DNA of 64,000 bases from an uncultured Gammaproteobacteria bacterium. Lineage in GTDB: Bacteria > Patescibacteriota > Microgenomatia > UBA12405. The translations under genes were made by a program, and so were the position numbers. The notes beneath the pieces were generated by a model. It saw only the letters and a list, made by a program, of their open reading frames with translations. It was not told the DNA's origin and made no database searches. This document shows positions 1 to 64,000 of the stretch, piece after piece; positions within the stretch are counted from its first letter, which is position 1, and each line of letters begins with the position of its first letter. The stretch is from contig CAYUZS010000001.1 in the NCBI GenBank assembly GCA_964448705.1, positions 114,687-178,686 of the forward strand, written 5' to 3'.

Positions 1-849
1 ATAAAAGCTCGGAATGAGTTTGGAGGGCTAAAATAACCCACAAAATCATATCTTCATAATCATAAAGACCACGTTCCAAAAGAGTTTGTTGGTAAGATTG
101 GTATATTATCAACAAATCCCGTAGTTTAGGTAAATTGTTGTTAAGATTTTCAACGAAATCTTTGACGTTTTTCTTTAGTTCGGATAAAGAAATGACTTGT
201 GACTGGTAAAGATTAAGAAAATATTGGAGACGAATTTGGTATAGAGAATTAATTTTCGAATCGGCAGACAAAAAAGATATTAAACCGGTAATTTCCGTTT
301 CGGCTTTGGCAACAGCACGGATACCCTGCAACTTTTCGACAACCGGATAAGCAGAAACAACAAAGTCGGCAGCATATTTGATTAATTCTTCAAAACGGGT
401 AGGGGAAATATTTTCTTTTTTGAGAGTCGAGAGAGTGGAAATAATATCTTTTTGATAAAAATAGGTGAAGTTAAGATTTTTTAAGGGAGAGTCGGAGGGC
501 AGCTGATCGATAAGGGAACGGATTATTTCAATTTGAGTAATATCATCAATAGCCTCGGATTCAACAGTAGATTTAAGAAAATATTCAGGATGATCTTTAA
601 TAATAGAGTTACAAAAACCATGGAAAGTGGCGATGCGGACACTGTAAGCAGAAGAACCGATCAAATCCAAAAGACGCTGACGCATATTCAGAGCCGCATT
701 TTCAGTGAAAGTTAACGACAAAATATTACCGGGATTGATTTGGGACTCTTTTAGGATTTTTCCGATTCTAAGGGCTATAGTTTGTGTCTTGCCGGTGCCG
801 GCACCGGCAATAACCATCACCGGACCTTCAATAGCATCGACAGCCATTT
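1..849 (-). CDS. UvrD/Rep/PcrA-family DNA helicase, N-terminal part (C-terminus lies beyond window start)
   Basis: Reverse-complement translation from the ATG at 847-849 gives MAVDAIEGPVMVIAGAGTGKTQTIALRI.. (Walker A / helicase motif I), then LTFTENAALNMRQRL (motif Ia) and IATFHGFC. The frame stays open to position 1. The track ORFs 533..715 and 705..908 are antisense to it. Confidence 0.7.
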
Positions 850-912
850 TTTGTTCGGTGTTTAGTTTTTGGTACTCGGAGAGAAAATCTGACACTCACC
901 TATTTTAGCTTA

Positions 913-1374
913 TTACCACCGATCAATTATGGGTTGACGATGTTGGAAATAGTCTTCAATCCGCCTCCGGGCTGCAGGTGAGATATGAATTTGTTTTTTT
1001 AACTCGGATACCGTGAACCAGCGGGCGTCATTTAGTTCATTGTTTAAGTGATTAATCTTAATGATCGGTTTTGAATTGAGATTCAATATGTATAAATAGA
1101 TATGATCATCAAATTGAACAAGATTATAGTAAACACTCCAAGGGATCGGGTCGACATTTTCTATACCAAGCTCTTCATTAATCTCTCTTTTAGCAGCTTC
1201 TTTTGGGGTTTCATGTTTTTTAATGCCGCCACCTGGCAATGAATAGACAAAATTGTTTTTGTTTTTTACCAATAACACCTGATGACGAAAAACGATTATC
1301 ACCTGGACTCCCAGGCGTTGAGGATGAAATGTTTTTAATCGTAAATTAGCAAAATAGTTGACTATTCGAAACAC
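913..1374 (-). CDS. NUDIX hydrolase
   Basis: Nudix box LPGGGIKKHETPKEAAKREINEELGI (GX5EX7REUXEEXGU pattern). 153 aa. Co-directional with, and immediately upstream of, the truncated helicase. Confidence 0.75.
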   Translation of the reverse strand: MFRIVNYFANLRLKTFHPQRLGVQVIIVFRHQVLLVKNKNNFVYSLPGGGIKKHETPKEAAKREINEELGIENVDPIPWSVYYNLVQFDDHIYLYILNLNSKPIIKINHLNNELNDARWFTVSELKKQIHISPAARRRIEDYFQHRQPIIDRW

Positions 1375-1395
1375 AATGTTATATTAATCCGTTAT

Positions 1396-2157
1396 ATGAG
1401 TTCTGGTGAGTACTATAGCGTAAAAGGGGCACGATATCCAATCAGCGATCATTACGGCTATCCAGACACCTTTATTAGAAGAAGGGTTGATTGGGCTTAT
1501 CGTTTCGGCATTGATACTAGTCCTCAGTTGATAGAGGGTAGAGTAACCTTGGATATAGGATCTTGTCATGGACATGGACTGGAAAAAATTAGAAATCTAG
1601 AACCAAAATTGTTAATAAGTGCCGACAGATGGATTGATTTTCTCAAAAAACAAAGAAACAGCTTTTCAGAAATAAGTCAAGCACAATTGGATTTAAGTGA
1701 TAACTTACCTTTTGCCGATAAGTCGATAGATAGCATATTTCTATCTCATGTAGTCGAGCATTTAAATAACCCTTCTAAAGTAATACAGGAAATTTCGCGG
1801 GTATTAAAAAACGATGGAAAATTATTTATAGCCACTCCCTATAAAAAAACTGCTATACATAATAATGATGATGTACGAGTGTTTGATGAGGATTCGATAA
1901 GAAATATAATGACAAATAGTGGTTTGGATTATCATTGTAATTATTTAGATGCTAATTACAAGGCATGGAAAATTCATAGGAGAAAAATATTATTCTCGAA
2001 AATTTCGAGACTAACTGATAAGTTAAGACTTAAATATTGGATGTTGTGGGATAAGTTTATCCTCGAATCATCTGAGTTAACGATCGATGATTTTTCTGTC
2101 AGAAATCAAAGCGGTCCTACAACAATTGACTTGTTGGTAACGGCAAATAAACACTAA
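1396..2157 (+). CDS. class I SAM-dependent methyltransferase (Methyltransf_11-like)
   Basis: Motif I LDIGSCHGHGLE and post-I acidic motif; FADKSIDSIFLSHVVEHL is typical of type 11 methyltransferases. Confidence 0.65.
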   Translation: MSSGEYYSVKGARYPISDHYGYPDTFIRRRVDWAYRFGIDTSPQLIEGRVTLDIGSCHGHGLEKIRNLEPKLLISADRWIDFLKKQRNSFSEISQAQLDLSDNLPFADKSIDSIFLSHVVEHLNNPSKVIQEISRVLKNDGKLFIATPYKKTAIHNNDDVRVFDEDSIRNIMTNSGLDYHCNYLDANYKAWKIHRRKILFSKISRLTDKLRLKYWMLWDKFILESSELTIDDFSVRNQSGPTTIDLLVTANKH

Positions 2158-2462
2158 TTTTTTAGCTTATTACGACGAAAATTAATTTCATCGGAGCAGG
2201 ACAGAGCATCTTCACGGCTACTAAAAGAAATTATTTTTCCGGTGTCTTTAATATATTCTGAACCCAGCACAGTTTCGATCCGAAAACGATTGTTGCTGCG
2301 GGTGGCGCGAAGAAATAATTCTATTGGTGTACGATCCATATCCTGAGCAATTTGGATATCTAAAGAGTCCCTAAGTACCACCAGATGACCACTCTGCTCT
2401 GCATCGGAATCATACGAAATCTGATCAAAATAATAAAAACGAAATTCACCTATTTTTGACAT
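2154..2462 (-). CDS. hypothetical protein
   Basis: ORF 2154..2498 with a likely internal start at MSKIGEF. No recognisable motif. Confidence 0.3.
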   Translation of the reverse strand: MSKIGEFRFYYFDQISYDSDAEQSGHLVVLRDSLDIQIAQDMDRTPIELFLRATRSNNRFRIETVLGSEYIKDTGKIISFSSREDALSCSDEINFRRNKLKN

Positions 2463-2524
2463 AGACAGGGATTTTATAACAAAAATCGAGAAATGCAAGA
2501 AAAAGTTAAGTAGTTTTCCGCTAC

Positions 2525-2746
2525 TTACATCCCAAAACGGCAGGAAATCTCTTTAACAACAAGATGATGTTCCGGAAATTCCTGAAGATGGACTTTAGCC
2601 TCGAGGTTAATATCCAAAACATTACCCTCAGAACTAAAATGGCAGTCGTTACAGACAACATCACCCTGACGGTTTCTGAGACGTCTGGGAGCATGGGAAT
2701 CATTTACCATTTCACCAAGTCTTTCCGGAATATATTCGATAGTCAT
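2525..2746 (-). CDS. hypothetical small Cys/His-containing protein
   Basis: 73-aa ORF with CNDCHF and EHH residues (possible metal-binding), directly upstream of gatB in the same orientation. No family recognised. Confidence 0.25.
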   Translation of the reverse strand: MTIEYIPERLGEMVNDSHAPRRLRNRQGDVVCNDCHFSSEGNVLDINLEAKVHLQEFPEHHLVVKEISCRFGM

Positions 2747-2753
2747 ATTTTAA

Positions 2754-3050
2754 TTAATGTTTACCAGCTCTCATTTTCTCTGCCTGAGTATTGATTCTTT
2801 GGACAATACATCGAGCGTTATCTCTAGCCTTAAAAGGAATAAGGACTTCATTAATATTATTATTGGCAGGTACAATAATTTTAAGACGATTCTCTGAATG
2901 AGGATTAGTAGTGCGGGCAAAGATCGGAAGAAAATTTAATTCAAAATTTTTGGCTACTTGTTCTTCGACTCCAGGATTGAGAACAATATAAAAACCCCGG
3001 CTCTCGAAAGAACCATTAATAACCAAATATGATACTTTAGCCATAAACAA
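2754..3050 (-). CDS. hypothetical protein
   Basis: 98-aa ORF 18 nt downstream of the gatB stop on the same strand. No motif recognised. Confidence 0.3.
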   Translation of the reverse strand: MFMAKVSYLVINGSFESRGFYIVLNPGVEEQVAKNFELNFLPIFARTTNPHSENRLKIIVPANNNINEVLIPFKARDNARCIVQRINTQAEKMRAGKH

Positions 3051-3067
3051 GGGAGTTGTAACAAAAA

Positions 3068-4468
3068 TTATTTCAGAAGCTTTTCTAAAATTTCCTTGGC
3101 CAGCTGAGGATTGGCAGAACCTTTGGACTCTTTCATTACCTGACCGACTAAATAACTGACGGAAAAGGGATTTTTTTGGTAGTCAGCAACAGCTTTGGGA
3201 TTATCGGCCAAAACTTTTTTGGCAATTTGTTCCAAAGCACCGGTATCGGAGACCTGAAATAGGTTTTGTTCTTTAGCTAAAACCAAGGGATCTTTACCCT
3301 GATTATAAGCGTCTACAACCAACTGTTTGATGGCACTGGAAGAGAGTTCCGATTTATGATCAAAAAGATTTTTAAAATGCTCTGGATTTATTTTGTCTAA
3401 AGTAAGATCAATAGTTTTAAGTGGTCCAATTAAAAGATTGGTGACGAATTTAGCAAAATCAGGCTCGGAGGAGTTGTGAAGAGCTTTTTCGAAAATAGCA
3501 GAAAACTCGCTGTTTTCGGCCAAAAGATTGGCATCATAATCGGAAAGACCAAGAGCTTTATATTTGACAATTTTTTGATCGGGAAGTTCGGGTATAGTGC
3601 TGCGGATAGCCCCAATCTGATCCTTGGTAAAAATCATCGGAGGAATGTCGGGCTCGGGGAAATAGCGATAATCAGCACTCCCCTCTTTTTCCCGTTGAAG
3701 AAAAGTGCGGTTTTGATCGGCATCCCAACCACGGGTGGTTTTGTTGGTAGAGTTTTTTTCCAAATGATCTTCGGCAAACTGTTCTGACTGGCGGGTTATT
3801 TCGTAGTTAATAGCGTTCATAACGCCGGTTAAAGAAGCGACGTTTTTAATTTCAACTAAGGGAGTGTAGAACTGATCATCGATACATAAATTGACAGTCG
3901 GTTCACAACGCATGGAACCTTTTTCGATATCAGCATCGGAAACGCCGATATAACGGATGATTTGCTGAAGTTTTTCCAAATATTTCTTGGCCTCTGCCGC
4001 TGATTTTAAATCAGGCTCGGAAACGATTTCGACGAGAGGAACCCCGGAACGATTGAAATCAAGGAGAGTGGAGCCGTCGAGATGAACACTTTTGCCGGTA
4101 TCCTCTTCCATATGAGCACGATTAATCCGGATATCATGGCCATCAATATTTAAATGACCATTTATGGCAAACGGTTTTTGAAGTTGAGTTATCTGATAAC
4201 TCTTGGCCAGATCGGGGTAGAAATAATTTTTCCGCTCGAAAAAAGATTCCTCGTTAACAGAACAACCTAAAGCCAGGCCTAATTTAATACACCACTCGCA
4301 GGCAACAAGATTCGGCACCGGCAGAGCGCCGGGAAGGCCGAGACAAACAGGACAAGTGTGGGTGTTAGGTTCTGCGTGGAAATGCGAAGCATCGCAGCGG
4401 CAAAACATTTTTGATTTGGTTTTTAATTCGACATGGACTTCGAGTCCGATTATGGGAGTGATTTTCAT
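3068..4468 (-). CDS. gatB: Asp-tRNA(Asn)/Glu-tRNA(Gln) amidotransferase subunit B
   Basis: N-terminus MKITPIIGLEVHVELKTKSKMFCRCD...HTCPVCLGLPGALPV is the GatB signature. 466 aa. 4-nt overlap with gatA. Confidence 0.95.
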   Translation of the reverse strand: MKITPIIGLEVHVELKTKSKMFCRCDASHFHAEPNTHTCPVCLGLPGALPVPNLVACEWCIKLGLALGCSVNEESFFERKNYFYPDLAKSYQITQLQKPFAINGHLNIDGHDIRINRAHMEEDTGKSVHLDGSTLLDFNRSGVPLVEIVSEPDLKSAAEAKKYLEKLQQIIRYIGVSDADIEKGSMRCEPTVNLCIDDQFYTPLVEIKNVASLTGVMNAINYEITRQSEQFAEDHLEKNSTNKTTRGWDADQNRTFLQREKEGSADYRYFPEPDIPPMIFTKDQIGAIRSTIPELPDQKIVKYKALGLSDYDANLLAENSEFSAIFEKALHNSSEPDFAKFVTNLLIGPLKTIDLTLDKINPEHFKNLFDHKSELSSSAIKQLVVDAYNQGKDPLVLAKEQNLFQVSDTGALEQIAKKVLADNPKAVADYQKNPFSVSYLVGQVMKESKGSANPQLAKEILEKLLK

Positions 4469-5862
4469 AATTTTGGTTTTGATAATTTATATTCAGTGTT
4501 GGATTCAAAAATCTTAGCAATTTGATAAACAATGTCTTCACGTTTTTGTGGAGCCATGATTTGTAAACCAATAGGCAGTCCGATTTTATCAAAACCACAT
4601 GGAAGCGAAATACCCGGTAGTCCGGCAATACTTGATGGTTCCACCAGCATATCCTGTAGTTCTCCAAACATAGCCTGGCCTTCGGAAGCACCCTTTTTAA
4701 GAGCGGTGGTCGGAGAGACAGGACCGATGATAGCGTCAACTTTGGCAAACTGACGATCAAAATCCTGACAAATTAAAGTTCTTACCCTTTGGGCTTTATC
4801 ATAATAGGCATCGTAATAACCGGAAGATAGTGAATAAGTTCCCAGCATGATTCGCCTCTTAGCTTCCTGACCAAAATAACTTCGGTCGTGACCATAACGA
4901 ATACCATCAAAACGAGCCAAATTGCTGGAAACCTCGGAACGCTGGAGAATAGTGTAAACAGCAATTGAATATTTCGGATCCATAACATCGTCAAGTTCGA
5001 TGATTTCAGCACCTAATTTTTTTAAAGTTTCAGCTGCCGAGAGAATCGCCTCTTTTACCTCCGGTTGAACTTCTTTGGGAAAATAGGCCGAAGGAATACC
5101 AATTTTAAATCCGGTAAGATCTTTTTTTATTTCGGGGCGAATCCACGGTCCTTCTTCAATAGAAGTAGCATCAAAAGGATCATGGCCGGACATAATTTCC
5201 AGTACAGCCGCAGCATCGTCGACAGTTTTACAAATCGGACCAGGAGAATCAGTGGATGATTTCATGGCAATGACGCCATAACGGGAAACACGGCCGTAAG
5301 TCGGTTTAAAACCAACCACACCACACCATGAAGCCGGCTGGCGAATAGAACCGGCAGTTTCTGAACCAGTAGAAATAATAGTCTGATCTGAGGCCACAGC
5401 CGAGGCAGAACCACCAGAAGAACCACCGGGAAGATGTTCAATGTTCCAGGGATTAAAGGTAGTACCATAATCAGAAGTTTCCGTTGAAGAACCATGCGCC
5501 CAAGCATCCATGTTGGTTTTACCAATAATAATGGCGCCGGCAGCTTTTAATCTTTTAATAGAAGCGGCGTCATATTGGGCCAAATAATTGTCGAGTACTT
5601 TAGAAGAGGCGGTAGTCCGGATACCGAGGGTGCAAAAATTATCTTTGATGGCAATGGGAATTCCACCTAAAGGAAGAGAGAGGTCAGCATTATCGGCAGA
5701 TTTTAATGCTTCCTGTTCGGTAACAGTGACATAAGCGTTGAGGACCGGCTGAAGTTTTTTAATTTGGGCTAAACAATCAACGACCAAGTCTTTTGAAGAA
5801 AACTTTTTTTCAAGAAGTCCTTTTTTCGCTTCGGTTAATGTAAGTTGGTTGAGTGATGACAT
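4465..5862 (-). CDS. gatA: Glu-tRNA(Gln) amidotransferase subunit A (amidase signature family)
   Basis: Amidase signature GGSSGGSASAVA and Ser-cisSer-Lys context; 465 aa; sits between gatC and gatB. Confidence 0.95.
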   Translation of the reverse strand: MSSLNQLTLTEAKKGLLEKKFSSKDLVVDCLAQIKKLQPVLNAYVTVTEQEALKSADNADLSLPLGGIPIAIKDNFCTLGIRTTASSKVLDNYLAQYDAASIKRLKAAGAIIIGKTNMDAWAHGSSTETSDYGTTFNPWNIEHLPGGSSGGSASAVASDQTIISTGSETAGSIRQPASWCGVVGFKPTYGRVSRYGVIAMKSSTDSPGPICKTVDDAAAVLEIMSGHDPFDATSIEEGPWIRPEIKKDLTGFKIGIPSAYFPKEVQPEVKEAILSAAETLKKLGAEIIELDDVMDPKYSIAVYTILQRSEVSSNLARFDGIRYGHDRSYFGQEAKRRIMLGTYSLSSGYYDAYYDKAQRVRTLICQDFDRQFAKVDAIIGPVSPTTALKKGASEGQAMFGELQDMLVEPSSIAGLPGISLPCGFDKIGLPIGLQIMAPQKREDIVYQIAKIFESNTEYKLSKPKL

Positions 5863-5864
5863 AA

Positions 5865-6161
5865 TTATTTTTTATGAATAGTAGGTGAAGTTTTAAAATA
5901 ACCGTCCTGGGTATCTTTAGCCTGAGAAAGAGCTAATTTTTGCGGTAAAGAAGGAATTATTTCATCAGGATGAGAAACGTTTATTTTGTGATTAACCTGA
6001 TAGGTAGGAGGAACATTGTCGGTATTTAATTCTTTGAGAATATCAACATATTCAGCAGCCTGAGCCAATTGATCTTTAATATAATTTTCTTCAGGTTTAA
6101 TTTCCAAACGCGAAAGTTTGGCAATATGTTGAAACTGGTCATCGGTTATAACTGTCGACAT
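5865..6161 (-). CDS. gatC: Glu-tRNA(Gln) amidotransferase subunit C
   Basis: MSTVITDDQFQHIAKLSRLEIKPEE.. matches the GatC N-terminus. The track ORF starts at 6176; the ATG at 6161 is the more likely start. Confidence 0.85.
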   Translation of the reverse strand: MSTVITDDQFQHIAKLSRLEIKPEENYIKDQLAQAAEYVDILKELNTDNVPPTYQVNHKINVSHPDEIIPSLPQKLALSQAKDTQDGYFKTSPTIHKK

Positions 6162-6194
6162 GATGTATTTTAACAATTAATCTTCCCAAAGCGG

Positions 6195-6223
6195 ATAATA
6201 AAAAACCCGCTTTCTGAAGCGGG
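6195..6223 (-). terminator. rho-independent terminator-like hairpin between the FemAB-like gene and gatC
   Basis: Stem cccgctt / aagcggg (6206-6212 / 6217-6223) with a 4-nt loop, followed on the minus strand by the T-run ttttttattat. Confidence 0.5.
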
Positions 6224-6341
6224 AATTGTTTATCTGGTGACAACCAAAAATCCCCGCCTTAGCGGTTATTATTTTGATTGAAACGAACCAAATAAAACAT
6301 TTATTGATGATAATACAAAATTAGTGGTTGTAAAGAAGATA

Positions 6342-7382
6342 TTAGCGGCGGAAAACAGAAGCACCGAAACGAAGCAGTTTCCAGCGAAGTTTATCAACTA
6401 AATTGTATAGTTTATAAAGTTTCGGGTTGATAACTAAATCATAAGTGCCGACAAACTGGACTAACTGACCGCCATATCCCTGTTTAAAACGGTGAAAACC
6501 ATAACCCTGCTCGCCTTCTTTGGCATCCGGCCCCAAACTGCCCCACATATCAAATTTTTTAAGATTCAACTTTTGGCCGAATTTAATAGTTTCCCACATG
6601 AGTAAATTTTGGGCCATTACTTCTTTGTGTTCAAATTTTGAAGAACCGTAGGGATAAAAAAGTTTATCCTGATTAACAAAAAGCATAAAGGCAGAGAGCA
6701 CCTGACCTTGATACTCAGAGAGCATAATGTGAACCATACCGGTTGGTTTTAAGATCTTCCATAAATTTTCATGGTACTGGCGGGAATGGAGATAAAAACC
6801 CTGACGTTTAGTAGTTTCGAACAATAAATCAAGATAAGTTTTAAAACCAGCAGCGTCGGTTTTTTCGTAAACCTTTACCCCATATCGATTGGCGATACGG
6901 ATGTTGTAACGGGTTTTGGAATGCATGTTGGCTAAAAGCTGATCTTCTGAGAGAGTAAGATCGACGACATACGAATAGGGATAAAAGGCTACTTTAGGTG
7001 AAACTTTTAAATCCGGAAAACTCATATCAACTTTTAAAGAAGTCGGATTATTGTTGGCATCAAAAGTTTTTTGATAAACGTCAGGCTCTAATTTCACAAA
7101 GATAGCTTTTTCGTCGATAGCAATTTTACGGATATTTTTAATCATTTCCTCATCGACCTGAGGACCACGAAGAATGGTGCCGATGGAATAATCAGTATGG
7201 GGAATCCGATGAAAACTGACCGAGTAGGCAGAAACCATTTTTTCGTTGTCGAAAACCCCAAGACGATAAATTTTATGACCTTCGTTGATTTGGAAATCAC
7301 CCCATTCCCATGTTTGAACAGGATGCTTAACTAATTTGTTATATTGGTTTTTTTCTTCGTCGTAGAGAATGCGGGTAATCAT
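6342..7382 (-). CDS. FemAB-family peptidoglycan interpeptide-bridge peptidyltransferase-like protein
   Basis: 346 aa with a FemX/FemA-like two-GNAT-lobe layout. N-terminus ..HPVQTWEWGDFQ.. resembles the FemX 'QS..W..K' region. Assigned by overall resemblance, not a strict motif. Confidence 0.55.
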   Translation of the reverse strand: MITRILYDEEKNQYNKLVKHPVQTWEWGDFQINEGHKIYRLGVFDNEKMVSAYSVSFHRIPHTDYSIGTILRGPQVDEEMIKNIRKIAIDEKAIFVKLEPDVYQKTFDANNNPTSLKVDMSFPDLKVSPKVAFYPYSYVVDLTLSEDQLLANMHSKTRYNIRIANRYGVKVYEKTDAAGFKTYLDLLFETTKRQGFYLHSRQYHENLWKILKPTGMVHIMLSEYQGQVLSAFMLFVNQDKLFYPYGSSKFEHKEVMAQNLLMWETIKFGQKLNLKKFDMWGSLGPDAKEGEQGYGFHRFKQGYGGQLVQFVGTYDLVINPKLYKLYNLVDKLRWKLLRFGASVFRR

Positions 7383-7454
7383 GTGGTAATTATAAATGAA
7401 AAAATTATTAAATACCCTTTATTTTCAAAATTCACTTAAATTTTTAAAAGAAAT

Positions 7455-9377
7455 TTAATAGATATCAGGATCATAGATAAGATCCGAGTCGTCGGATCGT
7501 TTTTGACGACGGAGATCGATAATTTTATCGACCGATTCCTCGTACTCGATTAGTTTTTGGGGAATATCCAACAAAAAACGGGAAGGTTCGTTTAGCGAAC
7601 TTTTGCCGAAAAATAGGCGTCTGGTAGCATAGGAAATATAGAGATAATCTTTGGCCCGGGTAATACCGACATAACAAAGCCGACGTTCCTCTTCGACTTC
7701 GGAATCGTCCATCATGGAACGGGAGTGAGGTAAAATCCCCTCCTCAAAACCGACCAAAAAAACGACTTCAAATTCCAAACCTTTGCTACTGTGGAGAGTC
7801 ATTAAGCGGACACCGTCACGATTTTCCTTCTTTTTATTTTTCTCCTGAAGGGAATACTCCTGCTGAACCAAGGCTATGTTTTCCAGAAAATCATTAATCT
7901 TTGGAAAGGAAGCGGCAACTGATTTTAATTCTTTAATATTTTCGATTCTTTTTTGATCTTCCTCATCTTTAAGATCGAATTTGTCCAGATAGCCGGAGTT
8001 GGTGACCAGAGACTCCAAAATCTGAAGTGAAGTTAACTTTTTAAGATCCAAATTTTTTAAGTGCTCTTCAAAAATAACCTTGCGGCGTTTACCCAGAGCT
8101 TTTTCGACACGGTCTTCTGAGATTCGATCATGACGGTCGTGGCCAAAACGGAGCATACTTAAAATGTCCTTAATTTCGGCTCTTTCATAAAATCGCAAAC
8201 CGCCAATTAGGACATAAGGAATGCTGTATCTTAAAAAAGCTTCCTCCAAAACACGTGATTGAGCATTCATCCGGTAGAGAACGGCAATCTGACGAAAAGG
8301 AATATGGAGGTTGGAATAAATAAAATTAATTTTTTGAGCGATGTATTCTGCTTCGGCAATTTCCGATTCAGCGGAAAAAATTTTAATTAAATCCGATGAT
8401 CTTTTTTCAGTGAATAATTTTAAAACCGGATGAGAAGAATTTTTGGAAATAACGGAGTTGGCAGCATCGAGAATAATTTGGGTTGAACGATAGTTTTGCT
8501 CCAAATTAATGACCGTCGCATTTTCAAAATCTGTCGTATAAGCAGTCAGGTTGTGATAATCGGCGCCGCGCCAGCCATAGATGGCCTGTGAGGCATCGCC
8601 GACCGCCGTAATTTGTTTATATTTATTAGCCAACAATTTGGTTAACAAATACTGAATTTGATTAGTGTCCTGATATTCGTCTACCAAAATAAAACGATAA
8701 ATTTCCTGATACTTGGTGAGTATTTCCGGATACTGAATAAAAAGTTCGACGGTTTTGAAAAGAAGATCATTAAAATCCAGAGCCTGAAATTCGGTTAGTT
8801 TTTGCTGATATTTTTTGTAAATTTTAGCGGCGGTGTTTTGCCAATAACCGCTGCTGCGTATTTCAGCATCAACCGGATTAACAAATTTATTTTTACAATC
8901 CTCAATATAGTACATAACTGAACTCGGCTTAAATTCCTGAGGAGTAAGGTTCATGTCTTTAAGCAACAATTTGACAATATTTTCCTGATCATCACTGTCG
9001 TAAATAACAAAATCAGGACTAATACCAAGAGAACGACCGTCGCTTCGAAGAACACGACAACAAAAAGAATGGAAAGTTCCTGCCCAAAGTTGGGAATTTT
9101 TGGATGAAGGCTTTGTGGAATTTTTCGTTTTAGCGGCTAGTGGAGAAAGCAATTTTGACATCCGTTGTTTCATTTCATCAGCAGCTTTGTTGGTGAAAGT
9201 TAACAACAAAATCTGCGAGGGAGAGGCTTGTTTTGTGGCGACAAAATAAGCCGCCCGATGGGTAAGAACTCTGGTTTTACCCGAACCGGCTCCGGCCAAA
9301 AGCAGAAGCGGTTTACCGGGAAAAGTGACAGCCTCTTTTTGAGCCGGATTAAGACCTGATAAAATTTCATCGAGCAT
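7455..9377 (-). CDS. uvrD: ATP-dependent DNA helicase UvrD/PcrA
   Basis: LLLAGAGSGKTRVLTHR (motif I), LLLTFTNKAADEM (Ia), TFHSFC, VDEYQDTN (II), and GITRAKDYLYIS near the C-terminus. 640 aa. Confidence 0.9.
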   Translation of the reverse strand: MLDEILSGLNPAQKEAVTFPGKPLLLLAGAGSGKTRVLTHRAAYFVATKQASPSQILLLTFTNKAADEMKQRMSKLLSPLAAKTKNSTKPSSKNSQLWAGTFHSFCCRVLRSDGRSLGISPDFVIYDSDDQENIVKLLLKDMNLTPQEFKPSSVMYYIEDCKNKFVNPVDAEIRSSGYWQNTAAKIYKKYQQKLTEFQALDFNDLLFKTVELFIQYPEILTKYQEIYRFILVDEYQDTNQIQYLLTKLLANKYKQITAVGDASQAIYGWRGADYHNLTAYTTDFENATVINLEQNYRSTQIILDAANSVISKNSSHPVLKLFTEKRSSDLIKIFSAESEIAEAEYIAQKINFIYSNLHIPFRQIAVLYRMNAQSRVLEEAFLRYSIPYVLIGGLRFYERAEIKDILSMLRFGHDRHDRISEDRVEKALGKRRKVIFEEHLKNLDLKKLTSLQILESLVTNSGYLDKFDLKDEEDQKRIENIKELKSVAASFPKINDFLENIALVQQEYSLQEKNKKKENRDGVRLMTLHSSKGLEFEVVFLVGFEEGILPHSRSMMDDSEVEEERRLCYVGITRAKDYLYISYATRRLFFGKSSLNEPSRFLLDIPQKLIEYEESVDKIIDLRRQKRSDDSDLIYDPDIY

Positions 9378-9401
9378 GTTATTGAGTATAGAGCCTAAAC
9401 C

Positions 9402-11489
9402 TTAGAGTTGGTAGATGTGGGTATCACCTGATTCAAAAATAATTTTGGCACCGAGATTAGTGAAAGTTTGTTCATTAAGTTCGGCATATTTTTCCCGTTC
9501 CTTATCGCCGACAAAAATATATTTAACGGCATATTTTTGGAGTAAAGATTGAGCTTCTTTAGGATTATCCGACTCATATATTTTTTTAACATCAGATTCT
9601 CTGGCAGCAGGTTGGTCATAACCACCACGCCACAACCATTCATGGACAATCCAACCTTCAACAGTCGGGAGACCGGTAGCAACTGAAACCTGATTAAAGG
9701 TGGTGTAACTGTCTCCGACAGCTTCCAAAATCACCGACTGACCGGAAATATTGTTGTTAATCCAATTGACTGCCTCGAAGTTGTCGGGGTAATTATTCTT
9801 CAGAAAATTCAGTCCCCATAAACCTTGGTATTTTTCCAGAGTGTAATACGACTTTACTGCAAAGTAGGGATAAATCATGTGACTGACAAAAACAAGTACA
9901 AAAATAAGTTTTAGGGGTAAATATTTTTTAAGACGAATAAAAATATATCCGGAAACCAGGGAGTACATAATAAATGCCTGGTAAACAAGTTTAAACATAG
10001 TGTTGGCCCGACGATGCTCATAAATATAGATGTCTTTCAGATAACCGATTTCAGGGAGGATAATTAAAAGAGTAGCGGTGACGATAAGCGAAAAAACAAA
10101 AACGTCGGCAGATGAAAAATGAAAACGATGTTTTAAATTTCTGAAAAAAGAAGATAAAAACCAGATAACAAATGGCAGAGAAATTAACCAAAAACCACCG
10201 TACAAAACAAACAATTGATAGAAAGGACTATGGCTGTCGGCCAGACGTAAGCCCTGAACCATGGGAGTGAAATTAAGAGAGAAAGGTAAATTAAACAAAT
10301 ACCAGGTGATAATAACCAATAAGCCATGAAAGACGGTAGTAAATAAAGCATTCTTAAAATCTCGCAAAAGAAGAAGATTAAAAAAAGTAAAAACAGCAAA
10401 AACCAGACCGTAGACAGCGAAGTCCCAGGCGTTTGTCATATAGGCAACAGAAAGAAGAAATCCGGAAGAGATTACCAGAGGCCAATCGATTTCCTGACGG
10501 CGAAGACGGGCAAAAGAAAATGATAAAGAAAAAAGAAGAGCCAGATAAAGTAGGACATTAGGAATGTCGTTCATGTGACCGTGAAGATCGGCGACGACAA
10601 AACTATAAATCGGAAATTCGTGAATAGTTTTGTCCTGAATATCGGGATCGTAGCCAATAAATCTGGTAGCATCGGGGTACCAATACATTTTAGCAGCGGT
10701 GGAAATTGCTTTTGGACTTAAAACCAAACTACCTTCATTTTGAATATCCAATTTTGCTATTTTATAAATTGAATGTAAATTTCCACCGAAGGTTAATAAC
10801 AGCGCCGAGAACAAACCGGCAACAATTATGGCTTTGAAATTTGTTTTTTTTAAAAAATTTGCGACTAAATTTGAAGACAAAGAAAAAGTTAAAGCAAAAG
10901 TTAAAGAACAGGTGGAGGCGATCGCCAAATTGTAAGTGATGGCCGAGGAAATACCGGAGAGCTTGGTGAGAACGGCAGTCATTAAATGGCCGAAATAATA
11001 ATAGTTGATCGGTGAGCCGGAGTACCACATATCGACCGGAGGCAGATATTGACTTCTGAGAGCCGAATTAACAAAACCCCAATCCATAAACTTTTCCAAG
11101 CCTTCAATATCCGGAGCATAACCACGGATAAAAGACCAAGCGATTAAGACCACCAGGAAAATTATTTCTTCAACAATGAAATATTTTTTATTTTTTCGGA
11201 GAAGATTTATGAAGTCTTTGAAATTATCGGAACGACGAAGATAAATAAAATCTAAAATCAGAAAAAATATTATGATCAGCAAAAGCGAAGTAATAGTAAA
11301 AGGAAGTAAACGAAATACACCCAAAACAAAAATAACATAAGTTAAAATGATGAGGGAAATTACTTTGGAAAAAAGATAACCCTTGTCCCAAAATTTTTTG
11401 AAAATCGAAAAGGTTAGAGGGAGGGCAATCGAGCCAACGACAAAAAACGTTGACCACCACAAAATAATATATTTAAAATCTGAAAACAT
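9402..11489 (-). CDS. large polytopic membrane protein, DUF2298 / Chlor_Arch_YYY-type
   Basis: 695 aa with about 14 predicted TM segments, an INYYYFGH 'YYY' motif in a loop and a C-terminal soluble domain. This family co-occurs with GT-C transferases. Confidence 0.5.
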   Translation of the reverse strand: MFSDFKYIILWWSTFFVVGSIALPLTFSIFKKFWDKGYLFSKVISLIILTYVIFVLGVFRLLPFTITSLLLIIIFFLILDFIYLRRSDNFKDFINLLRKNKKYFIVEEIIFLVVLIAWSFIRGYAPDIEGLEKFMDWGFVNSALRSQYLPPVDMWYSGSPINYYYFGHLMTAVLTKLSGISSAITYNLAIASTCSLTFALTFSLSSNLVANFLKKTNFKAIIVAGLFSALLLTFGGNLHSIYKIAKLDIQNEGSLVLSPKAISTAAKMYWYPDATRFIGYDPDIQDKTIHEFPIYSFVVADLHGHMNDIPNVLLYLALLFSLSFSFARLRRQEIDWPLVISSGFLLSVAYMTNAWDFAVYGLVFAVFTFFNLLLLRDFKNALFTTVFHGLLVIITWYLFNLPFSLNFTPMVQGLRLADSHSPFYQLFVLYGGFWLISLPFVIWFLSSFFRNLKHRFHFSSADVFVFSLIVTATLLIILPEIGYLKDIYIYEHRRANTMFKLVYQAFIMYSLVSGYIFIRLKKYLPLKLIFVLVFVSHMIYPYFAVKSYYTLEKYQGLWGLNFLKNNYPDNFEAVNWINNNISGQSVILEAVGDSYTTFNQVSVATGLPTVEGWIVHEWLWRGGYDQPAARESDVKKIYESDNPKEAQSLLQKYAVKYIFVGDKEREKYAELNEQTFTNLGAKIIFESGDTHIYQL

Positions 11490-11492
11490 AAT

Positions 11493-13010
11493 TTAATAAA
11501 ACTCCCCTATTATAAAAGCAGGTGAACCATTTGGATAGTTTATGATTTTATGAGATACAAATTTCCGACCGGGAAGATATTCGGGGTAATCACGTAAAGT
11601 ATCCGGAGTGATGGCAAAAAGCTGACTTTTACGGGAATCATAATCATTAGTACCGCAAATTTGACATTTGTCCTGACAATAATTGTCAGGATCATAAAAC
11701 TTAAGAAAAATATCAGGAGAATTAAAAGCACCTTCAAGACATAATTGCTGATAAGAATCTTTGTTTTGTAAAAAATAGTTCATTACCGGTTTAGCGCCGT
11801 ACTGCCAACCCCAAAAATCCGAAGAGTACTGAGGATATTTTTCCAAAAGACGGGAGAAATTTAAAACCGATAAAAACATAATAGTAAAAAATATAAATAA
11901 AATTATATTTTTAATTTTAAATTTTTGGGCGTAATCGAGCAGATAAACAAGACCAACTGCGCAAGCAATTTGGAAAGGGACGACACCGATAACCGATCGG
12001 GTAGCCTGGGGGTTAACCTGAGTAAAGATAGTACCAAGAGGATAAATTAGGAGGAAAAAGACAATAAATAAGAGAGATTTATTTTTTTTATATGAGGTGA
12101 TGGTTTTAAACAAAAAAGAAACCAACAAAGGCAGTTGAAACCAATAAAGTTGACCTAAACCTCGAACTGAATGACGGGTAATAAACTGGCCGGGAAAATC
12201 GATATCCCCTTTTTGAAAAAGAAACTCAAGAGAAAAATGATTGAGATATGAATTAAAAATTTCCGAATAAGCCAGAGGTTCTTTGGTAACCTGGTGCCAT
12301 CTGGAGAAAAAAGAGCCGTCAACAAGCGAGCTGCGAAGTAACAAAAACATCACCAGAAGTGAAGTAAAATTAGTGAGCCAAAACAGAGGTTTTTTGATGA
12401 TCGGCGACAAAGAAGAAAAATGAGTAAGAAAAAACAGTAAAACCAGAACCGGCAAGTAAAGTTTGGGAGTTGTGTAACTTAAAAAAGCGATCATCAAAGA
12501 AACAGCCGCCAGAGGATAAAAAACCAGGTTTTTAATACTTTTTTCCAGCAGATAGAGAGACAACACCACCCAAAAGACAGAAGCAATTAATTCAAAACCG
12601 ACCCGACTAAAAAGAATATGCCACGGAGAAACTGATAAAAATAATGCCGAAAGGATGGCTGTCGGAAAACCAAACAATTCCCGGACGTAAAAAAAGATAA
12701 CAAGAATAGTTAAAAGACCGTAAATTACCGAAACTAAACGCAGCGAATATTCACTTAAACCAAAAAGTCCAACAATAGGTGCCGCCGAATAAATATAAAC
12801 CGGATTTTTATAGTCATCAAAAGAACGAAAAAATAGCGGAAAAGTATTTCCAAAACTATCTTTACCGGTTTGCCACAAATTATATGCTTCATACCCAATC
12901 GAGGCTTCGTCACAAAAAAATCCGGCCGGATTTTTGGAAAGTCCGGTTAGACGAAAAAAACATCCCAGCAGCAAAACAAGAATTAATAACCATCCTTTTT
13001 TGAAAGGCAT
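11493..13010 (-). CDS. GT-C glycosyltransferase, family 39/83-like (ArnT/PMT-type)
   Basis: 505 aa, polytopic. The first periplasmic loop carries FFCDEASIGYEAYNL, the DE..Y catalytic motif of ArnT/PMT enzymes. Confidence 0.65.
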   Translation of the reverse strand: MPFKKGWLLILVLLLGCFFRLTGLSKNPAGFFCDEASIGYEAYNLWQTGKDSFGNTFPLFFRSFDDYKNPVYIYSAAPIVGLFGLSEYSLRLVSVIYGLLTILVIFFYVRELFGFPTAILSALFLSVSPWHILFSRVGFELIASVFWVVLSLYLLEKSIKNLVFYPLAAVSLMIAFLSYTTPKLYLPVLVLLFFLTHFSSLSPIIKKPLFWLTNFTSLLVMFLLLRSSLVDGSFFSRWHQVTKEPLAYSEIFNSYLNHFSLEFLFQKGDIDFPGQFITRHSVRGLGQLYWFQLPLLVSFLFKTITSYKKNKSLLFIVFFLLIYPLGTIFTQVNPQATRSVIGVVPFQIACAVGLVYLLDYAQKFKIKNIILFIFFTIMFLSVLNFSRLLEKYPQYSSDFWGWQYGAKPVMNYFLQNKDSYQQLCLEGAFNSPDIFLKFYDPDNYCQDKCQICGTNDYDSRKSQLFAITPDTLRDYPEYLPGRKFVSHKIINYPNGSPAFIIGEFY

Positions 13011-13580
13011 TTATTTTATAAAAAAAACGAAGTTAAAAATTAGACGAATAATGTCCGTCCAAGCGGAAGGAAAGTAAACCAGACTCGATAAAAACCAAAT
13101 TAGGATTCCCAGAATCAGTCCTCCGTAAATATCGATTGGGTAGTGAAAACCTACCAAAACTCTAAATGAAAGCAGGGGAACAACAACTAAAAGATAGATA
13201 TATGGAGACATTACTCCCGAAGTAACTACAAATAAGAAAAAGAAAACTGCCTTAACGGTGTGACCTGAGGGAAAACTACCTGATTTATACCAACTATCGA
13301 CTAAACCGGCGGGAGTACTGTCGTGACGGACAAACATTGGCCGGCGCCAATAAATTTTCGATTTGATTACCCTTTCAACGATTTCGGAAAGAATGCTGGC
13401 AATTAAAATCTGCCAAAAATAATTAGTTTTCTCTCTGATTAACAAAAATGAAATAAAGAAAAGAAAAACCCAAATCAAATAATTTAAAAAAATAAGCACC
13501 GGTTTAAGATATTCACGTTGAGTGAATAATCGAAGATAATCAGTCTTCGGCTGCCAAAAAAATAATTTTGATTTTCTCAT
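13011..13580 (-). CDS. PAP2-family lipid phosphate phosphatase
   Basis: All three PAP2 motifs are present: KIYWRRP (KX6RP), SFPSGH (PSGH) and SFRVLVGFHYPIDI (SRX5HX3D). Confidence 0.8.
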   Translation of the reverse strand: MRKSKLFFWQPKTDYLRLFTQREYLKPVLIFLNYLIWVFLFFISFLLIREKTNYFWQILIASILSEIVERVIKSKIYWRRPMFVRHDSTPAGLVDSWYKSGSFPSGHTVKAVFFFLFVVTSGVMSPYIYLLVVVPLLSFRVLVGFHYPIDIYGGLILGILIWFLSSLVYFPSAWTDIIRLIFNFVFFIK

Positions 13581-13596
13581 GATAAAGTAACTTTAT

Positions 13597-14685
13597 ATGT
13601 ATAAAAAGAAAGTACTTTTTGGGATAACCTATTATTTACCCAATATTTCCGGAGTGACCCAGTATGCAGTAATTTTAGCTGAGGAATTAGCAAAAAGAAA
13701 ATACCTGGTGGAAGTTTTATCCGCCAAATTCAAAAAAGAATTGGATGAAGAAAAGATGATTAATGAGGTGAAGGTAATCAGAGTGAAAGGCTTTGGTCTG
13801 GGAAAAGGATTTATTATGCCCTACTATTGGATAGAATCATTAAAAAGAGTCCGGGAAAATGAGGTTATCGTCTGCCATTTACCGTCGATTGAATCTTTTT
13901 GGCTGGCGTTGTGGGGAAAATTGTTTCACAAAAAAGTTATTATTATCCATCATTGTGAATTTTCATTTTCGGGAACAGTTACAAATAAAATAATTGCAGG
14001 TCTCAGTTTTCCAATTCACCTGTTTACCTATGCAATGGCCGATAAAATCACAGCCTATACCAAGGACTATGCTCAGCACTCGACCTTTTTAAGAATGTTT
14101 AAAAATAAAATTGAATACATATTACCGCCAATCAAAATAGAGGAAACAGATAAAAAATTCAATTTAGGAAAAGAAAAAATTGTTGGATTCGTGGGTAGAA
14201 TCGGTTGGGAGAAAGGTTTGGTATTCCTGATTGAAGCCATGAAAAAAATCGAGGCCAAACTGGTTTTGGCCGGACCATATCAGGAGGTGGTTGGTGACAA
14301 AACATATGAAAAATTAAAAAAAATTATTGACAAGAAAATAATCTTTTATGGGCCGATAAATCATAAAGATCTGAAAGGTTTTTATAACCAATGCGACTGT
14401 TTGGTTCTTCCCAGCATTAATAATTTGGAAACATTCGGAATTGTTCAGGCGGAGGCAATGAAATGCGGAGTCCCGGTGGTGGCTTCCAATTTACCAGGGG
14501 TAAGAGTTCCGGTAAAAATGACCGGAATGGGGGAAATTTGTAAAATTGAAAACAGTCAAGATTTAGCCGAAAAAATCAATTTAGTTTTAAAAAGAGGCAA
14601 AAAATATTATCAAAACAGAGCCAAAAACCTGGAAGATTTCAGCTATCTTAAAACTGTTGATGCTTTTGAAAGATCAATACTTTAG
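13597..14685 (+). CDS. glycosyltransferase family 4 (GT-B, retaining)
   Basis: C-terminal ETFGIVQAEAMKCGVPVVASNLPGV matches the EX7E/GT4 nucleotide-sugar binding motif. 362 aa. It is the only plus-strand gene inside the minus-strand glycosylation block. Confidence 0.8.
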   Translation: MYKKKVLFGITYYLPNISGVTQYAVILAEELAKRKYLVEVLSAKFKKELDEEKMINEVKVIRVKGFGLGKGFIMPYYWIESLKRVRENEVIVCHLPSIESFWLALWGKLFHKKVIIIHHCEFSFSGTVTNKIIAGLSFPIHLFTYAMADKITAYTKDYAQHSTFLRMFKNKIEYILPPIKIEETDKKFNLGKEKIVGFVGRIGWEKGLVFLIEAMKKIEAKLVLAGPYQEVVGDKTYEKLKKIIDKKIIFYGPINHKDLKGFYNQCDCLVLPSINNLETFGIVQAEAMKCGVPVVASNLPGVRVPVKMTGMGEICKIENSQDLAEKINLVLKRGKKYYQNRAKNLEDFSYLKTVDAFERSIL

Positions 14686-16345
14686 GGTGGTCGTAGACAG
14701 TAAAACTTTCCTCGGCAATATCGTCGCGAAAATAAATACCGGGATAATTACAGGAGTCATCTTTGGAAAACCAAGAATTGCTACCACCCGGATAGTTGGT
14801 TGGACCAAGGAAGTAACAGGCTTTCAAAAAAGACAAACTGAAACCCGGATAAGAATTTATTTCTATTAGTTTTTGGAAATCGGAAGTACCGTCAAAAAGA
14901 CGACGATAAAATTTTGAAGTCACCGGATAAAGATCGGTGAGACGGGGAATCGAACCCCAAAGACGATTAGAAGACATAATCAGATACTGCGCCTGGCCGA
15001 GCTGATTCTGAATTACCGGCCATTTAGTCTCTGAGGAATCGGGATCGTAAAGACTTAACATCAGACCATGATAAATATTCGGATCAAGATGAGGGAGATA
15101 AAACGGAAGCGGATCATCCCAATTTTCGTTGGTAATCACCGAACCGGCAGGAAGATGTTCATAAATCCAGTAAGCAGCCTGAACCCGGGAGTTGGGGTGA
15201 AAATAAATATTTAAAAAGGCTAAAGTAAAAAATGATTGGATCAAAATAAGTATTTTAAAAAAACGCGGGTTTAAGTTTTGACAAAGAGAAACCGAAATTA
15301 AGACTATAAAAGGATAAATCGGCAAAAAATATCGTACGTTGTGGGTAAACTGTGAACCCTGAAAAATAAATAACACAAAAATCCAAAACAAAATAATTAT
15401 TTGTAAATTAAATTTCCGGCGGATTTTGAAAAGTGAAAAAACAAAAAAGATAAACAACGGCAGACCTAATCCGAAAAGAGCAATATTTTCCAGCGAATGG
15501 AATAAAGGTAGACGATTAAACCATTGGATTGACGGAGGGAAAAAACTGTTCGGACTGCTCATCTCTTTTAAAGAGAGAAGGCTGGAAACAAATTTGGGAT
15601 TGGGAGTTAATAATCCGGTAAATGAATACGGTTGTAAAATTCTAAAAGCCAAAAAACTAACAAGAGCAAAAATAAAAGCATGAAAAATAGTTTTTAAAAA
15701 ATGAGAGGACCGGCGATAGTGGTAGAAAAACAAAAGTAAAATGATTGGGGATAAATAAACAGCTGACATTTTAGACGCCAGAGCCATGCCGAAAAACACC
15801 CCGGCAAGAGGGAAAAAACCATAAGTCAGTGAGACAAAAGTGGCCAAAAGAAAAGTGTTTAAGAAAGTATCAGTGGCATAGAAATGGGAAAGCTGAAGAG
15901 GAAGGACAGTGAGACCATAAAGGAGAGAGGGAATAAAACGCAAAAAAGGTTTTTTGATAATTTTTCTGGCCAGAAAATAAAGTAGTAAAACATTAAAGGA
16001 ATCAAAGAGAGCCGATAGTCCCCGGCCGAGAAGATGGATGGTTCCATAACTATCAAGATTAAAAGCGACTGCGGCAATTTTGGTTAAAAATATCGGAAAA
16101 GTGCCATAAACAAAAAACTGATAACTGGGATGATTAAACGGATTTAGAGGAGAGGCGGCAGTGTCGAAATACTGAAACAAACTATTGGGCAACTTGATGT
16201 CATTGGTAACCATCGTCAAAAAACGTTCATCAGGGTGTAAATGTTGCCCCTGATCCCAATTTAAACCAAGAATCCGGAGACTAAAAGAAAAAATAAATAT
16301 AAACAAAAGAATGAAAAAGGTTTTAGTTTTGGAAAAGTTGTTCAT
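14648..16345 (-). CDS. GT-C superfamily membrane glycosyltransferase ('HPDE' type)
   Basis: Polytopic. The first-loop motif HLHPDERFL is paralogous to the next gene. The track ORF 14648..16402 would overlap the upstream gene by 80 nt, so the internal Met start at 16345 is preferred. Confidence 0.5.
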   Translation of the reverse strand: MNNFSKTKTFFILLFIFIFSFSLRILGLNWDQGQHLHPDERFLTMVTNDIKLPNSLFQYFDTAASPLNPFNHPSYQFFVYGTFPIFLTKIAAVAFNLDSYGTIHLLGRGLSALFDSFNVLLLYFLARKIIKKPFLRFIPSLLYGLTVLPLQLSHFYATDTFLNTFLLATFVSLTYGFFPLAGVFFGMALASKMSAVYLSPIILLLFFYHYRRSSHFLKTIFHAFIFALVSFLAFRILQPYSFTGLLTPNPKFVSSLLSLKEMSSPNSFFPPSIQWFNRLPLFHSLENIALFGLGLPLFIFFVFSLFKIRRKFNLQIIILFWIFVLFIFQGSQFTHNVRYFLPIYPFIVLISVSLCQNLNPRFFKILILIQSFFTLAFLNIYFHPNSRVQAAYWIYEHLPAGSVITNENWDDPLPFYLPHLDPNIYHGLMLSLYDPDSSETKWPVIQNQLGQAQYLIMSSNRLWGSIPRLTDLYPVTSKFYRRLFDGTSDFQKLIEINSYPGFSLSFLKACYFLGPTNYPGGSNSWFSKDDSCNYPGIYFRDDIAEESFTVYDHPKVLIFQKHQQF

Positions 16346-17864
16346 ATTGATTAAGAGTACGCGGACTGGTTTTTTGATAAATTCTGATTGTCGGATGATC
16401 AAATACAGACCAGGTTTCTTCGGCGTTTTCGGAATTCAGAATAATGTCCGGGTTTTGACTGAATTCTTTAATTTTCGTAAAACCTAATAAATTATTAAAA
16501 AGAAGCCGATGGTAATCATAATTATAGTTTTTAAAAACGCGGCGTGAAGGAACAATTATATATTCGGAATTTTCTACCAACTTAACTACTTCGTCGGAAT
16601 GATAATTATAAAAATCATAATTTTTAACCCGGAGTTGGTTATCAAAAAGAGGAATATCGACAACGTTACCACCCTCAGAAAGAACCGGTGAATTTTCCGG
16701 GAGATTAGTGTTTAACCAACGACTGGCAGTAATCCGAATATCGGGATGGAGATATAAACTCTGGAAAAAATAAATACCGGGTAAACAGGAGACAAAAATA
16801 AAAAATATTTGTAAATATTTACTTTTTAAACGACTGATAAAATAAACGGTGAATAAGGGAAACAAAAAATATAAGGGTGACATAAAACGGGTCCATTTAA
16901 CGTACAATTGGCCAAAATACAGAAAATAGACTAAAGAAGGGAAAAGGATATAAACCCAAAGATTATTTTTTAAACGACGAGAGAATATATTAACAGCAAA
17001 GATAATTAACCCGATTAAACCGAACAGGAATTGCGGTAGTCCGGAAACATAGGGAAAGATACGTGTAAGCTGAAAAATATAAGGAGTAGTGCCGGAAAAT
17101 TGGGTGGTATAAAAAACTTTTAGCTGGCCGGAAGCTACTTCGGTTTCATATTTCATACTGGAAATAAAATCCGAAAATTGAAGAAGATTGTAGGGAGAAA
17201 AAGCAACAAAGGACAAAAGACAAACTAATAACATTAAAAATACTCCCAAAATCGGAAGTCGTTTTTTAGGAGATTTGAACAATAAAACAAAGGATGCCAA
17301 TAAAGGAGGCCCTAAAAAGATGAGAGAAGAAATTTTAGTAGCTATCCCAAGACCGCTAATAAGACCGGCTAATAAAAAAAACAGATATTTTTTTGGCTGA
17401 CTGACAATTTTTATGGACAAATAAATATTAGATAAAAAAACAAAGATCAAGAAACTCTCTGTCGTACCAAAGTGGGCCATTTGAATAAGTCCGGGATTAA
17501 AAATGGTTAAGAATGAAGCCGCTAATGAAAATTTTTGGCTGAATAAATGTCGGGAAATATAATAAACCAATAAGATAGAAGCAACGGAAAATATCGCTGA
17601 CCAAAAACGTAAAACAAAAACGGCATTATTAAAACTTGTGGCCACAGAAAGAGCCTTGAGAGTAAAAAAACCTAAATATAGGGGAAATTGGCCATAAGCA
17701 AAAAAATGAGGATTAAGATCCCCTATCTGTAGGCGGGAAACAGCACTAGCCATATTATTTTCATCCGGATGAAAATAAAAACCGCCACCCCAAGCTAAAC
17801 CGACAAACCTAGTTAAAAAGGCACAAATAAAAAGGATGACAAATAAAGAAGACTTAGAGAACAT
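16323..17864 (-). CDS. GT-C superfamily membrane glycosyltransferase ('HPDE' type), paralog
   Basis: 513 aa, about 12 TM segments. The first-loop motif GGGFYFHPDENNMAS is shared with the 14648 gene. Confidence 0.5.
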   Translation of the reverse strand: MFSKSSLFVILFICAFLTRFVGLAWGGGFYFHPDENNMASAVSRLQIGDLNPHFFAYGQFPLYLGFFTLKALSVATSFNNAVFVLRFWSAIFSVASILLVYYISRHLFSQKFSLAASFLTIFNPGLIQMAHFGTTESFLIFVFLSNIYLSIKIVSQPKKYLFFLLAGLISGLGIATKISSLIFLGPPLLASFVLLFKSPKKRLPILGVFLMLLVCLLSFVAFSPYNLLQFSDFISSMKYETEVASGQLKVFYTTQFSGTTPYIFQLTRIFPYVSGLPQFLFGLIGLIIFAVNIFSRRLKNNLWVYILFPSLVYFLYFGQLYVKWTRFMSPLYFLFPLFTVYFISRLKSKYLQIFFIFVSCLPGIYFFQSLYLHPDIRITASRWLNTNLPENSPVLSEGGNVVDIPLFDNQLRVKNYDFYNYHSDEVVKLVENSEYIIVPSRRVFKNYNYDYHRLLFNNLLGFTKIKEFSQNPDIILNSENAEETWSVFDHPTIRIYQKTSPRTLNQYEQLFQN

Positions 17865-18777
17865 AGATAATAGTGATGATCATTAGCCCCCACGAAACAA
17901 CTGACAATAACAGGGGGATATCTGTGGCAATAGTTCTTTCCGGACGCTCCCCTTCCTGCATTTCAAAAATAATCTGACCATACCTCATAATTCCGTAAAT
18001 AACCGGCACGATTGTTACCATGTACCATTTTCGGTCCAACGCAGAAGGAAAGTTTTCTAGAAGATAATTGCTAATGACACCCTCAAAACGAACTTTTTCT
18101 TCAAAAAAAGTAAACATGGAATAAGTCAATAAAGTACAAACTGCAAACATGGTGGTATAAAAATTGAGCAAGGCTTTGCCATAACCGGTCATGGCCGATC
18201 TGGTTTTAGTGCCGGTATTGAAAAGTTCACTGCGGCGTTTTCCACTGGCAATAAAGAGTGATAAGAAAATAACCGTCAACATGATCCAAACGGGAAGATG
18301 ATAACCGGTAGCAATTTCTCCGGCGTAAGCCCGGATAATGAAAAATAAAGAGATGCCGATAATATCAAAAACCGCTTTCTTTTTGAAAATAAATGAATAT
18401 GAATACTGCAATAAAATAAAAACAAAAGAAATTAAAAAGAATCCGGAGTTTACCATCAGCGATATACCCAATCCGGAAAATAAAAGGACAAATACCATAA
18501 TTACGGCCGTATTTACGGATATATCACCATGAGCCAGAGGACGAAACTTTTTAAAAGGATGCTGTTGATCTTTTTTAATATCCAAAAGATCGTTTACCAG
18601 ATATGAGGAAGATGAGAGCAGACAAAAAGTGATGAAAGCCATAAAACTCTGCGAGAAAATTTCGGGGTCAAACAGTTTACCGTTAAGAATAGCAGCAGCA
18701 AAAAGACTGAAGTTTTTAATCCATTGATTTGGACGAAGAGATTTAAATAAGGAAACGAATTTAGTTTTTTTTTCCAT
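17854..18777 (-). CDS. UbiA-family prenyltransferase, decaprenyl-phosphate phosphoribosyltransferase (DPPR synthase)-like
   Basis: RPNQWIKNFSLF plus NDLLDIKKDQQHPFKKFRP (the NDxxDxxxD UbiA motif followed by 'HP.K..RP', as in Rv3806c-like enzymes). 307 aa, about 8 TM segments. Confidence 0.7.
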   Translation of the reverse strand: MEKKTKFVSLFKSLRPNQWIKNFSLFAAAILNGKLFDPEIFSQSFMAFITFCLLSSSSYLVNDLLDIKKDQQHPFKKFRPLAHGDISVNTAVIMVFVLLFSGLGISLMVNSGFFLISFVFILLQYSYSFIFKKKAVFDIIGISLFFIIRAYAGEIATGYHLPVWIMLTVIFLSLFIASGKRRSELFNTGTKTRSAMTGYGKALLNFYTTMFAVCTLLTYSMFTFFEEKVRFEGVISNYLLENFPSALDRKWYMVTIVPVIYGIMRYGQIIFEMQEGERPERTIATDIPLLLSVVSWGLMIITIIYVL

Positions 18778-18781
18778 TACT

Positions 18782-19819
18782 TTACAATAATATCAAGAAA
18801 CCAAGCAAAGTGACAATAACTCCGACAACTCCCAAGACTTGCCCCGGAAGTTCGAATCCGGCACTGGGCAAAATAATTCTGGTAGGACTGGGACCGGAAG
18901 CAAGAGCGGCAGTACCAGTGGGAATCGGAGGTGATGTTGGAGTAATAGTGGGAGTGGAGGATATGACCAAGGTGACAGTGGGGGTGGAAGTATTGGTGGG
19001 TGTAGAAGTCGGCTGAAGAGTACCAGTGGGGGTTGAGGTAGGAATTAATGTTTTTGTCGGAGTAAGAGTTCGGGTGGGAGTAAGAGTTCTGGTCGGAGTT
19101 AAGGAAAGAAATCTAGTTGGAGAAGGAGTGCGGGTGGGAGTTAAGGTTGGAGTAGAAGGCCGGGTGGGAGTTAGAGTGCGGGTGGGAGTAAGAGTTCTGG
19201 TCGGAGTTAAGGAAAGAAATCTAGTTGGAGAAGGAGTGCGGGTGGGAGTTAAGGTTGGAGTAGAAGGCCGGGTGGGAGTATTGGTAGGATTAGTTTGACA
19301 ATTTCGGTCAACAGTACTGATAAAACAATTGTTAGTGTAATCAATTTGCTGAACACCACAATAATTACTATCAAAACAAACAGAGGTGACATTACGGAGA
19401 GTTTCGACATTATCCTGACAACCGCCGGCAGTATCAAATCGATTCGGACATTTATATTTATTAACCACCGAAAGAGTACCACTGGTAGCAGTGATACAAC
19501 GACCAACGATCTGAGCATGGGCTTCTGAACAGGTAAAATTACTAGGATCAGTGCCGCCGCCCTCGGTTGGACAACGACCTGTATCCGGAGTTGTACACTG
19601 CCAGACTCCGGAAGTTGCTGAAGAAAAAGCAATACAAGTACAGAGAAAACCCGTGTTTTTACCGGAAGAATTTTGTTGGCAAGAAGTTCTGCCGACAGGA
19701 CTGCAAGTTTCGTCACCTGTGGCACGATTACGATTGTCCTGATTTTGTCTGACGAGATAAAGTCCCCCAAACATGGACAAAATTAACAAGACTAAACTAA
19801 ATATTCCGTATCTTTTCAT
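18782..19819 (-). CDS. membrane-anchored surface protein with Cys-rich ectodomain and Pro/Thr tandem-repeat linker
   Basis: N-terminal signal anchor, a domain with at least 14 Cys, 36-aa TPTRTLTPTRTLTPTRPSTPTLTPTRTPSPTRFLSL repeats, and a C-terminal hydrophobic segment preceded by ILPSAGFELPG. Confidence 0.5.
   Translation of the reverse strand: MKRYGIFSLVLLILSMFGGLYLVRQNQDNRNRATGDETCSPVGRTSCQQNSSGKNTGFLCTCIAFSSATSGVWQCTTPDTGRCPTEGGGTDPSNFTCSEAHAQIVGRCITATSGTLSVVNKYKCPNRFDTAGGCQDNVETLRNVTSVCFDSNYCGVQQIDYTNNCFISTVDRNCQTNPTNTPTRPSTPTLTPTRTPSPTRFLSLTPTRTLTPTRTLTPTRPSTPTLTPTRTPSPTRFLSLTPTRTLTPTRTLTPTKTLIPTSTPTGTLQPTSTPTNTSTPTVTLVISSTPTITPTSPPIPTGTAALASGPSPTRIILPSAGFELPGQVLGVVGVIVTLLGFLILL
19061..19294. 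repeat. 108-bp tandem repeat (two full copies plus one partial) encoding PT-rich linker
   Basis: The unit gtaagagttctggtcggagttaaggaaagaaatctagttggagaagg... occurs at 19079-19186 and 19187-19294, with a partial copy just upstream. Confidence 0.8.
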
Positions 19820-21129
19820 CTTCTAAGATAATATAGAGAAAATCCAAATAAGATTATTGATAATAATACGAGAAAATAAGTAGGAAAGGAACCACCTGTT
19901 TGATATAAAGTAGAAGAAGTGCTGGAAGGTGTGACCGTTTCTGTAATTGGAGTAATTGAAGGTTTAAGAGTGTCGGTCGGGGTTAAAACAACAGTAGTAG
20001 GAATAACAGCAGTAGTAGGAATAACGGAAGGAACGGCAGTGGGAATAATGGTAGCGGAAGACGAGGCTTGGTATGACGGGCCGTCATCATCTCCGGCCAG
20101 GACAGTGAAATTTCTGGTAACTGTTTCCCAAATACCAGTGGTAGTGTTTTGAACTTTAACGGTGATGGTGTGTTTACCGGGAGCTAAATCGCTTGGCGGC
20201 GACCAATGCCAGGAACCGGAATTATCGGCTAAGGACTCTCCATTAATAACAGTTTCGGAATTAACTTCGATAATAACTTTTGAACTGGCCGGTGCAGTGC
20301 CAAAAAAATCAGGACGGACAACATTCAGTGTTTCGTTATCCTGGGGATTAAAAATATCAACTGATTTTTCCGACTGAACATTGGTAGTATCAACAACTTT
20401 TCCGACAGGTAAGGATGTAACTTGAGGAGCGGCCAGAGAATCACGACCGATAACAATATCGGGAACAGGGTTGTTAAGAGCAGTGCTGTTGGTAACCTGA
20501 GTGGTTGTGCCGTCATCTGAAATAACCACAATGTCTTCGTCAGTGGCATTTTCCGGAGGAATGAACCAGTCTGTTTTAGAATCGTTAAAAGTACTGGCTA
20601 AAGAAACCGACCAGTTTCCGTCAGTGGTGATAAAAGACGAAAGCGGTGAGGCTCCGGGAATGTTGAGATAAACAAGAGCATTAACTGCAGGTTTAGACTC
20701 GGCATCAAAAACTTTTCCCCAAGCCAGATTGGAAGTCGGGAGAGAAGATACCGGATTGGAACCTGTTTCAAAAACAAAGCTGTTTTCGGTATAATTTTGA
20801 CCTCCGCTGATAATGGTGTAATTATAGGAAGTATTGTTTTTAAGGTTCCTAACCTGAAAATAATGAATTTTTGTGGCGGTATCGTTTTTGATATCCGATA
20901 AAAGTTGACCATTAACAGAGAGACTAACCAAACAGGAGGCCGAAGTTAGAAAAGAAATATCTGCGGTACTATTAGTAATATTGGTAACCTGAGAATTTAT
21001 AGGAATACAGTCGCCACTGGCTTTTGAACCCAAACTGGTTCTGTTAGTGGTTAAATAGATGCCGACAAAAAGAGCAATTATTAAAAATATCAGACCTAAG
21101 ATAGTGGGAAAGCGTTTTTCTTTATTCAT
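19816..21129 (-). CDS. Thr/Ser-rich surface protein, N-terminal signal anchor, C-terminal TM with RR tail
   Basis: 437 aa. The C-terminus ..STLYQTGGSFPTYFLVLLSIILFGFSLYYLRR has a motif-hydrophobic-basic-tail layout like a sorting signal. Rich in N-x-T sequons. Confidence 0.45.
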   Translation of the reverse strand: MNKEKRFPTILGLIFLIIALFVGIYLTTNRTSLGSKASGDCIPINSQVTNITNSTADISFLTSASCLVSLSVNGQLLSDIKNDTATKIHYFQVRNLKNNTSYNYTIISGGQNYTENSFVFETGSNPVSSLPTSNLAWGKVFDAESKPAVNALVYLNIPGASPLSSFITTDGNWSVSLASTFNDSKTDWFIPPENATDEDIVVISDDGTTTQVTNSTALNNPVPDIVIGRDSLAAPQVTSLPVGKVVDTTNVQSEKSVDIFNPQDNETLNVVRPDFFGTAPASSKVIIEVNSETVINGESLADNSGSWHWSPPSDLAPGKHTITVKVQNTTTGIWETVTRNFTVLAGDDDGPSYQASSSATIIPTAVPSVIPTTAVIPTTVVLTPTDTLKPSITPITETVTPSSTSSTLYQTGGSFPTYFLVLLSIILFGFSLYYLRR

Positions 21130-21350
21130 GGGAAGATCGATTCAGCCGAATAATATTTTCGGTTTTGAATTTCATCGAGGGTTTTAGTATCTAGATTGGG
21201 ATTAATCGGTTTTAAAATGTCACTGGTTTTGATTTCATTTGAAGGTCCGATTAAGTTGGAATAACTTTGTTGAACAATAAAAACAAAAATAGCCAAAAAA
21301 GTGAAAATACTGACTAATAGAAGATAGGTAGTAATTTTATTTTTGATCAT
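21126..21350 (-). CDS. small membrane protein (hypothetical)
   Basis: Track ORF 21126..21443, internal start MIKNKITTYLLLVSIFTFLAIF preferred to limit overlap with the upstream gene. One TM segment. Confidence 0.25.
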   Translation of the reverse strand: MIKNKITTYLLLVSIFTFLAIFVFIVQQSYSNLIGPSNEIKTSDILKPINPNLDTKTLDEIQNRKYYSAESIFP

Positions 21351-22002
21351 TTGTTTTTGGAGACCAATAATAAAAATTAGCAGTAAAGTCCGTGGAAACA
21401 GATCCGGATGGGGCGGCACTTTCGGTTGACTCTGAGGCGGCAATACCTCTGGTTACTCCAACACCGATGGAATTGATATTAATCAGACGACGATTTTTCA
21501 GCAATTCGGAAACTAATTTAACTGCAGAATTAAACTGACCTTCAATATTAAGAGATATAGTGTAAATTCCGACATTGGGATCAATACTCTTTTTGGAATT
21601 ATTTTGGAAACCGTACTGTAAGGTGGAAATATTTAAACCGGCATCCTGGCCGCTTTTTTGAATTTGATTGGCAGCCTGATAAAATTGGGGAGTATCCGGA
21701 AGACTGTCATTAACAATTTGATAATGTTCCTGAACTTCGGAAAAAACCTCCTGAGCAGCAACAACCTTGTCGATTTTAGTTTTTAGCTGGGTTTTAAGAA
21801 TTTGCTTTGATTTTATTTCTCCAACCAAAGAAGAAATAGTTAAGGCGGTGGGGCGGATGGCAAAAATTAAGAAGAAAATAATTAAAACGAAAGTAGCGGT
21901 TATTTCCAATGATTTAAGAAAACGCTGATTCTCCTGTTTTTTCCTAACATAGTCCATGAGAGGCCGGAGCCGGTTCATTTGGTTGCTGATAATGGGGTTC
22001 AT
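21337..22002 (-). CDS. PilO-like bitopic membrane protein (type IV pilus alignment-complex-like)
   Basis: Short cytoplasmic N-terminus, one TM segment, then a coiled-coil and a C-terminal domain. 4-nt overlap with the PilN-like gene upstream. Confidence 0.4.
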   Translation of the reverse strand: MNPIISNQMNRLRPLMDYVRKKQENQRFLKSLEITATFVLIIFFLIFAIRPTALTISSLVGEIKSKQILKTQLKTKIDKVVAAQEVFSEVQEHYQIVNDSLPDTPQFYQAANQIQKSGQDAGLNISTLQYGFQNNSKKSIDPNVGIYTISLNIEGQFNSAVKLVSELLKNRRLININSIGVGVTRGIAASESTESAAPSGSVSTDFTANFYYWSPKTNDQK

Positions 22003-22562
22003 TTTTTTACTCCTGAAAAAACGAGAGAAAGATTAACATGGTATTGATTTTCCCGGGCCTTTTTTTCGATGGTCTGAATATCAACAGAAGAGATATTGGG
22101 ATTAACAATAAGATTAGTTATAAAGTTGACGATAGAACTTTCCTGATATGTGGACAAACTGACTTCGGCATTAACATCCCCTTCTTCATTCAGACCGACA
22201 CTTAAACCGGTGAAGGTAATATCCAAAGGAGTACTTTCGGTTAGTGTTTGGATTTTGTCTTGATATTGCGGTTGATTCTCGTAATAGGTTTTAATAAGTG
22301 TAAGCCGTTTTTGTAGTTGTGAATATTCATTTTCAAAACTACTGGTACTTTCGAGGATAGCTTTTTGCTGTCTTACGGCTTCTGAGAGATCGGAATTGAT
22401 ACGATCCAGCCAAAACCGGGAAATAAAAGCACCAACAACAATTAGCTCGGTAAAAACGATGACATAGCGACCAATAGTGGACAGCCATCTGATTATCCGA
22501 GCCGAAAGAGAGTCGGCATTTTCCTCATTAGGCAAGAGGGAAATCTCTTTTTTGGCAGGCAT
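21999..22562 (-). CDS. PilN-like protein
   Basis: The N-terminal cytoplasmic ISLLPNEE matches the conserved PilN 'INLLP' motif. It is followed by one TM segment and a periplasmic coiled-coil. Confidence 0.5.
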   Translation of the reverse strand: MPAKKEISLLPNEENADSLSARIIRWLSTIGRYVIVFTELIVVGAFISRFWLDRINSDLSEAVRQQKAILESTSSFENEYSQLQKRLTLIKTYYENQPQYQDKIQTLTESTPLDITFTGLSVGLNEEGDVNAEVSLSTYQESSIVNFITNLIVNPNISSVDIQTIEKKARENQYHVNLSLVFSGVKK

Positions 22563-22581
22563 AATAACAGTATATATAAAT

Positions 22582-24192
22582 TTAGCGGGAAAGAAAACGT
22601 TTCAACTTTTCAAAATAGCGAAGATAGTCTTTATATTCTTCAATTGACAACTGTTTGGATAAAATTGCAAAGACGATAAAACCAATCAAAGAAGAGATAC
22701 TGGAGAGAATAATTAAATAGAAAGTTTTTGAGGTGTCGAAGACGAAAACATCAAGGAACCTGAGGCTTAACCATGAAGCGATTCCCATGCCGATTGAGGC
22801 CAGCAATATTTTGAAGAAATGATAGAAAGTTTTGTCCCAACCTGAACCATCAACCACGCGGATGAAAAAATAAAATAAACCAAGACCTTGTGTCAGATTT
22901 CCCAAGGAGGCACTGACAGCCAAGCCAACAATACCAAGATCGGTGAAATTAATCAAAAGATAGCTGGTAACGATATTAACTATCAAAGAAACCGCTGAAA
23001 TTTTTAGAGGTGTCCGGGTATCGTGTAAGGCATAAAATGAACGAATTAAAATCTGAATCACAGCTTGAGATACAATTGCCGGGGTAAGATAGGCCAAAGT
23101 TTTAGCAGTTAACAAGGTAGCCGCCCAGGGAAATTGTTTAGCACCAAAAGCAATACGAATAATGGCGATGCGATGAATCAGAACTAAAGTGGTGATAGGG
23201 GCGGCAATATATAAACTTTGAGTCAGTGTTTTTCGAACAGTATCGCGAAAAATAGTAAGTTCATTCCGGGCTATATTTTTGGAGAGAATGGGCAGAGAAG
23301 CCTGGCCAATAGTGGTGCCAAAGATGCGGCTGGGAAGATACATGATTTGCATGGCCAGATTGAGCAAGGAAATTGAACCGGCGGCCAGGGAGCTGGCAAA
23401 AAATAAAGTAACCGTGTTTTCAATTTCACCCAAGCCGAGAGATAAAGTCCGGGGAATCATAAGCCTGATTATTTCTTTAACCCCTTCCAAACCGGAGCTA
23501 ATAGAAAAAGAATATTTGAAACCAAATTTTTTAATCAAAGGAATTTGAATCGCCAAATGAAAAAATGCACCGACAACAGTACCGTAAGTTACCCCATAGA
23601 TACCGAAAATCGGAGCCAGGGTAAAAATACTGAGAATGATAAAAAGGTTGTAGACAATCGGAGAAAGTGAAGGAACAATAAACATCTGATGAACCTGGAG
23701 AATACCGGTTAAAAAATTACTGACCAGAAAAAATATTTGGGCAATCAACAAAATTCTCGTTAGACTGGCCATTAAATCCAGTTGATACGGAGTAAAACCA
23801 CTGGCAATAATTTCGGAAAAAGGTCTGGCAAAAATAAATACCACCAAAGAGACAAAGATGAATAAAATAAGCAGTAAATTTATTACCGTGGAAGCGATCT
23901 GATACGCTTTCTTTTCGTCTTTATGAAGATAACTACTAAAAACCGGGATAAACGAGGCTGAGAGAGCTCCGGTTACCAGTAATTTAAAAATTAAGTCCGG
24001 GAGTCGAAAGGCGGCATTGTAGGCATCCAGATCCAAAACGCAACAATTGAAAAAATGGGCGTAGAGAAATTTGCTCCGAAAAAGACCAAGCAAAGCTGAA
24101 ATGGCAAAAGTAATTCCTAAAACAAGACTGGCGGAAAAAATACTATTCTGTTTTCTGGTTCCAAGGGAGGTTAACAGAAATTTAAGGTTCAT
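22582..24192 (-). CDS. murJ: MOP-superfamily flippase, MurJ/MviN-like lipid II flippase
   Basis: 536 aa with about 14 TM segments. Size and N-terminal pattern fit MurJ, but a Wzx-type polysaccharide flippase cannot be excluded. Confidence 0.55.
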   Translation of the reverse strand: MNLKFLLTSLGTRKQNSIFSASLVLGITFAISALLGLFRSKFLYAHFFNCCVLDLDAYNAAFRLPDLIFKLLVTGALSASFIPVFSSYLHKDEKKAYQIASTVINLLLILFIFVSLVVFIFARPFSEIIASGFTPYQLDLMASLTRILLIAQIFFLVSNFLTGILQVHQMFIVPSLSPIVYNLFIILSIFTLAPIFGIYGVTYGTVVGAFFHLAIQIPLIKKFGFKYSFSISSGLEGVKEIIRLMIPRTLSLGLGEIENTVTLFFASSLAAGSISLLNLAMQIMYLPSRIFGTTIGQASLPILSKNIARNELTIFRDTVRKTLTQSLYIAAPITTLVLIHRIAIIRIAFGAKQFPWAATLLTAKTLAYLTPAIVSQAVIQILIRSFYALHDTRTPLKISAVSLIVNIVTSYLLINFTDLGIVGLAVSASLGNLTQGLGLFYFFIRVVDGSGWDKTFYHFFKILLASIGMGIASWLSLRFLDVFVFDTSKTFYLIILSSISSLIGFIVFAILSKQLSIEEYKDYLRYFEKLKRFLSR

Positions 24193-24256
24193 TGGCTAAT
24201 TATAGACGATAGATAAAATGTTGTATTTAAGTAGATCTTAAGATAAAATACTTTCC

Positions 24257-24589
24257 ATGCCAATCAGTCGTTCATCTAAAAAATCACTGCGAAAATCGAT
24301 TAAAAATCGTAAAGACAACTTACACCTTAAAAATAAATTTAAGGAAATTGTCAAGAAATTCTTAGCTTCACCAAAAGCTGAAGAGGTTTCTAAAGTACAA
24401 TCAGTTCTCGATAAAGCCGTAAAAAAAGGCATTCTTCACAAGAATAAGGTTGCCCGGCTCAAATCACAGATCAGTAAAAAAGCCGCCCAAGGGACAGTAG
24501 AAAATAAAAAGATTGTCAAAAAGGCAGCCGCTAAAAAAGTAACCAAAAAACCCGCAAAGAGAACCGCAAAAGAAAAGATGTCTAAATAA
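24257..24589 (+). CDS. rpsT: 30S ribosomal protein S20 with Lys-rich C-terminal extension
   Basis: N-terminus ..SSKKSLRKSIKNRKDNLHLKNKFKEIVKKF and KKGILHKNKVARLKSQ match the S20 family. An extra roughly 25-aa KKAAAKKVTKKPAKR tail follows. Confidence 0.75.
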   Translation: MPISRSSKKSLRKSIKNRKDNLHLKNKFKEIVKKFLASPKAEEVSKVQSVLDKAVKKGILHKNKVARLKSQISKKAAQGTVENKKIVKKAAAKKVTKKPAKRTAKEKMSK

Positions 24590-24627
24590 TTGAGTATACT
24601 TACTTAATTATTTAACATATTCTTCCA

Positions 24628-26034
24628 ATGAAAAAATTTTACGTTACTACCCCAATTTACTACATCAATGCCGAACCGAGCATCGGATCAGCCTGCACAA
24701 CTGTAGCCGCCGATATTGTCGCCAGATTACACAAACAATCAGGAGAGGAAACATTCTCGTTGACCGGAACCGATGAGCACGGAGAAAAAATAGCCGAAAC
24801 AGCAGAAAAGGCCGGCGTATCCCCTATTTCATGGTGCGATGATATGGCACCAAAATTTGTTGAAGCCTGGAAACTATTGGATGTAGATAATGACTTTTTC
24901 ATCAGAACAACCGATCCGAGACACGAAAAAATAGTCGTGGAAGTGCTGCAAAAAATTTATGATGCCGGTGATGTTTACAAGGATAAGTATGAAGGCTGGT
25001 ATTGTACCGGCTGTGAAGCATTTAAAACCGAAAAGGAACTGGTGGACGGACACTGTCCAATGCATCCTCCGGAAAAGACGGTGAAAAAATCCGAAGAAAA
25101 TTGGTTTTTTAAACTGTCTAAATATGTACCGAAAATAATCGAATTAATAGAGAATCCGGAAACAAACTATATTTTCCCGGAAAGCAAAAGACTTGAAATT
25201 TTGGCAAAATTGAAAGCCGGAGTGAATGATATTTCCATTTCCAGAGAAAAAGTAAAATGGGGAATACCGGTGCCATGGGATCCAAAACATACTATTTATG
25301 TGTGGATTGATGCTCTGATTAATTATTACAGCGCCACCCGGTTTTTGGAAAACAAAGCTGATTTTTGGCCGGCAAACTTACACCTCTTAGGAAAAGAAAT
25401 TTTATGGTTTCACACGGTTATTTGGCAGGCGATGCTGATGTCAGCCGATCTACCTCTACCGAAAAAAACTTATATTCACGATTTCTACACTATTGACGGA
25501 GAAAAAATGTCTAAATCTCTGGGAAATACTATTCCACCAAAAGAAATGGTGGATTTATTCGGGACCGACGGAGCCAGATATCTTATCGCCAGATCATTTC
25601 CAACCAACGGCGACGTGGATGTAGGAATAGCCAGATTTAAGGAAAAATACAATGCAGACTTAGCTAATAATTTAGGTAATTTGGTGAGCCGAATTTGTAA
25701 ATTAGGAGAGGGTGATAATTACGGAAAAACAATTGTTGAACGGGACAAACATTTTGATGAACTGGTCGACGACTTAAAATTTGACGAAGCGATTAACTAT
25801 ATATTTACCTCATTTGTCGACAGCTCAAATTTACGACTAAACAATGACAAACCATGGACTTTAGAAAAAGACAATCAAATCAGGAAGGAATGTTTATCGG
25901 TCTGCCGCAGCAATTTACAGAAAGCAGCACATCATCTTTGGCCGATAATGCCAAAAACTTGTGAGAAAATAGAGGCATTGTTAAAAGATGAGATTAAACC
26001 ACTGAAAGATGGTTTGTTTCCAAGAATAAAATGA
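24628..26034 (+). CDS. metG: methionine--tRNA ligase (short form, no C-terminal tRNA-binding domain)
   Basis: HIGS-type region YVTTPIYYINAEPSIGSACTTVAADIVARLHK, a CTGC/CPMH zinc knuckle, and KMSKSLGN. Ends with TGA, with a 4-nt overlap (ATGA) into tatD. Confidence 0.9.
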   Translation: MKKFYVTTPIYYINAEPSIGSACTTVAADIVARLHKQSGEETFSLTGTDEHGEKIAETAEKAGVSPISWCDDMAPKFVEAWKLLDVDNDFFIRTTDPRHEKIVVEVLQKIYDAGDVYKDKYEGWYCTGCEAFKTEKELVDGHCPMHPPEKTVKKSEENWFFKLSKYVPKIIELIENPETNYIFPESKRLEILAKLKAGVNDISISREKVKWGIPVPWDPKHTIYVWIDALINYYSATRFLENKADFWPANLHLLGKEILWFHTVIWQAMLMSADLPLPKKTYIHDFYTIDGEKMSKSLGNTIPPKEMVDLFGTDGARYLIARSFPTNGDVDVGIARFKEKYNADLANNLGNLVSRICKLGEGDNYGKTIVERDKHFDELVDDLKFDEAINYIFTSFVDSSNLRLNNDKPWTLEKDNQIRKECLSVCRSNLQKAAHHLWPIMPKTCEKIEALLKDEIKPLKDGLFPRIK

Positions 26035-26759
26035 TTGATACCCACGCCCACATCGAAAATTCGGATGAACATTTAGGAATTGATAATTTGAAAGCAGTAA
26101 TCCTGTCGGCGGCAAATATTGAAACTTCTAAAATGAATCTAAAACTGGCGGAAAAGTATCCCAATATGTTTGCCGCTATCGGAGTTCACCCTCTGGAAAT
26201 AGGAAAAGTAGATGAACAAATTGATATTTTAGACAGAATGGCGGAGGAAAATCCAAATGTGGTCGCCATCGGTGAATGCGGATTAGACTACAGCCAAGAA
26301 ATAGATAAATTGAAACAGGAAATACTGTTCCGCGGACAGATTGCGATCAGTTTGAAACATAAAAAACCACTGATTGTCCATAGCCGGGAAGCCTCTGATG
26401 AAACTCTGGAAATTTTAAAAAGCTACAAGGGATTAAAAGGAGTAATCCACTGCTACAGCGGCGGAAAAAAAAGAATTAAAAGGTATCTGGATATAGACGG
26501 AAAATGGTATTTTGGAATTGACGGAAATTTAACTTACGAGGACGGTTTGATTGAAGTTGTGAAAGAAATACCTAAAGACAGGTTATTATTAGAGACAGAC
26601 AGTCCGGAACTGACACCAGTCCCCCACAGAGGTAAAAAAAATCAACCAAATTGGGTGGAATTTGTCTATAAAAAAACAGCCGAAATTTGGAATCTGAGTT
26701 TTGAAGAGACGGAAAAAATAATTGATAAAAACGCGGAAACTCTGTTTGGATTAAAATAA
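26031..26759 (+). CDS. tatD: TatD-family metal-dependent deoxyribonuclease
   Basis: MIDTHAHI.., GECGLDY and HSR motifs of TatD hydrolases. 242 aa. Confidence 0.85.
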   Translation: MIDTHAHIENSDEHLGIDNLKAVILSAANIETSKMNLKLAEKYPNMFAAIGVHPLEIGKVDEQIDILDRMAEENPNVVAIGECGLDYSQEIDKLKQEILFRGQIAISLKHKKPLIVHSREASDETLEILKSYKGLKGVIHCYSGGKKRIKRYLDIDGKWYFGIDGNLTYEDGLIEVVKEIPKDRLLLETDSPELTPVPHRGKKNQPNWVEFVYKKTAEIWNLSFEETEKIIDKNAETLFGLK

Positions 26760-26772
26760 AAGAGAAAAGAAA

Positions 26773-27012
26773 TTAGGTATAGTCGGAAATCAAATTTTCC
26801 AATTCTTTTTGAGAGGGATATTTGTCGATAAGAGCAACTTCGCCGTTAATCAAAAGAATGGTACTACCCTGATAACCCATTGAATAAACACGATTCATAT
26901 CTTTAAGATATTCCGGAGCACAATCAAGCTGCAGACGCTGGCAAACCATATCTAAATCGGCAAAAAGTTTTTTGCCCTGCGGTAAACCGCGATCAAAAAG
27001 TTGTATCCTCAT
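26773..27012 (-). CDS. small thioredoxin-fold protein (glutaredoxin-like, no canonical CXXC)
   Basis: 79 aa. The C-terminus ..STILLINGEVALIDKYPSQKELENLI resembles the Grx/Trx-like 'vP.v.i.g..v.g...' end, but the CxxC motif is replaced by CQRLQLDC. Confidence 0.35.
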   Translation of the reverse strand: MRIQLFDRGLPQGKKLFADLDMVCQRLQLDCAPEYLKDMNRVYSMGYQGSTILLINGEVALIDKYPSQKELENLISDYT

Positions 27013-27056
27013 GATTAGTTGTTAATTATTAACTAATTTCCAAAAAATCAGTGGAA

Positions 27057-27824
27057 TTATATTTTTCGGAGATTTGATAAGTCGATAGTTGATTGTATCA
27101 AGGAGGCGACAGTCATCGGACCAACACCTCCAAAAGTGGGGGTAAGATAACTACATTTTTCCGAAACCAACTGAAAATCAACATCACCGGAGGCGGCGTC
27201 GACCACAACAGCGCCGGATTTTATCATATCAGCATTAACCATATTTTTGACTCCGGTGGCAGAAATCAGAAGATCGGCGGTCAGAGTATGGGTTTTAATA
27301 TCGACTGTTTTGTCGTTAAGCAATTCAACATTTGCCCGACGTTTTTCAAAAACAGTTTTCAGAGGTTGACCGATTAGTTGACTATCGTTGATGACAACCA
27401 CTTTTTTATTTTCAAAATTTAGGTGATATTCATCCAAAAGACGAATTATGCCTTTTACAACCGCCGGCAGAACTCCGGAATTGGGATTTAGACCATCAAC
27501 ATCTTTGTGAGGAGCGATAGTTTGGACGATGGCCGGTTGATTAAAATGAGGCGGTAAAGGAAGCTGAACAAAAAAACCGGTAACAGAAGGATCATCATTT
27601 AAAGACGTAATCAGGGACAAAATATCCGACTGAGAAACAGTTTCCTCCAATCGATGAACTAGACACTTTAAGCCTATTTCCCGGCATTTTTTTTCTTTAA
27701 TAGCGACATACAATTCGGAAGCGGGATTGTGGCCAACCAAAATAATATGAAGACAAACGGATGGGGAAATATTTATCCCGGAGAGAATTTTTTGAGAAAG
27801 TGATTTTCCATCCAAAAGAATCAT
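27057..27824 (-). CDS. folD: bifunctional methylenetetrahydrofolate dehydrogenase/cyclohydrolase
   Basis: FFVQLPLPPHFN...DVDGLNP, plus Rossmann VVVINDSQLIGQPL. 4-nt overlap with map upstream. Confidence 0.85.
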   Translation of the reverse strand: MILLDGKSLSQKILSGINISPSVCLHIILVGHNPASELYVAIKEKKCREIGLKCLVHRLEETVSQSDILSLITSLNDDPSVTGFFVQLPLPPHFNQPAIVQTIAPHKDVDGLNPNSGVLPAVVKGIIRLLDEYHLNFENKKVVVINDSQLIGQPLKTVFEKRRANVELLNDKTVDIKTHTLTADLLISATGVKNMVNADMIKSGAVVVDAASGDVDFQLVSEKCSYLTPTFGGVGPMTVASLIQSTIDLSNLRKI

Positions 27825-28576
27825 TTGGTTAACACCTCCGCTCCATGAGGAGTAATTAAAACGGTATGTTCAAACTGAGCGGATAAGGAACCGTCGCGGG
27901 TGCGGATTGTCCAACCATCATGAGAGTCGAGAGTTACCCGCCAATCGGTGGAAGCATTAATCATCGGTTCGATAGTAAAAATCATGCCCGGTTTTAGAAC
28001 AATATCGCCTTCTGAGGTCCGATGGTGAAAAACAAAAGGATCTTCATGAAATTTTAGACCAACTCCATGACCACCAAGCTCCCGTACCGGAGCGTATCCA
28101 AACGGAGTGACATATTTTTCGATAACGGCACCGACACATTCATTAAGATGTTTGCCCGGTTTTAGGGATTGAATTGCCATATCTAAAGAAGTTTTTACCC
28201 GCTGCAGCAATAATTTATTTTCAGTAGAGATTTTTCCAACTCCATAAGTAGCAGAAGTGTCTCCATAATATCCGTCTAAGATAGTGGTGACATCAATGTT
28301 GATAATGTCCCCTTCCCGAAGAAGTACTTTTGGCGAGGGGATGCCGTGGCAAACAACATTATTGATGGAAGTACAGATGCTTTTTGGATAACCATTATAA
28401 TTTAAGGGAGCGGCGACGGCGTGATTTTGACTGATAAAATCTTTGGCAATTTGATCCAAATATTCGGTACTGACACCCGGTTTTATCGCCTCGGAAACAT
28501 AAAGCAAGGTTTTGGCAGCAAGTTTTGAGGCACGACGAATACCCTTTATCTGAAGAGGCGTTTTAATGGTAACCAT
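27821..28576 (-). CDS. map: type I methionine aminopeptidase
   Basis: VVCHGIP, DIINIDVT, HGVGLKFHE and EPM motifs (metal ligands D, D, H, E, E). 251 aa. Confidence 0.9.
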   Translation of the reverse strand: MVTIKTPLQIKGIRRASKLAAKTLLYVSEAIKPGVSTEYLDQIAKDFISQNHAVAAPLNYNGYPKSICTSINNVVCHGIPSPKVLLREGDIINIDVTTILDGYYGDTSATYGVGKISTENKLLLQRVKTSLDMAIQSLKPGKHLNECVGAVIEKYVTPFGYAPVRELGGHGVGLKFHEDPFVFHHRTSEGDIVLKPGMIFTIEPMINASTDWRVTLDSHDGWTIRTRDGSLSAQFEHTVLITPHGAEVLTK

Positions 28577-28649
28577 GACGAATTATAGCTTATTTTCCAA
28601 AAAATGATTACTCTTTTGGCTTTTTTTATTAAAAGCGGGTAAAATCTAG

Positions 28650-28862
28650 GTGATGAATCATACCAAAGATCTTGGTGTTGGTTTAGGAATGTTGATCACT
28701 ATACTGGGCGCCAATAGAAAAACTTTTGCTGCGGGGGCGGAATCGATGACCGCCAAAGACGGAAATCTCTTATTTTGGTTTTTAATGGCAATAATTGGAT
28801 TATTGGGGATAATTATAATTATCCAAGTTTGGCCGGAGAAAAAGAAAAAAGAAGAATCTTGA
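28650..28862 (+). CDS. small hydrophobic protein (hypothetical)
   Basis: 70-aa ORF with two hydrophobic segments and a KKKKEES tail. Its stop overlaps the sodA -35 region. Weak RBS. Confidence 0.25.
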   Translation: MMNHTKDLGVGLGMLITILGANRKTFAAGAESMTAKDGNLLFWFLMAIIGLLGIIIIIQVWPEKKKKEES

Positions 28863-28888
28863 CAAGGTTGTCAAACTATTACTATACT
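28859..28888 (+). promoter_or_regulatory. sodA promoter: -35 TTGACA inside 16-bp palindrome TTGACAAggTTGTCAA, 17-nt spacer, -10 TATACT; near-leaderless
   Basis: TTGACA at 28859-28864 and TATACT at 28883-28888. The ATG is at 28898, about 9 nt after the -10. Confidence 0.45.
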
Positions 28889-28897
28889 TGTAGTAGA

Positions 28898-29461
28898 ATG
28901 AATAAATTAATCCAAAAACCTTTACCGTATTCCTATGAAGCTCTGGAGCCGGTAATCAGCCGAAAAATTATGGAGCTTCACTATAGTAAACATCATGCTG
29001 CTTATGTAGCTGCGGCGAATGCAGCTTTGGAAAAACCGGAAAAAAATCGTGAAGTGATGCGTGATTTTAGTTTTAATGCCAACGGGGCGATGATGCATGA
29101 AATATTTTGGGAGAACATGAGAGCATCAAAAGAGGAAAATCTTCCCGGCGAAAATTTAAGCCGAATATTAACTGAAAACTTCGGCAGTGTTGAAAACTTC
29201 AAATCACAATTTTCAACCGCAGCGGTTGGGGTAGAAGGATCCGGATGGGCAGTATTATGGAAAACACCATTAGGACTAACTGTGGGACAGCTGGAAAAAC
29301 ATAATTTACTAGCGATAAACGGAGCAACGCCAATACTGGTGTTGGATGTCTGGGAGCATTCCTATTATCTTGACTACTTAAACGACCGTAAAAGCTACGT
29401 GGAAAAATGGTGGCAGGTGGTTAATTGGGAAGATGTTGAGAAACGATTGAATCAAGGATAG
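28898..29461 (+). CDS. sodA: Fe/Mn superoxide dismutase
   Basis: ..ELHYSKHHAAYV.. and DVWEHSYYLDY.. (metal ligands H, H, D, H). The track ORF begins at 28775, but the SOD N-terminus aligns with MNKLIQKPLPYSYEALEP at 28898. Confidence 0.9.
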   Translation: MNKLIQKPLPYSYEALEPVISRKIMELHYSKHHAAYVAAANAALEKPEKNREVMRDFSFNANGAMMHEIFWENMRASKEENLPGENLSRILTENFGSVENFKSQFSTAAVGVEGSGWAVLWKTPLGLTVGQLEKHNLLAINGATPILVLDVWEHSYYLDYLNDRKSYVEKWWQVVNWEDVEKRLNQG

Positions 29462-29951
29462 TGTTTATTTCTTCTACAGTAGACGAAGAGGGATCATAAG
29501 AACCTGTCAGCGTATAGACTGTCTGGTTGCGAAGATAGACTCTTTGAATAACGGAAACTGGTTTGTTACTGTTGCGATAGCTACCGGAAAGTAAGCGAAG
29601 ATTATCCTGAAGACTGTCCTGAGAATACTTTAATGAAGGTAAAGTTGATTTGGCACCGGCGATCAAAGAATTAGTATATTTTTCAAAAGTAGTGTCGGCA
29701 GGCAATTCGGATTTGGCCATCACAATTTGGGGTTTCAAACCGGAATCGACTGTTTTCTCGTACTTCAAAACAACATCGGCGGTATTGTCCACTTTTTGCC
29801 AATTGTTAGGAAGATTCTCTGCCACTTGAGTCGGTGTCGGGGTTAAAGAATCGGAAATTTTAAAAACTCCCGGCTTTTTGACAATTAAGACGACGATCAG
29901 AATAAATAAAACGATGAGAGCGGGAACAACCAGTTTTTTATTGAGTTTCAT
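29421..29951 (-). CDS. N-terminally anchored extracytoplasmic protein (hypothetical), downstream of sortase gene
   Basis: One N-terminal TM segment (LVVPALIVLFILIVVLIV) then a roughly 150-aa domain. 4-nt gap after the sortase gene. Its 3' end overlaps the convergent sodA by 41 nt. Confidence 0.4.
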   Translation of the reverse strand: MKLNKKLVVPALIVLFILIVVLIVKKPGVFKISDSLTPTPTQVAENLPNNWQKVDNTADVVLKYEKTVDSGLKPQIVMAKSELPADTTFEKYTNSLIAGAKSTLPSLKYSQDSLQDNLRLLSGSYRNSNKPVSVIQRVYLRNQTVYTLTGSYDPSSSTVEEINTILDSIVSQHLPN

Positions 29952-29973
29952 TTTGGTATTAGTTTTCATATTT

Positions 29974-31461
29974 TTAATTTAATGGAACAGCTTTAACCAG
30001 AATACGATGATCAGGCTGAGTGTAGCTGCAGGTCATTAAAATAATTTCACCGGGAGTAGAAGCGGTGACAGCCGAGACATCGTCTTGAGAAACAAAATCG
30101 ATCTTGGTGACCACATATTCGGTTAACAAACCATGACGATCAACAATTATTTTTTCACCGGAGTGAAGTTTAAAAAGAGAACCGAAAACATCACCAGCGT
30201 TATGACCGTAATATAACTGAACACCATTTAAGTTTGTAGATAAAACTTCATGACTGCCGACAGTTAATTCGTCGCCAACTTTTTGCGGCAAATAAACCGG
30301 CTGATTAAGATTGATAGCGGGAATCGAAATGGTATGGTCGGCATCGAGGACATTTCCTGAAGGAAGTTTTTCCGAAGTATAGGACACTTCTGCAGTGTTA
30401 ACCAAAGAGGTAGAAGTACCTAAAACCTGACCGCCATAAGATTCTTTAATGCCTGAAACTAAAGGATTGTAATTAGTCGAGGCACCCAGAACCTGAAGCG
30501 ATCCGGCACCCTGGTTACTACAGACGACATTTGAAGGGCTACCACCGCGGCAGCCGTTTTGAGCCTGAACATAAAAACAGTATTTGCCACCTGGATTGAG
30601 GGCGGATACCACATAAGTAGTAACATCACCAACATTGGGATCACCATAGAGATAATTGCCAATAGACGGACCGTAGGCTACTACATAATTAGTGTGTGTA
30701 CCTGGGGAATGATCCCAAGTTAACCTAACCTTGCCGCCACCGAGAGCAACGACACGAAGATTTCCGGGAACTCCAGGATCGGAATTGTTACAGACCGGTG
30801 CTGAATTTGAACCGGAACTTGAATTGTCACCTGAATTATTGTTGGAAGGCTCTGAGGTAGGAACCGGAGTTTCTTCCGATGGAGTGGGAGTATTTTCTGA
30901 TGGAGTCGGTGTTTCCTCCGGAGGAGTGACGGTTACAGAAGGAGTAACAACGACGGTAGTTGTAGGAACCGGTGAGGTGGTCGGTGTCGGTTTGATACAA
31001 CGACAGTCTTCATAAGAAACTTTATCATCATACTGATAGGTGGTTTTGGAACAGTTATTGCCAATTTTGGTATAACCTGAAGGACAACCTGAAGGAGAGG
31101 TGGTCTCATCACAAGAAGCTTTCCAGCCTTTATCTCTACGCCATTCCCAACAATTTGGTTCCACATTTTTGTCGTTGCGATGACAGCGCTGATTCCAATT
31201 TCCACTATTTTGATAATGGTAGTTAGTCGGACAGAGAGGATTGGCCTCAGTTGTTATTTCTTTTCGGCATTTATTTTCATCTCCGTATTCGTCAAAACCA
31301 CGGGGACATCTTTGTTCAGTATCACACTTCCAAACTTCACCAGGTTTACAACCAAAATGAGCCTCAGTGACAACCGGTCGGGAGGAAATATATCCAAATG
31401 CAAAAGTTATAAGTGTAATGAGGGGTATCAATATGATTGAAGAACGTGATAGTTTTTTCAT
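29974..31461 (-). CDS. sortase-domain protein with long N-terminal Cys-rich / PT-linker / FN3-like ectodomain
   Basis: The C-terminal 90 aa LYYGHNAGDVFGSLFKL...IILMTCSYTQPDHRILVKA carry the sortase catalytic triad (His, TLxTC Cys, Arg). Upstream are a domain with at least 20 Cys, TPTPSE repeats and a ..KYCFYVQAQNGC FN3-like module. The track ORF starts with TTG at 31497; the ATG at 31461 (MKKLSRSSIIL signal anchor) is preferred. Confidence 0.7.
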   Translation of the reverse strand: MKKLSRSSIILIPLITLITFAFGYISSRPVVTEAHFGCKPGEVWKCDTEQRCPRGFDEYGDENKCRKEITTEANPLCPTNYHYQNSGNWNQRCHRNDKNVEPNCWEWRRDKGWKASCDETTSPSGCPSGYTKIGNNCSKTTYQYDDKVSYEDCRCIKPTPTTSPVPTTTVVVTPSVTVTPPEETPTPSENTPTPSEETPVPTSEPSNNNSGDNSSSGSNSAPVCNNSDPGVPGNLRVVALGGGKVRLTWDHSPGTHTNYVVAYGPSIGNYLYGDPNVGDVTTYVVSALNPGGKYCFYVQAQNGCRGGSPSNVVCSNQGAGSLQVLGASTNYNPLVSGIKESYGGQVLGTSTSLVNTAEVSYTSEKLPSGNVLDADHTISIPAINLNQPVYLPQKVGDELTVGSHEVLSTNLNGVQLYYGHNAGDVFGSLFKLHSGEKIIVDRHGLLTEYVVTKIDFVSQDDVSAVTASTPGEIILMTCSYTQPDHRILVKAVPLN

Positions 31462-31464
31462 AAT

Positions 31465-31480
31465 GTAAGGTATTATACCA
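31465..31480 (-). promoter_or_regulatory. extended -10 promoter (TGgTATAAT) placed about 10 nt before the sortase ATG (leaderless/short leader)
   Basis: Minus-strand gatggtataatacc. The hexamer is the reverse complement of 31472-31477 and the TG lies 1 nt upstream. Confidence 0.4.
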
Positions 31481-31560
31481 TCATGTGTAAAAAACAATAC
31501 AGGCTTATAGTAATTTAAATAACAATAAATATATACGGATTTTTAGGTTATAATCAGCTT

Positions 31561-32310
31561 ATGAACAAAAATACGTCCTGGGAAAAGGTAGGTGAGTGGT
31601 ATAAAAAGACAGTCGGAGAAAAGGGAAGTTATTATCACCAAAATGTAATTCTGCCGAACATAATCCGGCTTTTGAATTTAAACAAAAATTCTAAACTCCT
31701 GGACCTGGGCTGCGGACAAGGAGTTTTGGCGAGAACTATTCCCCCGGAAACGGAGTATTTAGGGATAGATTTATCCACCAGTTTAATAGAAGAGGCCAGA
31801 AAACTGGATCATAATCCTAAACATGCTTATGCCGTGGCCGATATCAGCAAAGAACTGCCAATTAGATCTTCAGGATTTACCGAAGCGGCAATAATATTGG
31901 CTTTACAAAATATAAAACATCCGTTCGGGGTGTTTAAGAATTTAAGTAAACATCTGGTTAAAAACGGTAGAGCAGTGATCGTTTTAAATCATCCGAGTTT
32001 CCGGATTCCAAAACACAGTGATTGGTTGTTAAAAAATAACCAACAATACCGAATAATGGACAATTATATGAGTAAACTGGAAATCCCGATTGACTCCAGT
32101 CCTTTTGATAAAAAAGATAATCAAACTACGTGGTCCTTTCATTACCCTTTATCTGTTTACAGCGAAATGCTGGCAGATAACGGAATGGCCATTGAAAGAA
32201 TAGAAGAATGGGTATCGGACAAAAAATCGACTGGAGGAATGGCAAAAATAGAAGATCGAGCCAGAAAAGAATTCCCGATGTTTATGACAATAGTTGCTTT
32301 CCGAAAGTAA
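31561..32310 (+). CDS. class I SAM-dependent methyltransferase
   Basis: Motif I LLDLGCGQGVL and motif II/III spacing. 249 aa. Confidence 0.7.
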   Translation: MNKNTSWEKVGEWYKKTVGEKGSYYHQNVILPNIIRLLNLNKNSKLLDLGCGQGVLARTIPPETEYLGIDLSTSLIEEARKLDHNPKHAYAVADISKELPIRSSGFTEAAIILALQNIKHPFGVFKNLSKHLVKNGRAVIVLNHPSFRIPKHSDWLLKNNQQYRIMDNYMSKLEIPIDSSPFDKKDNQTTWSFHYPLSVYSEMLADNGMAIERIEEWVSDKKSTGGMAKIEDRARKEFPMFMTIVAFRK

Positions 32311-32899
32311 CACAAAGCTGATCCAAATCTACCAAACTAAAACCGGGCTGTTGAAGGGCTTCGGCGATGGTGGAATTAACAGCCGGGGGCTGACTGCAGC
32401 TGACATGTTTGGCAAAAACTTTAGGGTTTACCGTATTAATCAAAGATATAGGATCTAAGGCAACACTAAGAGAACCCTGGGGAGTAGATTTGGTTTTAGA
32501 ACCGATGGGAGTAGTCGGACTGGTTTGGCCGGTAGTTAGACTATAAAGATGATTGTTGGCCACAAGGACAGTGATATTTACATTTAATCTGGCAGCCGAT
32601 AAAAGGTGGTTTAAACCTTCTCCATAAATTCCCCCATCGCCGCCGACAGCAATGACAGTTAATTTGGGATTAGCTAACTTAACACCGATAGCAGTGGGAA
32701 TACAGCGACCGTGAAGGGAGTGAATACCATAAAGGGTAAAAAAATCAGCCATATTGCCAATACAGCCAATATCGTAAACCATAACGACATTTTCTTTCGG
32801 AAGATTAAGAGCGGTTATTGCCTGCTGAATGCCGGCAAAAATAATATAATCATGACAGCCGGGACACCAAGTTGGGGTTACGGTTGAACGAAGATTCAT
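32282..32899 (-). CDS. 2-oxoacid:ferredoxin oxidoreductase, beta (TPP-binding) subunit
   Basis: WCPGCHDYII, GCIGN and AVGGDGG TPP-binding motifs. 4-nt overlap with the alpha subunit. Confidence 0.85.
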   Translation of the reverse strand: MNLRSTVTPTWCPGCHDYIIFAGIQQAITALNLPKENVVMVYDIGCIGNMADFFTLYGIHSLHGRCIPTAIGVKLANPKLTVIAVGGDGGIYGEGLNHLLSAARLNVNITVLVANNHLYSLTTGQTSPTTPIGSKTKSTPQGSLSVALDPISLINTVNPKVFAKHVSCSQPPAVNSTIAEALQQPGFSLVDLDQLCVTFGKQLLS

Positions 32900-34509
32900 A
32901 GATTTTTTAAAGTTTTAACTATTTCCTCCGGAAAGAACGGACGTCCGTCATATTTGGAAACAATTTTGGTGGGATTAAAATCGAATTGAGACTTTAATAA
33001 AGTTACCAATTGATTAGTGGAATTATTCTCGATCACAATCACCTGTTGATACGGTTTAATTAAAAGCGACAAGTCCGGATTAATGGGCCATAGACTTTTT
33101 AACTGTAAAAAGGCAAAAGAATCATCGTTTGACATTCTTAAAGCTTCTAAAATCGGAGATTTAGTTGAACCCCAGGATACAATTAATTTAGTAGCTTTTG
33201 AAGAGCCAAAAAAAGTTGGTTTGGGGAGAGATTTTTTAATTGCCAATTGTTGTTTAAGCCGAAGTTCAACTGATTTTTTAATAGTATCGGCATCTTCAGT
33301 AGAAAAACCCTGTGAGTCGTGTTCGTAACTGTTGGCCAAATACTCTTTCCCTGGCATACCGGGAAGAGGAAGGTTTGAAGAAACTTTTTTTACTTTCTGA
33401 GCGGATAAAGAAGATAAAGAAGCGGCAGATTCGGCAATAAATTTGTCGCTGACCACAATAACCGGAACATGGAACTTGGCCGCTAAATTTAAAGCCTCGG
33501 AAGCTACTTCAAATGATTCCTGTTGATCTCCGGGTGCCAGAACAATTTTGTTAAATTCGCCATGACCGGAATGAATAGCAAAAAGCAAATCGCCCTGGCT
33601 GGTCCAAGTGGGGAGACCTGTGGCCGGACCGGGACGGGAAACTAAATAGAAAACGACTCCGAGATTTGCTACTCCGCAAAAACTGACTGTTTCAACCATC
33701 AGGGCAAAACCACCACCACTGGTTCCGGTGGCACTTCTGGCACCGGCAAAAGCAGCCCCGGCCACCAGAGAAGCAGCGGCAATTTCATCCTCCGGGTGAA
33801 CAACGGTCAAAGTTGATGACTGCCGGGGGGCTAAAAAATGAAGAACACCGCTGGCCGGAGTCATAGGATAGGCAGCATAAAAATTTCCACCACCTTTAAT
33901 AAATCCCCAGCCAAAGGCTTCATTGCCGTCATAAATTTCATATTTAGGAGATTCAGGTTGGCTGATAACAGTTGGCTTAGTATGTAAACGAAGATGAGGG
34001 AATCTTTTTTGTGAATATTGATAACCGAGATTAAAAGCTTCCAGATTGAAATTATCTTTGCCGTAAAATCGGCCAATTTCCGTCTGACAAACCTTAACAT
34101 CGAGATTAAGTAAATAAGCAGCGACACCAAGACAAATAGTGTTGGTAGAAATTGCCGAACCAATTTGAGCCGAGAGTTCTTTTAAAGGAAGAGTATCTTT
34201 GGCATCGTCGCCAAAAACTAAACTTTTAGTGGTGAACTCTGATTGATGATTCTGCCAATGACCGGAAACAAGGGAAAAGAACATATCCACCTGATAATGA
34301 GGAGCAAATATTTCTGATGAAGAAAAAGTTAACTGATAGGTGTTATGACCGCCGCGGACTAAAGAGGGATATTCCGAATAATCTTTTATATTGTAACCAT
34401 GTTTTAATAAAATATTTGACAACAACAAACCGCTGCTTTTGATTCCGGCTCCAGCCGGGCCGGCAATTTTCACAGTGTAAACAAAAGGAGACATTATTGA
34501 TTCTAACAT
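32896..34509 (-). CDS. 2-oxoacid:ferredoxin oxidoreductase, alpha subunit (fused gamma-alpha type)
   Basis: 537 aa. A gamma-like N-terminal domain is followed by the alpha pyrimidine-binding domain (GNEA..G, AAYPMTPAS, TSGGGFALM). Confidence 0.85.
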   Translation of the reverse strand: MLESIMSPFVYTVKIAGPAGAGIKSSGLLLSNILLKHGYNIKDYSEYPSLVRGGHNTYQLTFSSSEIFAPHYQVDMFFSLVSGHWQNHQSEFTTKSLVFGDDAKDTLPLKELSAQIGSAISTNTICLGVAAYLLNLDVKVCQTEIGRFYGKDNFNLEAFNLGYQYSQKRFPHLRLHTKPTVISQPESPKYEIYDGNEAFGWGFIKGGGNFYAAYPMTPASGVLHFLAPRQSSTLTVVHPEDEIAAASLVAGAAFAGARSATGTSGGGFALMVETVSFCGVANLGVVFYLVSRPGPATGLPTWTSQGDLLFAIHSGHGEFNKIVLAPGDQQESFEVASEALNLAAKFHVPVIVVSDKFIAESAASLSSLSAQKVKKVSSNLPLPGMPGKEYLANSYEHDSQGFSTEDADTIKKSVELRLKQQLAIKKSLPKPTFFGSSKATKLIVSWGSTKSPILEALRMSNDDSFAFLQLKSLWPINPDLSLLIKPYQQVIVIENNSTNQLVTLLKSQFDFNPTKIVSKYDGRPFFPEEIVKTLKNL

Positions 34510-34524
34510 CGATTATTAACCATA

Positions 34525-34553
34525 TTGACAAGAGAATTTTATAGGTGTTAACT
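34525..34553 (+). promoter_or_regulatory. sigma70-type promoter TTGACA-N17-TTAACT positioned for a leaderless arsR-family mRNA
   Basis: TTGACA at 34525-34530 and TTAACT at 34548-34553. The ATG at 34560 begins 7 nt after the -10. Confidence 0.45.
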
Positions 34554-34559
34554 AATCGA

Positions 34560-34820
34560 ATGTTTAGATCTCAATGTCAGAAATGTTTGGAGGTAGTTTC
34601 GGACCCCACAAGATATAAAATTTATTTGTACTTACAAGAACATAAAACAGGAGTAAATGTGAATTCCTTGGTAAAGCTAACAAATTTGCGTCAGCCGACA
34701 GTTACTTTTCATCTAAATTCAATGGAAGATCAGGAGTTAATATCAAAGACAAGATACGGCAAGACAGTGATCTGCAAAGTGAAGCAAAACTGCAGAAATT
34801 GTCCTTTATTTTCCAAGTAA
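34560..34820 (+). CDS. ArsR/SmtB-family winged-helix transcriptional regulator
   Basis: DPTRYKIYLYL...VNVNSLVKLTNLRQPTVTFHLNSMEDQELI is an ArsR HTH. C-terminal CKVKQNCRNCP cysteine cluster. The track start 34545 is a GTG; the ATG at 34560 is preferred. Confidence 0.7.
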   Translation: MFRSQCQKCLEVVSDPTRYKIYLYLQEHKTGVNVNSLVKLTNLRQPTVTFHLNSMEDQELISKTRYGKTVICKVKQNCRNCPLFSK

Positions 34821-34827
34821 TTTTTGT

Positions 34828-34855
34828 TTGACAGATTGGTGGGAGTTGTTACAAT
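34828..34855 (+). promoter_or_regulatory. strong sigma70-like promoter TTGACA-N16-TACAAT upstream of the secreted repeat-protein genes
   Basis: TTGACA at 34828-34833 and TACAAT at 34850-34855. This implies a roughly 130-nt 5' UTR containing AAGGAGGAG at 34918-34927 without an appropriately spaced start codon. Confidence 0.5.
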
Positions 34856-34989
34856 TTATTATATAGATATTTATCTATTTACTATCGACCATTATCTCTG
34901 ACGTTATAGGTTTTTATAAAGGAGGAGAAAAAAGAAAAAAAGTTGACTGAGTTTCCTGTATTTTTATTAGTTTTTATTTTTACGAAATT

Positions 34990-35457
34990 ATGAAATATCT
35001 ATCCTCACTTCTAACCGGCGGTGCACTGCTATTGGCAACAGTGGCTCCGTCTTTTGCTTTCTGGATGCCCCCGATGCCAACCAAACCCACCGGAGCGACA
35101 GTTAAGAACAATGCCGTCATTTATTCCTCGGCGAATTCAGGAGCAAATACCGGATTTAACGTTGTTAATGCCGGTTCGGGCTTTAACACGATATTGACCG
35201 GACAAGCCGGAGCTACATCCGCCTCACTGGTTAATGGAGTTAACTATGTTGATGTCGGCAGCGTTAAAACCGTTACCAACAATGCTGTTGTGAACAGCAC
35301 CTCCGGAGCTTTAAGCAACACCGGAAACAATGTGGTCAACAGTATCTCGATGCCAACAATGTGGTTTCATACCACACCTTCAGTAAACACTATTTCTACC
35401 GGAATAGCGGGTGCTGAAAGTTATTCGACGGTAACTAACGTCAATTCAACTCTTTAA
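34990..35457 (+). CDS. small secreted Asn/Ser/Gly-rich repeat protein
   Basis: Signal peptide MKYLSSLLTGGALLLATVAPSFA. Repeats of the type N.GFNVVNAGSG / SNTGNNVVNS echo the internal repeats of the downstream 804-aa protein. Confidence 0.5.
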   Translation: MKYLSSLLTGGALLLATVAPSFAFWMPPMPTKPTGATVKNNAVIYSSANSGANTGFNVVNAGSGFNTILTGQAGATSASLVNGVNYVDVGSVKTVTNNAVVNSTSGALSNTGNNVVNSISMPTMWFHTTPSVNTISTGIAGAESYSTVTNVNSTL

Positions 35458-35477
35458 AAAGCTGAAGTACACCTCAA

Positions 35478-35510
35478 CTCCTCTTCCGGATTTATCACCC
35501 GGAAGAGGAG
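35478..35510 (+). promoter_or_regulatory. perfect 12-bp inverted repeat hairpin whose 3' arm contains the Shine-Dalgarno of the downstream gene
   Basis: CTCCTCTTCCGG (35478-35489), a 9-nt loop, then CCGGAAGAGGAG (35499-35510). GGAG at 35507-35510 lies 9 nt before the ATG at 35520. Confidence 0.5.
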
Positions 35511-35519
35511 AAGACACTT

Positions 35520-37934
35520 ATGAAAAAAATATCCAGAATACTAATGATTACCGCCTTGATTGTTCATCAATTCGGGTGGCCATTAGCAGTTTGGTCACAA
35601 AATATTGAAAATACACCGACACCAACCGTAACCGCTGCTCCAACAATTGTCGAAACAAACGATGAAACAACAACTCCGACACCAACCCCAACAGAAACAG
35701 AAACAACCGCAACCTCGACACCAACATCGATAATATCCGAAACTCCAACACCAACTCCAACCATAAATCCGGATGAAATCATTGGGATAGAATTACAGGC
35801 GCCAACACCAGAACCGGAGGCAACTATAATCGTCGTGGTAAGCAACGAGGCCACAGTCGGGCAGCAAAGTGATACCAGTGCCGACAGTGGGAACAATACG
35901 ATTGCGATAACCCCAACCGGAGCACCGGTTGTAAATAATCCGACAGAATCGACGATTATCACTGATAAAGCAATTGCTCTGGCTAATATTGTGAATGCTG
36001 TCAATACCAATAGTTTTAATTCCAACGTAAAAATTTATTTATTAAATAATTTAAGCGGAGCAATCGGCCAGGTCGACCTGAATACGGCCTGGAATCTTTT
36101 AAACAGCAATGGGAACCAGATGAATGTCTTAACAGTGGATACCACCGGACAAAATAATCAAATATTAATCGATAATTTAGGAATTATTCAAAATGAAGTT
36201 GAGGTGCAGGCCAACAGCGGAAACAACCAAATAAACGGTGGAGATCAGGGAGTAATTTTTACCGGTAACGCCTATGCATTGGCAAATATTTTAAATATTC
36301 TTAATGTTAATGTTTATAATTCCAGTCTGTTTGCGGGAATAATCAATGTTGACGGCAGTACTTTAGGAGACATCGTTTTGCCAAATCCGGAATGGTTTTT
36401 AAACCAGAGAGAAACATCATTAAATATCAACGGCACAATCGATAACGAAGCTTTAATAAACAGCCAAGTTTCAACAGAAACCGATAGTGGAAATAACGGG
36501 ATAGAAACTGACGGCAGCGGATTGATTATAACCGGAAATTCCCAATCTTCGACTAATGTTTTGACCATGGCAAACATGAACACGACAAATAATAATCAAT
36601 TATTGGTGGGACTGAATGTGCTGGGAAATTGGAGCGGAAATATTTATAATTTTTACGGATTAGGCACAGCGGTTAACGGAAGCAGCAACAATTGGTTTCT
36701 AATTAACGACCATAACGAGGATACGATAGATGAGGAAATTAATACCAGTGTTAATAATGCGGCGGCAATTTCGAATTTGGTTTTAGCTAGGGCAATGAGC
36801 GGTCAAAACCAAATAACAGCCGGTAACGGTGGAGTTATCCAAACAGGAAATGACTGGGCCCTGGCCAATGTCACTAATCTAGCCAACTTGAATATTTTTG
36901 ACAGTAATTGGTTTTATATGACGATCAATGTCATCGGAGACTGGGGAGGAAATGTGATTTTTGCCTACCCTGATTTGACATTATCACTTAACTTGACGAA
37001 CGAGGAATTGAGAGTCGATCAGGAAACTGAATTGTTAGTTAATTATGCAAATGTCGGCTATGACGACACCAATGATAAAAACCAGATCGAGATAGAATTA
37101 CCCGGTAATCTTCAGTTTTTGAATGATAACAGCGGACTCCCCTTATCAAGGCAAGGCAACCGACTGATATGGCAAGTTAATAATATGCCGGCTAAAAGCA
37201 GTCGGAGTTTCTATATAAAAGTTAAATTGAATTCAGAAACTGCGTGGAAATTAGTGAAGACGGCAATGGCGGCAGAAGCGACAGCCAGAAGTGAAGTGGT
37301 GGTTAACGGAGAAATATCAACGACTAAAACGGAAGTAAGTACTGATAATAATAGTGCCTATGCTGTGGCTTATGTAAATGTTAATGGAAACGAGACTACT
37401 AACGAACTACTGCCAAAATTGATGATTTCGGAAAAAAATAATGTTAACAACTGGGTTTATAAAAATGATGTGATTTCTTTTGAAATCAATGCCAAAAATG
37501 AAGGAGAAGCGACGGCTTACAACACTTTTTTAATTCAAAAAATATTTGATATCAACGGGAAATTATTAACATCGAACAAAATTAAACTGGGAAATGTGGT
37601 GGTGGGTAAATCGGGAAAAGTTACATTCGGTCTGCCGATTAATTTTAATCTCAATGGTCAGCAAAGATTATTTTCCCAAACAGAAATGACCGGATACAGC
37701 GAACAAGGCCAGGAAATTATTTCCAATATTTCCGAATCTACATTTACGGTTAAGTTTTCAGAAATAAAAAGTCAGGAAGAAAATAAACTCGAAATCCAAG
37801 CAACAGAGACTTCAGGTGAAGTTCTGGGTGATAAAACAGAAACCAAAAAGGTAACCTGGCCCTACTTAATGATGTTTGTTACTTCCTCCGGCTGGATTAT
37901 CAGACAAACAAATCGATGGCGTATAAAAAAATAG
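35520..37934 (+). CDS. large secreted/anchored surface protein with PT-linker and internal Asn-rich repeats (DUF11/CARDB-like C-terminal domains possible)
   Basis: Signal anchor, a TPTPTPTETET linker, four or more roughly 40-aa repeats (..SGNNQI.GG.QGVI.TGN.YALANILNILN.N...S), a C-terminal beta-rich domain and a basic RWRIKK tail. 804 aa. Confidence 0.55.
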   Translation: MKKISRILMITALIVHQFGWPLAVWSQNIENTPTPTVTAAPTIVETNDETTTPTPTPTETETTATSTPTSIISETPTPTPTINPDEIIGIELQAPTPEPEATIIVVVSNEATVGQQSDTSADSGNNTIAITPTGAPVVNNPTESTIITDKAIALANIVNAVNTNSFNSNVKIYLLNNLSGAIGQVDLNTAWNLLNSNGNQMNVLTVDTTGQNNQILIDNLGIIQNEVEVQANSGNNQINGGDQGVIFTGNAYALANILNILNVNVYNSSLFAGIINVDGSTLGDIVLPNPEWFLNQRETSLNINGTIDNEALINSQVSTETDSGNNGIETDGSGLIITGNSQSSTNVLTMANMNTTNNNQLLVGLNVLGNWSGNIYNFYGLGTAVNGSSNNWFLINDHNEDTIDEEINTSVNNAAAISNLVLARAMSGQNQITAGNGGVIQTGNDWALANVTNLANLNIFDSNWFYMTINVIGDWGGNVIFAYPDLTLSLNLTNEELRVDQETELLVNYANVGYDDTNDKNQIEIELPGNLQFLNDNSGLPLSRQGNRLIWQVNNMPAKSSRSFYIKVKLNSETAWKLVKTAMAAEATARSEVVVNGEISTTKTEVSTDNNSAYAVAYVNVNGNETTNELLPKLMISEKNNVNNWVYKNDVISFEINAKNEGEATAYNTFLIQKIFDINGKLLTSNKIKLGNVVVGKSGKVTFGLPINFNLNGQQRLFSQTEMTGYSEQGQEIISNISESTFTVKFSEIKSQEENKLEIQATETSGEVLGDKTETKKVTWPYLMMFVTSSGWIIRQTNRWRIKK

Positions 37935-38160
37935 CGGAGATAATAGGGTTTATAGCAGCACTAATGATTTTCTTATACAGCGGTTGGTTTCTGTTCAGAC
38001 AATAAGAAAATTAATCGGAATTTAGATAAAAACAACTACAGATTGCTTTTATCCTATAGTGTGATAAACTACCATCTGGTTTGCCCGATATAACGAAAGT
38101 CGAATTTAATAATCTTTTGGGCAATAATCCCGATTAATCGGGATCGCCTAAAAAATTATT

Positions 38161-39477
38161 ATGTACAACAACAAGAGAAATGCGGGTGGATTTCGAAACA
38201 AAAATACCCAAAAACATTCCTATGGCCACTTTAGCGGATTTGGTCATGAAAACAGTTCAAATTCGAGTTCCGGAAATGAACAAAGAAAAAGTTATGGAAA
38301 AAGATTCGGATACGGAAAAGCGAATCAAGGCCGTTTTAACGGACCAAGCAGAACAAAAAGACCGCGATTTGTCGGCGAAAATATAGACACTTCACTGTTT
38401 ATTAAAAAAGCTGAAGATTTTGTAAAAATAGAAGAAACCGAAACAGTTAATACTTTTGAAGATTTCAAATTAAACGAAAATCTTCTTAAAAACATTAAAG
38501 ACAAAGGGTTTGTTAAACCGACACCAATTCAGGACGAAGCGATTCCGCATGTATTGAAAGGTAAAGATGTATTGGGAATTGCCAACACCGGAACAGGAAA
38601 AACAGCCGTTTTTGCAATTCCACTGGTTAACAGAGTGCTGGAGAATCCGAAGGAAAGAATTCTGATTATGGCACCAACCAGAGAATTGGCACAACAGATA
38701 AAGACAGACATCAGATCTTTTACTCCGGGATTACGGGTATATGTTACTTTGGCAATCGGCGGAGCTTATTTAAGAGAACAAATTCAGGAAATAAAAAGAG
38801 GACCGAACATTATTATCGGTACTCCCGGGAGAATTAAAGACTTAGGTGAAAGAAAGGTGATTAATTTTAAAGAAATTAATACTTTGGTTTTGGACGAAGT
38901 CGACAGAATGTTGGATATGGGATTTATTGATGATATCCGTTCAATTGTGAATCAAATTCCGGAAACCCGACAAACATTGTTTTTTTCGGCAACAGTTAAC
39001 AAAAAAATTGAAGTTTTAATTCAAACATTTTTGCATGAGCCGGTTAAAGTATCAGTGAAAACCAGAGACAGTTCCTCTCATGTTGAGCAAAACATTGTTA
39101 AGGTTTCACGAAACATGAAAGAAGAAAAACTAGCCGAACTGTTATCGAATAAAGAATTTAAAAAAGTGTTAGTATTCGGAGCGACACATATGATTGTTGA
39201 TAAGTTATCAACTATGTTAATCAATAAAGGATTTAAAGCTCAAGGACTTCACGGCGGAAAAACCCAATATTTAAGACAACGAATTGTAAGATCTTTCCGG
39301 GAAGACCAGATTAATATTCTAGTAGCAACCGATGTGGCGGCCCGCGGTTTGGACATTGCGGACATTACCCACGTCATTAACTACGATAAACCGAATAATT
39401 ATGAAGAATATTGCCATAGAATAGGCAGAACCGGTAGAGGTAATGCTAAAGGATTTGCCCTGACTTTTGTGGAATAA
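38161..39477 (+). CDS. DEAD-box ATP-dependent RNA helicase with N-terminal Gly/Arg/Asn-rich low-complexity extension
   Basis: Q-motif ..PTPIQ, AxTGTGKT, PTRELA, DEVD, SAT, HRIGRTGR. The roughly 80-aa N-terminal RGG/FGYG-like region is unusual (such extensions are normally C-terminal). Confidence 0.9.
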   Translation: MYNNKRNAGGFRNKNTQKHSYGHFSGFGHENSSNSSSGNEQRKSYGKRFGYGKANQGRFNGPSRTKRPRFVGENIDTSLFIKKAEDFVKIEETETVNTFEDFKLNENLLKNIKDKGFVKPTPIQDEAIPHVLKGKDVLGIANTGTGKTAVFAIPLVNRVLENPKERILIMAPTRELAQQIKTDIRSFTPGLRVYVTLAIGGAYLREQIQEIKRGPNIIIGTPGRIKDLGERKVINFKEINTLVLDEVDRMLDMGFIDDIRSIVNQIPETRQTLFFSATVNKKIEVLIQTFLHEPVKVSVKTRDSSSHVEQNIVKVSRNMKEEKLAELLSNKEFKKVLVFGATHMIVDKLSTMLINKGFKAQGLHGGKTQYLRQRIVRSFREDQINILVATDVAARGLDIADITHVINYDKPNNYEEYCHRIGRTGRGNAKGFALTFVE

Positions 39478-39513
39478 TCCCTGCCTCCCCTGCTCTGATA
39501 TAAAAAATTTGTT

Positions 39514-40236
39514 TTAGTTTTTACGTCCGGTTTCTAACTTTTTACGGGTTTCCCGGAGCGCGATTTTGGGAAGGGTTAAACCCTGAGCGTCGAGGTATTC
39601 ACCGACATCACGGGAGAAATTTTTGACCATCGAACGCAAAATCCAAGAGACGGCTTTGGTAATTAAGATATCGGTTTCTGTTTTTAATTTTTCTACCAGC
39701 TCAAGAGATAATTTTGATAAACGGGGATCAGTTGATTGACGAAGCGGCAAACAAAGAAAAACTAAAGACGCCCGCCGTTGATTAATATTTTTAGAAACGG
39801 ATAATTTTTTCAGTAATTTTGACCAGGCGGGAATGTCGGCGGTCATAATTTCTCCGGTAATTGGAGAACTGCAGAGAGTGTCCACTTCCACCCAACCATG
39901 GCAAAAAGTTAACCAGGATTCAAATTTTTCCAGAGGTATTTGGGATATTAGTTTAGGATAATAACCAATAATACCGGCGGCAAACATTATTTCTTCGACA
40001 GTAACGGCTTGGGAATAGAGTAAGTCCAAGAGTTGAACCAGTTCATCAATCGTTAAAGGATTATTTTTAACTGTCAATTTTAGGCATTGACGAAGATCAG
40101 CAGTTTTTACCCCGCGGGCTGTACGCTGAGTGCCTAAATAACGCTGCAACCATTGGCATTTTTTTGGGTCTGAAACTTCGGGAAGCTGGTTGAGGTCGGT
40201 AATAATTTGGTGATGGAGTTTTTTGATGTCAGCCAT
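39514..40236 (-). CDS. DNA alkylation repair protein, AlkD/AlkC-like HEAT-repeat glycosylase family
   Basis: 240 aa, all-helical. The N-terminal ..WLQRYLGTQRTARGVKTADLR pattern matches the AlkD family 'YMK..F.F.GI..P.lR'. Confidence 0.5.
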   Translation of the reverse strand: MADIKKLHHQIITDLNQLPEVSDPKKCQWLQRYLGTQRTARGVKTADLRQCLKLTVKNNPLTIDELVQLLDLLYSQAVTVEEIMFAAGIIGYYPKLISQIPLEKFESWLTFCHGWVEVDTLCSSPITGEIMTADIPAWSKLLKKLSVSKNINQRRASLVFLCLPLRQSTDPRLSKLSLELVEKLKTETDILITKAVSWILRSMVKNFSRDVGEYLDAQGLTLPKIALRETRKKLETGRKN

Positions 40237-40474
40237 GGTTGATTATCTCCAATTTTTGGAGACGGGACAACTTTTTAATCCGGGCTTCTTCGATTAGAGC
40301 TTCAGAACGGGTGGTAAATTCCTGCTGATAGACGAGTTTTACCGGCCGACGAACACGAGTATATTTTGCCCCAAGACGGGATGAATTATGTTCCTTCACC
40401 CGGCGGGCAAGATCGGTGGTAATACCGGTATACAAGGTTCCATCCACACATTGAAGAAGATAGAGAAAATACAT
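40229..40474 (-). CDS. GIY-YIG nuclease-domain protein (YhbQ/UPF0213-like)
   Basis: MYFLYLLQCVDGTLYTGITTDLARRVKEHN is the GIY-YIG core with conserved R and E. 81 aa. Confidence 0.8.
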   Translation of the reverse strand: MYFLYLLQCVDGTLYTGITTDLARRVKEHNSSRLGAKYTRVRRPVKLVYQQEFTTRSEALIEEARIKKLSRLQKLEIINHG

Positions 40475-40516
40475 TGTTTAAGTTTACTATTGTCGGCCCG
40501 ATTTATTAAAAATGTT

Positions 40517-41758
40517 TCAGGATTTTATTTTTTTATAAATCCAAAAAGGAATCAAAAAGGAAACGAGATCACCAATAAAGTAATAGTTACACAACCATTT
40601 TTGTCCAAAACAACAACTGTTTTTGTTGATGAAAAAATCAATGGCAAAAGCGATGGCGGAAATTATAAAAACAAATAACCAATGTCCGGACAAATTTACC
40701 AGAATCAAATTAATAATTAAGGCGATAAGAAATATCAGCGGTAAAAATTTGACGGTGCAGGAGATGTCCGTTTCACCTAAAACTTGTCCCTCTGAGGACA
40801 AACTGGAAACGGAGGCGGACGATGGGTTTTGGTCGGAAGTGTTGGTACCCAACACCTGAGTCTCCAGACCGGTAGGAACGGTGGCAGCAGCAACGATGTT
40901 TGATCCAGGGTTAAGACAATATTCCGGAGTTCTTTCTCCCGGCATACAACCGTTTAAACTACGGACATAAAAACAATATTGGGCGCCGGGGGTTAATCCA
41001 CGGACAGTGTAATGGTCATCTTTTCCGATATCAGGAGAACCATATTGATAGACTCCCGGCGAGGTACCAAAAGCAATTAAATATCCGGTATATGATGGTG
41101 ATGTGGTGTTATTCCAATGAAGAGTAACAGTGCCGCCATCATATTCGGTGGCATATAATCCGGTGGGAGCCAAAGGAGCAGGGTTGGTGCATTGAGAAGG
41201 TCCTGGACCGGAAGTACCGCCGTCGGATGTCCCTAATACATTACCCGAAACATCGGTACTATTTTCATCGCATTCAAATTGATACTTGATATCAAAACGA
41301 GAACTGAGATTTTGATAATTATTATCAGCGGATTGATCCAATAATATTGTCCAAAGATAACTATTTTTTTTGTTTTTATTAACGTGTCCGAGAGATAAAC
41401 TAGGCTGGGCGGAATTGAGCAGATCACTTAAACGATAATGAGAAATATTAAGATCGTTTTCATTATTGGTACCGGTGATATCTAAAAATATTTTTTGGGA
41501 AAGAAGATCTAAATTTGAATCAGCAGAGACAGCTTTTAAAGTTAAGTTACAGGCACCTGTGCGATTATTATCAACAAAAAATTTTTGAGAAGTAGTGTAT
41601 CCGGGGTAAATATTGGCTTCATTAAATATGGGAAGGTTAGGAGAAACAGTACATTCAGAATCCCCGCTGTTACAGGTAATCGTAATATCATTGCCGGCAA
41701 AAACAAGTGAAGGAAAAAAGCCGAATGAAATTATGAGGAGAAAGAGAATTTTTTTCAT
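40517..41758 (-). CDS. surface protein: TasA/camelysin-like N-domain + FN3-like module + C-terminal multi-TM anchor
   Basis: Signal ..SLVFAGNDITIT resembles the SipW-cognate signal (AAFNDIKS in TasA). FN3-like GGTVTLHWNN...YCFYVRSLNGC module. Hydrophobic C-terminal 80 aa. Confidence 0.45.
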   Translation of the reverse strand: MKKILFLLIISFGFFPSLVFAGNDITITCNSGDSECTVSPNLPIFNEANIYPGYTTSQKFFVDNNRTGACNLTLKAVSADSNLDLLSQKIFLDITGTNNENDLNISHYRLSDLLNSAQPSLSLGHVNKNKKNSYLWTILLDQSADNNYQNLSSRFDIKYQFECDENSTDVSGNVLGTSDGGTSGPGPSQCTNPAPLAPTGLYATEYDGGTVTLHWNNTTSPSYTGYLIAFGTSPGVYQYGSPDIGKDDHYTVRGLTPGAQYCFYVRSLNGCMPGERTPEYCLNPGSNIVAAATVPTGLETQVLGTNTSDQNPSSASVSSLSSEGQVLGETDISCTVKFLPLIFLIALIINLILVNLSGHWLFVFIISAIAFAIDFFINKNSCCFGQKWLCNYYFIGDLVSFLIPFWIYKKIKS

Positions 41759-43470
41759 TAATAGACAAATGATTTCGTAACTTGGGTATCTCCACTAAGG
41801 TTAACGGTGATGGTGGAACCGGGAGCAAGATCGTCTTGGACACAAACCCCACCGGAGGAACAAGTGCCGAGATATAAAATCTGTGAAAATTCGGAATCAA
41901 CAATCTTGTCGGCGGTGATCTTGCCGAATAGACCTTTTTGAATTCCGTTGGTAAAATACAAAACTTCATAATCAGACGGTTTCGAAAGGTTGTCTATTTT
42001 TAAAGTTATTTCATTTTTAGAATGATTGCTGGTGAGACTTATTAAAGGATCGTTACCTGCCTCAGTTATCAATTCCGGAACATCAGTATTTTCAAATTCT
42101 ATAATGGCCGAATTTTCGATATTACCAGCCTTGTCGACAGCATGGGCGATGATTTTAAATTTGCCTAAAGGAATGGTCATTGGTTTTATCTCATAAGACC
42201 AATTGGAGGTGCCATCGGCCAGGACACGGGTAACAGACTCGCTGCCGTGAACCCAAGAACTGCCATTCCAAAAAAGATTCACATTTTGCCGGTAAATAGA
42301 AAGTTCGATATGATCCAACTGAGAGTTGTCCGAAGCGGTACCTTCAACTTTGCCATTCCATAACCAAACGATGGGAAAGTTAACATCGTTGTCGTGGTCG
42401 GAATTCCAGGGTTTAGTGATGGTGCTGACCGGTAATGTTTTATCGTAAGTAATGGAACACTCATGAGACCAGGCGGAAACATTTCCGGTGGTGTCGTATG
42501 CCCTAACTTTAAAAGTATGAAGACCTTCACCCTGATTAAAAACACCGGTATATTGTGAACGGGTGACAAAAGTAGACCAGGTGCCAGTACCGCCGCCGGC
42601 TTTAGGATATTCCAGATAATATTCATATTTCAAAATCCCCTGACTACTGGCAGAATCGTCCCAATCGGGAGTAATGGTGTAACTGTTGGTGTAGCCATTA
42701 CAGGCAATGTTGGGGTTTGACCAATGAAGATTGGAGGGAGTGGAAGGTTTAGCAAAATCGGCAGTAGAAATAGTGATACCACTGACGACAACAGTATCGG
42801 AAAATAGTGCTTTGGCTTGGGTAATGTGATTAACACCTAAAATGGCGGCAGTAAATAAAAAGAAGAAGATTAAAGATTTTAAATTGGTTTTAGATTTTGG
42901 TTTAATTTTAATTTTAGTGCCAGCGGTTTCGAGTTTTTGAGCGACTTTGCGATTGACTTCGTCATCAATAGCTTTTTTGATATTAAAAATTTGACTGATA
43001 ATAAAAATTAAAGCAGGAATACCAATAATTACAGCAAAACCTACAGGTTGACGGAGAAGAGCGGCTAAAGAACCAAGATAAGGGATGGCAAAAAAGTAGA
43101 CACCTTTGACACCAACATCCTGAACATCCCAAGCGTCAATATCCTTATTGTTGTCCCCTTTTGTCTTGAATAAAAGCGGATCGGTAGACGAAATAGAATT
43201 GACGCGATGAAGAATAGTGTCTTGGGAATTGCTGGGAGAAGTGAAGGCAATAATATCACCGGTTTTAATATTTTTAGGATCAACTGTTTTAATAAAAGCA
43301 ACAGAGCCAGTTTTAATAGTTGGTTCCATAGAACCACTGACAACGACAAAAGATTTGGGAATATTTTTAAACGGTAGCTTAGGGGAAATAACTACGAAAA
43401 GCAGGCACAACAAAACTATGAATGCGACCCATTCGATTGCTTTTAAAATTGTTTCAGACTTTTTGAGCAT
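41758..43470 (-). CDS. sipW: SipW-type (archaeal-type, S26B) signal peptidase I fused to a C-terminal TasA-like-signal-bearing ectodomain
   Basis: N-terminal TM, then VVVSGSMEPTIKTG (catalytic Ser box) and GDIIAFTSP. A second TM segment follows at about aa 190, then ITQAKALFSDTVVVSGITIST (a second SipW-cognate cleavage motif) and a roughly 350-aa beta-rich domain. Confidence 0.7.
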   Translation of the reverse strand: MLKKSETILKAIEWVAFIVLLCLLFVVISPKLPFKNIPKSFVVVSGSMEPTIKTGSVAFIKTVDPKNIKTGDIIAFTSPSNSQDTILHRVNSISSTDPLLFKTKGDNNKDIDAWDVQDVGVKGVYFFAIPYLGSLAALLRQPVGFAVIIGIPALIFIISQIFNIKKAIDDEVNRKVAQKLETAGTKIKIKPKSKTNLKSLIFFFLFTAAILGVNHITQAKALFSDTVVVSGITISTADFAKPSTPSNLHWSNPNIACNGYTNSYTITPDWDDSASSQGILKYEYYLEYPKAGGGTGTWSTFVTRSQYTGVFNQGEGLHTFKVRAYDTTGNVSAWSHECSITYDKTLPVSTITKPWNSDHDNDVNFPIVWLWNGKVEGTASDNSQLDHIELSIYRQNVNLFWNGSSWVHGSESVTRVLADGTSNWSYEIKPMTIPLGKFKIIAHAVDKAGNIENSAIIEFENTDVPELITEAGNDPLISLTSNHSKNEITLKIDNLSKPSDYEVLYFTNGIQKGLFGKITADKIVDSEFSQILYLGTCSSGGVCVQDDLAPGSTITVNLSGDTQVTKSFVY

Positions 43471-43517
43471 CTAAGAGATTGCAGAAGTTGCCTTCTGCAA
43501 TCAATAGAGACTCAAAA

Positions 43518-44090
43518 CTATTGGTGTTGAGTACCAGTAAAGACAATGTTTCCATATAAACCCATATTGGCTTTAGTATTACCAATATTATTTAGTTTTA
43601 CATGTAAATCATATCTTACATAATCATCAGTCTTTTTTAATGGTGTTCCAAATGTAACAAAACCATTTTTCAAATCATCTAATGTATACCAGGTTGTTGG
43701 TGTACCACCAGCTTCACTGATACCGACTAAGACTTCATTACTTAACTCTGTCCAGTTACCTGCTGGATTGATTAAATTCATTTTCAGGTCTAAATCGATA
43801 GCTGAACTGCTTTCGTTTCTAAACCATAATTGAGTTACATCATCAAAACCAGGATAGATGGCTGCGAGTTTTTGTGAAAAAAAGGCACCTATTGCCGGAT
43901 CAGAAACAGAAATATATTTTGATCCTTCTGTTCTGGCGTTGTCATGGTCATAAACACCAAGATTAGCATTACCGGTAGTCATGGTAATACCAGAAACATT
44001 GACCGTGTCACTGAATAATGCGTAAGCACTAGCAGAGACAGTACCGACGGTCAAAGCGATTGCCAAAATACTTAAGAGAATCTTTTTCAT
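43518..44090 (-). CDS. TasA/camelysin-family secreted fibre protein with SipW-cognate signal peptide
   Basis: MKKILLSILAIALTVGTVSASAYALFSDTVNVSGITM.. compares with camelysin ..GGGTFAFFSDKE and TasA ..TWAAFNDIKS. The perfect RBS AGGAGGTG lies 8 nt upstream of the ATG at 44090; the track's upstream extension translates the RBS. Confidence 0.6.
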   Translation of the reverse strand: MKKILLSILAIALTVGTVSASAYALFSDTVNVSGITMTTGNANLGVYDHDNARTEGSKYISVSDPAIGAFFSQKLAAIYPGFDDVTQLWFRNESSSAIDLDLKMNLINPAGNWTELSNEVLVGISEAGGTPTTWYTLDDLKNGFVTFGTPLKKTDDYVRYDLHVKLNNIGNTKANMGLYGNIVFTGTQHQ

Positions 44091-44309
44091 AAAATATTCA
44101 CCTCCTAACAAATACACGAAACAAATAATTGGGACCTAATCAGCATCGGACAGTTAACAATGATTAAAAGTCCTGAGTAATCATTACAATGTATTAGTAA
44201 TAAAGTCAACAAATTGAGAGTGTGTTTTTTCTCATTATTACCGTAGGGAATTTATTCCGCCAATTTTAAGGTAAAAAAGAAAAAGGTATATTCTGTTCGA
44301 GAAAATCGT

Positions 44310-44621
44310 TTAAAAAGTGAAGATTATTTTTTCAAAATCGATTATTTTATTATTCTTGTCGAGACGAATACCCTCCTCTAAATATAATTTTGCGCGAATC
44401 TTATCGTATTTAGGGTCGGTCCAGATTTTGCCGTTACTGTAGACAATTCGATGCCAGGGAATTTTGTCTGCTTGTGGAGATTTACCCAAAATATGGGTAA
44501 TCATCCGGGAAAGCATGGGGTGGCCGCCGGCGGCGACAGTCAAAAGACCATAGGTGGTAACCCGGCCGGGAGGGATGGAAAGAGCCAGGCGAATAACTTT
44601 TTGAGAAAAAGTTTCTGTCAT
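44310..44621 (-). CDS. alkyltransferase-like (ATL) protein: MGMT DNA-binding domain with Trp replacing the acceptor Cys
   Basis: ..GRVTTYGLL...KIPWHRIVYSNGKI..: the PCHRV active-site motif is PWHRI, the ATL signature. 103 aa. Confidence 0.65.
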   Translation of the reverse strand: MTETFSQKVIRLALSIPPGRVTTYGLLTVAAGGHPMLSRMITHILGKSPQADKIPWHRIVYSNGKIWTDPKYDKIRAKLYLEEGIRLDKNNKIIDFEKIIFTF

Positions 44622-44968
44622 TTATTGGAAAAAGAGAAAAAATATTTTTCCATATCAACCTTGCAGGGTTGGGAAAATATCAGACCGTCATTTTCCAAAC
44701 GTCGCTGCTGTTCGGCGGAGCCACCGAGAGAAAATTGAGGTGCTAAAGTACCATCACCACGAACAACCCGATGGCAGGCAAGAGTTTTGTCCTGATTTCC
44801 CCGTAAAGCCCAGCCGATAATCCGGGGTGATTTTAAATTAAGATATTGAGCAATGTGGCCATAGGTACTAACTTTTCCCTGAGGAATTTGACGAACGGTT
44901 TGACGAACAAGGTCGAAAATTGGCTGAGCAGAAATCTTTGAAGACTTAATAGATGTTTCAGCGGTCAT
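44618..44968 (-). CDS. MGMT-family (O6-alkylguanine-DNA alkyltransferase) C-domain-only protein retaining the Cys acceptor
   Basis: ..GKVSTYGHIAQ...LACHRVVRGDGTLAPQFSLGGSAEQQRRLENDGLIF aligns with Ogt IVVPCHRVIG..G...GY.GG...K..LL..EG. 116 aa with no N-terminal domain. 4-nt overlap with the ATL gene. Confidence 0.6.
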   Translation of the reverse strand: MTAETSIKSSKISAQPIFDLVRQTVRQIPQGKVSTYGHIAQYLNLKSPRIIGWALRGNQDKTLACHRVVRGDGTLAPQFSLGGSAEQQRRLENDGLIFSQPCKVDMEKYFFSFSNK

Positions 44969-45813
44969 TTTTTCTGTGGTAAATCGTGATGATATATTAT
45001 TTTACCTAAACCAAGCTGCAGATGACGACCTTTAAGACAATCGTAAATCATGGATTCTAATTCTGCCCGATATTGGGGACTATCTGCACGTTCAAATTCG
45101 GGAATTAAATCCGGCGATTCATTTTTTAGATATTCAAAAAGCCGGGATTTTATTTTGGAACTTAAATTTATATGTTCGAACCAAACTTTTTTTACACCAG
45201 AATTTTGTAGTTCATCAAGTAAGTTATTAATATCGTCTTTATTTTTAGTAAAGTGGGGAAGAAGCGGACCAATGAAGGCATAGGTGGAGATACCACTATC
45301 CGTTAAAGTTTTAATAGCTTTTAATCTGGCGGACACCGGAGGGGCCATAACTTCCAAGAAACGGGAGACTTTGTCATCTAAAGTGGTAACCGTGAAACCA
45401 ACACTAAGATTTTTTATTTTCTTTAAAATATCAATGTCTCTGACGACCAGCGGTGATTTGGTTTGGAGAGAAACAAGGTCGGGATAATTAACATCGACTA
45501 AAACCTGTAAACATCGTCGGGTTAAATTATATTTGGCTTCGAGGCCAGTATACGGATCGGTGACAGAACTAAAAAATATCGATCCGGAAATTTTTTTAAT
45601 TTCTTTTTTTAATAATTCCGGGGCGTTAATTTTGACATCCAAAAAACTGCCCCATTTTTCGTTTGGATGCTGCCAACGGGCAATTTGAGCAGCATAGCAA
45701 TACATACAAGCAAATTGACAACCGTTGTAAGGATTAACTACATAATCACAGCCAGGTAAGTTAGTTTTTGTGAGAATTGTTTTTGCCTGAATTTCCTTAA
45801 TTTTGGTGAGCAT
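44965..45813 (-). CDS. radical SAM protein, SplB/'DNA repair photolyase' (COG1533)-like
   Basis: NPYNGCQFACMYCYA is a CX3CX2C cluster in the G-C-x3-C-x-Y-C-Y context typical of spore-photoproduct-lyase-family proteins. 282 aa. Confidence 0.6.
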   Translation of the reverse strand: MLTKIKEIQAKTILTKTNLPGCDYVVNPYNGCQFACMYCYAAQIARWQHPNEKWGSFLDVKINAPELLKKEIKKISGSIFFSSVTDPYTGLEAKYNLTRRCLQVLVDVNYPDLVSLQTKSPLVVRDIDILKKIKNLSVGFTVTTLDDKVSRFLEVMAPPVSARLKAIKTLTDSGISTYAFIGPLLPHFTKNKDDINNLLDELQNSGVKKVWFEHINLSSKIKSRLFEYLKNESPDLIPEFERADSPQYRAELESMIYDCLKGRHLQLGLGKIIYHHDLPQKK

Positions 45814-45815
45814 GC

Positions 45816-46157
45816 TTAGTTAAAGATTACTAAGTTTGGATCGAGAAATGAAACTGACAAGAAATAAATCACTAAATACAGAACAATACCAAGTAAAAAT
45901 TTAGTTAGTTTTCTATTTTGAAAATTATTTTTTAATATTATCGGTATAACAATTAAGATGGTTATTTCGACAAAAAATGATAAGTAACCCAAGAAAAGAA
46001 TTGTTTTAGTGATTATCGGATTTAAGCTGCTCAAGTTTTCGTTTATATTTCCTAAAAAATCAAAAATAGACGGAATGTGCAAAATATCCTGAGTTATATC
46101 TTTTATAAAATGGATCAGAACTACTATAAAGATAATTTTTATAGTTATCTTTCTCAT
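45816..46157 (-). CDS. small membrane protein (hypothetical)
   Basis: 113 aa with 3 predicted TM segments. 4-nt overlap with rarA upstream. Confidence 0.3.
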   Translation of the reverse strand: MRKITIKIIFIVVLIHFIKDITQDILHIPSIFDFLGNINENLSSLNPIITKTILFLGYLSFFVEITILIVIPIILKNNFQNRKLTKFLLGIVLYLVIYFLSVSFLDPNLVIFN

Positions 46158-47317
46158 TTTTTCTTTTCTTTGAAATACTTCTTATTTTTAAGTTTGTCCG
46201 GAAGTAACGACTCATTGCTGTACATTTTGTAGTCTTTGCCATAGCCGATTTCTTTCATTAATTTAGTTTCAGGATTGCGGAGAGACATGGGAATAGGGAG
46301 ATTGCCATAAGTCTGGACATCTTTGAGGGCAGACATAAAAGCATCGTAGGCCGAGCGGTCTTTGGGACATTTGGCTAAATAAGCCACACCGTGGGCTAAA
46401 TTTTCCCGGCATTCCGGATATCCGATGGTTTCCACCGCCCGAAAAACAGCATTGGCAACCAACAGTGCGCTGGAACTGGCCAGACCAATATCTTCCGAGG
46501 CAAAAACAACCATCCGGCGGGCTATAAATTTAGGATCCTCGCCGGCATCGACCATCCGGGCCAGATAATAAAGAGCAGCATCAACATTGGAAGCACGCAT
46601 ACTTTTGATAAAAGCAGAGATGGTATTGAAATGTTCCTCGCCTTTTTTGTCGAAACGAAGATAAGAATTTTGAAGAGTATTTTTTAAATTCTCGATGGTC
46701 AGTTGATCATAAAGAGTGTGGGCATTGTCGATCATGGTGATAGCCTGACGGGCATCACCATTGGCCATTTGGATTAACCAATTTTTGGCCGCAGGAGTCA
46801 TTTTGGTTTTTAGAATCCGAAGACAGCGATTAATTATTTCTTTTATTTCTTCATCGGTCAATTCTTTGAGAACAAAAACGCGGCAGCGGGAAAGAAGTGG
46901 AGAAATAACCTCAAATGAGGGATTTTCGGTGGTGGCACCAATAAGGGTTAGCTGTCCGGACTCAACGTACGGTAACAAAAAATCCTGTTGGGCTTTGTTG
47001 AAACGATGGATTTCATCCAAAAAAAGGATTTTTTTATTTAATCCGGGCTGACCGGTGCCAAGAATTTTTTTAATGTCATCTTTGGAAGCAGAAACAGCGG
47101 AAAGTTCGTAAAGATCAGCCTGTGCTTCGTGAGCAATGATCTTGGCTAAAGTGGTTTTACCGACACCGGGAGGACCCCAAAAAATCATGGAAAAAACCTG
47201 ATGATTGGCAATAGCCAAACGAAGAGGTTTGTCCGGACCAACCAGATGACTTTGACCAACGAATTCTTTAAGAGTTTTGGGTCGGAGAATGGAAGCGAGT
47301 GGTTGAGAATTATTCAT
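46154..47317 (-). CDS. rarA: replication-associated recombination protein A (AAA+ ATPase)
   Basis: [16 protein letters not shown]..., Walker [18 protein letters not shown], Walker [12 protein letters not shown], sensor TTENP. The track ORF starts at 47404, overlapping the divergent gene; the start at M30 (47317) is preferred. Confidence 0.85.
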
Positions 47318-47389
47318 CTTCGGATTTTGTTCGGGTGGTTTAGGATATGATTTTTGTTTAACAATGTCAAGATGGTTATAATGAGATAG

Positions 47390-48634
47390 ATGAAGATTTG
47401 GCAAATATTAATTTTCTGTTTTTTAATCAGATTAGTTTCTTTAAATCAATCTCTGTGGCTGGACGAGGCAATTTCGGCAAACGTGGCAAAAAATTATAGT
47501 TTTTCTGAAATTGCAACCAAATTTTCTCCGAGTGATTTTCATCCCCCGCTGTATTATCTGATGCTGAAAAGTTGGACCGGTGTTTTTGGATATTCAGAAA
47601 TAAGTTTAAGAATGCCATCGGTTATATTTTCACTAATAACCATTTATATAGTATATCTACTCGCCGGTTCCAAGGCAGCCTGGCTGACTGGATTAAATCC
47701 GCTGTTGATTTACTATTCACAGGAAGCACGAATGTATTCTATGGTCACCATGCTGTTAATAGCGGCTCTTTATTTTTTCAAACAGAAAAAATATTTATGG
47801 TTTAATGTTTTAGCATTTCTAAGTTTTGCAACTTTTTACGGCTCTGTATTTTTGCTGGCAGCATTGGCATTATATTTACTGATAAATAAAAGGTTTAAAG
47901 AATTGATAATCAGTAATATCGGATTAGCAGCGGCCATATTGGCACTATCTCCATTATTAAAACTGCAATTACAAACTTCAAAGGAAATGCTGGCAATAGT
48001 GACCAATTGGAACCTGGTGCTGGGAAAAGCCAATCTGAAAAACTTGCTAATTATACCGGTGAAGTTTACCTCCGGAAGAATTAGCTTTTTTCCAAAATGG
48101 ATTTATTATTTAGTTTCCGGAACATGGACAATGGTGGTGTTGAGTCGATTGTTCAGAAAAAATTTCTGGAATTATTTATTGATCTCAACTTTGGTAATAG
48201 GAACAATATTTTCTATATTTACGCCAATGATGCAATATTTTAGATTTTTATATCTGGTGCCGGTGATGGCGATGGCGATTAAAAAAAGCCGGATTGTGAC
48301 AACAGGATTTTTGATTTTTTCACTAGGGTATTTGTTGACTCCGGCAATGTGGCGGGAAGACTGGAAAGGTTTAAGCCATGATCTGGGAAATAGTGTTTAT
48401 ATGATAGAAAGTTTTAAAGATCCAGTGAAATATTACAGAAATGATGTTTTGGTTAAAGATATTAGAGGCAGGATAGGCGAAAAAATTGTGACGGTTATCC
48501 CCTACGGGGAAGCCATTCACGGAGTTGATCATCAGCAAATTTTAAAAGAGGCGGGATATCAAAAAATTAATGAAAAATCTTATCGGGAAGTATCGTTGGA
48601 AACATGGGAATTAACTAACCCAGCAAATCTTTAA
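47390..48634 (+). CDS. GT-C glycosyltransferase (family 39/83-like, ArnT/PMT-type), short form
   Basis: First-loop motif SLWLDEAISANVAKNY (DE..Y). 414 aa with about 11 TM segments. Confidence 0.55.
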   Translation: MKIWQILIFCFLIRLVSLNQSLWLDEAISANVAKNYSFSEIATKFSPSDFHPPLYYLMLKSWTGVFGYSEISLRMPSVIFSLITIYIVYLLAGSKAAWLTGLNPLLIYYSQEARMYSMVTMLLIAALYFFKQKKYLWFNVLAFLSFATFYGSVFLLAALALYLLINKRFKELIISNIGLAAAILALSPLLKLQLQTSKEMLAIVTNWNLVLGKANLKNLLIIPVKFTSGRISFFPKWIYYLVSGTWTMVVLSRLFRKNFWNYLLISTLVIGTIFSIFTPMMQYFRFLYLVPVMAMAIKKSRIVTTGFLIFSLGYLLTPAMWREDWKGLSHDLGNSVYMIESFKDPVKYYRNDVLVKDIRGRIGEKIVTVIPYGEAIHGVDHQQILKEAGYQKINEKSYREVSLETWELTNPANL

Positions 48635-49487
48635 TCCGGGGGACAGCTTCAAGACCGCTTTGATAACCAATTTCGATATATTTTTTGGCTTTGACAAAAT
48701 TAAGAACATTAATATCTTCAACCGGAGGAACAATACTAACGTCGGCCAGGGAAAGATTTTTTTCGGAAAGATGACAGACCATAACCTGCATGGAAGCATA
48801 GGCAATTTGAGTAAAGTTGGCTTTGGAAAGTTTTCGATAATTTTTTGGAAAAATACGACTATATAAACCAACAGCCACCACTTTTTCACCAGGTGAGGGA
48901 AATACTTCGGAAACCGGAATCGGATCGACAGCACCACCGTCGATTAAAATTTTTTGTTCATGTTTTAGAGGAGAAAAAATAGCCGGAATACTGCAGGAAG
49001 CGCGGATAGCGGTTGATAATTTTCCCTGACTAAAAACATATTTTTCTCCGGAGACAATGTCGGAACAAACAGCCCGAAATTTTATCGGTAAATCTTCAAT
49101 TCGTTTCTGACCGCACATTTTGTCTAAAAAATTTTCCAGTTTCTGCCCGCGAACCAGACCGCTTTTGATAGGCCAATCAATAAGCACCTTGGCAATTTCC
49201 AGGTAGTTAATTTCGTCAGCTATTGTCTCTAAACGATGAATGTTGGGATCGGCGGCATAGAGTCCACCGATTAATGCACCGGCAGAAGTGCCGGCAATTT
49301 GGGTGATTTCGATACCGGCTTCGGTTAAAGCTTTAATGACACCGATATGAGCCAAGCCTTTGGAACCACCGCCGCCCAGAACTAAACAAATCTTTATTGA
49401 CATAGCTAATGATATCAAAACCGATTTTGGTAAGAAGTGAATATAAACACCATGGCTATCTGTAGCTTTAAAGACTTTAAAAAACAA
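48615..49487 (-). CDS. patatin-like phospholipase
   Basis: GGGGSKGLAHIGV oxyanion box, GTSAGALIG nucleophile elbow (GxSxG) and a DGG catalytic Asp. Confidence 0.85.
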   Translation of the reverse strand: MFFKVFKATDSHGVYIHFLPKSVLISLAMSIKICLVLGGGGSKGLAHIGVIKALTEAGIEITQIAGTSAGALIGGLYAADPNIHRLETIADEINYLEIAKVLIDWPIKSGLVRGQKLENFLDKMCGQKRIEDLPIKFRAVCSDIVSGEKYVFSQGKLSTAIRASCSIPAIFSPLKHEQKILIDGGAVDPIPVSEVFPSPGEKVVAVGLYSRIFPKNYRKLSKANFTQIAYASMQVMVCHLSEKNLSLADVSIVPPVEDINVLNFVKAKKYIEIGYQSGLEAVPRIKDLLG

Positions 49488-49501
49488 ACACGTGTATTTC
49501 G

Positions 49502-50182
49502 TTATTGCTTCAGTTTTAATACCTCGTCTGTGGTTAAGGAACGATATTTTCCAAAAGGAAGATTGCCTATTTCAATCGGGCCGATGGCGATGCGATGGAG
49601 ATCAACCAAGTGAAGATGAAGAGCGGCACACAATAAACGAATTTGGCGTTTTTTACCGGTATAGAGAATTATTTCGATCACGGTTTGATTAAAATTGAAT
49701 TTTATTTTTCTGGCTTTGGCAACATCAGAATTCATTTCAGATATTTTGTTGTCCGGTACTTTGCCAAGAATAGTGACTAAATAAGTTTTCGGAAGATGAT
49801 AACGGGGGTGGGTAAGACGTAGAGAAAGATCGCCATCGTTGGTTAGTAAAATCAAACCGGTTGATTCGTAGTCGAGACGGCCGACCGGAAAAACCCGAGG
49901 TGAGGAAGGGACATAATTCATAACAGTGTCGCGGCCGCGATCGTCACGAACTGTGGAGAGAACGAATTTAGGTTTGTTCAGAAGATAATAAACAAACTGC
50001 TGAGGCTGGGGTTTAATTATTTTTTTATCGACAACAACTTCATCAACTTCAGAATTAATTTTTTGGCCCAATAATGCCGGCTTTTTGTTAACAAAAACGC
50101 GGCCGCGGGAGATAAATTCGTCGATCTGACGACGGGAGGCGACTCCCTGCGAAGCTAGATATTTATTAAGCCTGATTAATGG
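49502..50182 (-). CDS. rRNA pseudouridine synthase, RsuA/RluB family (S4 domain + catalytic domain)
   Basis: S4-domain IRLNKYLASQGVASRRQIDEFISRGRVFVN. Catalytic VGRLDYESTGLILLTNDG. Start taken at MPLIRLNKY. Confidence 0.8.
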   Translation of the reverse strand, partial: PLIRLNKYLASQGVASRRQIDEFISRGRVFVNKKPALLGQKINSEVDEVVVDKKIIKPQPQQFVYYLLNKPKFVLSTVRDDRGRDTVMNYVPSSPRVFPVGRLDYESTGLILLTNDGDLSLRLTHPRYHLPKTYLVTILGKVPDNKISEMNSDVAKARKIKFNFNQTVIEIILYTGKKRQIRLLCAALHLHLVDLHRIAIGPIEIGNLPFGKYRSLTTDEVLKLKQ

Positions 50183-50197
50183 CATAATATATATTAT

Positions 50198-51067
50198 ATG
50201 GCAAAGGATAAATATAGCGCGTTGTGGTTGAGCCACTCATCAATTTCCAGTTTTTTGGAATGCCCAAGAAGTTACTATTTGAAAAATGTTTATAAAAATC
50301 AAAACGGACACAAAATTAAGTTAATGTCGCCGCCTCTAGCCTTGGGACAGGCGGTGCATGAAGTGGTCGAATCTTTGTCGGAATTAAAAACAGATCAAAG
50401 ATTTAAAGAACCTTTGATGGATAAATTTGAAAAATCATGGAAAAAGATTTCCGGTAAACAAGGTGGTTTTTCTGATGAAGAAACAGAATATAAATACAAA
50501 GCCAGAGGTGAAGAAATGATCCGCCGGGTTATAAAACATCCCGGACCGGTGGCAGAACTGGCGGTGAAGATCAATATGGAACTCCCCTATTATTGGTTGT
50601 CGGAAGAAGACAATATTATTTTATGCGGTAAAATCGACTGGCTGAAATATATTCCGGAAGATGACAGTGTGGAGATTATTGACTTTAAAACCAGTAAAAA
50701 CGAAGAAGGAAAGGAAAGTCTGCAACTGCCCATTTATTCATTACTGGTGGCCAACTGTCAAAAAAGAAAAGTGGCCGGAGCTTGGTATTGGTATTTAGAA
50801 AGCAGCGACGAATTGACTAAAAAAGAATTGCCGGACGTTAAAGAAGCCGAAGAAAAAGTGCTTAAAATAGGTAAAAAAATGAAGTTGGCCAGACAAATGG
50901 GAATTTTTAAATGCCCACATGGTGAATCGGGCTGTCGAGCTTGCCGACCTTTTGAAATGATTTTAAAGGGAGAGGCAGAATTAGTAGGCAGTGATGAGTA
51001 TAAAGCTGATGTCTACATTCTCCACAAACCAACCAAGACAGAGGAAGAGGACAGCCGAATACTTTAA
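50198..51067 (+). CDS. PD-(D/E)XK nuclease, Cas4/AddB-nuclease-domain-like with 4-Cys cluster
   Basis: N-terminal Cys in LECPRSYYL, catalytic core IIDFKTSK..QLPIYSLL, and C-terminal CPHGESGCRACRPF (C-x5-C-x2-C). No CRISPR array or cas genes nearby. Confidence 0.6.
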   Translation: MAKDKYSALWLSHSSISSFLECPRSYYLKNVYKNQNGHKIKLMSPPLALGQAVHEVVESLSELKTDQRFKEPLMDKFEKSWKKISGKQGGFSDEETEYKYKARGEEMIRRVIKHPGPVAELAVKINMELPYYWLSEEDNIILCGKIDWLKYIPEDDSVEIIDFKTSKNEEGKESLQLPIYSLLVANCQKRKVAGAWYWYLESSDELTKKELPDVKEAEEKVLKIGKKMKLARQMGIFKCPHGESGCRACRPFEMILKGEAELVGSDEYKADVYILHKPTKTEEEDSRIL

Positions 51068-51678
51068 AAAAGACCCATTTGAGATTCTACAGCGGGAAGC
51101 GGATAGGAAAAATCAACATCGATTAAACGCGGGGTGTTCCATTTGTCTTTGTATTTAAGCTGTTTGTTTTTGAGACCAAAATCATAAACTTCCTTGGTAA
51201 CGATAACGTCCATCTCACAATATTTTTTTAATTTTGCCAGTGATTCCGGAGAGTGTTCCTGCCAGTAGGCAACGGCATTAAGACCATTGTCGATTTTGGT
51301 GTGGCCAAGTGTTTCGGTAGCGATGGCATTTAAACTGAGACGGAAACCAAGACTGTTTTTAACTTTTTCCAGAATATCAAAATGATTTAATTTTTTGAAA
51401 TCATAGGGAGAATGGGGAACCAGAGCCGGAACATCAAAATGGAGAGAATTAAATCCGATAATCCGGTCGGCATTAGAAAACAAAGGCCACATTTTTATAA
51501 AATCTTCCTCATAATAGGAGCTGATTTGACCGGAGATTTCATTGAAATTATCATCTAACTGACGGGTATAAAGTGAAACAATAGAAATACCCAAATCTGC
51601 GGGATTATTGGTGATGATATCGTCAAATATTTTCTTGGTTTCAATGTCAAAGATCACTTCGGTATAGGTTTGAGGCAT
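51064..51678 (-). CDS. DEDD-family 3'-5' exonuclease (RNase H-like fold)
   Basis: Exo I VIFDIETKK, Exo II ..GFNSLHFDVP, and Exo III region with H/Y..D. 204 aa. Its stop overlaps the convergent nuclease gene by 4 nt. Confidence 0.55.
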   Translation of the reverse strand: MPQTYTEVIFDIETKKIFDDIITNNPADLGISIVSLYTRQLDDNFNEISGQISSYYEEDFIKMWPLFSNADRIIGFNSLHFDVPALVPHSPYDFKKLNHFDILEKVKNSLGFRLSLNAIATETLGHTKIDNGLNAVAYWQEHSPESLAKLKKYCEMDVIVTKEVYDFGLKNKQLKYKDKWNTPRLIDVDFSYPLPAVESQMGLF

Positions 51679-51728
51679 GGGACTAAGATATCAGAAAATT
51701 CAGATGACTGCAATTATGCTATAGTATT

Positions 51729-52511
51729 TTGTTCATGGAAACAACATTGTACAGTTTTCCGATCATTAGAGACATTTTATCCCGAACCAATCACAGGGCG
51801 GAGAAGCTAGGAATTGTCGCTTTTATGAAATCTCTGATCAGAATCGGAAGAAATAATCTTGAAGTAACTATTCCTAAAGAAACTTGGAAAACATTAGCAC
51901 AAGAACCGGTACTGATCATCTCCAATCATCCGGCCGAATCAGACGTTCCTTTATTATTGTCGATACTGCAGGAAAGAGAGGACACTTATTTAATTGCCAG
52001 CCATCATTTTTTGAAAATATTACCCGATGTCGATAAAAATATAATTCCAGTGTACATCAGCCACCATCACTGGGAAACAAACGATGTCAGGTTGAAAATT
52101 TTTAACAAAGTACATCATTCCGAAATTTATAACCAGGAAGAAGCTCATGCAAAAAACAGAGAAAGTATTGCTTTGGCCGGAGAAAAAATTAATGCCGGAG
52201 GGGTGGTGGTGATTTACCCGGCAGCTCAGGAGATGAATCATCATTTTCGAAACGGGGTTGGGTTTTTGATGGAACAAATTCAAAATCCGAAAAAAGCCAA
52301 AATAGTAATGACTTACATAAAAGGAACATCACCGTGGGATTACCTCAGATTAGTCCCATTTTTAGGAAAGATTATGCCAAAGATAAAAATTGTGTTATCA
52401 AAACCTTTTCCCGTAAATGAGGTGATAACCAGCGATGGGAAAGCAACTACTAAAAAGTTAGAAACAAAATATAATTCCTGGACTAAAAAATTAGGGAAAT
52501 TGATTGATTAA
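51729..52511 (+). CDS. lysophospholipid acyltransferase (PlsC-like) family protein
   Basis: The LIISNHPAESDVPLLL block matches the H(X)4D acyltransferase motif. 260 aa, no clear TM segment. Confidence 0.45.
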   Translation: MFMETTLYSFPIIRDILSRTNHRAEKLGIVAFMKSLIRIGRNNLEVTIPKETWKTLAQEPVLIISNHPAESDVPLLLSILQEREDTYLIASHHFLKILPDVDKNIIPVYISHHHWETNDVRLKIFNKVHHSEIYNQEEAHAKNRESIALAGEKINAGGVVVIYPAAQEMNHHFRNGVGFLMEQIQNPKKAKIVMTYIKGTSPWDYLRLVPFLGKIMPKIKIVLSKPFPVNEVITSDGKATTKKLETKYNSWTKKLGKLID

Positions 52512-55500
52512 AACCACTTTTTTGTTAACTAAAGAAGTTTTATATTTGTGAATTGTTTTTTTATAGTTGGCTTTGGCAGGAACCCATTCGGACCAGGGAC
52601 CGGCAGTGCAGCCATTGACAGCCGCTACCCGGAAATAGTAAGTGGTTCGGGGGTCCAAGAGATTAACCGTAAAATTTTGTTCACCTTCATTATTGTTGAC
52701 GTAATTAAAAATGGCACTGAATCGATCTTCATCTTTTTTGTATCCATAGTTGACAACATAGCCGGTAATTTTGTCATTAATGGGAGTAAAAATTATTTTT
52801 GCTGAACCTTTTGTCGTAATTATTTTAAATAAGTCAGGTCTTGATAAGGGAGTTGTGTCGGTGCAGCGGGGAGGCTCGTGAAATAGGGTGAAAACCGGAG
52901 GGGAAGAATTGTTATTAGAATTATTATCAGAAGACGGTGGGATAGTCGGTTCGGGAGTGGTTGAAGCGGAACTGGCGGCAACAAAATATGAGGCAAGGTT
53001 GGTGGTAAACTGGCAAAAACCACTATTAATAGTACAAGTATCATTAACCAAACCTTCTGCAGTCCAAGCACTATCGAGACTCAGCGATCTAAAAATATGT
53101 AAAGTGTCTCCGTTGTAACTATCACCAACATAAATATTGATAGTAACCGGTGAACTAAACTTTAAAGTGGTATTGGCAATCCCCCATTGGACACCGGCTC
53201 GAGAGACATAATCAAAACCCAAATTGATACCGGTGGCGACATCAAAGGAAGAGACTCCTATCTGGGAGGCATCGAATTCATTGTCCGTATTTTCTGAAAT
53301 TGTGAGACCGTCACTTAAAGCAACACTGCTGGTGGTGGAAGTATCGCCAATGCTTATTAATATGTTCCCAGTGACACCGACAGAAAGTGAATTGTTTTCA
53401 ACGGTGCCCGGAGTAGTAGTAAATAATCCGGAAACAAAAAGATCGGGCAAATAATTACTAGTGATACTGAGGGTAGAAGGATTGATAGACCAATTATTAC
53501 CGGATGAAACTAGCCGTAAGGAAGAGATGGCATTGCCTAAGGAATCATAAAAAAGAGTGGCAGTGGAACCGACGTTTAAGACAAGACTACCACCGGCAAC
53601 AACACCACTGGAGATAAAGGTGATTTTCTGAGAACTATAAACTGCCGATGTTAACGACATAGTTGAAGGAGCAACCGTGAAATAATCAGAAACGTCCGTA
53701 CTATTACCAAGAGCCACACCACTATAGTCGTAAATATTTTCAGCAAAATCGATGACTAAAGTACTGCCGATTCCTGTCTCGATAGAAGCAGTGGGACCGG
53801 TATTATCTAAAATACAGGAGACAGTGACAACCGGACCTTCATTATCGTCGGTATCTTTGGCCTGAACATGAAGATAATAAGTTCCGGTGCCGGAAGAAAC
53901 ATAAGCACTATTACCAACACCATAGGCTCCACTGGGAGCGGAAGTGGATGACTGATCAATTAAATACCGATAGGTGTCGGTTGAAGGAGTGGCAGAACTC
54001 CAAGTCCAGGTTTTGGATTTTGCCGGGGTGGAATCATTTGACAAACCGGTAACTGCCGGCCCGGTGACGGAAAGACCAAGGGCGAGCACTGATTTATAAG
54101 CATTAATCCTTTTACCGGTAACTGTTTTTCCGGAAAGAGAATTGAGAGAATCTCCGTTGGTTAAAATATTATCCTTAAGCTGGGCATTAGTTAAAGAAGG
54201 GTCGATACTCAACAAGTAACCGGCCAAACCAGCAACATGAGGAGCGGCCATGGAAGTTCCGCTGAGAAATTCGTAATCTTCATTAGAACCATCGGTGTAA
54301 GTGACTACTTTTAAATTTTTTACCAGACAACCATCACCGGTACCACGGTCAGTGTCGCTGTCGGCTACCCAACGTAGGCGGAATTTAAAACTAGAAGTGT
54401 AATATTGACTGGCAAGATCCTGACTAATATCAGCAATATTACTACCATATAGTGCAACTAAAGAATAAGTGTTCCAGCGGAGCAATTCGGTGTAATTAGT
54501 CCCATCAGAACTGACTTCGAGAGCCATATAATCTGAAGAAGCACCCTGAGGATCGGTATTTTCCGTGTCGCATTTAGTAAGAAAACTAAACTTGACATTA
54601 TCAACAGTAGAAAGGTCAACAGTATCGTGAGTTAAATAAGAATCGACCGGATAATCGTAAGGAGTATGGGAAACATCACCATAAAGAACATTATAGATAG
54701 GGCCGGTGCCGCCAATATTATACGTTCCCCACGCTGAACCATAATCGGTTGTCCAGCCAGTAGGTAAATCCGGAGCAGTGGAATTATTAAAAGTTTCATT
54801 GACCAACGACAGCTCGTCGTAAGTGCTGTAGATATTAACACCGGGAGCTCCGACATCAACCGAGGTAGCGCCGGTGTTAGAAAAACTGGCCAGACTATCG
54901 CCCTGATCAGTAGCAGCAACGGAAATAATATCTGCTAAATTATAATCTGAAGGATAAGAATGAGTTTCGGTATCGTTGTCAACTGATTCATTACCGGCAG
55001 CGGCGATCAACAGACCTCCGGCATTTTCAAAATCACTGATGGCATTGTATTCAGAAGCAGAATAATCGGAACCACCATAACTGGCATTAATTATTTTGGC
55101 ACCGTTTTGTCGGGCAAAATTCATAGAGCTTATCAAACAGGAAACAGTCAGATCGCATTTAATGGCCATTATTTTTATTCTGGGGCCAACTCCGGCAATA
55201 CCCCGGGTATTATTTTGAGTAGCAGCAATAGTACCGGCAATATGAGTGCCGTGAGTATTGGAAGTAGGCAGAGGATCTTTGTCGTCGTCTTCAAAATCGT
55301 AACCATGCTGACAACCACCCAAATAATCGCCATTTTCATCAACACAGTCGGAACCGTCCCACATATTGTTTATAAGATCAGGATGATTGTAGGCAACTCC
55401 GGTGTCGATAACAGCCACAATTACATCGGAACTACCGGTGGAAAGCGACCAAGCGGAAGGCATGTCGATATCGGCATCGGCAACACTGGTGGCAGTGGCT

Positions 55501-55973
55501 CCGGAACTTAAAGTTAATGTTTGGCCGGTATTGTCCAAACCCCAAAGATTGGTTTTATAAGTATCATCAGTATTAATAGTGTATAGATGGCGATAGTAAT
55601 TTGGTTCGGCGGATTCTATACTGGCATCCTGACGAAGCATAGTGATGGCATCTTTAACATTAGAGCGGCGATTGATTTTGTAGACGATGGTATTTTCACT
55701 GCGATGTTCGACTTTTGAGTCCAAACCTTTCAAAATAGGAAAACTAAATTTTTTGACGGCAGTAATTAAATTATTGGAATTAATGTTAAGACGATTTTTT
55801 TTAAATTTAACGATGACTTCATCTGGAACATAATCAACTAAAGGTACAAGATCCTGAAGTTCGGAAGAGGTAGTTTGTCTTGGAGGCAAAGCAAAAGATG
55901 AGGCAGGATAAATTAATTCGATAATTGCCAATAAAGCAAATGGCATTAACCGAAAACACTTTTTGAAGTCCAT
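52491..55973 (-). CDS. secreted S8 subtilisin-like serine peptidase with large C-terminal beta-rich extension and FN3-like module
   Basis: Signal peptide, I9-like propeptide (VIVKFKKN), catalytic D (VAVIDTGV), H (HGTHIAGTIAA) and S (GTSMAAPHVAG). The C-terminal ..TTYYFRVAAVNGCTAGPWSEW module is paralogous to the sortase and TasA-like proteins. 1160 aa. Confidence 0.9.
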   Translation of the reverse strand: MDFKKCFRLMPFALLAIIELIYPASSFALPPRQTTSSELQDLVPLVDYVPDEVIVKFKKNRLNINSNNLITAVKKFSFPILKGLDSKVEHRSENTIVYKINRRSNVKDAITMLRQDASIESAEPNYYRHLYTINTDDTYKTNLWGLDNTGQTLTLSSGATATSVADADIDMPSAWSLSTGSSDVIVAVIDTGVAYNHPDLINNMWDGSDCVDENGDYLGGCQHGYDFEDDDKDPLPTSNTHGTHIAGTIAATQNNTRGIAGVGPRIKIMAIKCDLTVSCLISSMNFARQNGAKIINASYGGSDYSASEYNAISDFENAGGLLIAAAGNESVDNDTETHSYPSDYNLADIISVAATDQGDSLASFSNTGATSVDVGAPGVNIYSTYDELSLVNETFNNSTAPDLPTGWTTDYGSAWGTYNIGGTGPIYNVLYGDVSHTPYDYPVDSYLTHDTVDLSTVDNVKFSFLTKCDTENTDPQGASSDYMALEVSSDGTNYTELLRWNTYSLVALYGSNIADISQDLASQYYTSSFKFRLRWVADSDTDRGTGDGCLVKNLKVVTYTDGSNEDYEFLSGTSMAAPHVAGLAGYLLSIDPSLTNAQLKDNILTNGDSLNSLSGKTVTGKRINAYKSVLALGLSVTGPAVTGLSNDSTPAKSKTWTWSSATPSTDTYRYLIDQSSTSAPSGAYGVGNSAYVSSGTGTYYLHVQAKDTDDNEGPVVTVSCILDNTGPTASIETGIGSTLVIDFAENIYDYSGVALGNSTDVSDYFTVAPSTMSLTSAVYSSQKITFISSGVVAGGSLVLNVGSTATLFYDSLGNAISSLRLVSSGNNWSINPSTLSITSNYLPDLFVSGLFTTTPGTVENNSLSVGVTGNILISIGDTSTTSSVALSDGLTISENTDNEFDASQIGVSSFDVATGINLGFDYVSRAGVQWGIANTTLKFSSPVTINIYVGDSYNGDTLHIFRSLSLDSAWTAEGLVNDTCTINSGFCQFTTNLASYFVAASSASTTPEPTIPPSSDNNSNNNSSPPVFTLFHEPPRCTDTTPLSRPDLFKIITTKGSAKIIFTPINDKITGYVVNYGYKKDEDRFSAIFNYVNNNEGEQNFTVNLLDPRTTYYFRVAAVNGCTAGPWSEWVPAKANYKKTIHKYKTSLVNKKVVLINQFP

Positions 55974-56017
55974 ATCAATAATTAATTAAAACACAACAAT
56001 TCAAAAAAAGGTGAAGA

Positions 56018-57781
56018 TCAGCTGTTTATTTTGTGTATCGTAATTAAATCGAGAGAATCTTCAAATGATTTTGCAGAGACAACAGTGCCATGATTAACAA
56101 AATAGATTTGGTCTGCTTTTTTAATAGTGTTTAACCGATGGGCAATAATAACTTTAGTTGTTTTTTTAGGAAGTTTATCGATGATAGTCTGCAGCAGACT
56201 TTCGGTGACGGTATCAATGTTGGCAGTGGCTTCGTCCATAATTAATAAATCAGGACGGCGAATAATGGCTCTGATAAATGAAATCAGTTGTTTTTGACCA
56301 AGACTGATAGTTTCAATAGTGGGAGTAACCAAAGTGTCTAAACCTTGATCAAATTTGTTGATTAAGACCTCCAAATCAAGATCCCGGAGAATCTTTTCCA
56401 GTTTAGTTTTGGAATAAACGGGAAAATCCGGATGACCATAGACTATGTTTTCACCAACAGTACCGGTAAAGAGATATTGTTCCTGATGAATAAATCCGAT
56501 TTTTTCGGAAATTTCCTGCGGCGAATAACTTTTTATGTCACGACCCTGCAGATAAACTGTACCCCGATTGGGATCATACAATCTGGTCATGAGAGAAGCC
56601 AGAGTACTTTTTCCACCACCGGTGGGGCCGACAATGGCATAAGTTTTGCCGCAACAAAAATTAAAATTAACCTTTTTAAGAATCCAATCACTATCGACAT
56701 ATTTAAAGCTGGCATTTTCAAAGTGAATAATGGAATCAGTGGGTTTAGTTTTTGTTTTAGGTGAAATTTCCAAATTTGATTTCAGCTGAAGAATCTCGAA
56801 GATACGATTCCATCCGGCTAATGCCACCTGAGCCGAAGCGATGAGAGCTGCCATCTGACGAAGAGGTCCATAGAAACGATCAGTATAACTTAAGAAACTG
56901 ATGAGGATACCAACAGTGATCTGACCCTGACTGATAAAATAAACCCCAAAGACAAGAACTAAGAGGACCGCCATGTTTCCGGAAAAATCATACAACGGCC
57001 CGGAAATATTGTTGGCAATTCCCGAACGGACAGAATGATGAAAATTATTGAAGTTAACATTTTGAAAATTGTCCCGGAAATAATCACGCCGATCATAAGC
57101 CACCACAACTTTAAAATTATTTAAACTCTCCTGAATTTCAGCAGAAAGAGTACCAAGCGACTGAAGACTGAGGCGGTTTTGACGACTTACCCACGGAGAA
57201 ATTAAAAGAGTAATTATAAATAGAAGAAAGGCACTGCCGAGAGTGATTAAAGCCAGGCGAAAATTAATGGTAAACATAAAAAGACAAATACCAAGCATGG
57301 TGAAAAAGTTACCCATAAATTGATTCAGCTGTTGAGAGAAAAATTGATTTAGTTTGTCGGTGTCGTTGTTAATCCTGGATATCAAATCACCAAGTTTATT
57401 TTGATTAAAAAAGACCAGAGGCAGCATTTGAATTTTCTGAAAAAGCGTATTTCTAAGATTAAAGAGAACATTTTGGCCGATAGTTCCCATGAGTCTGGTT
57501 TGTAAATAATTGGTGATGAAACCTAATGAAAACAAACCCAGAAGAATAAAGGTATTCATGGTTAAACCATTCAGATCCTTGTTTTGGATATAACGGTCAA
57601 CAGTCTGACCTAAAATAAAAGGGGTAGCGATGCCGATGAGTGAGTTAATTAAAATAGCAACTAAGGCAATTAAAAAACGGATTTTTTCGCCAACCAAAAA
57701 ATGAATAAATTGTTTTACCAAACGGAAAAAGTTTAGTTTTTCTTTCTGACCGGACTGATAAGTTTTTAGAGTGTAGTTCAT
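56018..57781 (-). CDS. ABC exporter, fused permease-ATPase (MsbA/type I exporter family)
   Basis: 6 TM N-terminal domain. Walker A GPTGGGKST, signature ISLGQKQ, Walker B LLIMDEATANID. Confidence 0.9.
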   Translation of the reverse strand: MNYTLKTYQSGQKEKLNFFRLVKQFIHFLVGEKIRFLIALVAILINSLIGIATPFILGQTVDRYIQNKDLNGLTMNTFILLGLFSLGFITNYLQTRLMGTIGQNVLFNLRNTLFQKIQMLPLVFFNQNKLGDLISRINNDTDKLNQFFSQQLNQFMGNFFTMLGICLFMFTINFRLALITLGSAFLLFIITLLISPWVSRQNRLSLQSLGTLSAEIQESLNNFKVVVAYDRRDYFRDNFQNVNFNNFHHSVRSGIANNISGPLYDFSGNMAVLLVLVFGVYFISQGQITVGILISFLSYTDRFYGPLRQMAALIASAQVALAGWNRIFEILQLKSNLEISPKTKTKPTDSIIHFENASFKYVDSDWILKKVNFNFCCGKTYAIVGPTGGGKSTLASLMTRLYDPNRGTVYLQGRDIKSYSPQEISEKIGFIHQEQYLFTGTVGENIVYGHPDFPVYSKTKLEKILRDLDLEVLINKFDQGLDTLVTPTIETISLGQKQLISFIRAIIRRPDLLIMDEATANIDTVTESLLQTIIDKLPKKTTKVIIAHRLNTIKKADQIYFVNHGTVVSAKSFEDSLDLITIHKINS

Positions 57782-59502
57782 GAGGTTGACATCTGTGAAT
57801 TATAAATTTGTTGATATTCAGGTGATTTTTTTAATAACTGTTGATGGGTGCCAACGGCTAAAACCTCCCCTTCCATTAAAAGAATGATCTGGTCGTAATC
57901 TACAACTGAAGATATTTGTTGAGTAATAAGAACCCGGGTGGCGAGAGAATAATTTTTAGAGATATTGGTAAAAATATTTTTTTCAGTTTCCTTGTCGACA
58001 CGGGCGGTGAAATCATCCAACAATAATATTTTTGGATTCAAGGCCAAAGCCCGGGCCAGGGTTAACCTCTGTTTTTGACCACCGGAAAGATTACTCCCCC
58101 TTTCGGCAATTTTAGTATCCAGACCATGAGGCAGACGATCAATAAAACCTTTTAATTCAGCAGTTTCGATTGCCTTTTGTAAATCGATATCACTGAGATT
58201 TTTATTGAAACTGATATTTTCTTTAATTGAAGTATTAAAAATAGAACTGTCCTGAAAAACCAATCCGATTTGGGAAGAAAGTGATTCGGCTGAGTAGTCG
58301 CTAAGCGGAAAATTATCAATTGTTATCTTGCCTGAAGTTGGCGGTAATAGTCCTGACAGCAGATAAAATAATTGGGTTTTTCCGGCAGCAGTGGGACCGA
58401 GAATTGCTGTTTTAGAATGAGCTTTTATGACAAAGGAAACATCTTTTAAAACAGGTTTGTTGTCGAAAGATAAATTAACATGAGAAAAGCGAATATTGCC
58501 ATTTAGTTGACGATTTAATTTGCCCGGTGATAAAGGAGGCTTGGAATTGATTACCTGATAAATACGCTCGTAAGAAACTCCGGCTCTGGCCAATAAATTA
58601 CTAATAAATCCAAGCACCAAAATCGGGAAGATAAGCAAAGAGATATAGCTTAAAAAGGCTGACAAACTACCGATAGAAAAAGTACCATTCATAATGGAAC
58701 GACCGCCGGTATAAAGAACCATTACCACTGCGGAATTAGCAATAATTGAAATTACGGGAATTAAGGCAGAGAAAAGTTTTAAAATTGACAAACCATTTTC
58801 CCGGGCTTCGGAACTGACCAGATTAAATTTCTGATTTTCCACAGAACCGGAATTCAAAATTCTTATCAAAGGGGCAGCGACCATACTCTCGTTGATGGTT
58901 TTGTTTAATTTATCAATTATTTGCTGGGCACTAAGAAAATATTTTCTTACCTGTCGAAAAATAAGAAAGAAAATTGTACCAATCAGCGGAACTATAGTAA
59001 GAACAATCAGCGCCAAACCGAAATTAATAGAAATTAAAAGAACTGAAGCGCCGATAAGGACAACCAGTGAAGAAAACATCTGGATTAAAGCCTGAGAAAT
59101 GGCCATTTTAAGATTATCGACATCGGCTGTCAGATTGGTTAATAGTTTTTCCGGAGTAGTTTCGACAATAAATGAAAAATGCTGACGGGAAATTTTATCG
59201 ATAAGTTTGGTTCTTAAATCACGGGCAACCAATTCGGAAAGATAAGTTTGCAAAATACTCTGAATAGCAGAAAAAATAAAGACGGCGATCGAAACAGCGG
59301 AAATTATTTTGACATAATTTATTAATTTGAAATCGGGCTGCGAAAACGAATCAATAACCCCGGCAACCAATTTTGGTAAAAAGAGACCAAGGCCGTTGGC
59401 CAAGAGATTAAAAATTAAAATAACTATTATTAAAGCCAAATACGGCCTTGCCAAAGAGAACAAACGATACGGATTTTTCCTGGTTTTTTCTGGAGATGAC
59501 AT
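57778..59502 (-). CDS. ABC exporter, fused permease-ATPase, heterodimer partner
   Basis: Walker A GPTAAGKTQ, signature LSGGQKQRLTLARA, Walker B LLLDDFTARVD. 4-nt overlap with the downstream partner. Confidence 0.9.
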   Translation of the reverse strand: MSSPEKTRKNPYRLFSLARPYLALIIVILIFNLLANGLGLFLPKLVAGVIDSFSQPDFKLINYVKIISAVSIAVFIFSAIQSILQTYLSELVARDLRTKLIDKISRQHFSFIVETTPEKLLTNLTADVDNLKMAISQALIQMFSSLVVLIGASVLLISINFGLALIVLTIVPLIGTIFFLIFRQVRKYFLSAQQIIDKLNKTINESMVAAPLIRILNSGSVENQKFNLVSSEARENGLSILKLFSALIPVISIIANSAVVMVLYTGGRSIMNGTFSIGSLSAFLSYISLLIFPILVLGFISNLLARAGVSYERIYQVINSKPPLSPGKLNRQLNGNIRFSHVNLSFDNKPVLKDVSFVIKAHSKTAILGPTAAGKTQLFYLLSGLLPPTSGKITIDNFPLSDYSAESLSSQIGLVFQDSSIFNTSIKENISFNKNLSDIDLQKAIETAELKGFIDRLPHGLDTKIAERGSNLSGGQKQRLTLARALALNPKILLLDDFTARVDKETEKNIFTNISKNYSLATRVLITQQISSVVDYDQIILLMEGEVLAVGTHQQLLKKSPEYQQIYNSQMSTS

Positions 59503-59564
59503 GATTTTGAAAAAAGAACGATTGGTAATTTTAAGACTGTAATATGAATTTTACAAGTGATATA

Positions 59565-59594
59565 TTGACAGACTAGCACTCCGAGTGCTAGACT
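59565..59594 (+). promoter_or_regulatory. hsp20 promoter/operator: -35 TTGACA followed by a perfect 9-bp inverted repeat cTAGCACTC-c-GAGTGCTAg (CIRCE half-sites with 1-nt instead of 9-nt spacer)
   Basis: TTGACA at 59565-59570. Repeat arms at 59573-59581 and 59583-59591. A TAGACT -10-like hexamer overlaps the right arm. RBS AGGAGA at 59622 and ATG at 59637. Confidence 0.5.
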
Positions 59595-59636
59595 GCTTAT
59601 GCTTAATTATTTATCAAAAAAGGAGATAAAAAAATT

Positions 59637-60074
59637 ATGTCTATCATCCGTTTCGATCCTTTTAAAAATGATTTCTTTCCCTCAATAAGACCAAACTTCT
59701 CCCCTTTCTGGGAAGACGAGGAATGGCCGGAGCTAACAATGACTCAGGGACTTAATGTTTACGAAGAAAACGATAAAGTGGTGGTTAAGGCCGCAGTACC
59801 GGGAATTCCTGAAGACAAATTGGAAATTACTTATGAAGATGGAGTTTTAAATATTAAGGGCAGTGTTCAGGAAACCGAAGAAGAAAAAAATAAAAAAAAA
59901 GTTGTTTACCGTAAACAAATGATATCCTCGGTGAACTACACTACTTATCTACCAAGAGCCGTCGACACTGAAAAAATGGAAGCAACAATAAAAGACGGAG
60001 TAGTTACTATCTCGGCACCTGTTGCCCAAGAGGCAAAAGCTAAAAAAATCTCTATAAAAAAGGATGTCAAATAA
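59637..60074 (+). CDS. Hsp20/alpha-crystallin family small heat-shock protein
   Basis: Alpha-crystallin domain with ..AVPGIPEDKLEITYEDGVLNIKG and a C-terminal I-x-I-like ISI motif. 145 aa. Confidence 0.9.
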   Translation: MSIIRFDPFKNDFFPSIRPNFSPFWEDEEWPELTMTQGLNVYEENDKVVVKAAVPGIPEDKLEITYEDGVLNIKGSVQETEEEKNKKKVVYRKQMISSVNYTTYLPRAVDTEKMEATIKDGVVTISAPVAQEAKAKKISIKKDVK

Positions 60075-60091
60075 ATTTTGATAAAAAAATA

Positions 60092-60118
60092 AGACCCCCG
60101 AAAGGGGGTCTTTATGTT
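60092..60118 (+). terminator. rho-independent terminator after hsp20
   Basis: AGACCCCC-gaaa-GGGGGTCT stem-loop (60092-60111) followed by ttatgtt. Confidence 0.75.
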
Positions 60119-60130
60119 AGTATAGAATTC

Positions 60131-60661
60131 ATGGAAGAAAATAAAAATGAAGTCTGCCCTAAATGCGGAGCACCGTTAGGAGAAGTTACTGAAACATCAA
60201 CCGGAAGGCGGATACAGAGATGCAGTCGAGGTTCATGGAACCCACAAACTCATAAAAATGAAGGCTGTGAATATGTTAAATGGCTGGAGGTTGAGCCAAA
60301 ATCCTTAGGTGAAAAATGTCCTAAATGCGGGGCTAATCTAATTTTAGCAGTAACCAGGTTTGGTAAAAAAATGAAAAAATGTTCAACTTCCGGATGGGAT
60401 AAAGAAGCTAAAAAAGCTACCGGATGTGACTATGTAGAATGGATAAACGGAACCACAGAACCTTTGGATGAAGTTTGCCCTAAATGCGGTGAAAAATTAG
60501 TTTTGTATACCACTGCCAACGGTAAAAAAATGAAAAAATGTTCAACTTCCGGATGGGATAAAGAAGCTAAAAAAGCTACCGGATGTGACTATGTTCTCTG
60601 GTTAAGGGCAGGACAAACAGAGTCGGATAATGGTGAAGAGTATCTACCTCCGGAGGAATAA
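60131..60661 (+). CDS. protein of three tandem topoisomerase-type C4 zinc-ribbon repeats
   Basis: Three approximately 53-aa units of the form CPKCGA.L.....(G)KKMKKCSTSGWDKEAKKATGCDYV.W, each with 4 Cys, like topoisomerase I C-terminal zinc-ribbon domains. Acidic tail EEYLPPEE. Confidence 0.6.
   Translation: MEENKNEVCPKCGAPLGEVTETSTGRRIQRCSRGSWNPQTHKNEGCEYVKWLEVEPKSLGEKCPKCGANLILAVTRFGKKMKKCSTSGWDKEAKKATGCDYVEWINGTTEPLDEVCPKCGEKLVLYTTANGKKMKKCSTSGWDKEAKKATGCDYVLWLRAGQTESDNGEEYLPPEE
60362..60594. repeat. 159-bp-period direct repeat with a 74-bp identical core (60362-60435 = 60521-60594) inside the zinc-ribbon gene
   Basis: ggtaaaaaaatgaaaaaatgttcaacttccggatgggataaagaagctaaaaaagctaccggatgtgactatgt occurs twice verbatim. 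Confidence 0.85.
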
Positions 60662-60775
60662 ACCGAGAAATTTTTGGCCGCCGTGTTTTTTACAGAACCG
60701 ATATTGGAGCAAGTAAAACTGATTTCTTAAGTTTTCTTCAGTTAAGCAAATAACCGATACTGTAAAATACTCTGA

Positions 60776-61996
60776 ATGAAAAAATATGTGGGAATGGGAG
60801 CAGTTTATTGTTCAATACTAATAGCGGGATGGTTGTGGATAGGAGAAGGTAAAGAATTTTCAGTAAACGAAATTGGTAAATTGTTTGGTATTTTGGGAAT
60901 TGTTTTGATGTCGTGGACAACAATACTTGGGGCCAGAATAAAATTTTTGGAAGATTACTTTTACAGTTTGAATAAGGCATACATTAACCACCATCTGACC
61001 GGCGGAGCCAGTTTTTTATTGATTTTGTTTCATCCGGTATTGCTGAGCATCCGCTATCTTAATTACTCAGTTTCTGCAGCCTGGGAATTTTTTCTACCGA
61101 GTCAATATATGGCCAAAAATTTTGGAATAGCGGCCGTGTGGTTAATGGTAGGATTGATGGTTTTAACTTTATTCGTGAAGATTGATTATAAAAAATGGCA
61201 TATTTCACATAAGTTCATGTCTGCCGTTTTTATTTTGTCGGTGATCCATTGGATGACAATCTATAGCGATGTTTCCGAAAATATGATTTTAAGAGGATAT
61301 TTGATGCTAATAAGTTCCTTGGGAATCGGGGCAATAATCTACCGAACTTTACTGCCCGGAAAATTAGTTAAAAAATATAATTATGTTGTCGGCAAACATA
61401 AAGTTTATCATCAACATTTAATTTTAAATTTAAAACCTGAGACCGAAAAAATGGTATATAAACCGGGACAATTTGTTTTTCTTGAGGTATTCGGAGAAAG
61501 CCATCCTTTGTCACTATCCAGCAATAATGACGAGCTGGAATTGATTATAAAAATAAACGGTGATTGGACCAACAAACTGACCCGGCTTAAAGACAACGAT
61601 TTGGTAAAGGTGGAAGGCCCATACGGAAAATTCGGACAAAATAAAAGCAACGATGAAGAAGTGTGGATTGCCGGAGGAGTAGGAATAGTCCCCTTTGTGG
61701 CATTAGCAAAAATAAAAAGCAAGAAAAAAATAAAATTGTTTTACTCTGTGAAAACTAATTATGACCTGATAAAAGTTAAAGAATTAATTAAGAAAACTTC
61801 AGATAAATTTCAAGTGAAATTTATAGAATCCGATAAGCAGGGTCGGTTGAAAGCTGAACAGGTACTGAGCAATAACCCAAACACGGAATATTTGCTGTGC
61901 GGACCGACTGGAATGGTAGAAAATATTAAAAATGATTTAATTAAATTAAAAGTTAAACCGAAAAAAATTATTTCGGAGGAGTTTTTTTTAAAATGA
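60776..61996 (+). CDS. ferric-reductase/NOX-like flavocytochrome (Ferric_reduct TM domain + FAD_binding_8 + NAD_binding_6)
   Basis: 6-TM N-terminal domain with paired His (..YINHHLTGG, LFHPVLLS, ISHKF..VIHW). The FAD motif HPLSLSS corresponds to HPFT, and the NAD(P)H motif is GGVGIVPF. 406 aa. Confidence 0.7.
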   Translation: MKKYVGMGAVYCSILIAGWLWIGEGKEFSVNEIGKLFGILGIVLMSWTTILGARIKFLEDYFYSLNKAYINHHLTGGASFLLILFHPVLLSIRYLNYSVSAAWEFFLPSQYMAKNFGIAAVWLMVGLMVLTLFVKIDYKKWHISHKFMSAVFILSVIHWMTIYSDVSENMILRGYLMLISSLGIGAIIYRTLLPGKLVKKYNYVVGKHKVYHQHLILNLKPETEKMVYKPGQFVFLEVFGESHPLSLSSNNDELELIIKINGDWTNKLTRLKDNDLVKVEGPYGKFGQNKSNDEEVWIAGGVGIVPFVALAKIKSKKKIKLFYSVKTNYDLIKVKELIKKTSDKFQVKFIESDKQGRLKAEQVLSNNPNTEYLLCGPTGMVENIKNDLIKLKVKPKKIISEEFFLK

Positions 61997-62370
61997 AAAA
62001 CACAAAAATTGTTATCGGCCTGGCGTTAATATTAGTGGTTGTCTACCTTGGATTTTTAGCGACACAAGGCAAAAAGACTGAAGAAACAAGTGTTGCCCCC
62101 ACACCGACTGAGGCGACTGAAAAAACCTATACTTTGGCGGAAGTTGAAAAACACGTTACCGAAAGTGATTGTTGGACAGTGATTAATGAGGATATTTATG
62201 ATGTAACCGGTTTAATTAGCAAACACCCAGGAGGAAGGGATGCGATTTTATCAGCCTGCGGCAAAGACGGAACTTCAATTTTTGAAGAGCGAAACGGAAA
62301 AGGACCGCATCCGGATAAAGCCCAGGATGTATTAAGCGGTATCCGTGTCGGAAAATTGAGTAGTATTTAA
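61993..62370 (+). CDS. membrane-anchored cytochrome b5-like heme-binding domain protein
   Basis: N-terminal TM segment, then ..LAEVEKHVTESDCWTVINEDIYDVTGLISKHPGGRDAIL.. with the b5 'HPGG' heme-ligand motif. 4-nt overlap with the reductase gene. Confidence 0.65.
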   Translation: MKNTKIVIGLALILVVVYLGFLATQGKKTEETSVAPTPTEATEKTYTLAEVEKHVTESDCWTVINEDIYDVTGLISKHPGGRDAILSACGKDGTSIFEERNGKGPHPDKAQDVLSGIRVGKLSSI

Positions 62371-62384
62371 GTTATAATCCACCC

Positions 62385-63166
62385 ATGCAGGTGGAAAATA
62401 ACTACTTAAGCCCGATCGAGAAACAACTATTGTTTTTGAGATGGAGAAAACAAAATGAGAATAAACTCTTTTTGTTTGATCTCGATGATACGATCTGTCC
62501 AACCAGGAAAGAGTTCAGTTTGGCGATTGAGGCGGCCAGCCAACAAATGAATAGATATTGACCGGAAACAACGACCCAGGATTGGAAAAAAGAAATCGTA
62601 ACAATTAACAACCGGCTATTTGAAATTTATAGAGTAAATCCAAATCGTTGGAAAATATTGACGACAGAACTGTCGAAGACGTATCAACTAACACCGACAG
62701 CCGCTGACGAGATAAACAACATTTTTGATTCGATTTATCAAAAATCTCTGGGGTGGCTGCCGGGAGCCAGAGAAGGATTAGAATTTATGAAAGAGACGGA
62801 AACTCCAAAATAGGAATAGTGACACACGCTGATAGAGATTGGACCTGGCGAAAATATCAATGGTTGGAATTGGAAAAATATTTAGAATGGGATAATGTCT
62901 ACACAATCGACACCAGGGAACACAAAACAGCTGAAAAATGGGGAGAGGCAATTAGTTATTTTTCGATCAGACCGAAAAATTGCGCCGTAGTCGGCGACAG
63001 TCCCAGATCGGATATTAATCCGGCTGATGAAATTGGGGTGAAAGAACTTTTTATGGTGGAAGATCCCGATCAATGGTCGCTGCATAAACAAGCAGTCCCT
63101 CCACGAACAAGGGTTATTGCTAATCTAAACCAAATAAGAGAAGTCGGACGGGAAGTCCGACGATAA
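62385..63166 (+). pseudogene. HAD-superfamily hydrolase, disrupted (in-frame TGA at 62559-62561 and a frameshift near 62800-62812)
   Basis: Frame 0 reads ..KLFLFDLDDTICPT.. (HAD motif I), then a stop, then ..LPGAREGLEFMKETETPK*. Frame +2 (track ORF 62753..63166, GTG start) continues ..KIGIVTHADRDW...KTAEKW..VVGDSPRSDINPADEIGV (motifs II-IV). Adding one A to the ccAAAAta run would rejoin the frames. Confidence 0.5.
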
Positions 63167-63194
63167 GAAATGACAATTATTTCTTTACGGATTT

Positions 63195-64000
63195 TCAGAA
63201 AGAATATTTAGCTTCCAGACGATTTTCAGGTAGATAAAACTTTTGGTCAACATCGAGTTCATCTATAAACTCCTGATTATGAGAGACAATTAAAAGCGAA
63301 CCGGTATAAGATTTTATTGATTCCAAAATTAAACGTTGAGAAAGTGGATCGAGATAAGTTGTCGGTTCATCAAGAATTAAGAGATTGAAATTTTGAGCCA
63401 ATAATCGGGCAATAGATAATCTTGTTTTCTCTCCGCCGGACAGACTGACGACTTTTTGAAAAACTTTGTCTCCGGCAAAAAGCATTTTAGCCAAAAGAGA
63501 ACGAACCTGACTTTCATTTAAACCGCCTCTGGTATTTTTAATAGTATCCATGAGAGTCATTTCCGGAACCAGATCAGAAAGTTCCTGACAATAATAACCC
63601 CATTTTAGTTTCGGATCCCGAATGATGTCACCATCGTCAGGAAGAAAATCACCTAAAAGTATTTTTATGAGAGTAGATTTGCCGGCACCATTAGGTCCAA
63701 GAAGAGCCGTTTTTTGGCCGCGTTTAAGAGTAAGATTGACATTATTCAAAACTGATTTAGTCCCAAAGGATTTGCTAATGTTTTTGGTATAAACGGGAAT
63801 TTCACCAACCCATAAGGGTTCAGGTAGAATAAGTTTTATTTTTTTAGCCTCCGGCGGCATTGAAGGCATATTTTCTTCAATATCTTCGACTCTTCTTTGA
63901 AGATTTAATCTGGCTTTGACTCCTTTTTTAGATTTGAAGTGGGCCATTTTTATTAAACCTTTTTTCATCTGAAGCAGATGTTTTTGTTCAGCTTCGATAT
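63195..64000 (-). CDS. ABC-F family ATPase (EttA/Uup-like), C-terminal half; N-terminus beyond window end
   Basis: Second NBD LLGPNGAGKSTL, LSGGEKTRLSIARLL, LLILDEPTTYLD. The frame stays open through 64000 with linker-like ..IEAEQKHLLQMKKGLIK.., so the track start at 63968 is internal. Confidence 0.7.
   Translation of the reverse strand, partial: IEAEQKHLLQMKKGLIKMAHFKSKKGVKARLNLQRRVEDIEENMPSMPPEAKKIKLILPEPLWVGEIPVYTKNISKSFGTKSVLNNVNLTLKRGQKTALLGPNGAGKSTLIKILLGDFLPDDGDIIRDPKLKWGYYCQELSDLVPEMTLMDTIKNTRGGLNESQVRSLLAKMLFAGDKVFQKVVSLSGGEKTRLSIARLLAQNFNLLILDEPTTYLDPLSQRLILESIKSYTGSLLIVSHNQEFIDELDVDQKFYLPENRLEAKYSF

Follow-up and report, generated by a model that had tools for sequence, protein, structure and literature searches.

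Introduction

Of the concepts published so far, the 'three-component' pentofuranose system (Kelly et al. 2024, PMC11127046) comes closest to the locus described here. In Citrobacter youngae O1/O2, this system consists of a fused PPPRS-PRP protein (ORF15), a MATE flippase (ORF14) and a GT136 glycosyltransferase with a GT-C fold (ORF12), and the same study noted more elaborate candidate systems with several GT-C enzymes (PMC11127046). D-arabinofuranosylation of pilin in Pseudomonas aeruginosa Pa5196 and P. paraeruginosa involves PsPA7_6246-6249 and TfpW, and the cluster holds DprE1, DprE2 and a GtrA-like protein. For the mycobacterial enzyme Rv3806c, residues R22, K28, Y70, N73, D77, K87, R90, Q135, Y138 and K143 were reported to bind Mg, ribose, the 5'-phosphate and pyrophosphate, and ordinary UbiA prenyltransferases were found not to have conserved phosphoribose-binding sites (Rv3806c paper). 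Here, we describe a gene cluster that probably encodes a Microgenomates-wide extracytoplasmic pentofuranose glycosylation system.

A conserved gene cluster in Microgenomates

The locus spans positions 9402-18777 of the window, the 64-kb stretch of DNA that was analysed, and contains seven genes (Table 1). While an initial annotation had counted eight, the remaining open reading frames are short and nested within these seven; all of the genes it named lie where it had placed them. HPDE-b likely begins at ATG 16345, as in public gene calls (565 aa), and the mechanical open reading frame at TTG 16402. The UbiA, HPDE-a and HPDE-b genes overlap one another, with the start of HPDE-a overlapping the UbiA stop by 11 nt, an overlap that is conserved. 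The context genes at 21126..24192, the two surface-protein genes and the locus genes form a single tightly packed, co-directional string with gaps or overlaps of no more than 19 nt, and the order of the MurJ, PilN, PilO and surface-protein string is kept in related loci. The view that no other cell-wall genes were in sight was inaccurate, as MurJ and FemAB flank the locus and a sortase and a fourth PMT_2 protein are encoded in the window.

Table 1. Coordinates of the locus genes and of neighbouring genes in the window
Feature	Coordinates	Strand	Details
UbiA, predicted polyprenyl-phosphate 5-phosphoribosyltransferase (PPPRS)	17854..18777	-	307 aa
HPDE-a, predicted GT-C glycosyltransferase, GT39/PMT-like	16323..17864	-	513 aa
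HPDE-b, predicted GT-C paralog	14648..16345	-	565 aa from ATG 16345
GT4 (GT-B), predicted cytoplasmic glycosyltransferase	13597..14685	+	362 aa
PAP2 membrane phosphatase	13011..13580	-	189 aa
Additional GT39/PMT_2-like GT-C	11493..13010	-	505 aa
DUF2298/TIGR03662 'YYY' membrane protein	9402..11489	-	695 aa
Pro/Thr-rich surface protein	18782..19819	-	345 aa, C-terminal LPSAG-type sorting signal
Big_13 Ig-like surface protein	19816..21129	-	437 aa, Pfam Big_13
Small TM protein	21126-~21350	-	context gene
PilO-like	21337-22002	-	PilO 24.8 bits
PilN-like	21999-22562	-	weak match
MurJ	22582-24192	-	TIGR01695 262.9 bits (cutoff 235.6)
FemAB	6342-7382		flanks locus
Sortase	29974-31497		
Fourth PMT_2 protein	47390-48634		

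Hundreds of uncultured bacteria of the Microgenomates (CPR) share the cluster. DUF2298 motifs are present in at least 592 species-level genomes, and a core comprising UbiA, two HPDE GT-C enzymes, a phosphatase and DUF2298 is syntenic in most of the 51 species-level genomes whose related loci had enough flanking sequence. UbiA is found in 40 of these 51 loci, two HPDE genes in 45 and PAP2 in 39. With the same order seen again in dozens of species-level genomes, chance is a very poor explanation for the arrangement. GT4 (Pfam Glycos_transf_1, 121.8 bits; no NCBIfam equivalog reached at its cutoff) is a frequent accessory on the opposite strand (28/51), and the additional GT39-like GT-C, which has the motif 'CDEASIGY' and matches Pfam PMT_2 at 44.5 bits, is a lineage-specific accessory with a homolog in just two of the 51 related loci. 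In 11 of the 51 loci, DUF2298 is encoded, in several cases with the HPDE GT-Cs as well, and no UbiA lies within 10 kb, indicating either that the GT-C set can occur apart from PPPRS or that these genomes encode UbiA at another site. A FAD oxidoreductase (NF005560, 413 bits) is encoded next to UbiA, or in its place, in some sister loci; it is absent from this window.

The UbiA protein and its proposed phosphatase partner

By every available sequence test, the UbiA protein is a predicted polyprenyl-phosphate phosphoribosyltransferase, in line with its first assignment to the decaprenyl-phosphate 5-phosphoribosyltransferase type. It contains the motifs N62-D63-x-x-D66-x-x-x-D70 and H73-P-x-K76-x-x-R79-P, scores 213 bits against the NCBIfam equivalog NF008978 (cutoff 207), and has M. 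tuberculosis Rv3806c (8j8j) as its top PDB match, with an E-value of 3.4e-39 as compared to 1.7e-7 for the runner-up. Residues R15, K21, Y59, N62, D66, K76, R79, Q124, Y127 and K132 correspond to the PRPP/Mg ligands of Rv3806c; all ten are identical to their counterparts, and all are invariant across 33 homologs. It groups with the decaprenyl-/polyprenyl-phosphate phosphoribosyltransferases and not with quinone or heme prenyltransferases; the other UbiA subfamily models (quinone, heme, chlorophyll) reach at most 39 bits on this protein.

The PAP2 protein (Pfam, 42 bits) has intact KX6RP, PSGH and RX5HX3D motifs; its best PDB match is LpxE (E = 0.006), and its similarity to characterised enzymes is at the family level only. 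The slot directly upstream of DUF2298 is occupied by PAP2 in 52 of 72 loci, by a HAD protein carrying DxDGV/VSS/IDDD motifs in 11 and by both in 2, and one or other phosphatase is present in all 40 of the 40 UbiA-containing loci. The same two solutions are seen in known systems, where Rv3807c is a PAP2 protein and the PRP domain of C. youngae ORF15 is of the HAD type. From its family and conserved position, we infer that PAP2 is the 5'-phosphatase acting on polyprenyl-P-ribose-5-P; alternatively, it could function in polyprenyl diphosphate recycling.

Structure models place HPDE-a and DUF2298 in the GT-C fold

HPDE-a matches Pfam PMT_2 (49.4 bits) and PMT (33.6 bits), both over cutoff, and residues D34 and E35 are invariant. 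Its AF2 model (pLDDT 91.5) has GT-C enzymes as all of its top 45 Foldseek PDB matches, the best TM-score being 0.56 to Pmt4. HPDE-b, for which the PMT_2 match is sub-threshold (18.9 bits), shares 25% identity with HPDE-a over the full length (E = 2e-33), and in both proteins the HPDE motif falls just after TM1. The DUF2298 protein carries the motif 'INYYYFGH', an invariant 'DKTIHEFP' loop and invariant acidic residues right behind TM1, and scores 470 bits against TIGR03662 (cutoff 300) and 322 bits against PF10060. Its AF2 model (pLDDT 79, pTM 0.86) includes a C-terminal soluble domain, and its top 13 Foldseek PDB neighbours are GT-C proteins, led by DPY19, STT3, AglB, AftA, PglB and Pmt4. The literature mentions DUF2298 in passing, and no published function was found there. 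As judged from these models, HPDE-a and DUF2298 have a GT-C fold, and HPDE-b is predicted to share it because it is a full-length paralog of HPDE-a, in support of the original assignment of the HPDE proteins to the GT-C type. Structure comparison placed the HPDE-a model nearer to STT3, ALG9, ArnT and PMT structures than to the Emb/Aft arabinosyltransferases.

Ribofuranose is the most likely donor sugar

In the pathway we favour, the UbiA PPPRS would convert PRPP to a lipid-linked five-carbon sugar, polyprenyl-P-ribose-5-P, and PAP2, or a HAD phosphatase at the same position in some sister genomes, would take off the 5'-phosphate to give polyprenyl-P-ribofuranose. The lipid-linked sugar would then be flipped to the outer face, where the core enzymes HPDE-a, HPDE-b and DUF2298, together with the accessory GT39-like enzyme of this genome, are expected from their folds to transfer the pentose to an extracytoplasmic acceptor or to polymerise it there; GT4 may make a cytoplasmic primer. 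The original proposal of a lipid-linked pentose, here PRPP-derived, followed by extracytoplasmic GT-C transfer is still the best reading.

A search of ~74 kb of this genome, made up of the 64-kb window and the 10 kb past its left end, found no DprE1 (FAD_binding_4/ALO), DprE2 (SDR) or NAD-epimerase domain, and no epimerase was present among the Pfam-annotated genes of two full related loci (~20 kb). Because no epimerase accompanies the cluster, ribofuranose is most likely the default donor sugar. The proposed resemblance to arabinan synthesis would need DprE1/DprE2, and it is unsupported because neither these nor another epimerase was found in the sequence searched. It is unlikely that this is a true DPA-type pathway, in which polyprenyl-P-ribose would be epimerised to D-arabinofuranose (or xylofuranose) by enzymes encoded elsewhere and the GT-Cs would build an arabinan-like glycan. 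The pairing of PPPRS with PAP2 does match Rv3806c/Rv3807c, several GT-Cs would fit a scheme like that of arabinan, with steps of priming, elongation and branching, and the FAD oxidoreductase of some sister loci could be an unrecognised sugar-oxidising step; however, known Araf and Xylf systems have their epimerases inside the modification system, and the oxidoreductase is missing from this window.

A dedicated flippase (GtrA, SMR or MATE) was likewise not seen at the locus or in the window. One rather improbable solution is that a GT-C-fold protein, either DUF2298 or an HPDE paralog, would act as the flippase for the lipid-linked sugar rather than as a transferase. The model for this is archaeal Agl23 (TIGR03663), a GT-C-like and PMT_2-like protein that flipped lipid-linked glycans in proteoliposomes when purified; TfpW has likewise been proposed to both flip and transfer. 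TIGR03663 and TIGR03662/DUF2298 occur as a pair in genomes. However, all proteins of the locus score below the TIGR03663 cutoff of 126, the best being the accessory GT39-like GT-C at 38.7 bits, and HPDE-a and DUF2298 both carry, behind TM1, the kind of invariant acidic residues that catalytic GT-Cs typically have. Such a flippase would be compatible with the pentofuranose pathway.

Candidate acceptors

The acceptor may be a glycopolymer associated with the cell wall, or surface proteins anchored in the wall may be modified on their Pro/Thr-rich stalks; the initial annotation had suggested the neighbouring proteins as substrates. The 345-aa protein is a possible candidate; 19 of 39 loci have a homolog with the same C-terminal signal here, and its gene contains a 108-bp tandem unit in 2.1 copies, with a 309-aa form in another assembly. 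The 437-aa protein is a conserved neighbour, with 40 of 51 loci encoding it upstream of UbiA; it has a Pro/Thr/Ser-rich tail and a C-terminal signal made up of YQTGG, a TM segment and RR. These neighbours had been described as N-x-T-rich, and the 437-aa protein does have an excess of N-x-S/T sequons (15 as compared to 7.4 expected, z 3.1), but this excess is not conserved across 39 orthologs (302 observed, 268 expected, median z 0.35).

The sequon excess in the 437-aa protein would suit a DUF2298 that acts as an STT3/AglB-like oligosaccharyltransferase (OST) and N-glycosylates this neighbour, as would the presence of STT3, AglB and PglB among its top fold matches and a weak likeness of its C-terminal domain to that of AglB. 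The 'DKTIHEFP' loop is also, as we see it, reminiscent of the TIxE motif in OST loop EL5. We consider this role very improbable, as the excess is lost across orthologs, TM-scores to OSTs are low (~0.3), and all PDB sequences searched with a profile of the DUF2298 alignment gave no match to STT3, AglB or PglB.

PMT-like O-glycosylation with a hexose donor made elsewhere is a further, doubtful alternative, in which the HPDE enzymes would mannosylate or glucosylate the Pro/Thr-rich surface proteins and PPPRS and PAP2 would feed one GT-C or an unrelated product. The Pfam PMT and PMT_2 matches, the loop-1 DE motif, the top TM-score to Pmt4, the adjoining Pro/Thr-rich proteins with sortase-type signals and the GT-Cs that remain in loci without UbiA are consistent with this scheme. 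In contrast, the open reading frames of the window that were scanned with Pfam include no GT2 polyprenyl-P-hexose synthase, the conserved overlap joins HPDE-a to UbiA, and the Pro/Thr-rich neighbour is missing in half of the loci.

Comparison with known systems

Although the system was at first called unstudied, which holds for CPR bacteria, its type was described in 2024 (PMC11127046), along with the pilin D-Araf system of P. aeruginosa; the initial annotation named neither. As in the mycobacterial DPA pathway, an Rv3806c-homologous PPPRS with the same PRPP-binding residues would work with a PAP2-family phosphatase and several GT-Cs acting outside the membrane. Unlike in mycobacteria, DprE1/DprE2 and the GtrA-like Rv3789 are not in view, the galactan/mycolate context is absent, and the GT-Cs are no closer to Emb/Aft (EmbA-C, AftA-D) than to other GT-C families. 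The Pseudomonas pilin system also combines a PPPRS-based lipid-linked pentofuranose donor with a GT-C, and modifies Ser/Thr of a surface protein; the locus here adjoins PilN/PilO-like genes and Ser/Thr-rich surface proteins, but the PilN/PilO matches are weak and no pilin gene was identified beside it. With the DUF2298/TIGR03662 'Chlor_Arch_YYY' and Agl23 pairing of Archaea and Chloroflexi, the locus shares a 695-aa protein that scores fully with TIGR03662 beside PMT_2-like GT-Cs, whereas these partners fall under the TIGR03663 cutoff.

The C. youngae system differs in that its phosphatase is a fused HAD domain, as compared to a separate PAP2 here (and a separate HAD in some sister loci), in its MATE flippase, which has no counterpart in this cluster, and in its single GT136 enzyme, in place of which there are three to four PMT_2/GT39-like and DUF2298 GT-Cs; the host here is a CPR bacterium without a known O-antigen. 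The logic would be the same: a PRPP-dependent UbiA-type PPPRS, dephosphorylation to polyprenyl-P-Ribf, extracytoplasmic transfer by GT-C-fold enzymes, and ribofuranose as the default sugar where an epimerase is absent. The locus would encode a variant of the pathway familiar from the cell wall of the tuberculosis bacterium and from some O-antigens.

A UbiA protein of the phosphoribosyltransferase type

The UbiA protein of the locus scored 213 bits against the NCBIfam equivalog model for decaprenyl-phosphate phosphoribosyltransferase (NF008978), a small margin over the cutoff of 207 bits. Two sister models and a HAD-UbiA fusion model ranked next, and the quinone, heme, chlorophyll, and archaeal-lipid UbiA models gave 39 bits at most. 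The top PDB match was Mycobacterium tuberculosis Rv3806c (E = 3.4e-39), with the next UbiA structure at 1.7e-7. These comparisons bear out the initial annotation, which had read the protein as a decaprenyl-phosphate 5-phosphoribose (DPPR) synthase, and rule out clustering with menaquinone or heme-O enzymes.

The Rv3806c structure paper identifies the residues that bind Mg, ribose, the 5'-phosphate, and pyrophosphate, and reports that the phosphoribose-binding sites are not conserved across the wider UbiA superfamily. In a HMMER alignment, Rv3806c residues R22, K28, Y70, N73, D77, K87, R90, Q135, Y138, and K143 align with the identical residues R15, K21, Y59, N62, D66, K76, R79, Q124, Y127, and K132 of the UbiA protein, and all ten PRPP/Mg ligands are invariant across 33 Microgenomates homologs. 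Retained in full are the Mg/pyrophosphate ligands N73 and D77 with the K/R cluster R22, K87, R90, and K143 (Rv3806c numbering), as are the phosphoribose-specific ligands K28, Y70, and Q135 (here K21, Y59, and Q124), a set that prenyl-transferring UbiA enzymes lack. At the Y157 position the protein has F146, a Phe that according to the same paper also occurs there in mycobacteria, and at the K208 position it has Ser. Judged from its sequence, the assignment of the protein as a putative polyprenyl-phosphate 5-phosphoribosyltransferase (PPPRS) stands.

Gene order and genomic surroundings

The interval from 9402 to 18777 contains seven genes rather than the eight consecutive genes initially counted, and the motifs cited for them were all found in the sequences. 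In public annotation, the names given by homology are 'decaprenyl-phosphate phosphoribosyltransferase', 'glycosyltransferase family 39 protein', and 'DUF2298 domain-containing protein'. HPDE-a and HPDE-b, named for an 'HPDE' motif after the first transmembrane helix (TM1), accompany an additional PMT_2 protein (GT39-like) and a 695-aa 'YYY' membrane protein (DUF2298).

Genes of the locus and its flank, and their occurrence in 51 related loci whose sequence extends 9 kb or more upstream of DUF2298, drawn from the best 80 of at least 592 loci
Gene	Position in window	Strand	Related loci with gene	Remark
UbiA	17854-18777	-	40/51	putative PPPRS
HPDE-a	16323-17864	-	45/51 (two HPDE genes)	513-aa PMT/PMT_2 protein
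HPDE-b	14648-16402	-	45/51 (two HPDE genes)	paralog of HPDE-a; probable true start ATG 16345, giving 565 aa
GT4	13597-14685	+	28/51	
PAP2	13011-13580	-	39/51	
GT39-like	11493-13010	-	2/51	extra gene; second kind of PMT_2 protein
DUF2298	9402-11489	-		TIGR03662
345-aa protein	18782-19819	-		Pro/Thr-rich surface protein
Big_13 protein	19816-21129	-	40/51	437 aa
FemAB			42/51	
UvrD			46/51	

From MurJ (24192) to HPDE-b (14648) the genes form a single co-directional string with spacing or overlap of 19 nt or less, except between HPDE-a and HPDE-b, which overlap by 23 nt from ATG 16345 or by 80 nt if the mechanical TTG start is taken. UbiA and HPDE-a share 11 nt at the stop of the former and the start of the latter, an overlap also found in relatives. 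Operon boundaries were inferred from gene spacing alone, because a promoter and terminator scan of 7000-25000 gave counts no higher than in shuffles.

The window has a low GC content (∼0.38), and tRNA and Rfam scans of it returned no matches. It encodes GatCAB, FemAB, UvrD, MurJ, a sortase, pyruvate:ferredoxin oxidoreductase subunits, many surface proteins, and weakly matching PilN/PilO-like proteins, a repertoire typical of a CPR/Patescibacteria genome. Proteins closely related to those of the locus are found in Candidatus Shapirobacteria, Woesebacteria, and the 'Microgenomates group', and from these names the source is assigned to a Microgenomates-type bacterium. Elsewhere in the window are a superoxide dismutase with an N-terminal extension (28775-29461), an 804-aa protein of 14% Asn with no Pfam match (35520-37934, +), and a ferric-reductase/NOX-like membrane flavocytochrome (Ferric_reduct, FAD_binding, and NAD_binding domains) followed by a cytochrome b5-like protein (60776-62370, +), a pair that is unusual in a CPR genome.

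A conserved core in Microgenomates

Relatives were sought with two DUF2298 motifs, taking one genome per species, which yielded at least 592 loci. The best 80 of these, all of Microgenomates type, were compared with the window proteins by tblastn. Counts from the loci with sufficient upstream sequence (see table) therefore divide the locus into a core of UbiA, HPDE-a, HPDE-b, a phosphatase, and DUF2298, with GT4 as a frequent and GT39-like as a rare accessory. In one lineage (L003, 14382-15473; L004, 13200-14291), a DUF362-family gene with a weak Npun_F2552 match lies at the position of the window's GT4. Record titles of many related contigs (L009, L010, L013, and others; L040; L075) give names such as 'uncultured Gammaproteobacteria', 'Candidatus Methanoperedens', or 'Clostridia bacterium'. 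The genes on these contigs nevertheless stand in the order typical of Microgenomates, with proteins 45-62% identical, and the titles look like mislabelling or mis-binning. The locus is well conserved and brings both the envelope chemistry of CPR bacteria and the function of DUF2298 within reach of testing.

Four proteins with a GT-C fold

Pfam matches above the gathering score were obtained for HPDE-a (PMT_2, 49.4 bits; PMT, 33.6 bits) and GT39-like (PMT_2, 44.5 bits). HPDE-b reached only a sub-threshold 18.9 bits for PMT_2 and is nonetheless a clear paralog of HPDE-a, aligning over its full length at 25% identity (E = 2e-33), as had been proposed. Searching the PDB by sequence with HPDE-a, DUF2298, and GT39-like gave no matches. 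The AlphaFold model of HPDE-a (pLDDT 91.5, pTM 0.91) was compared with the PDB using Foldseek, and the first 45 matches were all GT-C enzymes: STT3/AglB (∼1e-8), followed by ALG9, ArnT, Pmt4 (best TM-score, 0.56), PglB, and DPY19. The initial reading of the HPDE proteins as GT-C transferases thus holds for the fold, as seen in the HPDE-a model, with the arabinosyltransferases ranking behind other GT-C families: STT3, ALG9, ArnT, and PMT structures match at E-values of 1e-8 to 1e-5, and EmbA-C, AftA, AftB, and AftD follow at 1e-3 to 1e-2. With this low ranking and the PMT and PMT_2 assignments by Pfam, membership in the Emb/Aft families (GT53/GT85/GT89 etc.) is not supported. Membership in Agl23/TIGR03663 was rejected; against a cutoff of 126.25 bits, the best score was 38.7 bits for GT39-like, and the HPDE proteins had no match.

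The DUF2298 protein scored 470.5 bits against TIGR03662 (cutoff 300.25) and 321.9 bits against PF10060 (cutoff 27.8), and the N162-Y-Y-Y-F-G167 stretch containing its YYYxG motif is invariant in the DUF2298 proteins aligned. Its AlphaFold model is usable (pLDDT 79, pTM 0.86), with low-confidence segments that fall on its most conserved loops. The top 13 Foldseek matches, among them DPY19, STT3, AglB, AftA (TM 0.47/0.52), PglB, and Pmt4, are all GT-C proteins. In GT-C enzymes, the catalytic base is sited directly after TM1, at invariant acidic residues. D35 of DUF2298 occupies this position, as do D34/E35 of HPDE-a in the first extracytoplasmic loop, and all are invariant. From the models together with Pfam and paralogy, it follows that the locus encodes four GT-C-fold proteins: HPDE-a, HPDE-b, GT39-like, and DUF2298. 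A further PMT_2-type GT-C of 414 aa (30.2 bits, no NCBIfam match) is encoded at 47390-48634 (+), distant from the locus.

The high rank of STT3, AglB, and PglB raises the alternative that DUF2298 is an oligosaccharyltransferase-like N-glycosylation enzyme, and its C-terminal domain weakly resembles that of AglB in the Foldseek comparison. This alternative was rejected: STT3, AglB, and PglB are absent from a profile search against PDB sequences, and the sequon excess of the neighboring 437-aa protein is not conserved in 39 orthologs. The likeness of DUF2298 to oligosaccharyltransferases is thus one of fold only. Among the papers searched, none assigns DUF2298 a function, and the locus offers a first concrete hypothesis of what the DUF2298/'YYY' family may do, that of a GT-C enzyme using a lipid-linked pentose.

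An exchangeable phosphatase

The PAP2 protein has a PAP2 domain with intact motifs and a conserved position, and its best PDB match is LpxE (E = 0.006). Among the best 80 of at least 592 loci, the slot directly upstream of DUF2298 could be assessed in 72: 52 carry PAP2, 11 a HAD protein, 2 both, and 7 neither. In the same set, every UbiA-containing locus has a phosphatase in this slot (40/40; PAP2 in 35, HAD in 3, both in 2). The HAD protein is small (175-185 aa) with motifs DxDGV, VSS, and IDDD, its identity being based on these motifs and a sub-threshold Pfam match; searches against the PDB and NCBIfam gave nothing informative. It occurs in L008, L013, L035, L054, L057, L060, L061, L068, L069, L072, L075, L076, L077, and L081, replacing PAP2 in most and standing alongside it in L008 and L013. 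In characterized systems, the ribose 5'-phosphate is removed by a PAP2 enzyme (Rv3807c) or by a HAD 'PRP' domain (C. youngae ORF15). Because the PAP2/HAD exchange at one position mirrors these systems, there is good comparative evidence, short of proof, that the slot gene would be the pathway's 5'-phosphatase.

Donor sugar and flippase

No DprE1 (FAD oxidase), DprE2 (SDR reductase), or other epimerase was found in the Pfam-scanned ORFs of the window, nor was a GtrA/SMR/MATE flippase or a GT2 polyprenyl-phosphate-hexose synthase, in a search covering most ORFs of at least 100 aa. The same classes were not found in the 10 kb past the window's left end or in the genes that carry Pfam annotation at related loci L001-L004. 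In the Araf and Xylf systems known to date, the epimerases are encoded inside the modification system; since none was found here, polyprenyl-phosphate-ribofuranose would be the default product. As the PPPRS is the only lipid-linked sugar synthase in view in the window, this argues that the adjacent GT-Cs use its product. Of the resemblance to a mycobacterial arabinan pathway claimed at the outset, the logic of a lipid-linked pentose with GT-C transfer holds, through the PPPRS assignment and the GT-C folds; the arabinan part is not supported, with DprE1/DprE2 not found in the sequence searched and a poor match to Emb/Aft.

The sole MOP-superfamily protein nearby is MurJ, ∼4 kb upstream, which is full-scoring as a lipid II flippase. 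Candidates for the flippase would be MurJ, which shares the gene string, or a GT-C-like protein, by likeness to Agl23/TfpW. In L054, the neighbor of UbiA (681-1949) is an FAD oxidoreductase resembling amine oxidases and CrtI (NF005560, 'hypothetical protein', 413 bits). This type takes the UbiA position in L069, L072, and L075, which have no UbiA there, and is also present in L071, L074, and L083, but the window does not encode one; either the sugar or the polyprenyl carrier might be its substrate.

Protein or cell wall as acceptor

The initial annotation had suggested the neighboring surface proteins as substrates. Besides a Cys-rich domain, the 345-aa neighbor has a long stalk of Pro/Thr repeats, and it ends in a 'RIILPSAGFELPG + hydrophobic' signal. 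In 19/39 loci, a protein with this conserved C-terminal signal is encoded between Big_13 and UbiA, and the remaining loci have no gene there. The C-terminal motif at this site (around 18782-18880; L001-L063) reads 'RI[VI]LPxxG[VFI][DE]FP...hydrophobic...GFLILL', with no basic tail. It may represent an LPxxG sortase signal particular to CPR bacteria; at 29974-31497 the window encodes a sortase with a fused fn3 domain. Within the stalk, a 108-bp (36-aa) unit is repeated in tandem (19059-19280; 2.1 copies, 97% matching). In another assembly of the same organism the protein has 309 aa, which is shorter by exactly one unit, and two others break at this gene; the stalk seems to differ in length within the population, or its repeats to be collapsed by assembly. 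The Big_13 protein, with a conserved C-terminus ('LYQTGGSFPTYF...YYLRR', e.g. in L050), contains 15 N-x-S/T sequons where 7.4 are expected (z = 3.1), an excess specific to this genome (median z = 0.35 in 39 orthologs). Protein glycosylation by the locus is possible, without specific support, because the Pro/Thr neighbor is present in only about half of the loci and the sequon excess is not conserved.

Other features concern the wall. Among the best 80 of at least 592 loci, 13 of 71 have an LCP (LytR-CpsA-Psr) gene directly downstream of DUF2298, in convergent orientation (L066, L069, L071-L076, L078, L080, L081, L083, and L084); all but one come from more divergent lineages (DUF2298 identity 42-46%; exception, 55%). 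Some DUF2298 proteins (P0313, P0320, P0331, P0347, and P0358) have a LysM domain as an insertion within their soluble C-terminal domain, which suggests that this domain sits beside peptidoglycan. In addition, the locus consistently lies with MurJ on one side and FemAB on the other, a conserved neighborhood. The LCP gene, the LysM insert, and the MurJ/FemAB setting point to an acceptor in the cell wall rather than a protein. These same three features hint at a bolder reading that we consider rather unlikely: that Microgenomates build a wall-anchored pentofuranan (a ribofuranan or an arabinan-like secondary cell-wall polymer) wholly outside the membrane from polyprenyl-phosphate-pentofuranose, with DUF2298 and HPDE proteins as new families of GT-C polymerases. 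If true, this polymer would be the CPR counterpart of mycobacterial arabinan. Among loci with enough flank on both sides, 9 have LCP only, 34 have UbiA only (within 10 kb), and none has both; because the two never occur together there, the link between the GT-C set and the PPPRS may be lineage-specific.

Comparison with known pentofuranose systems

CPR/Patescibacteria account for much of bacterial diversity and grow attached to other cells, and we know of essentially no established envelope chemistry for them. Among the papers searched, none connects CPR bacteria with a PPPRS pathway. The locus predicts a PRPP-derived pentofuranose surface glycan in these bacteria, with the DUF2298 motifs present in at least 592 species-level genomes. 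Such a sugar would provide testable targets, namely envelope sugars and lectin or antibody probes to label or sort uncultured cells. The locus also represents a simpler relative of a pathway targeted in tuberculosis drug discovery (Rv3806c, DprE1), one in which an epimerase was not found and whose hosts are distant from both Actinobacteria and Proteobacteria.

Of published concepts, the one that comes nearest is the 'three-component' pentofuranose system (Kelly et al. 2024, PMC11127046), in which a PPPRS-PRP works with a MATE flippase and a GT-C of family GT136, with an optional epimerase. The same authors list more candidates from both Gram-positive and Gram-negative bacteria, and several GT-Cs are present in some of these. 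The Microgenomates locus shares with it the PPPRS and a predicted phosphoribose phosphatase, its slot filled by PAP2 or HAD in all UbiA loci of the set compared. It differs in that no dedicated MATE/GtrA/SMR flippase was found in the locus or window. On the transferase side, the GT-C fold is seen in the HPDE-a and DUF2298 models. Other relatives are the P. aeruginosa pilin D-Araf system and the mycobacterial DPA pathway, to whose PAP2 partner Rv3807c the PAP2 protein may correspond; DprE1/DprE2 and Emb/Aft-family glycosyltransferases were not found in the sequence searched. Compared with the known systems as a whole, the locus lacks a detected epimerase and dedicated flippase, resides in CPR bacteria, and has three to four GT-Cs of GT39-like and DUF2298 type; what it has in common with them is a PPPRS, a phosphatase step, and the logic of GT-C transfer.

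Follow-up and report, generated by a model that had tools for sequence, protein, structure and literature searches.

A sortase with a substrate-like N-terminal region in a Microgenomates bacterium

A minus-strand gene in a 64-kb window (the whole stretch of DNA that was analysed) encodes a genuine sortase. The host is an uncultivated Candidatus Shapirobacteria-type (Microgenomates, CPR) bacterium. The protein is very probably a multi-domain sortase built on a substrate-like chassis. Ahead of the catalytic domain lie a long stalk like that of a surface protein and a strictly conserved look-alike of the substrate motif, an arrangement that is undescribed for sortases in the literature searched. 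We favour a functional multi-domain sortase that would act on LPXTG-type substrates and carry the look-alike as a pseudo-substrate pentapeptide, and we give this whole package a probability of roughly 0.38. The features of the gene and its neighbour are as follows.

29974..31461, minus strand: multi-domain sortase gene, 495 aa from the ATG (ORF list; Pfam Sortase and fn3)
31360..31461, minus strand: N-terminal hydrophobic segment, aa 1-34 (hydropathy; AF2 helix at aa 2-26)
30982..31359, minus strand: Cys-rich head, aa 35-160, with 12 Cys and CPxG[FY]...C hairpins
30802..30981, minus strand: Pro/Thr/Ser-rich stalk, aa 161-220, with TPTPSE repeats, disordered in AF2
30508..30801, minus strand: FN3 domain with four extra Cys (C224, C295, C304, C314), aa 221-318 (Pfam fn3)
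30331..30507, minus strand: conserved junction, aa 319-377, QVLGASTNYNPLVSGIKESYGGQVLGTSTS-LVNTA-EVSYTSE-KLPSGN-VLDADHT (homologue alignment)
30391..30405, minus strand: LPXTG-like pentapeptide LVNTA, aa 353-357 (family pattern L-[M/A]-x-T-A)
30352..30369, minus strand: KLPSGN, a second conserved near-sorting motif, aa 365-370 (38/41 sortases)
29977..30330, minus strand: sortase catalytic domain, aa 378-495, with H420, C478 and R486 (Pfam, AF2, Foldseek)
29421..29969, minus strand: downstream partner, 182 aa (N-terminal TM, TPTP linker, globular domain)

The first-pass annotation had placed the open reading frame at 29974-31497. This was correct, on the minus strand; the mechanical start is a TTG at 31497, and the ATG at 31461, which gives 495 aa, agrees with the starts of the homologues. 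The sortase call, made from the pattern H...TLxTC...R, was confirmed. Pfam Sortase (PF04203) matched aa 378-492 (54.5 bits, cut-off 26.6; E=1.3e-14) along almost the entire profile (positions 1-123 of 125), and it also matched all 35 homologues. The triad H420 (YGHN), C478 (ILMTC) and R486 is invariant across these homologues, with a family consensus of VLxTCS around the catalytic Cys. AF2 modelled aa 371-495 with a pLDDT of ~90. In Foldseek the domain matched solved sortases with E about 1e-8 and a probability of 1.0 over ~140 aligned columns; AF2 and Foldseek together reveal the eight-stranded beta-barrel sortase fold. Solved sortases were also recovered by a PDB sequence-profile search. The catalytic domain had been put at 90 aa and is larger, about 115-140 aa (Pfam 378-492; AF2 355-495). 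The chain ends 9 residues past R486 with no C-terminal TM. More than 20 cysteines had been counted in the N-terminal region, and the whole protein holds 17: 12 in aa 38-155, four in and around the FN3 domain, and the catalytic one.

Sortases are near-ubiquitous in Microgenomates (PMC6744442). About 40 relatives share the present build, nearly all from Candidatus Shapirobacteria/Microgenomates, and its conservation was traced through 35 proteins and at 8 additional genomic loci. Some relatives have no FN3 domain, and the junction is kept in all. FN3-less orthologues occupy the same syntenic position (P0037/L024, L016, L017). The conserved gene order is POR, methyltransferase, sortase, a TM protein of 171-182 aa and SOD. 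In the window, the TM protein starts 4 nt past the sortase stop. The same partner gene follows the sortase at two further loci (L001 and L003; 42-49% identity). Its sole match was a weak one to DcrB (E=0.0018), and no solved relative was found in the PDB.

The protein runs from an N-terminal signal or anchor through the Cys-rich head, the Pro/Thr stalk, the FN3 domain and the junction to a minimal catalytic domain. The only hydrophobic segment is the N-terminal one; by hydropathy, none of the 33 full-length homologues has a C-terminal TM. Aa 1-34 may serve as a Sec signal peptide or as a signal anchor. The segment ends in T-E-A|H in the window sortase and in V-x-A in most homologues, and only the -3/-1 rule points to a putative cleavage site here. 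Cleavage at V-x-A would leave the enzyme without a membrane anchor, which is hard to square with action on membrane-held substrates. The head is hypervariable among orthologues: mean pairwise identity is 27%, and its 126 residues spread over 477 alignment columns. Homologue heads instead hold TSP_1 (5), TSP1_spondin (4), DUF4215 (2) or His-rich segments. AF2 gave the Cys-rich head a pLDDT below 50. The TPTPSE linker described earlier lies at aa 181-206, and the N-terminal region is indeed unusually long for a sortase, disulfide-rich and FN3-bearing. Disulfide-forming machinery is encoded in CPR genomes (PMC6744442).

The likely origin of this ectodomain is indicated by the substrate-type relative P0036, a single metagenomic protein encoded on a 2.7-kb contig. 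Its sequence runs collinear with sortase aa 2-329, head included (E=6e-36). Both proteins have a CPxNYxxQNSGNWNQRCHR head element, a four-Cys FN3 and a QVLGAST tail. The C-terminus of P0036 reads VLGAST-LGTTG-TM-basic tail (KR), and an earlier unit within it ends in LADTG, a TM and a K-rich tail. The N-terminal two-thirds of the sortase (aa 2-329) are thereby shown to be homologous to a substrate-type surface protein. In the enzyme, the catalytic domain takes the place of the TM and tail of a P0036-type protein, with an LPXTG-like pentapeptide kept. The P0036 gene is followed, after a 9-nt gap, by a separate gene for a 186-aa N-anchored sortase (locus L023). A direct fusion of this pair as the source of the window gene was considered and is unsupported, since the L023 sortase is only 27% identical to the window catalytic domain over 81 aa.

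The FN3 domain has two paralogues in the window.

40769..41200, minus strand: paralogous FN3 plus VLG tail in ORF 40517..41758, aa 187-330 (BLAST, hhalign)
52575..52874, minus strand: C-terminal FN3 of the 1160-aa S8 protease, aa 1034-1133 (Pfam, BLAST, alignment)

In the sortase, Pfam fn3 matched aa 232-313 (E=5e-10). The PF00041 scores were 39.8 bits for the sortase, 31.8 for ORF 40517..41758 and 39.0 for the S8 protease, against a cut-off of 25. AF2 models of the FN3 domains of the sortase and of ORF 40517..41758 were confident (pLDDT ~90 each), and Foldseek matched each to FN3con. C224, C295, C304 and C314 are all invariant in the 35 homologues, and two disulfides are predicted in the sortase FN3. 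The module in ORF 40517..41758 (fn3 E=1.7e-7) aligned with the sortase at 36% identity over 143 aa in BLAST (E=1e-19). When the two families were compared with hhalign, the match extended over 132 columns with E=1.7e-45. The unit common to both is FN3 followed by a VLGxST tail, of which L303 and G304 are invariant in 35 orthologues of ORF 40517..41758. The protease (52491..55973; PF00082 with 159.7 bits, E=1.3e-46) has a fervidolysin-like prodomain. Its FN3 (fn3 E=1e-9) aligned with that of the sortase at 29% identity over 94 aa (E=8e-6); of the four extra Cys it bears two, and the VLG tail is missing. No fourth copy of the module was found in the 64-kb window.

The recurrence of the module in these two proteins, as proposed in the first-pass annotation, is real. 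Most of the sequence pattern then quoted for it (W..Y.V.YG..L.PG..Y.F.V...N) is generic FN3 consensus; the lineage-specific features are the four Cys and the VLGxST tail behind the domain. The sortase FN3 is 37% identical to the artificial FN3con, equal to its identity to the paralogue. A profile built from the three window modules was run against 1.84 billion representatives and matched 48,045 proteins, mostly giant multi-FN3 proteins; this result shows no more than that the core is a generic FN3. In fold, the modelled modules are beta-sandwiches.

The module had also been read as a targeting or assembly domain shared by a sortase/protease/fibre secretome, in which the Cys-bearing FN3 would gather the sortase, the S8 protease and the ORF 40517..41758 protein. 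We regard this as improbable. Within 64 kb, three secreted proteins do have in them an FN3 subtype that is specific to the lineage and conserved in its Cys positions, the sortase and ORF 40517..41758 families have the VLG tail in common as well, and the FN3+VLG unit is found in other Microgenomates surface proteins. However, orthologous sortases without FN3 keep the junction and the catalytic domain at the same locus. The genes are unclustered, lying 9-22 kb apart, and their conserved neighbourhoods differ. Moreover, the protease FN3 shows only generic-FN3 similarity, without the tail and two of the Cys, the three-module profile is as promiscuous as described above, and no partner or ligand is indicated. 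The label "TasA-like" for ORF 40517..41758 found no support from Pfam, NCBIfam, PDB profile search or Foldseek; its N-terminal domain matched no TasA/camelysin (Peptidase_M73) profile or fold. The sole hint in that direction is one of context, an S26 signal peptidase gene that overlaps the start of this ORF.

Candidate substrates of the sortase are encoded side by side 9 kb away, inside an envelope-biogenesis cluster.

19816..21129, minus strand: protein B, candidate substrate, with signal/TM, FN3-like domain, Big_13, PT stalk and sorting signal
19819..19908, minus strand: candidate sorting signal of B, LYQTG-GSFPT-TM-RR (homologue tails)
18782..19819, minus strand: protein A, candidate substrate, with signal/TM, variable Cys-rich head, long PT-repeat stalk and LPSAG plus TM
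18785..18871, minus strand: candidate sorting signal of A, LPSAG-FELPGQ-TM(…LILL), no basic tail

Their tails had been called weak and non-LPXTG. Both tails are real and are better candidates than that label implies, with clear LPXTG-like motifs across the families (xPxTG and LPxAG). Protein B matched Pfam Big_13 and has 270 homologues. The tails of 115 of 120 homologues follow the pattern [VPIM]-P-x-[TSA]-G-N-x-x-P-T and continue with a TM and K/R; Pro occurs in 113/115 of them and Gly in 111/115. In the window copy, Y replaces P. TIGR01167 gave window protein B 14.2 bits against a cut-off of 15.9. Orthologues of protein A lie at the same position at three further loci (L005-L007). Its signal, GPSPTRI[IV]LP[SNQ][AS]G[FV][ED]FPxQ-TM-LILL*, is kept in 4 genomes with unrelated heads. 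Position 4 is Ala/Ser rather than Thr, and protein A has no NCBIfam match. Two further likenesses of protein A were rejected: the Cys-rich heads of A and of the sortase show no similarity, and QVLG in protein A does not belong to the VLG motif, as the orthologues read QALS or QILT. Within the 64-kb window there is one sortase, and A and B are the only proteins with a motif-plus-TM tail. On the strength of these motifs and of the single sortase in 64 kb, A and B are putative substrates of this enzyme. The predicted activity is cleavage of a C-terminal sorting signal and transpeptidation to a wall precursor; what the analysis identified for it are candidate substrates that bear conserved signals.

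The sortase class was examined with NCBIfam models, the PDB sequence profile and Foldseek, and no class was favoured. The protein passes Pfam Sortase and no curated class model. TIGR01076 (sortase_fam) gave 35.0 bits against a threshold of 39.35, which is passed by the relatives P0013 (42.5 bits) and P0037 (42.0 bits). The class cut-offs lie at 140-166 bits, and the window protein reached 28.9 of 160 for class C, 21.0 of 165 for class D and 23.3 of 140 for SrtD LPxTATN. The class A, B, E and F models gave no match at E<0.1. Class C is among the best Foldseek and PDB-profile matches and has the best NCBIfam class score, and an N-terminal segment that possibly covers the active site is a class C trait. 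These points would suit a pilus-polymerising class C-like enzyme that strings FN3/Ig-domain subunits such as protein B into fibres. Yet the class C score stays at 28.9 bits against 160, structures of classes A and E give matches of about the same quality, a DP[WFY] lid motif is absent anywhere in the protein and so is a C-terminal TM. In addition, no pilin-like genes are clustered with the sortase, A and B being 9 kb away among envelope-biogenesis genes. We consider a pilus polymerase very improbable. The CPR Pam pilus was also considered as a related system and rejected; the published Pam pilus is different and chaperone-based.

Conservation is higher in the junction than in the catalytic domain (mean pairwise identity 65% vs 55%). 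L325, G326, L347, G348, T356, E358, K365, L366, P367 and N370 are invariant. AF2 gave it a pLDDT below 50 at aa 319-350 and of ~60 at aa 351-370. The pentapeptide sits about 20 residues ahead of the first catalytic strand. Over 41 sortases, its first position is L in 39 and its second M or A in 34, the third is variable, the fourth is T in all 41 and the fifth is A in 37 (A or G in 39). Variants include LAGTG, LAKTG, LPFTA and FPATD. The second near-sorting motif, KLPSGN, resembles the LPS[A]G of protein A minus one residue.

We infer from this pattern that the pentapeptide is a candidate pseudo-substrate or self-processing site. In the reading that we favour, an N-terminal Sec signal, as a cleavable peptide or a signal anchor, would export the sortase. 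Outside the cell it would expose, in order, the hypervariable disulfide-rich head, the Pro/Thr stalk, the disulfide-stapled FN3, the junction and the catalytic domain. Its substrates would be surface proteins with LPXTG-type C-terminal signals, namely A (LPxAG-TM) and B (xPxTG-N-xx-PT-TM-K/R). The enzyme would cut after Thr/Ala and join the substrate to a cell-wall precursor. Most likely, the pentapeptide would be a pseudo-substrate on a tether, filling or gating the active site much as a class C lid does, and the block would last until a real substrate or wall precursor arrives.

Several observations weigh against this role of the pentapeptide. AF2, with its low pLDDT for aa 319-370, predicts no stable docking of this segment. 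At position 2 the pentapeptide carries M/A and at position 5 Ala, whereas Pro and Gly stand there in the local substrates. Conservation extends over the entire junction, so T356 and E358 could be kept for reasons other than substrate mimicry.

A more novel reading is that of a substrate-enzyme chimera, a displayed surface protein with its sorting signal remade into a sortase domain. Its retained L-[M/A]-x-T-A would engage the active site in the same or a neighbouring chain, as an inbuilt pseudo-substrate switch or as a self-cleavage site through which the variable Cys-rich head would be set on the wall. This reading is possible but somewhat doubtful. A little less likely still is a plain housekeeping sortase on a long spacer. 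Here the ectodomain would set the height of the enzyme in a thick or glycosylated envelope, and the motif likeness would be a leftover of ancestry or a coincidence, L..T[AG] being a short pattern. In its favour, FN3 domains and PT-rich stalks commonly serve as spacers on bacterial cell surfaces, some orthologues do without the FN3, and AF2 did not dock the junction confidently. There is also a PMT_2-rich glycosylation cluster in the neighbourhood. A junction that is more conserved than the enzyme it carries is, however, unusual for a passive linker. The conserved/conserved/variable/conserved/conserved pattern of the pentapeptide in 41 sequences is that of a sorting motif, and a spacer leaves the hypervariable Cys-rich head and the homology to a displayed protein unexplained.

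These last features would fit a self-sorting surface protein, whose catalytic domain, in cis or between molecules, cuts after T356 and moves its own head, stalk and FN3 to the wall. What is displayed in the end would be a variable, adhesin-like head, with the enzyme domain in the role of the usual TM and tail of a sorting signal. Homology links the N-terminal 329 residues to a protein that is displayed via a normal sorting signal. The pentapeptide is found at the equivalent position, with an invariant Thr and a variable third residue, and some members have canonical-looking LAKTG, LAGTG or LPFTA. Hypervariability of the head is expected of an exposed ligand-binding or antigenic part, and the likely cleavable signal peptide otherwise leaves the protein unanchored. 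Against this, the L-M-x-T-A of most members is unlike the P/G motifs of the local substrates, and if each enzyme molecule acted only once, A and B would have no obvious sortase. The motif is also only ~20 residues from strand 1, so that the tether to the groove may be too short in cis. We consider self-sorting unlikely, though less so than the secretome reading.

Microgenomates and other CPR bacteria are thought to rely on surface contacts with hosts. To our knowledge, the substrates, motifs and regulation of CPR sortases have been uncharacterised so far. The present analysis offers a concrete enzyme and a candidate substrate set for a CPR lineage. With the derived motifs xPxTG-N-xx-PT and LPxAG, the surface proteins that this lineage anchors to its wall can be predicted. 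The head, being hypervariable and homologous to a displayed protein, suggests that the enzyme belongs to the exposed, fast-evolving surface in its own right. The sorting-motif mimic is a candidate for intramolecular control or self-processing; if real, it would be a new mechanism in sortase biology and might be of use in sortase-based protein engineering. The chimera reading, if true, would mean a mode of regulation or self-display that has been described for no sortase class. In the searched literature, we found no description of FN3 joined to a sortase, and only passing mentions of CPR sortase architecture, FN3-sortase fusions and sortase pseudo-substrates.

Among known systems, FN3-spacer extracellular enzymes (chitinase A1, cellulosomal enzymes, subtilases with a C-terminal FN3) likewise place FN3 beside catalytic modules and low-complexity linkers. 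Unlike these, the window FN3 has two predicted disulfides, a conserved VLGxST tail and a sortase as its partner. Class A and class E (LAXTG-specific) housekeeping sortases, such as S. aureus and B. anthracis SrtA, have the same fold and His/Cys/Arg triad. They likewise have an N-terminal hydrophobic segment and no C-terminal TM, and their pentapeptide+TM(+basic tail) signals resemble those of the likely substrates in the window. B. anthracis SrtA, in which an N-terminal appendage touches the active site, was the second-best Foldseek match. In contrast to housekeeping sortases, the window sortase has ~340 extra residues between signal or anchor and catalytic domain, an N-terminus that looks cleavable in its family (V-x-A) and an internal LPXTG-like pentapeptide. 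P0036-type proteins end in a classical sorting signal, whereas the window protein ends in a catalytic domain; at L023 the sortase is separate. In class C (pilin-specific) sortases, which are among the top structural matches, an N-terminal lid lies over the active site, and the shared idea is that of a same-chain N-terminal segment as pseudo-substrate. The window sortase differs from them in having no DP[WFY] lid, C-terminal TM or pilin gene cluster, and its candidate lid, unlike class C lids, would imitate the sorting pentapeptide itself.

The sortase ORF and the gene directly downstream of it are located as follows.

29974..31497, minus strand: sortase ORF, 507 aa if counted from TTG
29421..29969, minus strand: gene for a 171-182-aa protein (relatives at locus L001, 11635..12150, and locus L003, 11542..12057)

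Since the homologues begin at the equivalent position, the sortase start is most likely the ATG at 31461, giving a predicted protein of 495 aa with the N-terminus MKKLSRSS. Pfam Sortase was matched at aa 378-492 (54.5 bits, cut-off 26.6; E=1.3e-14) and Pfam fn3 at aa 232-313 (E=5e-10). Among 5.8 billion proteins searched, 35 homologues carried both FN3 and Sortase domains, with 46-100% identity to the window protein; named members were annotated 'sortase' and belonged to Candidatus Shapirobacteria or Microgenomates. H420, C478 and R486 showed no variation among them. An AF2 model from this alignment placed two parts confidently, at a pLDDT of about 90: aa 222-318 (FN3) and aa 371-495 (catalytic domain). 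Confidence was low over aa 319-350 and throughout head and stalk. In Foldseek, solved sortases of classes A, C and E matched about equally (E ~1e-8, ~140 columns), consistent with a PDB profile search. Profile, triad and fold thus all identify the protein as a sortase, as the first-pass annotation had proposed; its architecture is conserved and lineage-specific. None of the curated NCBIfam class models was passed: the scores were 28.9 bits for class C (cut-off 160) and 21 for class D (cut-off 165), with no match for A, B, E or F. Two dimensions of the earlier description had to be corrected. Instead of more than 20 cysteines we counted 17, and instead of 90 aa the catalytic domain spans about 115-140 residues by Pfam and AF2. 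Twelve cysteines lie in aa 38-155 and four in or around the FN3 (C224, C295, C304, C314); the remaining one, C478, is catalytic, so that an even number of non-catalytic cysteines is available for disulfides.

Every full-length homologue had a single hydrophobic segment, located N-terminally, and none at the C-terminus. In most of them the N-terminal segment runs up to V-x-A at about position 32 (T-E-A|H in the window) with acidic residues behind it, a pattern like that of a signal-peptidase site; the N-terminal signal may be cleaved there. Scanning one genome per GTDB species revealed 8 further loci with this build, nearly all from Shapirobacteria. The gene order is conserved: genes for pyruvate:ferredoxin oxidoreductase come first, followed by a divergent methyltransferase, the sortase, the 171-182-aa membrane-anchored protein and, on the opposite strand to the sortase, superoxide dismutase. 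In the 171-182-aa protein (42-49% identity in three genomes), a TPTP linker lies between an N-terminal TM and a globular domain, which gave a weak DcrB match; no solved relative of it was found. This protein could serve the sortase as a partner or anchor. Shapirobacteria-type genes at loci L015, L018, L020 and L022 lie on contigs titled 'uncultured Gammaproteobacteria' (TPA assemblies), probably a taxonomic mislabel.

Conservation was compared by region.

Mean pairwise identity over 35 homologues
Cys-rich head: 27% (126 reference residues over 477 columns)
FN3: 67%
Junction between FN3 and catalytic domain, aa 319-377: 65%
Catalytic domain: 55%

The junction, for which AF2 gives no confident placement, is therefore more strongly constrained than the enzyme domain. 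Between orthologues, unrelated Cys-rich modules take the place of the head, among them thrombospondin (TSP) type 1 repeats (5 members), spondin-like TSP1 (4), DUF4215 (2) and His-rich or short segments. TSP type 1 or DUF4215 repeats form the heads of P0011, P0012, P0017, P0019-P0024, P0026, P0031 and P0032; the former follow WxxWxxxSxC...CG...G.Q.R.C, with Pfam TSP_1 E values down to 6e-14.

The FN3 and the tail behind it were then related to other window proteins.

40517..41758, minus strand: p2, a 413-aa FN3 protein
41758..43470, minus strand: S26 signal peptidase, 570 aa, with Ig-like Big_13/Big_3_2 domains
52491..55973, minus strand: S8 protease, 1160 aa
30418..30495, within the sortase ORF: [G/Q]-[V/I]-L-G-x-[S/T]-T motif at sortase aa 323-326 and 345-348 (in p2 at aa 173-176, 301-304 and 325-328)
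35520..37934, plus strand: 804-aa ORF, no Pfam match at E<=0.01

Recurrence of the FN3 in p2 and at the C-terminus of the S8 protease was confirmed. BLAST aligned p2 to the window sortase with 36% identity over 143 aa (E=1e-19) and p2 was 43% identical to a sortase homologue over 141 aa; profile-profile comparison of both families gave E=1.7e-45 over 132 columns. The similarity extends past the FN3 into the VLGxST-bearing tail, where Leu and Gly of VLG are invariant in both families. The FN3 of the S8 protease has no more than the core and two cysteines out of four in common with that of the sortase (29%, E=8e-6). The module pattern recurs as described but is not lineage-specific as a whole, much of it being plain FN3 consensus: identity of the sortase FN3 is 37% to FN3con, an artificial consensus protein, and 38% to p2, and a three-sequence module profile matched 48,045 proteins of a representative library, with giant multi-FN3 proteins on top. 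The core is thus an ordinary FN3, and what is specific to the lineage is its cysteines and its VLG tail. The FN3+VLG unit also occurs in other Microgenomates proteins with a terminal TM and basic tail (P0202, P0208). Orthologous sortases in the equivalent syntenic slot (P0037/L024, L016, L017) lack the FN3 and keep the junction, which argues against the FN3 being essential for sortase function or serving as the shared targeting or assembly domain suggested earlier. In several families of Microgenomates surface proteins, including P0036, P0038, P0202 and P0208, the VLGxST-type motif comes after a Cys-bearing FN3, often just upstream of a C-terminal TM. Invariant in two families, it yet falls within AF2 low-confidence segments; it may act as an extended sorting element or mark a site of processing or glycosylation.

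Members of the p2 family (35 orthologues) are built from a signal peptide, a ~140-residue beta-sandwich, the FN3+VLG unit and, at the C-terminus, a conserved membrane region of three helices that carries CC..G..WLC.YFWIGN. Neither profile nor fold searches matched p2 to TasA or camelysin, leaving its former label 'TasA-like' with context as the sole hint: the S26 signal peptidase gene overlaps the p2 start by 1 nt, a gene arrangement like sipW-tasA. Proteins encoded just downstream of p2-like genes (L019 10663..11538; L020 10654..11565; L021 3923..4846; L022 444..1415) end in RL[S/T/A]GS[S/A][T/A]G, TM, [K/R]QGxIF, which may be another conserved C-terminal anchoring signal. No equivalent was found beside 40517..41758 in the window.

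One protein from the first search, P0036, has no sortase domain and is collinear with window sortase aa 2-329 (E=6e-36).

L023 13..1875: P0036
L023 1885..2445: conventional N-anchored sortase, 186 aa, 9 nt downstream

The alignment spans signal peptide, head elements (CPANYDVQNSGNWNQRCHR in the window sortase against CPTNYHYQNSGNWNQRCHR in P0036), PT stalk, four-Cys FN3 and QVLGAST. Beyond QVLGAST, P0036 continues with LGTTG-AF, a hydrophobic span and KLPSKRI, and its upstream tandem unit ends in VLGTST-LADTG, TM and a K-rich tail. Elsewhere, the head-stalk-FN3-VLG protein is thus sortase-adjacent with a classical sorting signal, and by sequence the N-terminal two-thirds of the window sortase are homologous to a substrate-type surface protein. 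The L023 pair was rejected as direct ancestor, because its sortase is distant from the window catalytic domain (27% over 81 aa). The P0036 ORF holds two internal copies of FN3-VLGxST-LxxTG-TM-basic tail, the first sorting signal lying mid-protein; it may be two genes fused in the gene call or a true tandem protein.

In the sortase family, the LxxTG of P0036 corresponds to VLGxST(E)-L-[M/A]-x-T-A-E (pentapeptide LVNTA, aa 353-357, in the window).

Pentapeptide residues in 41 sortases
Position 1: Leu, 39/41
Position 2: Met or Ala, 34/41
Position 3: variable, ten different residues
Position 4: Thr, 41/41
Position 5: Ala, 37/41; Gly, 2/41

This is the conserved/conserved/variable/conserved/conserved logic of LPXTG, LAXTG and LPXTA motifs, and divergent members come nearer to the canonical form (LAGTG in P0017, LAKTG in L015, LPFTA in L017, FPATD in P0037). 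KLPSGN follows after 6-7 residues (aa 365-370; kept in 38/41), and the first catalytic strand (ISIPxI) about 8 residues further. The strongly conserved junction thus carries what reads as a sorting-motif look-alike.

Only two window ORFs, which are adjacent, end in a pentapeptide and hydrophobic span.

18782..19819, minus strand: protein A, variable Cys-rich head, long PT repeats, C-terminus LPSAG-FELPGQ-TM
19816..21129, minus strand: protein B, Big_13, C-terminus LYQTG-GSFPT-TM-RR
9402..24192, minus strand: envelope cluster with DUF2298, three PMT_2-type glycosyltransferases, PAP2, UbiA prenyltransferase, PilN/PilO-like genes and MurJ

A tail of [V/P/I/M]-P-x-[T/S/A]-G-N-x-x-P-T, TM, K/R was found in 115 of the 120 best B homologues, with Pro in 113/115 and Gly in 111/115; Tyr replaces Pro in the window copy and its closest relative only. 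Three A orthologues with unrelated heads end in GPSPTRI[IV]LP[SNQ][AS]G[FV][ED]FPxQ-TM-LILL. Judged at the level of their families, the signals noted earlier in both proteins as 'weak, non-LPXTG' are therefore real and LPXTG-type. A and B represent two conserved neighbouring families, and the window sortase is the candidate enzyme for anchoring both. KLPSGN resembles LPS[A]G of protein A, minus the scissile-position residue. The cluster order is conserved (MurJ, PilN/PilO-like genes, small ORF, B, A, UbiA, several PMT_2 glycosyltransferases, PAP2), and its enzymes may glycosylate the sortase and proteins A and B on their PT-rich stalks. At 10-18 kb, where its membrane-protein genes lie, the AT skew is strong (about 0.26).

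Databases already annotate such proteins as 'sortase', with the fn3+Sortase combination given in Pfam. In the literature searched, CPR sortases receive passing mentions only, as near-ubiquitous in Microgenomates and accompanying a disulfide-forming system (PMC6744442). A literature search on the FN3-sortase architecture or an internal sorting motif of a sortase found nothing.

We infer that the junction pentapeptide interacts with the sortase active site. Against such a role stand the low to moderate AF2 confidence there, the shortness of the pattern and P0036 being the only unfused relative; a purely structural linker is quite possible. Self-cleavage or self-display of the sortase via the pentapeptide would be a more radical alternative. 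At positions 2 and 5 the pentapeptide departs from the motifs of the local substrates, so it may bind without turnover. We favour a role as tethered pseudo-substrate or lid of the active site, by analogy with the lid of class C sortases and with the appendage at the N-terminus of B. anthracis SrtA.
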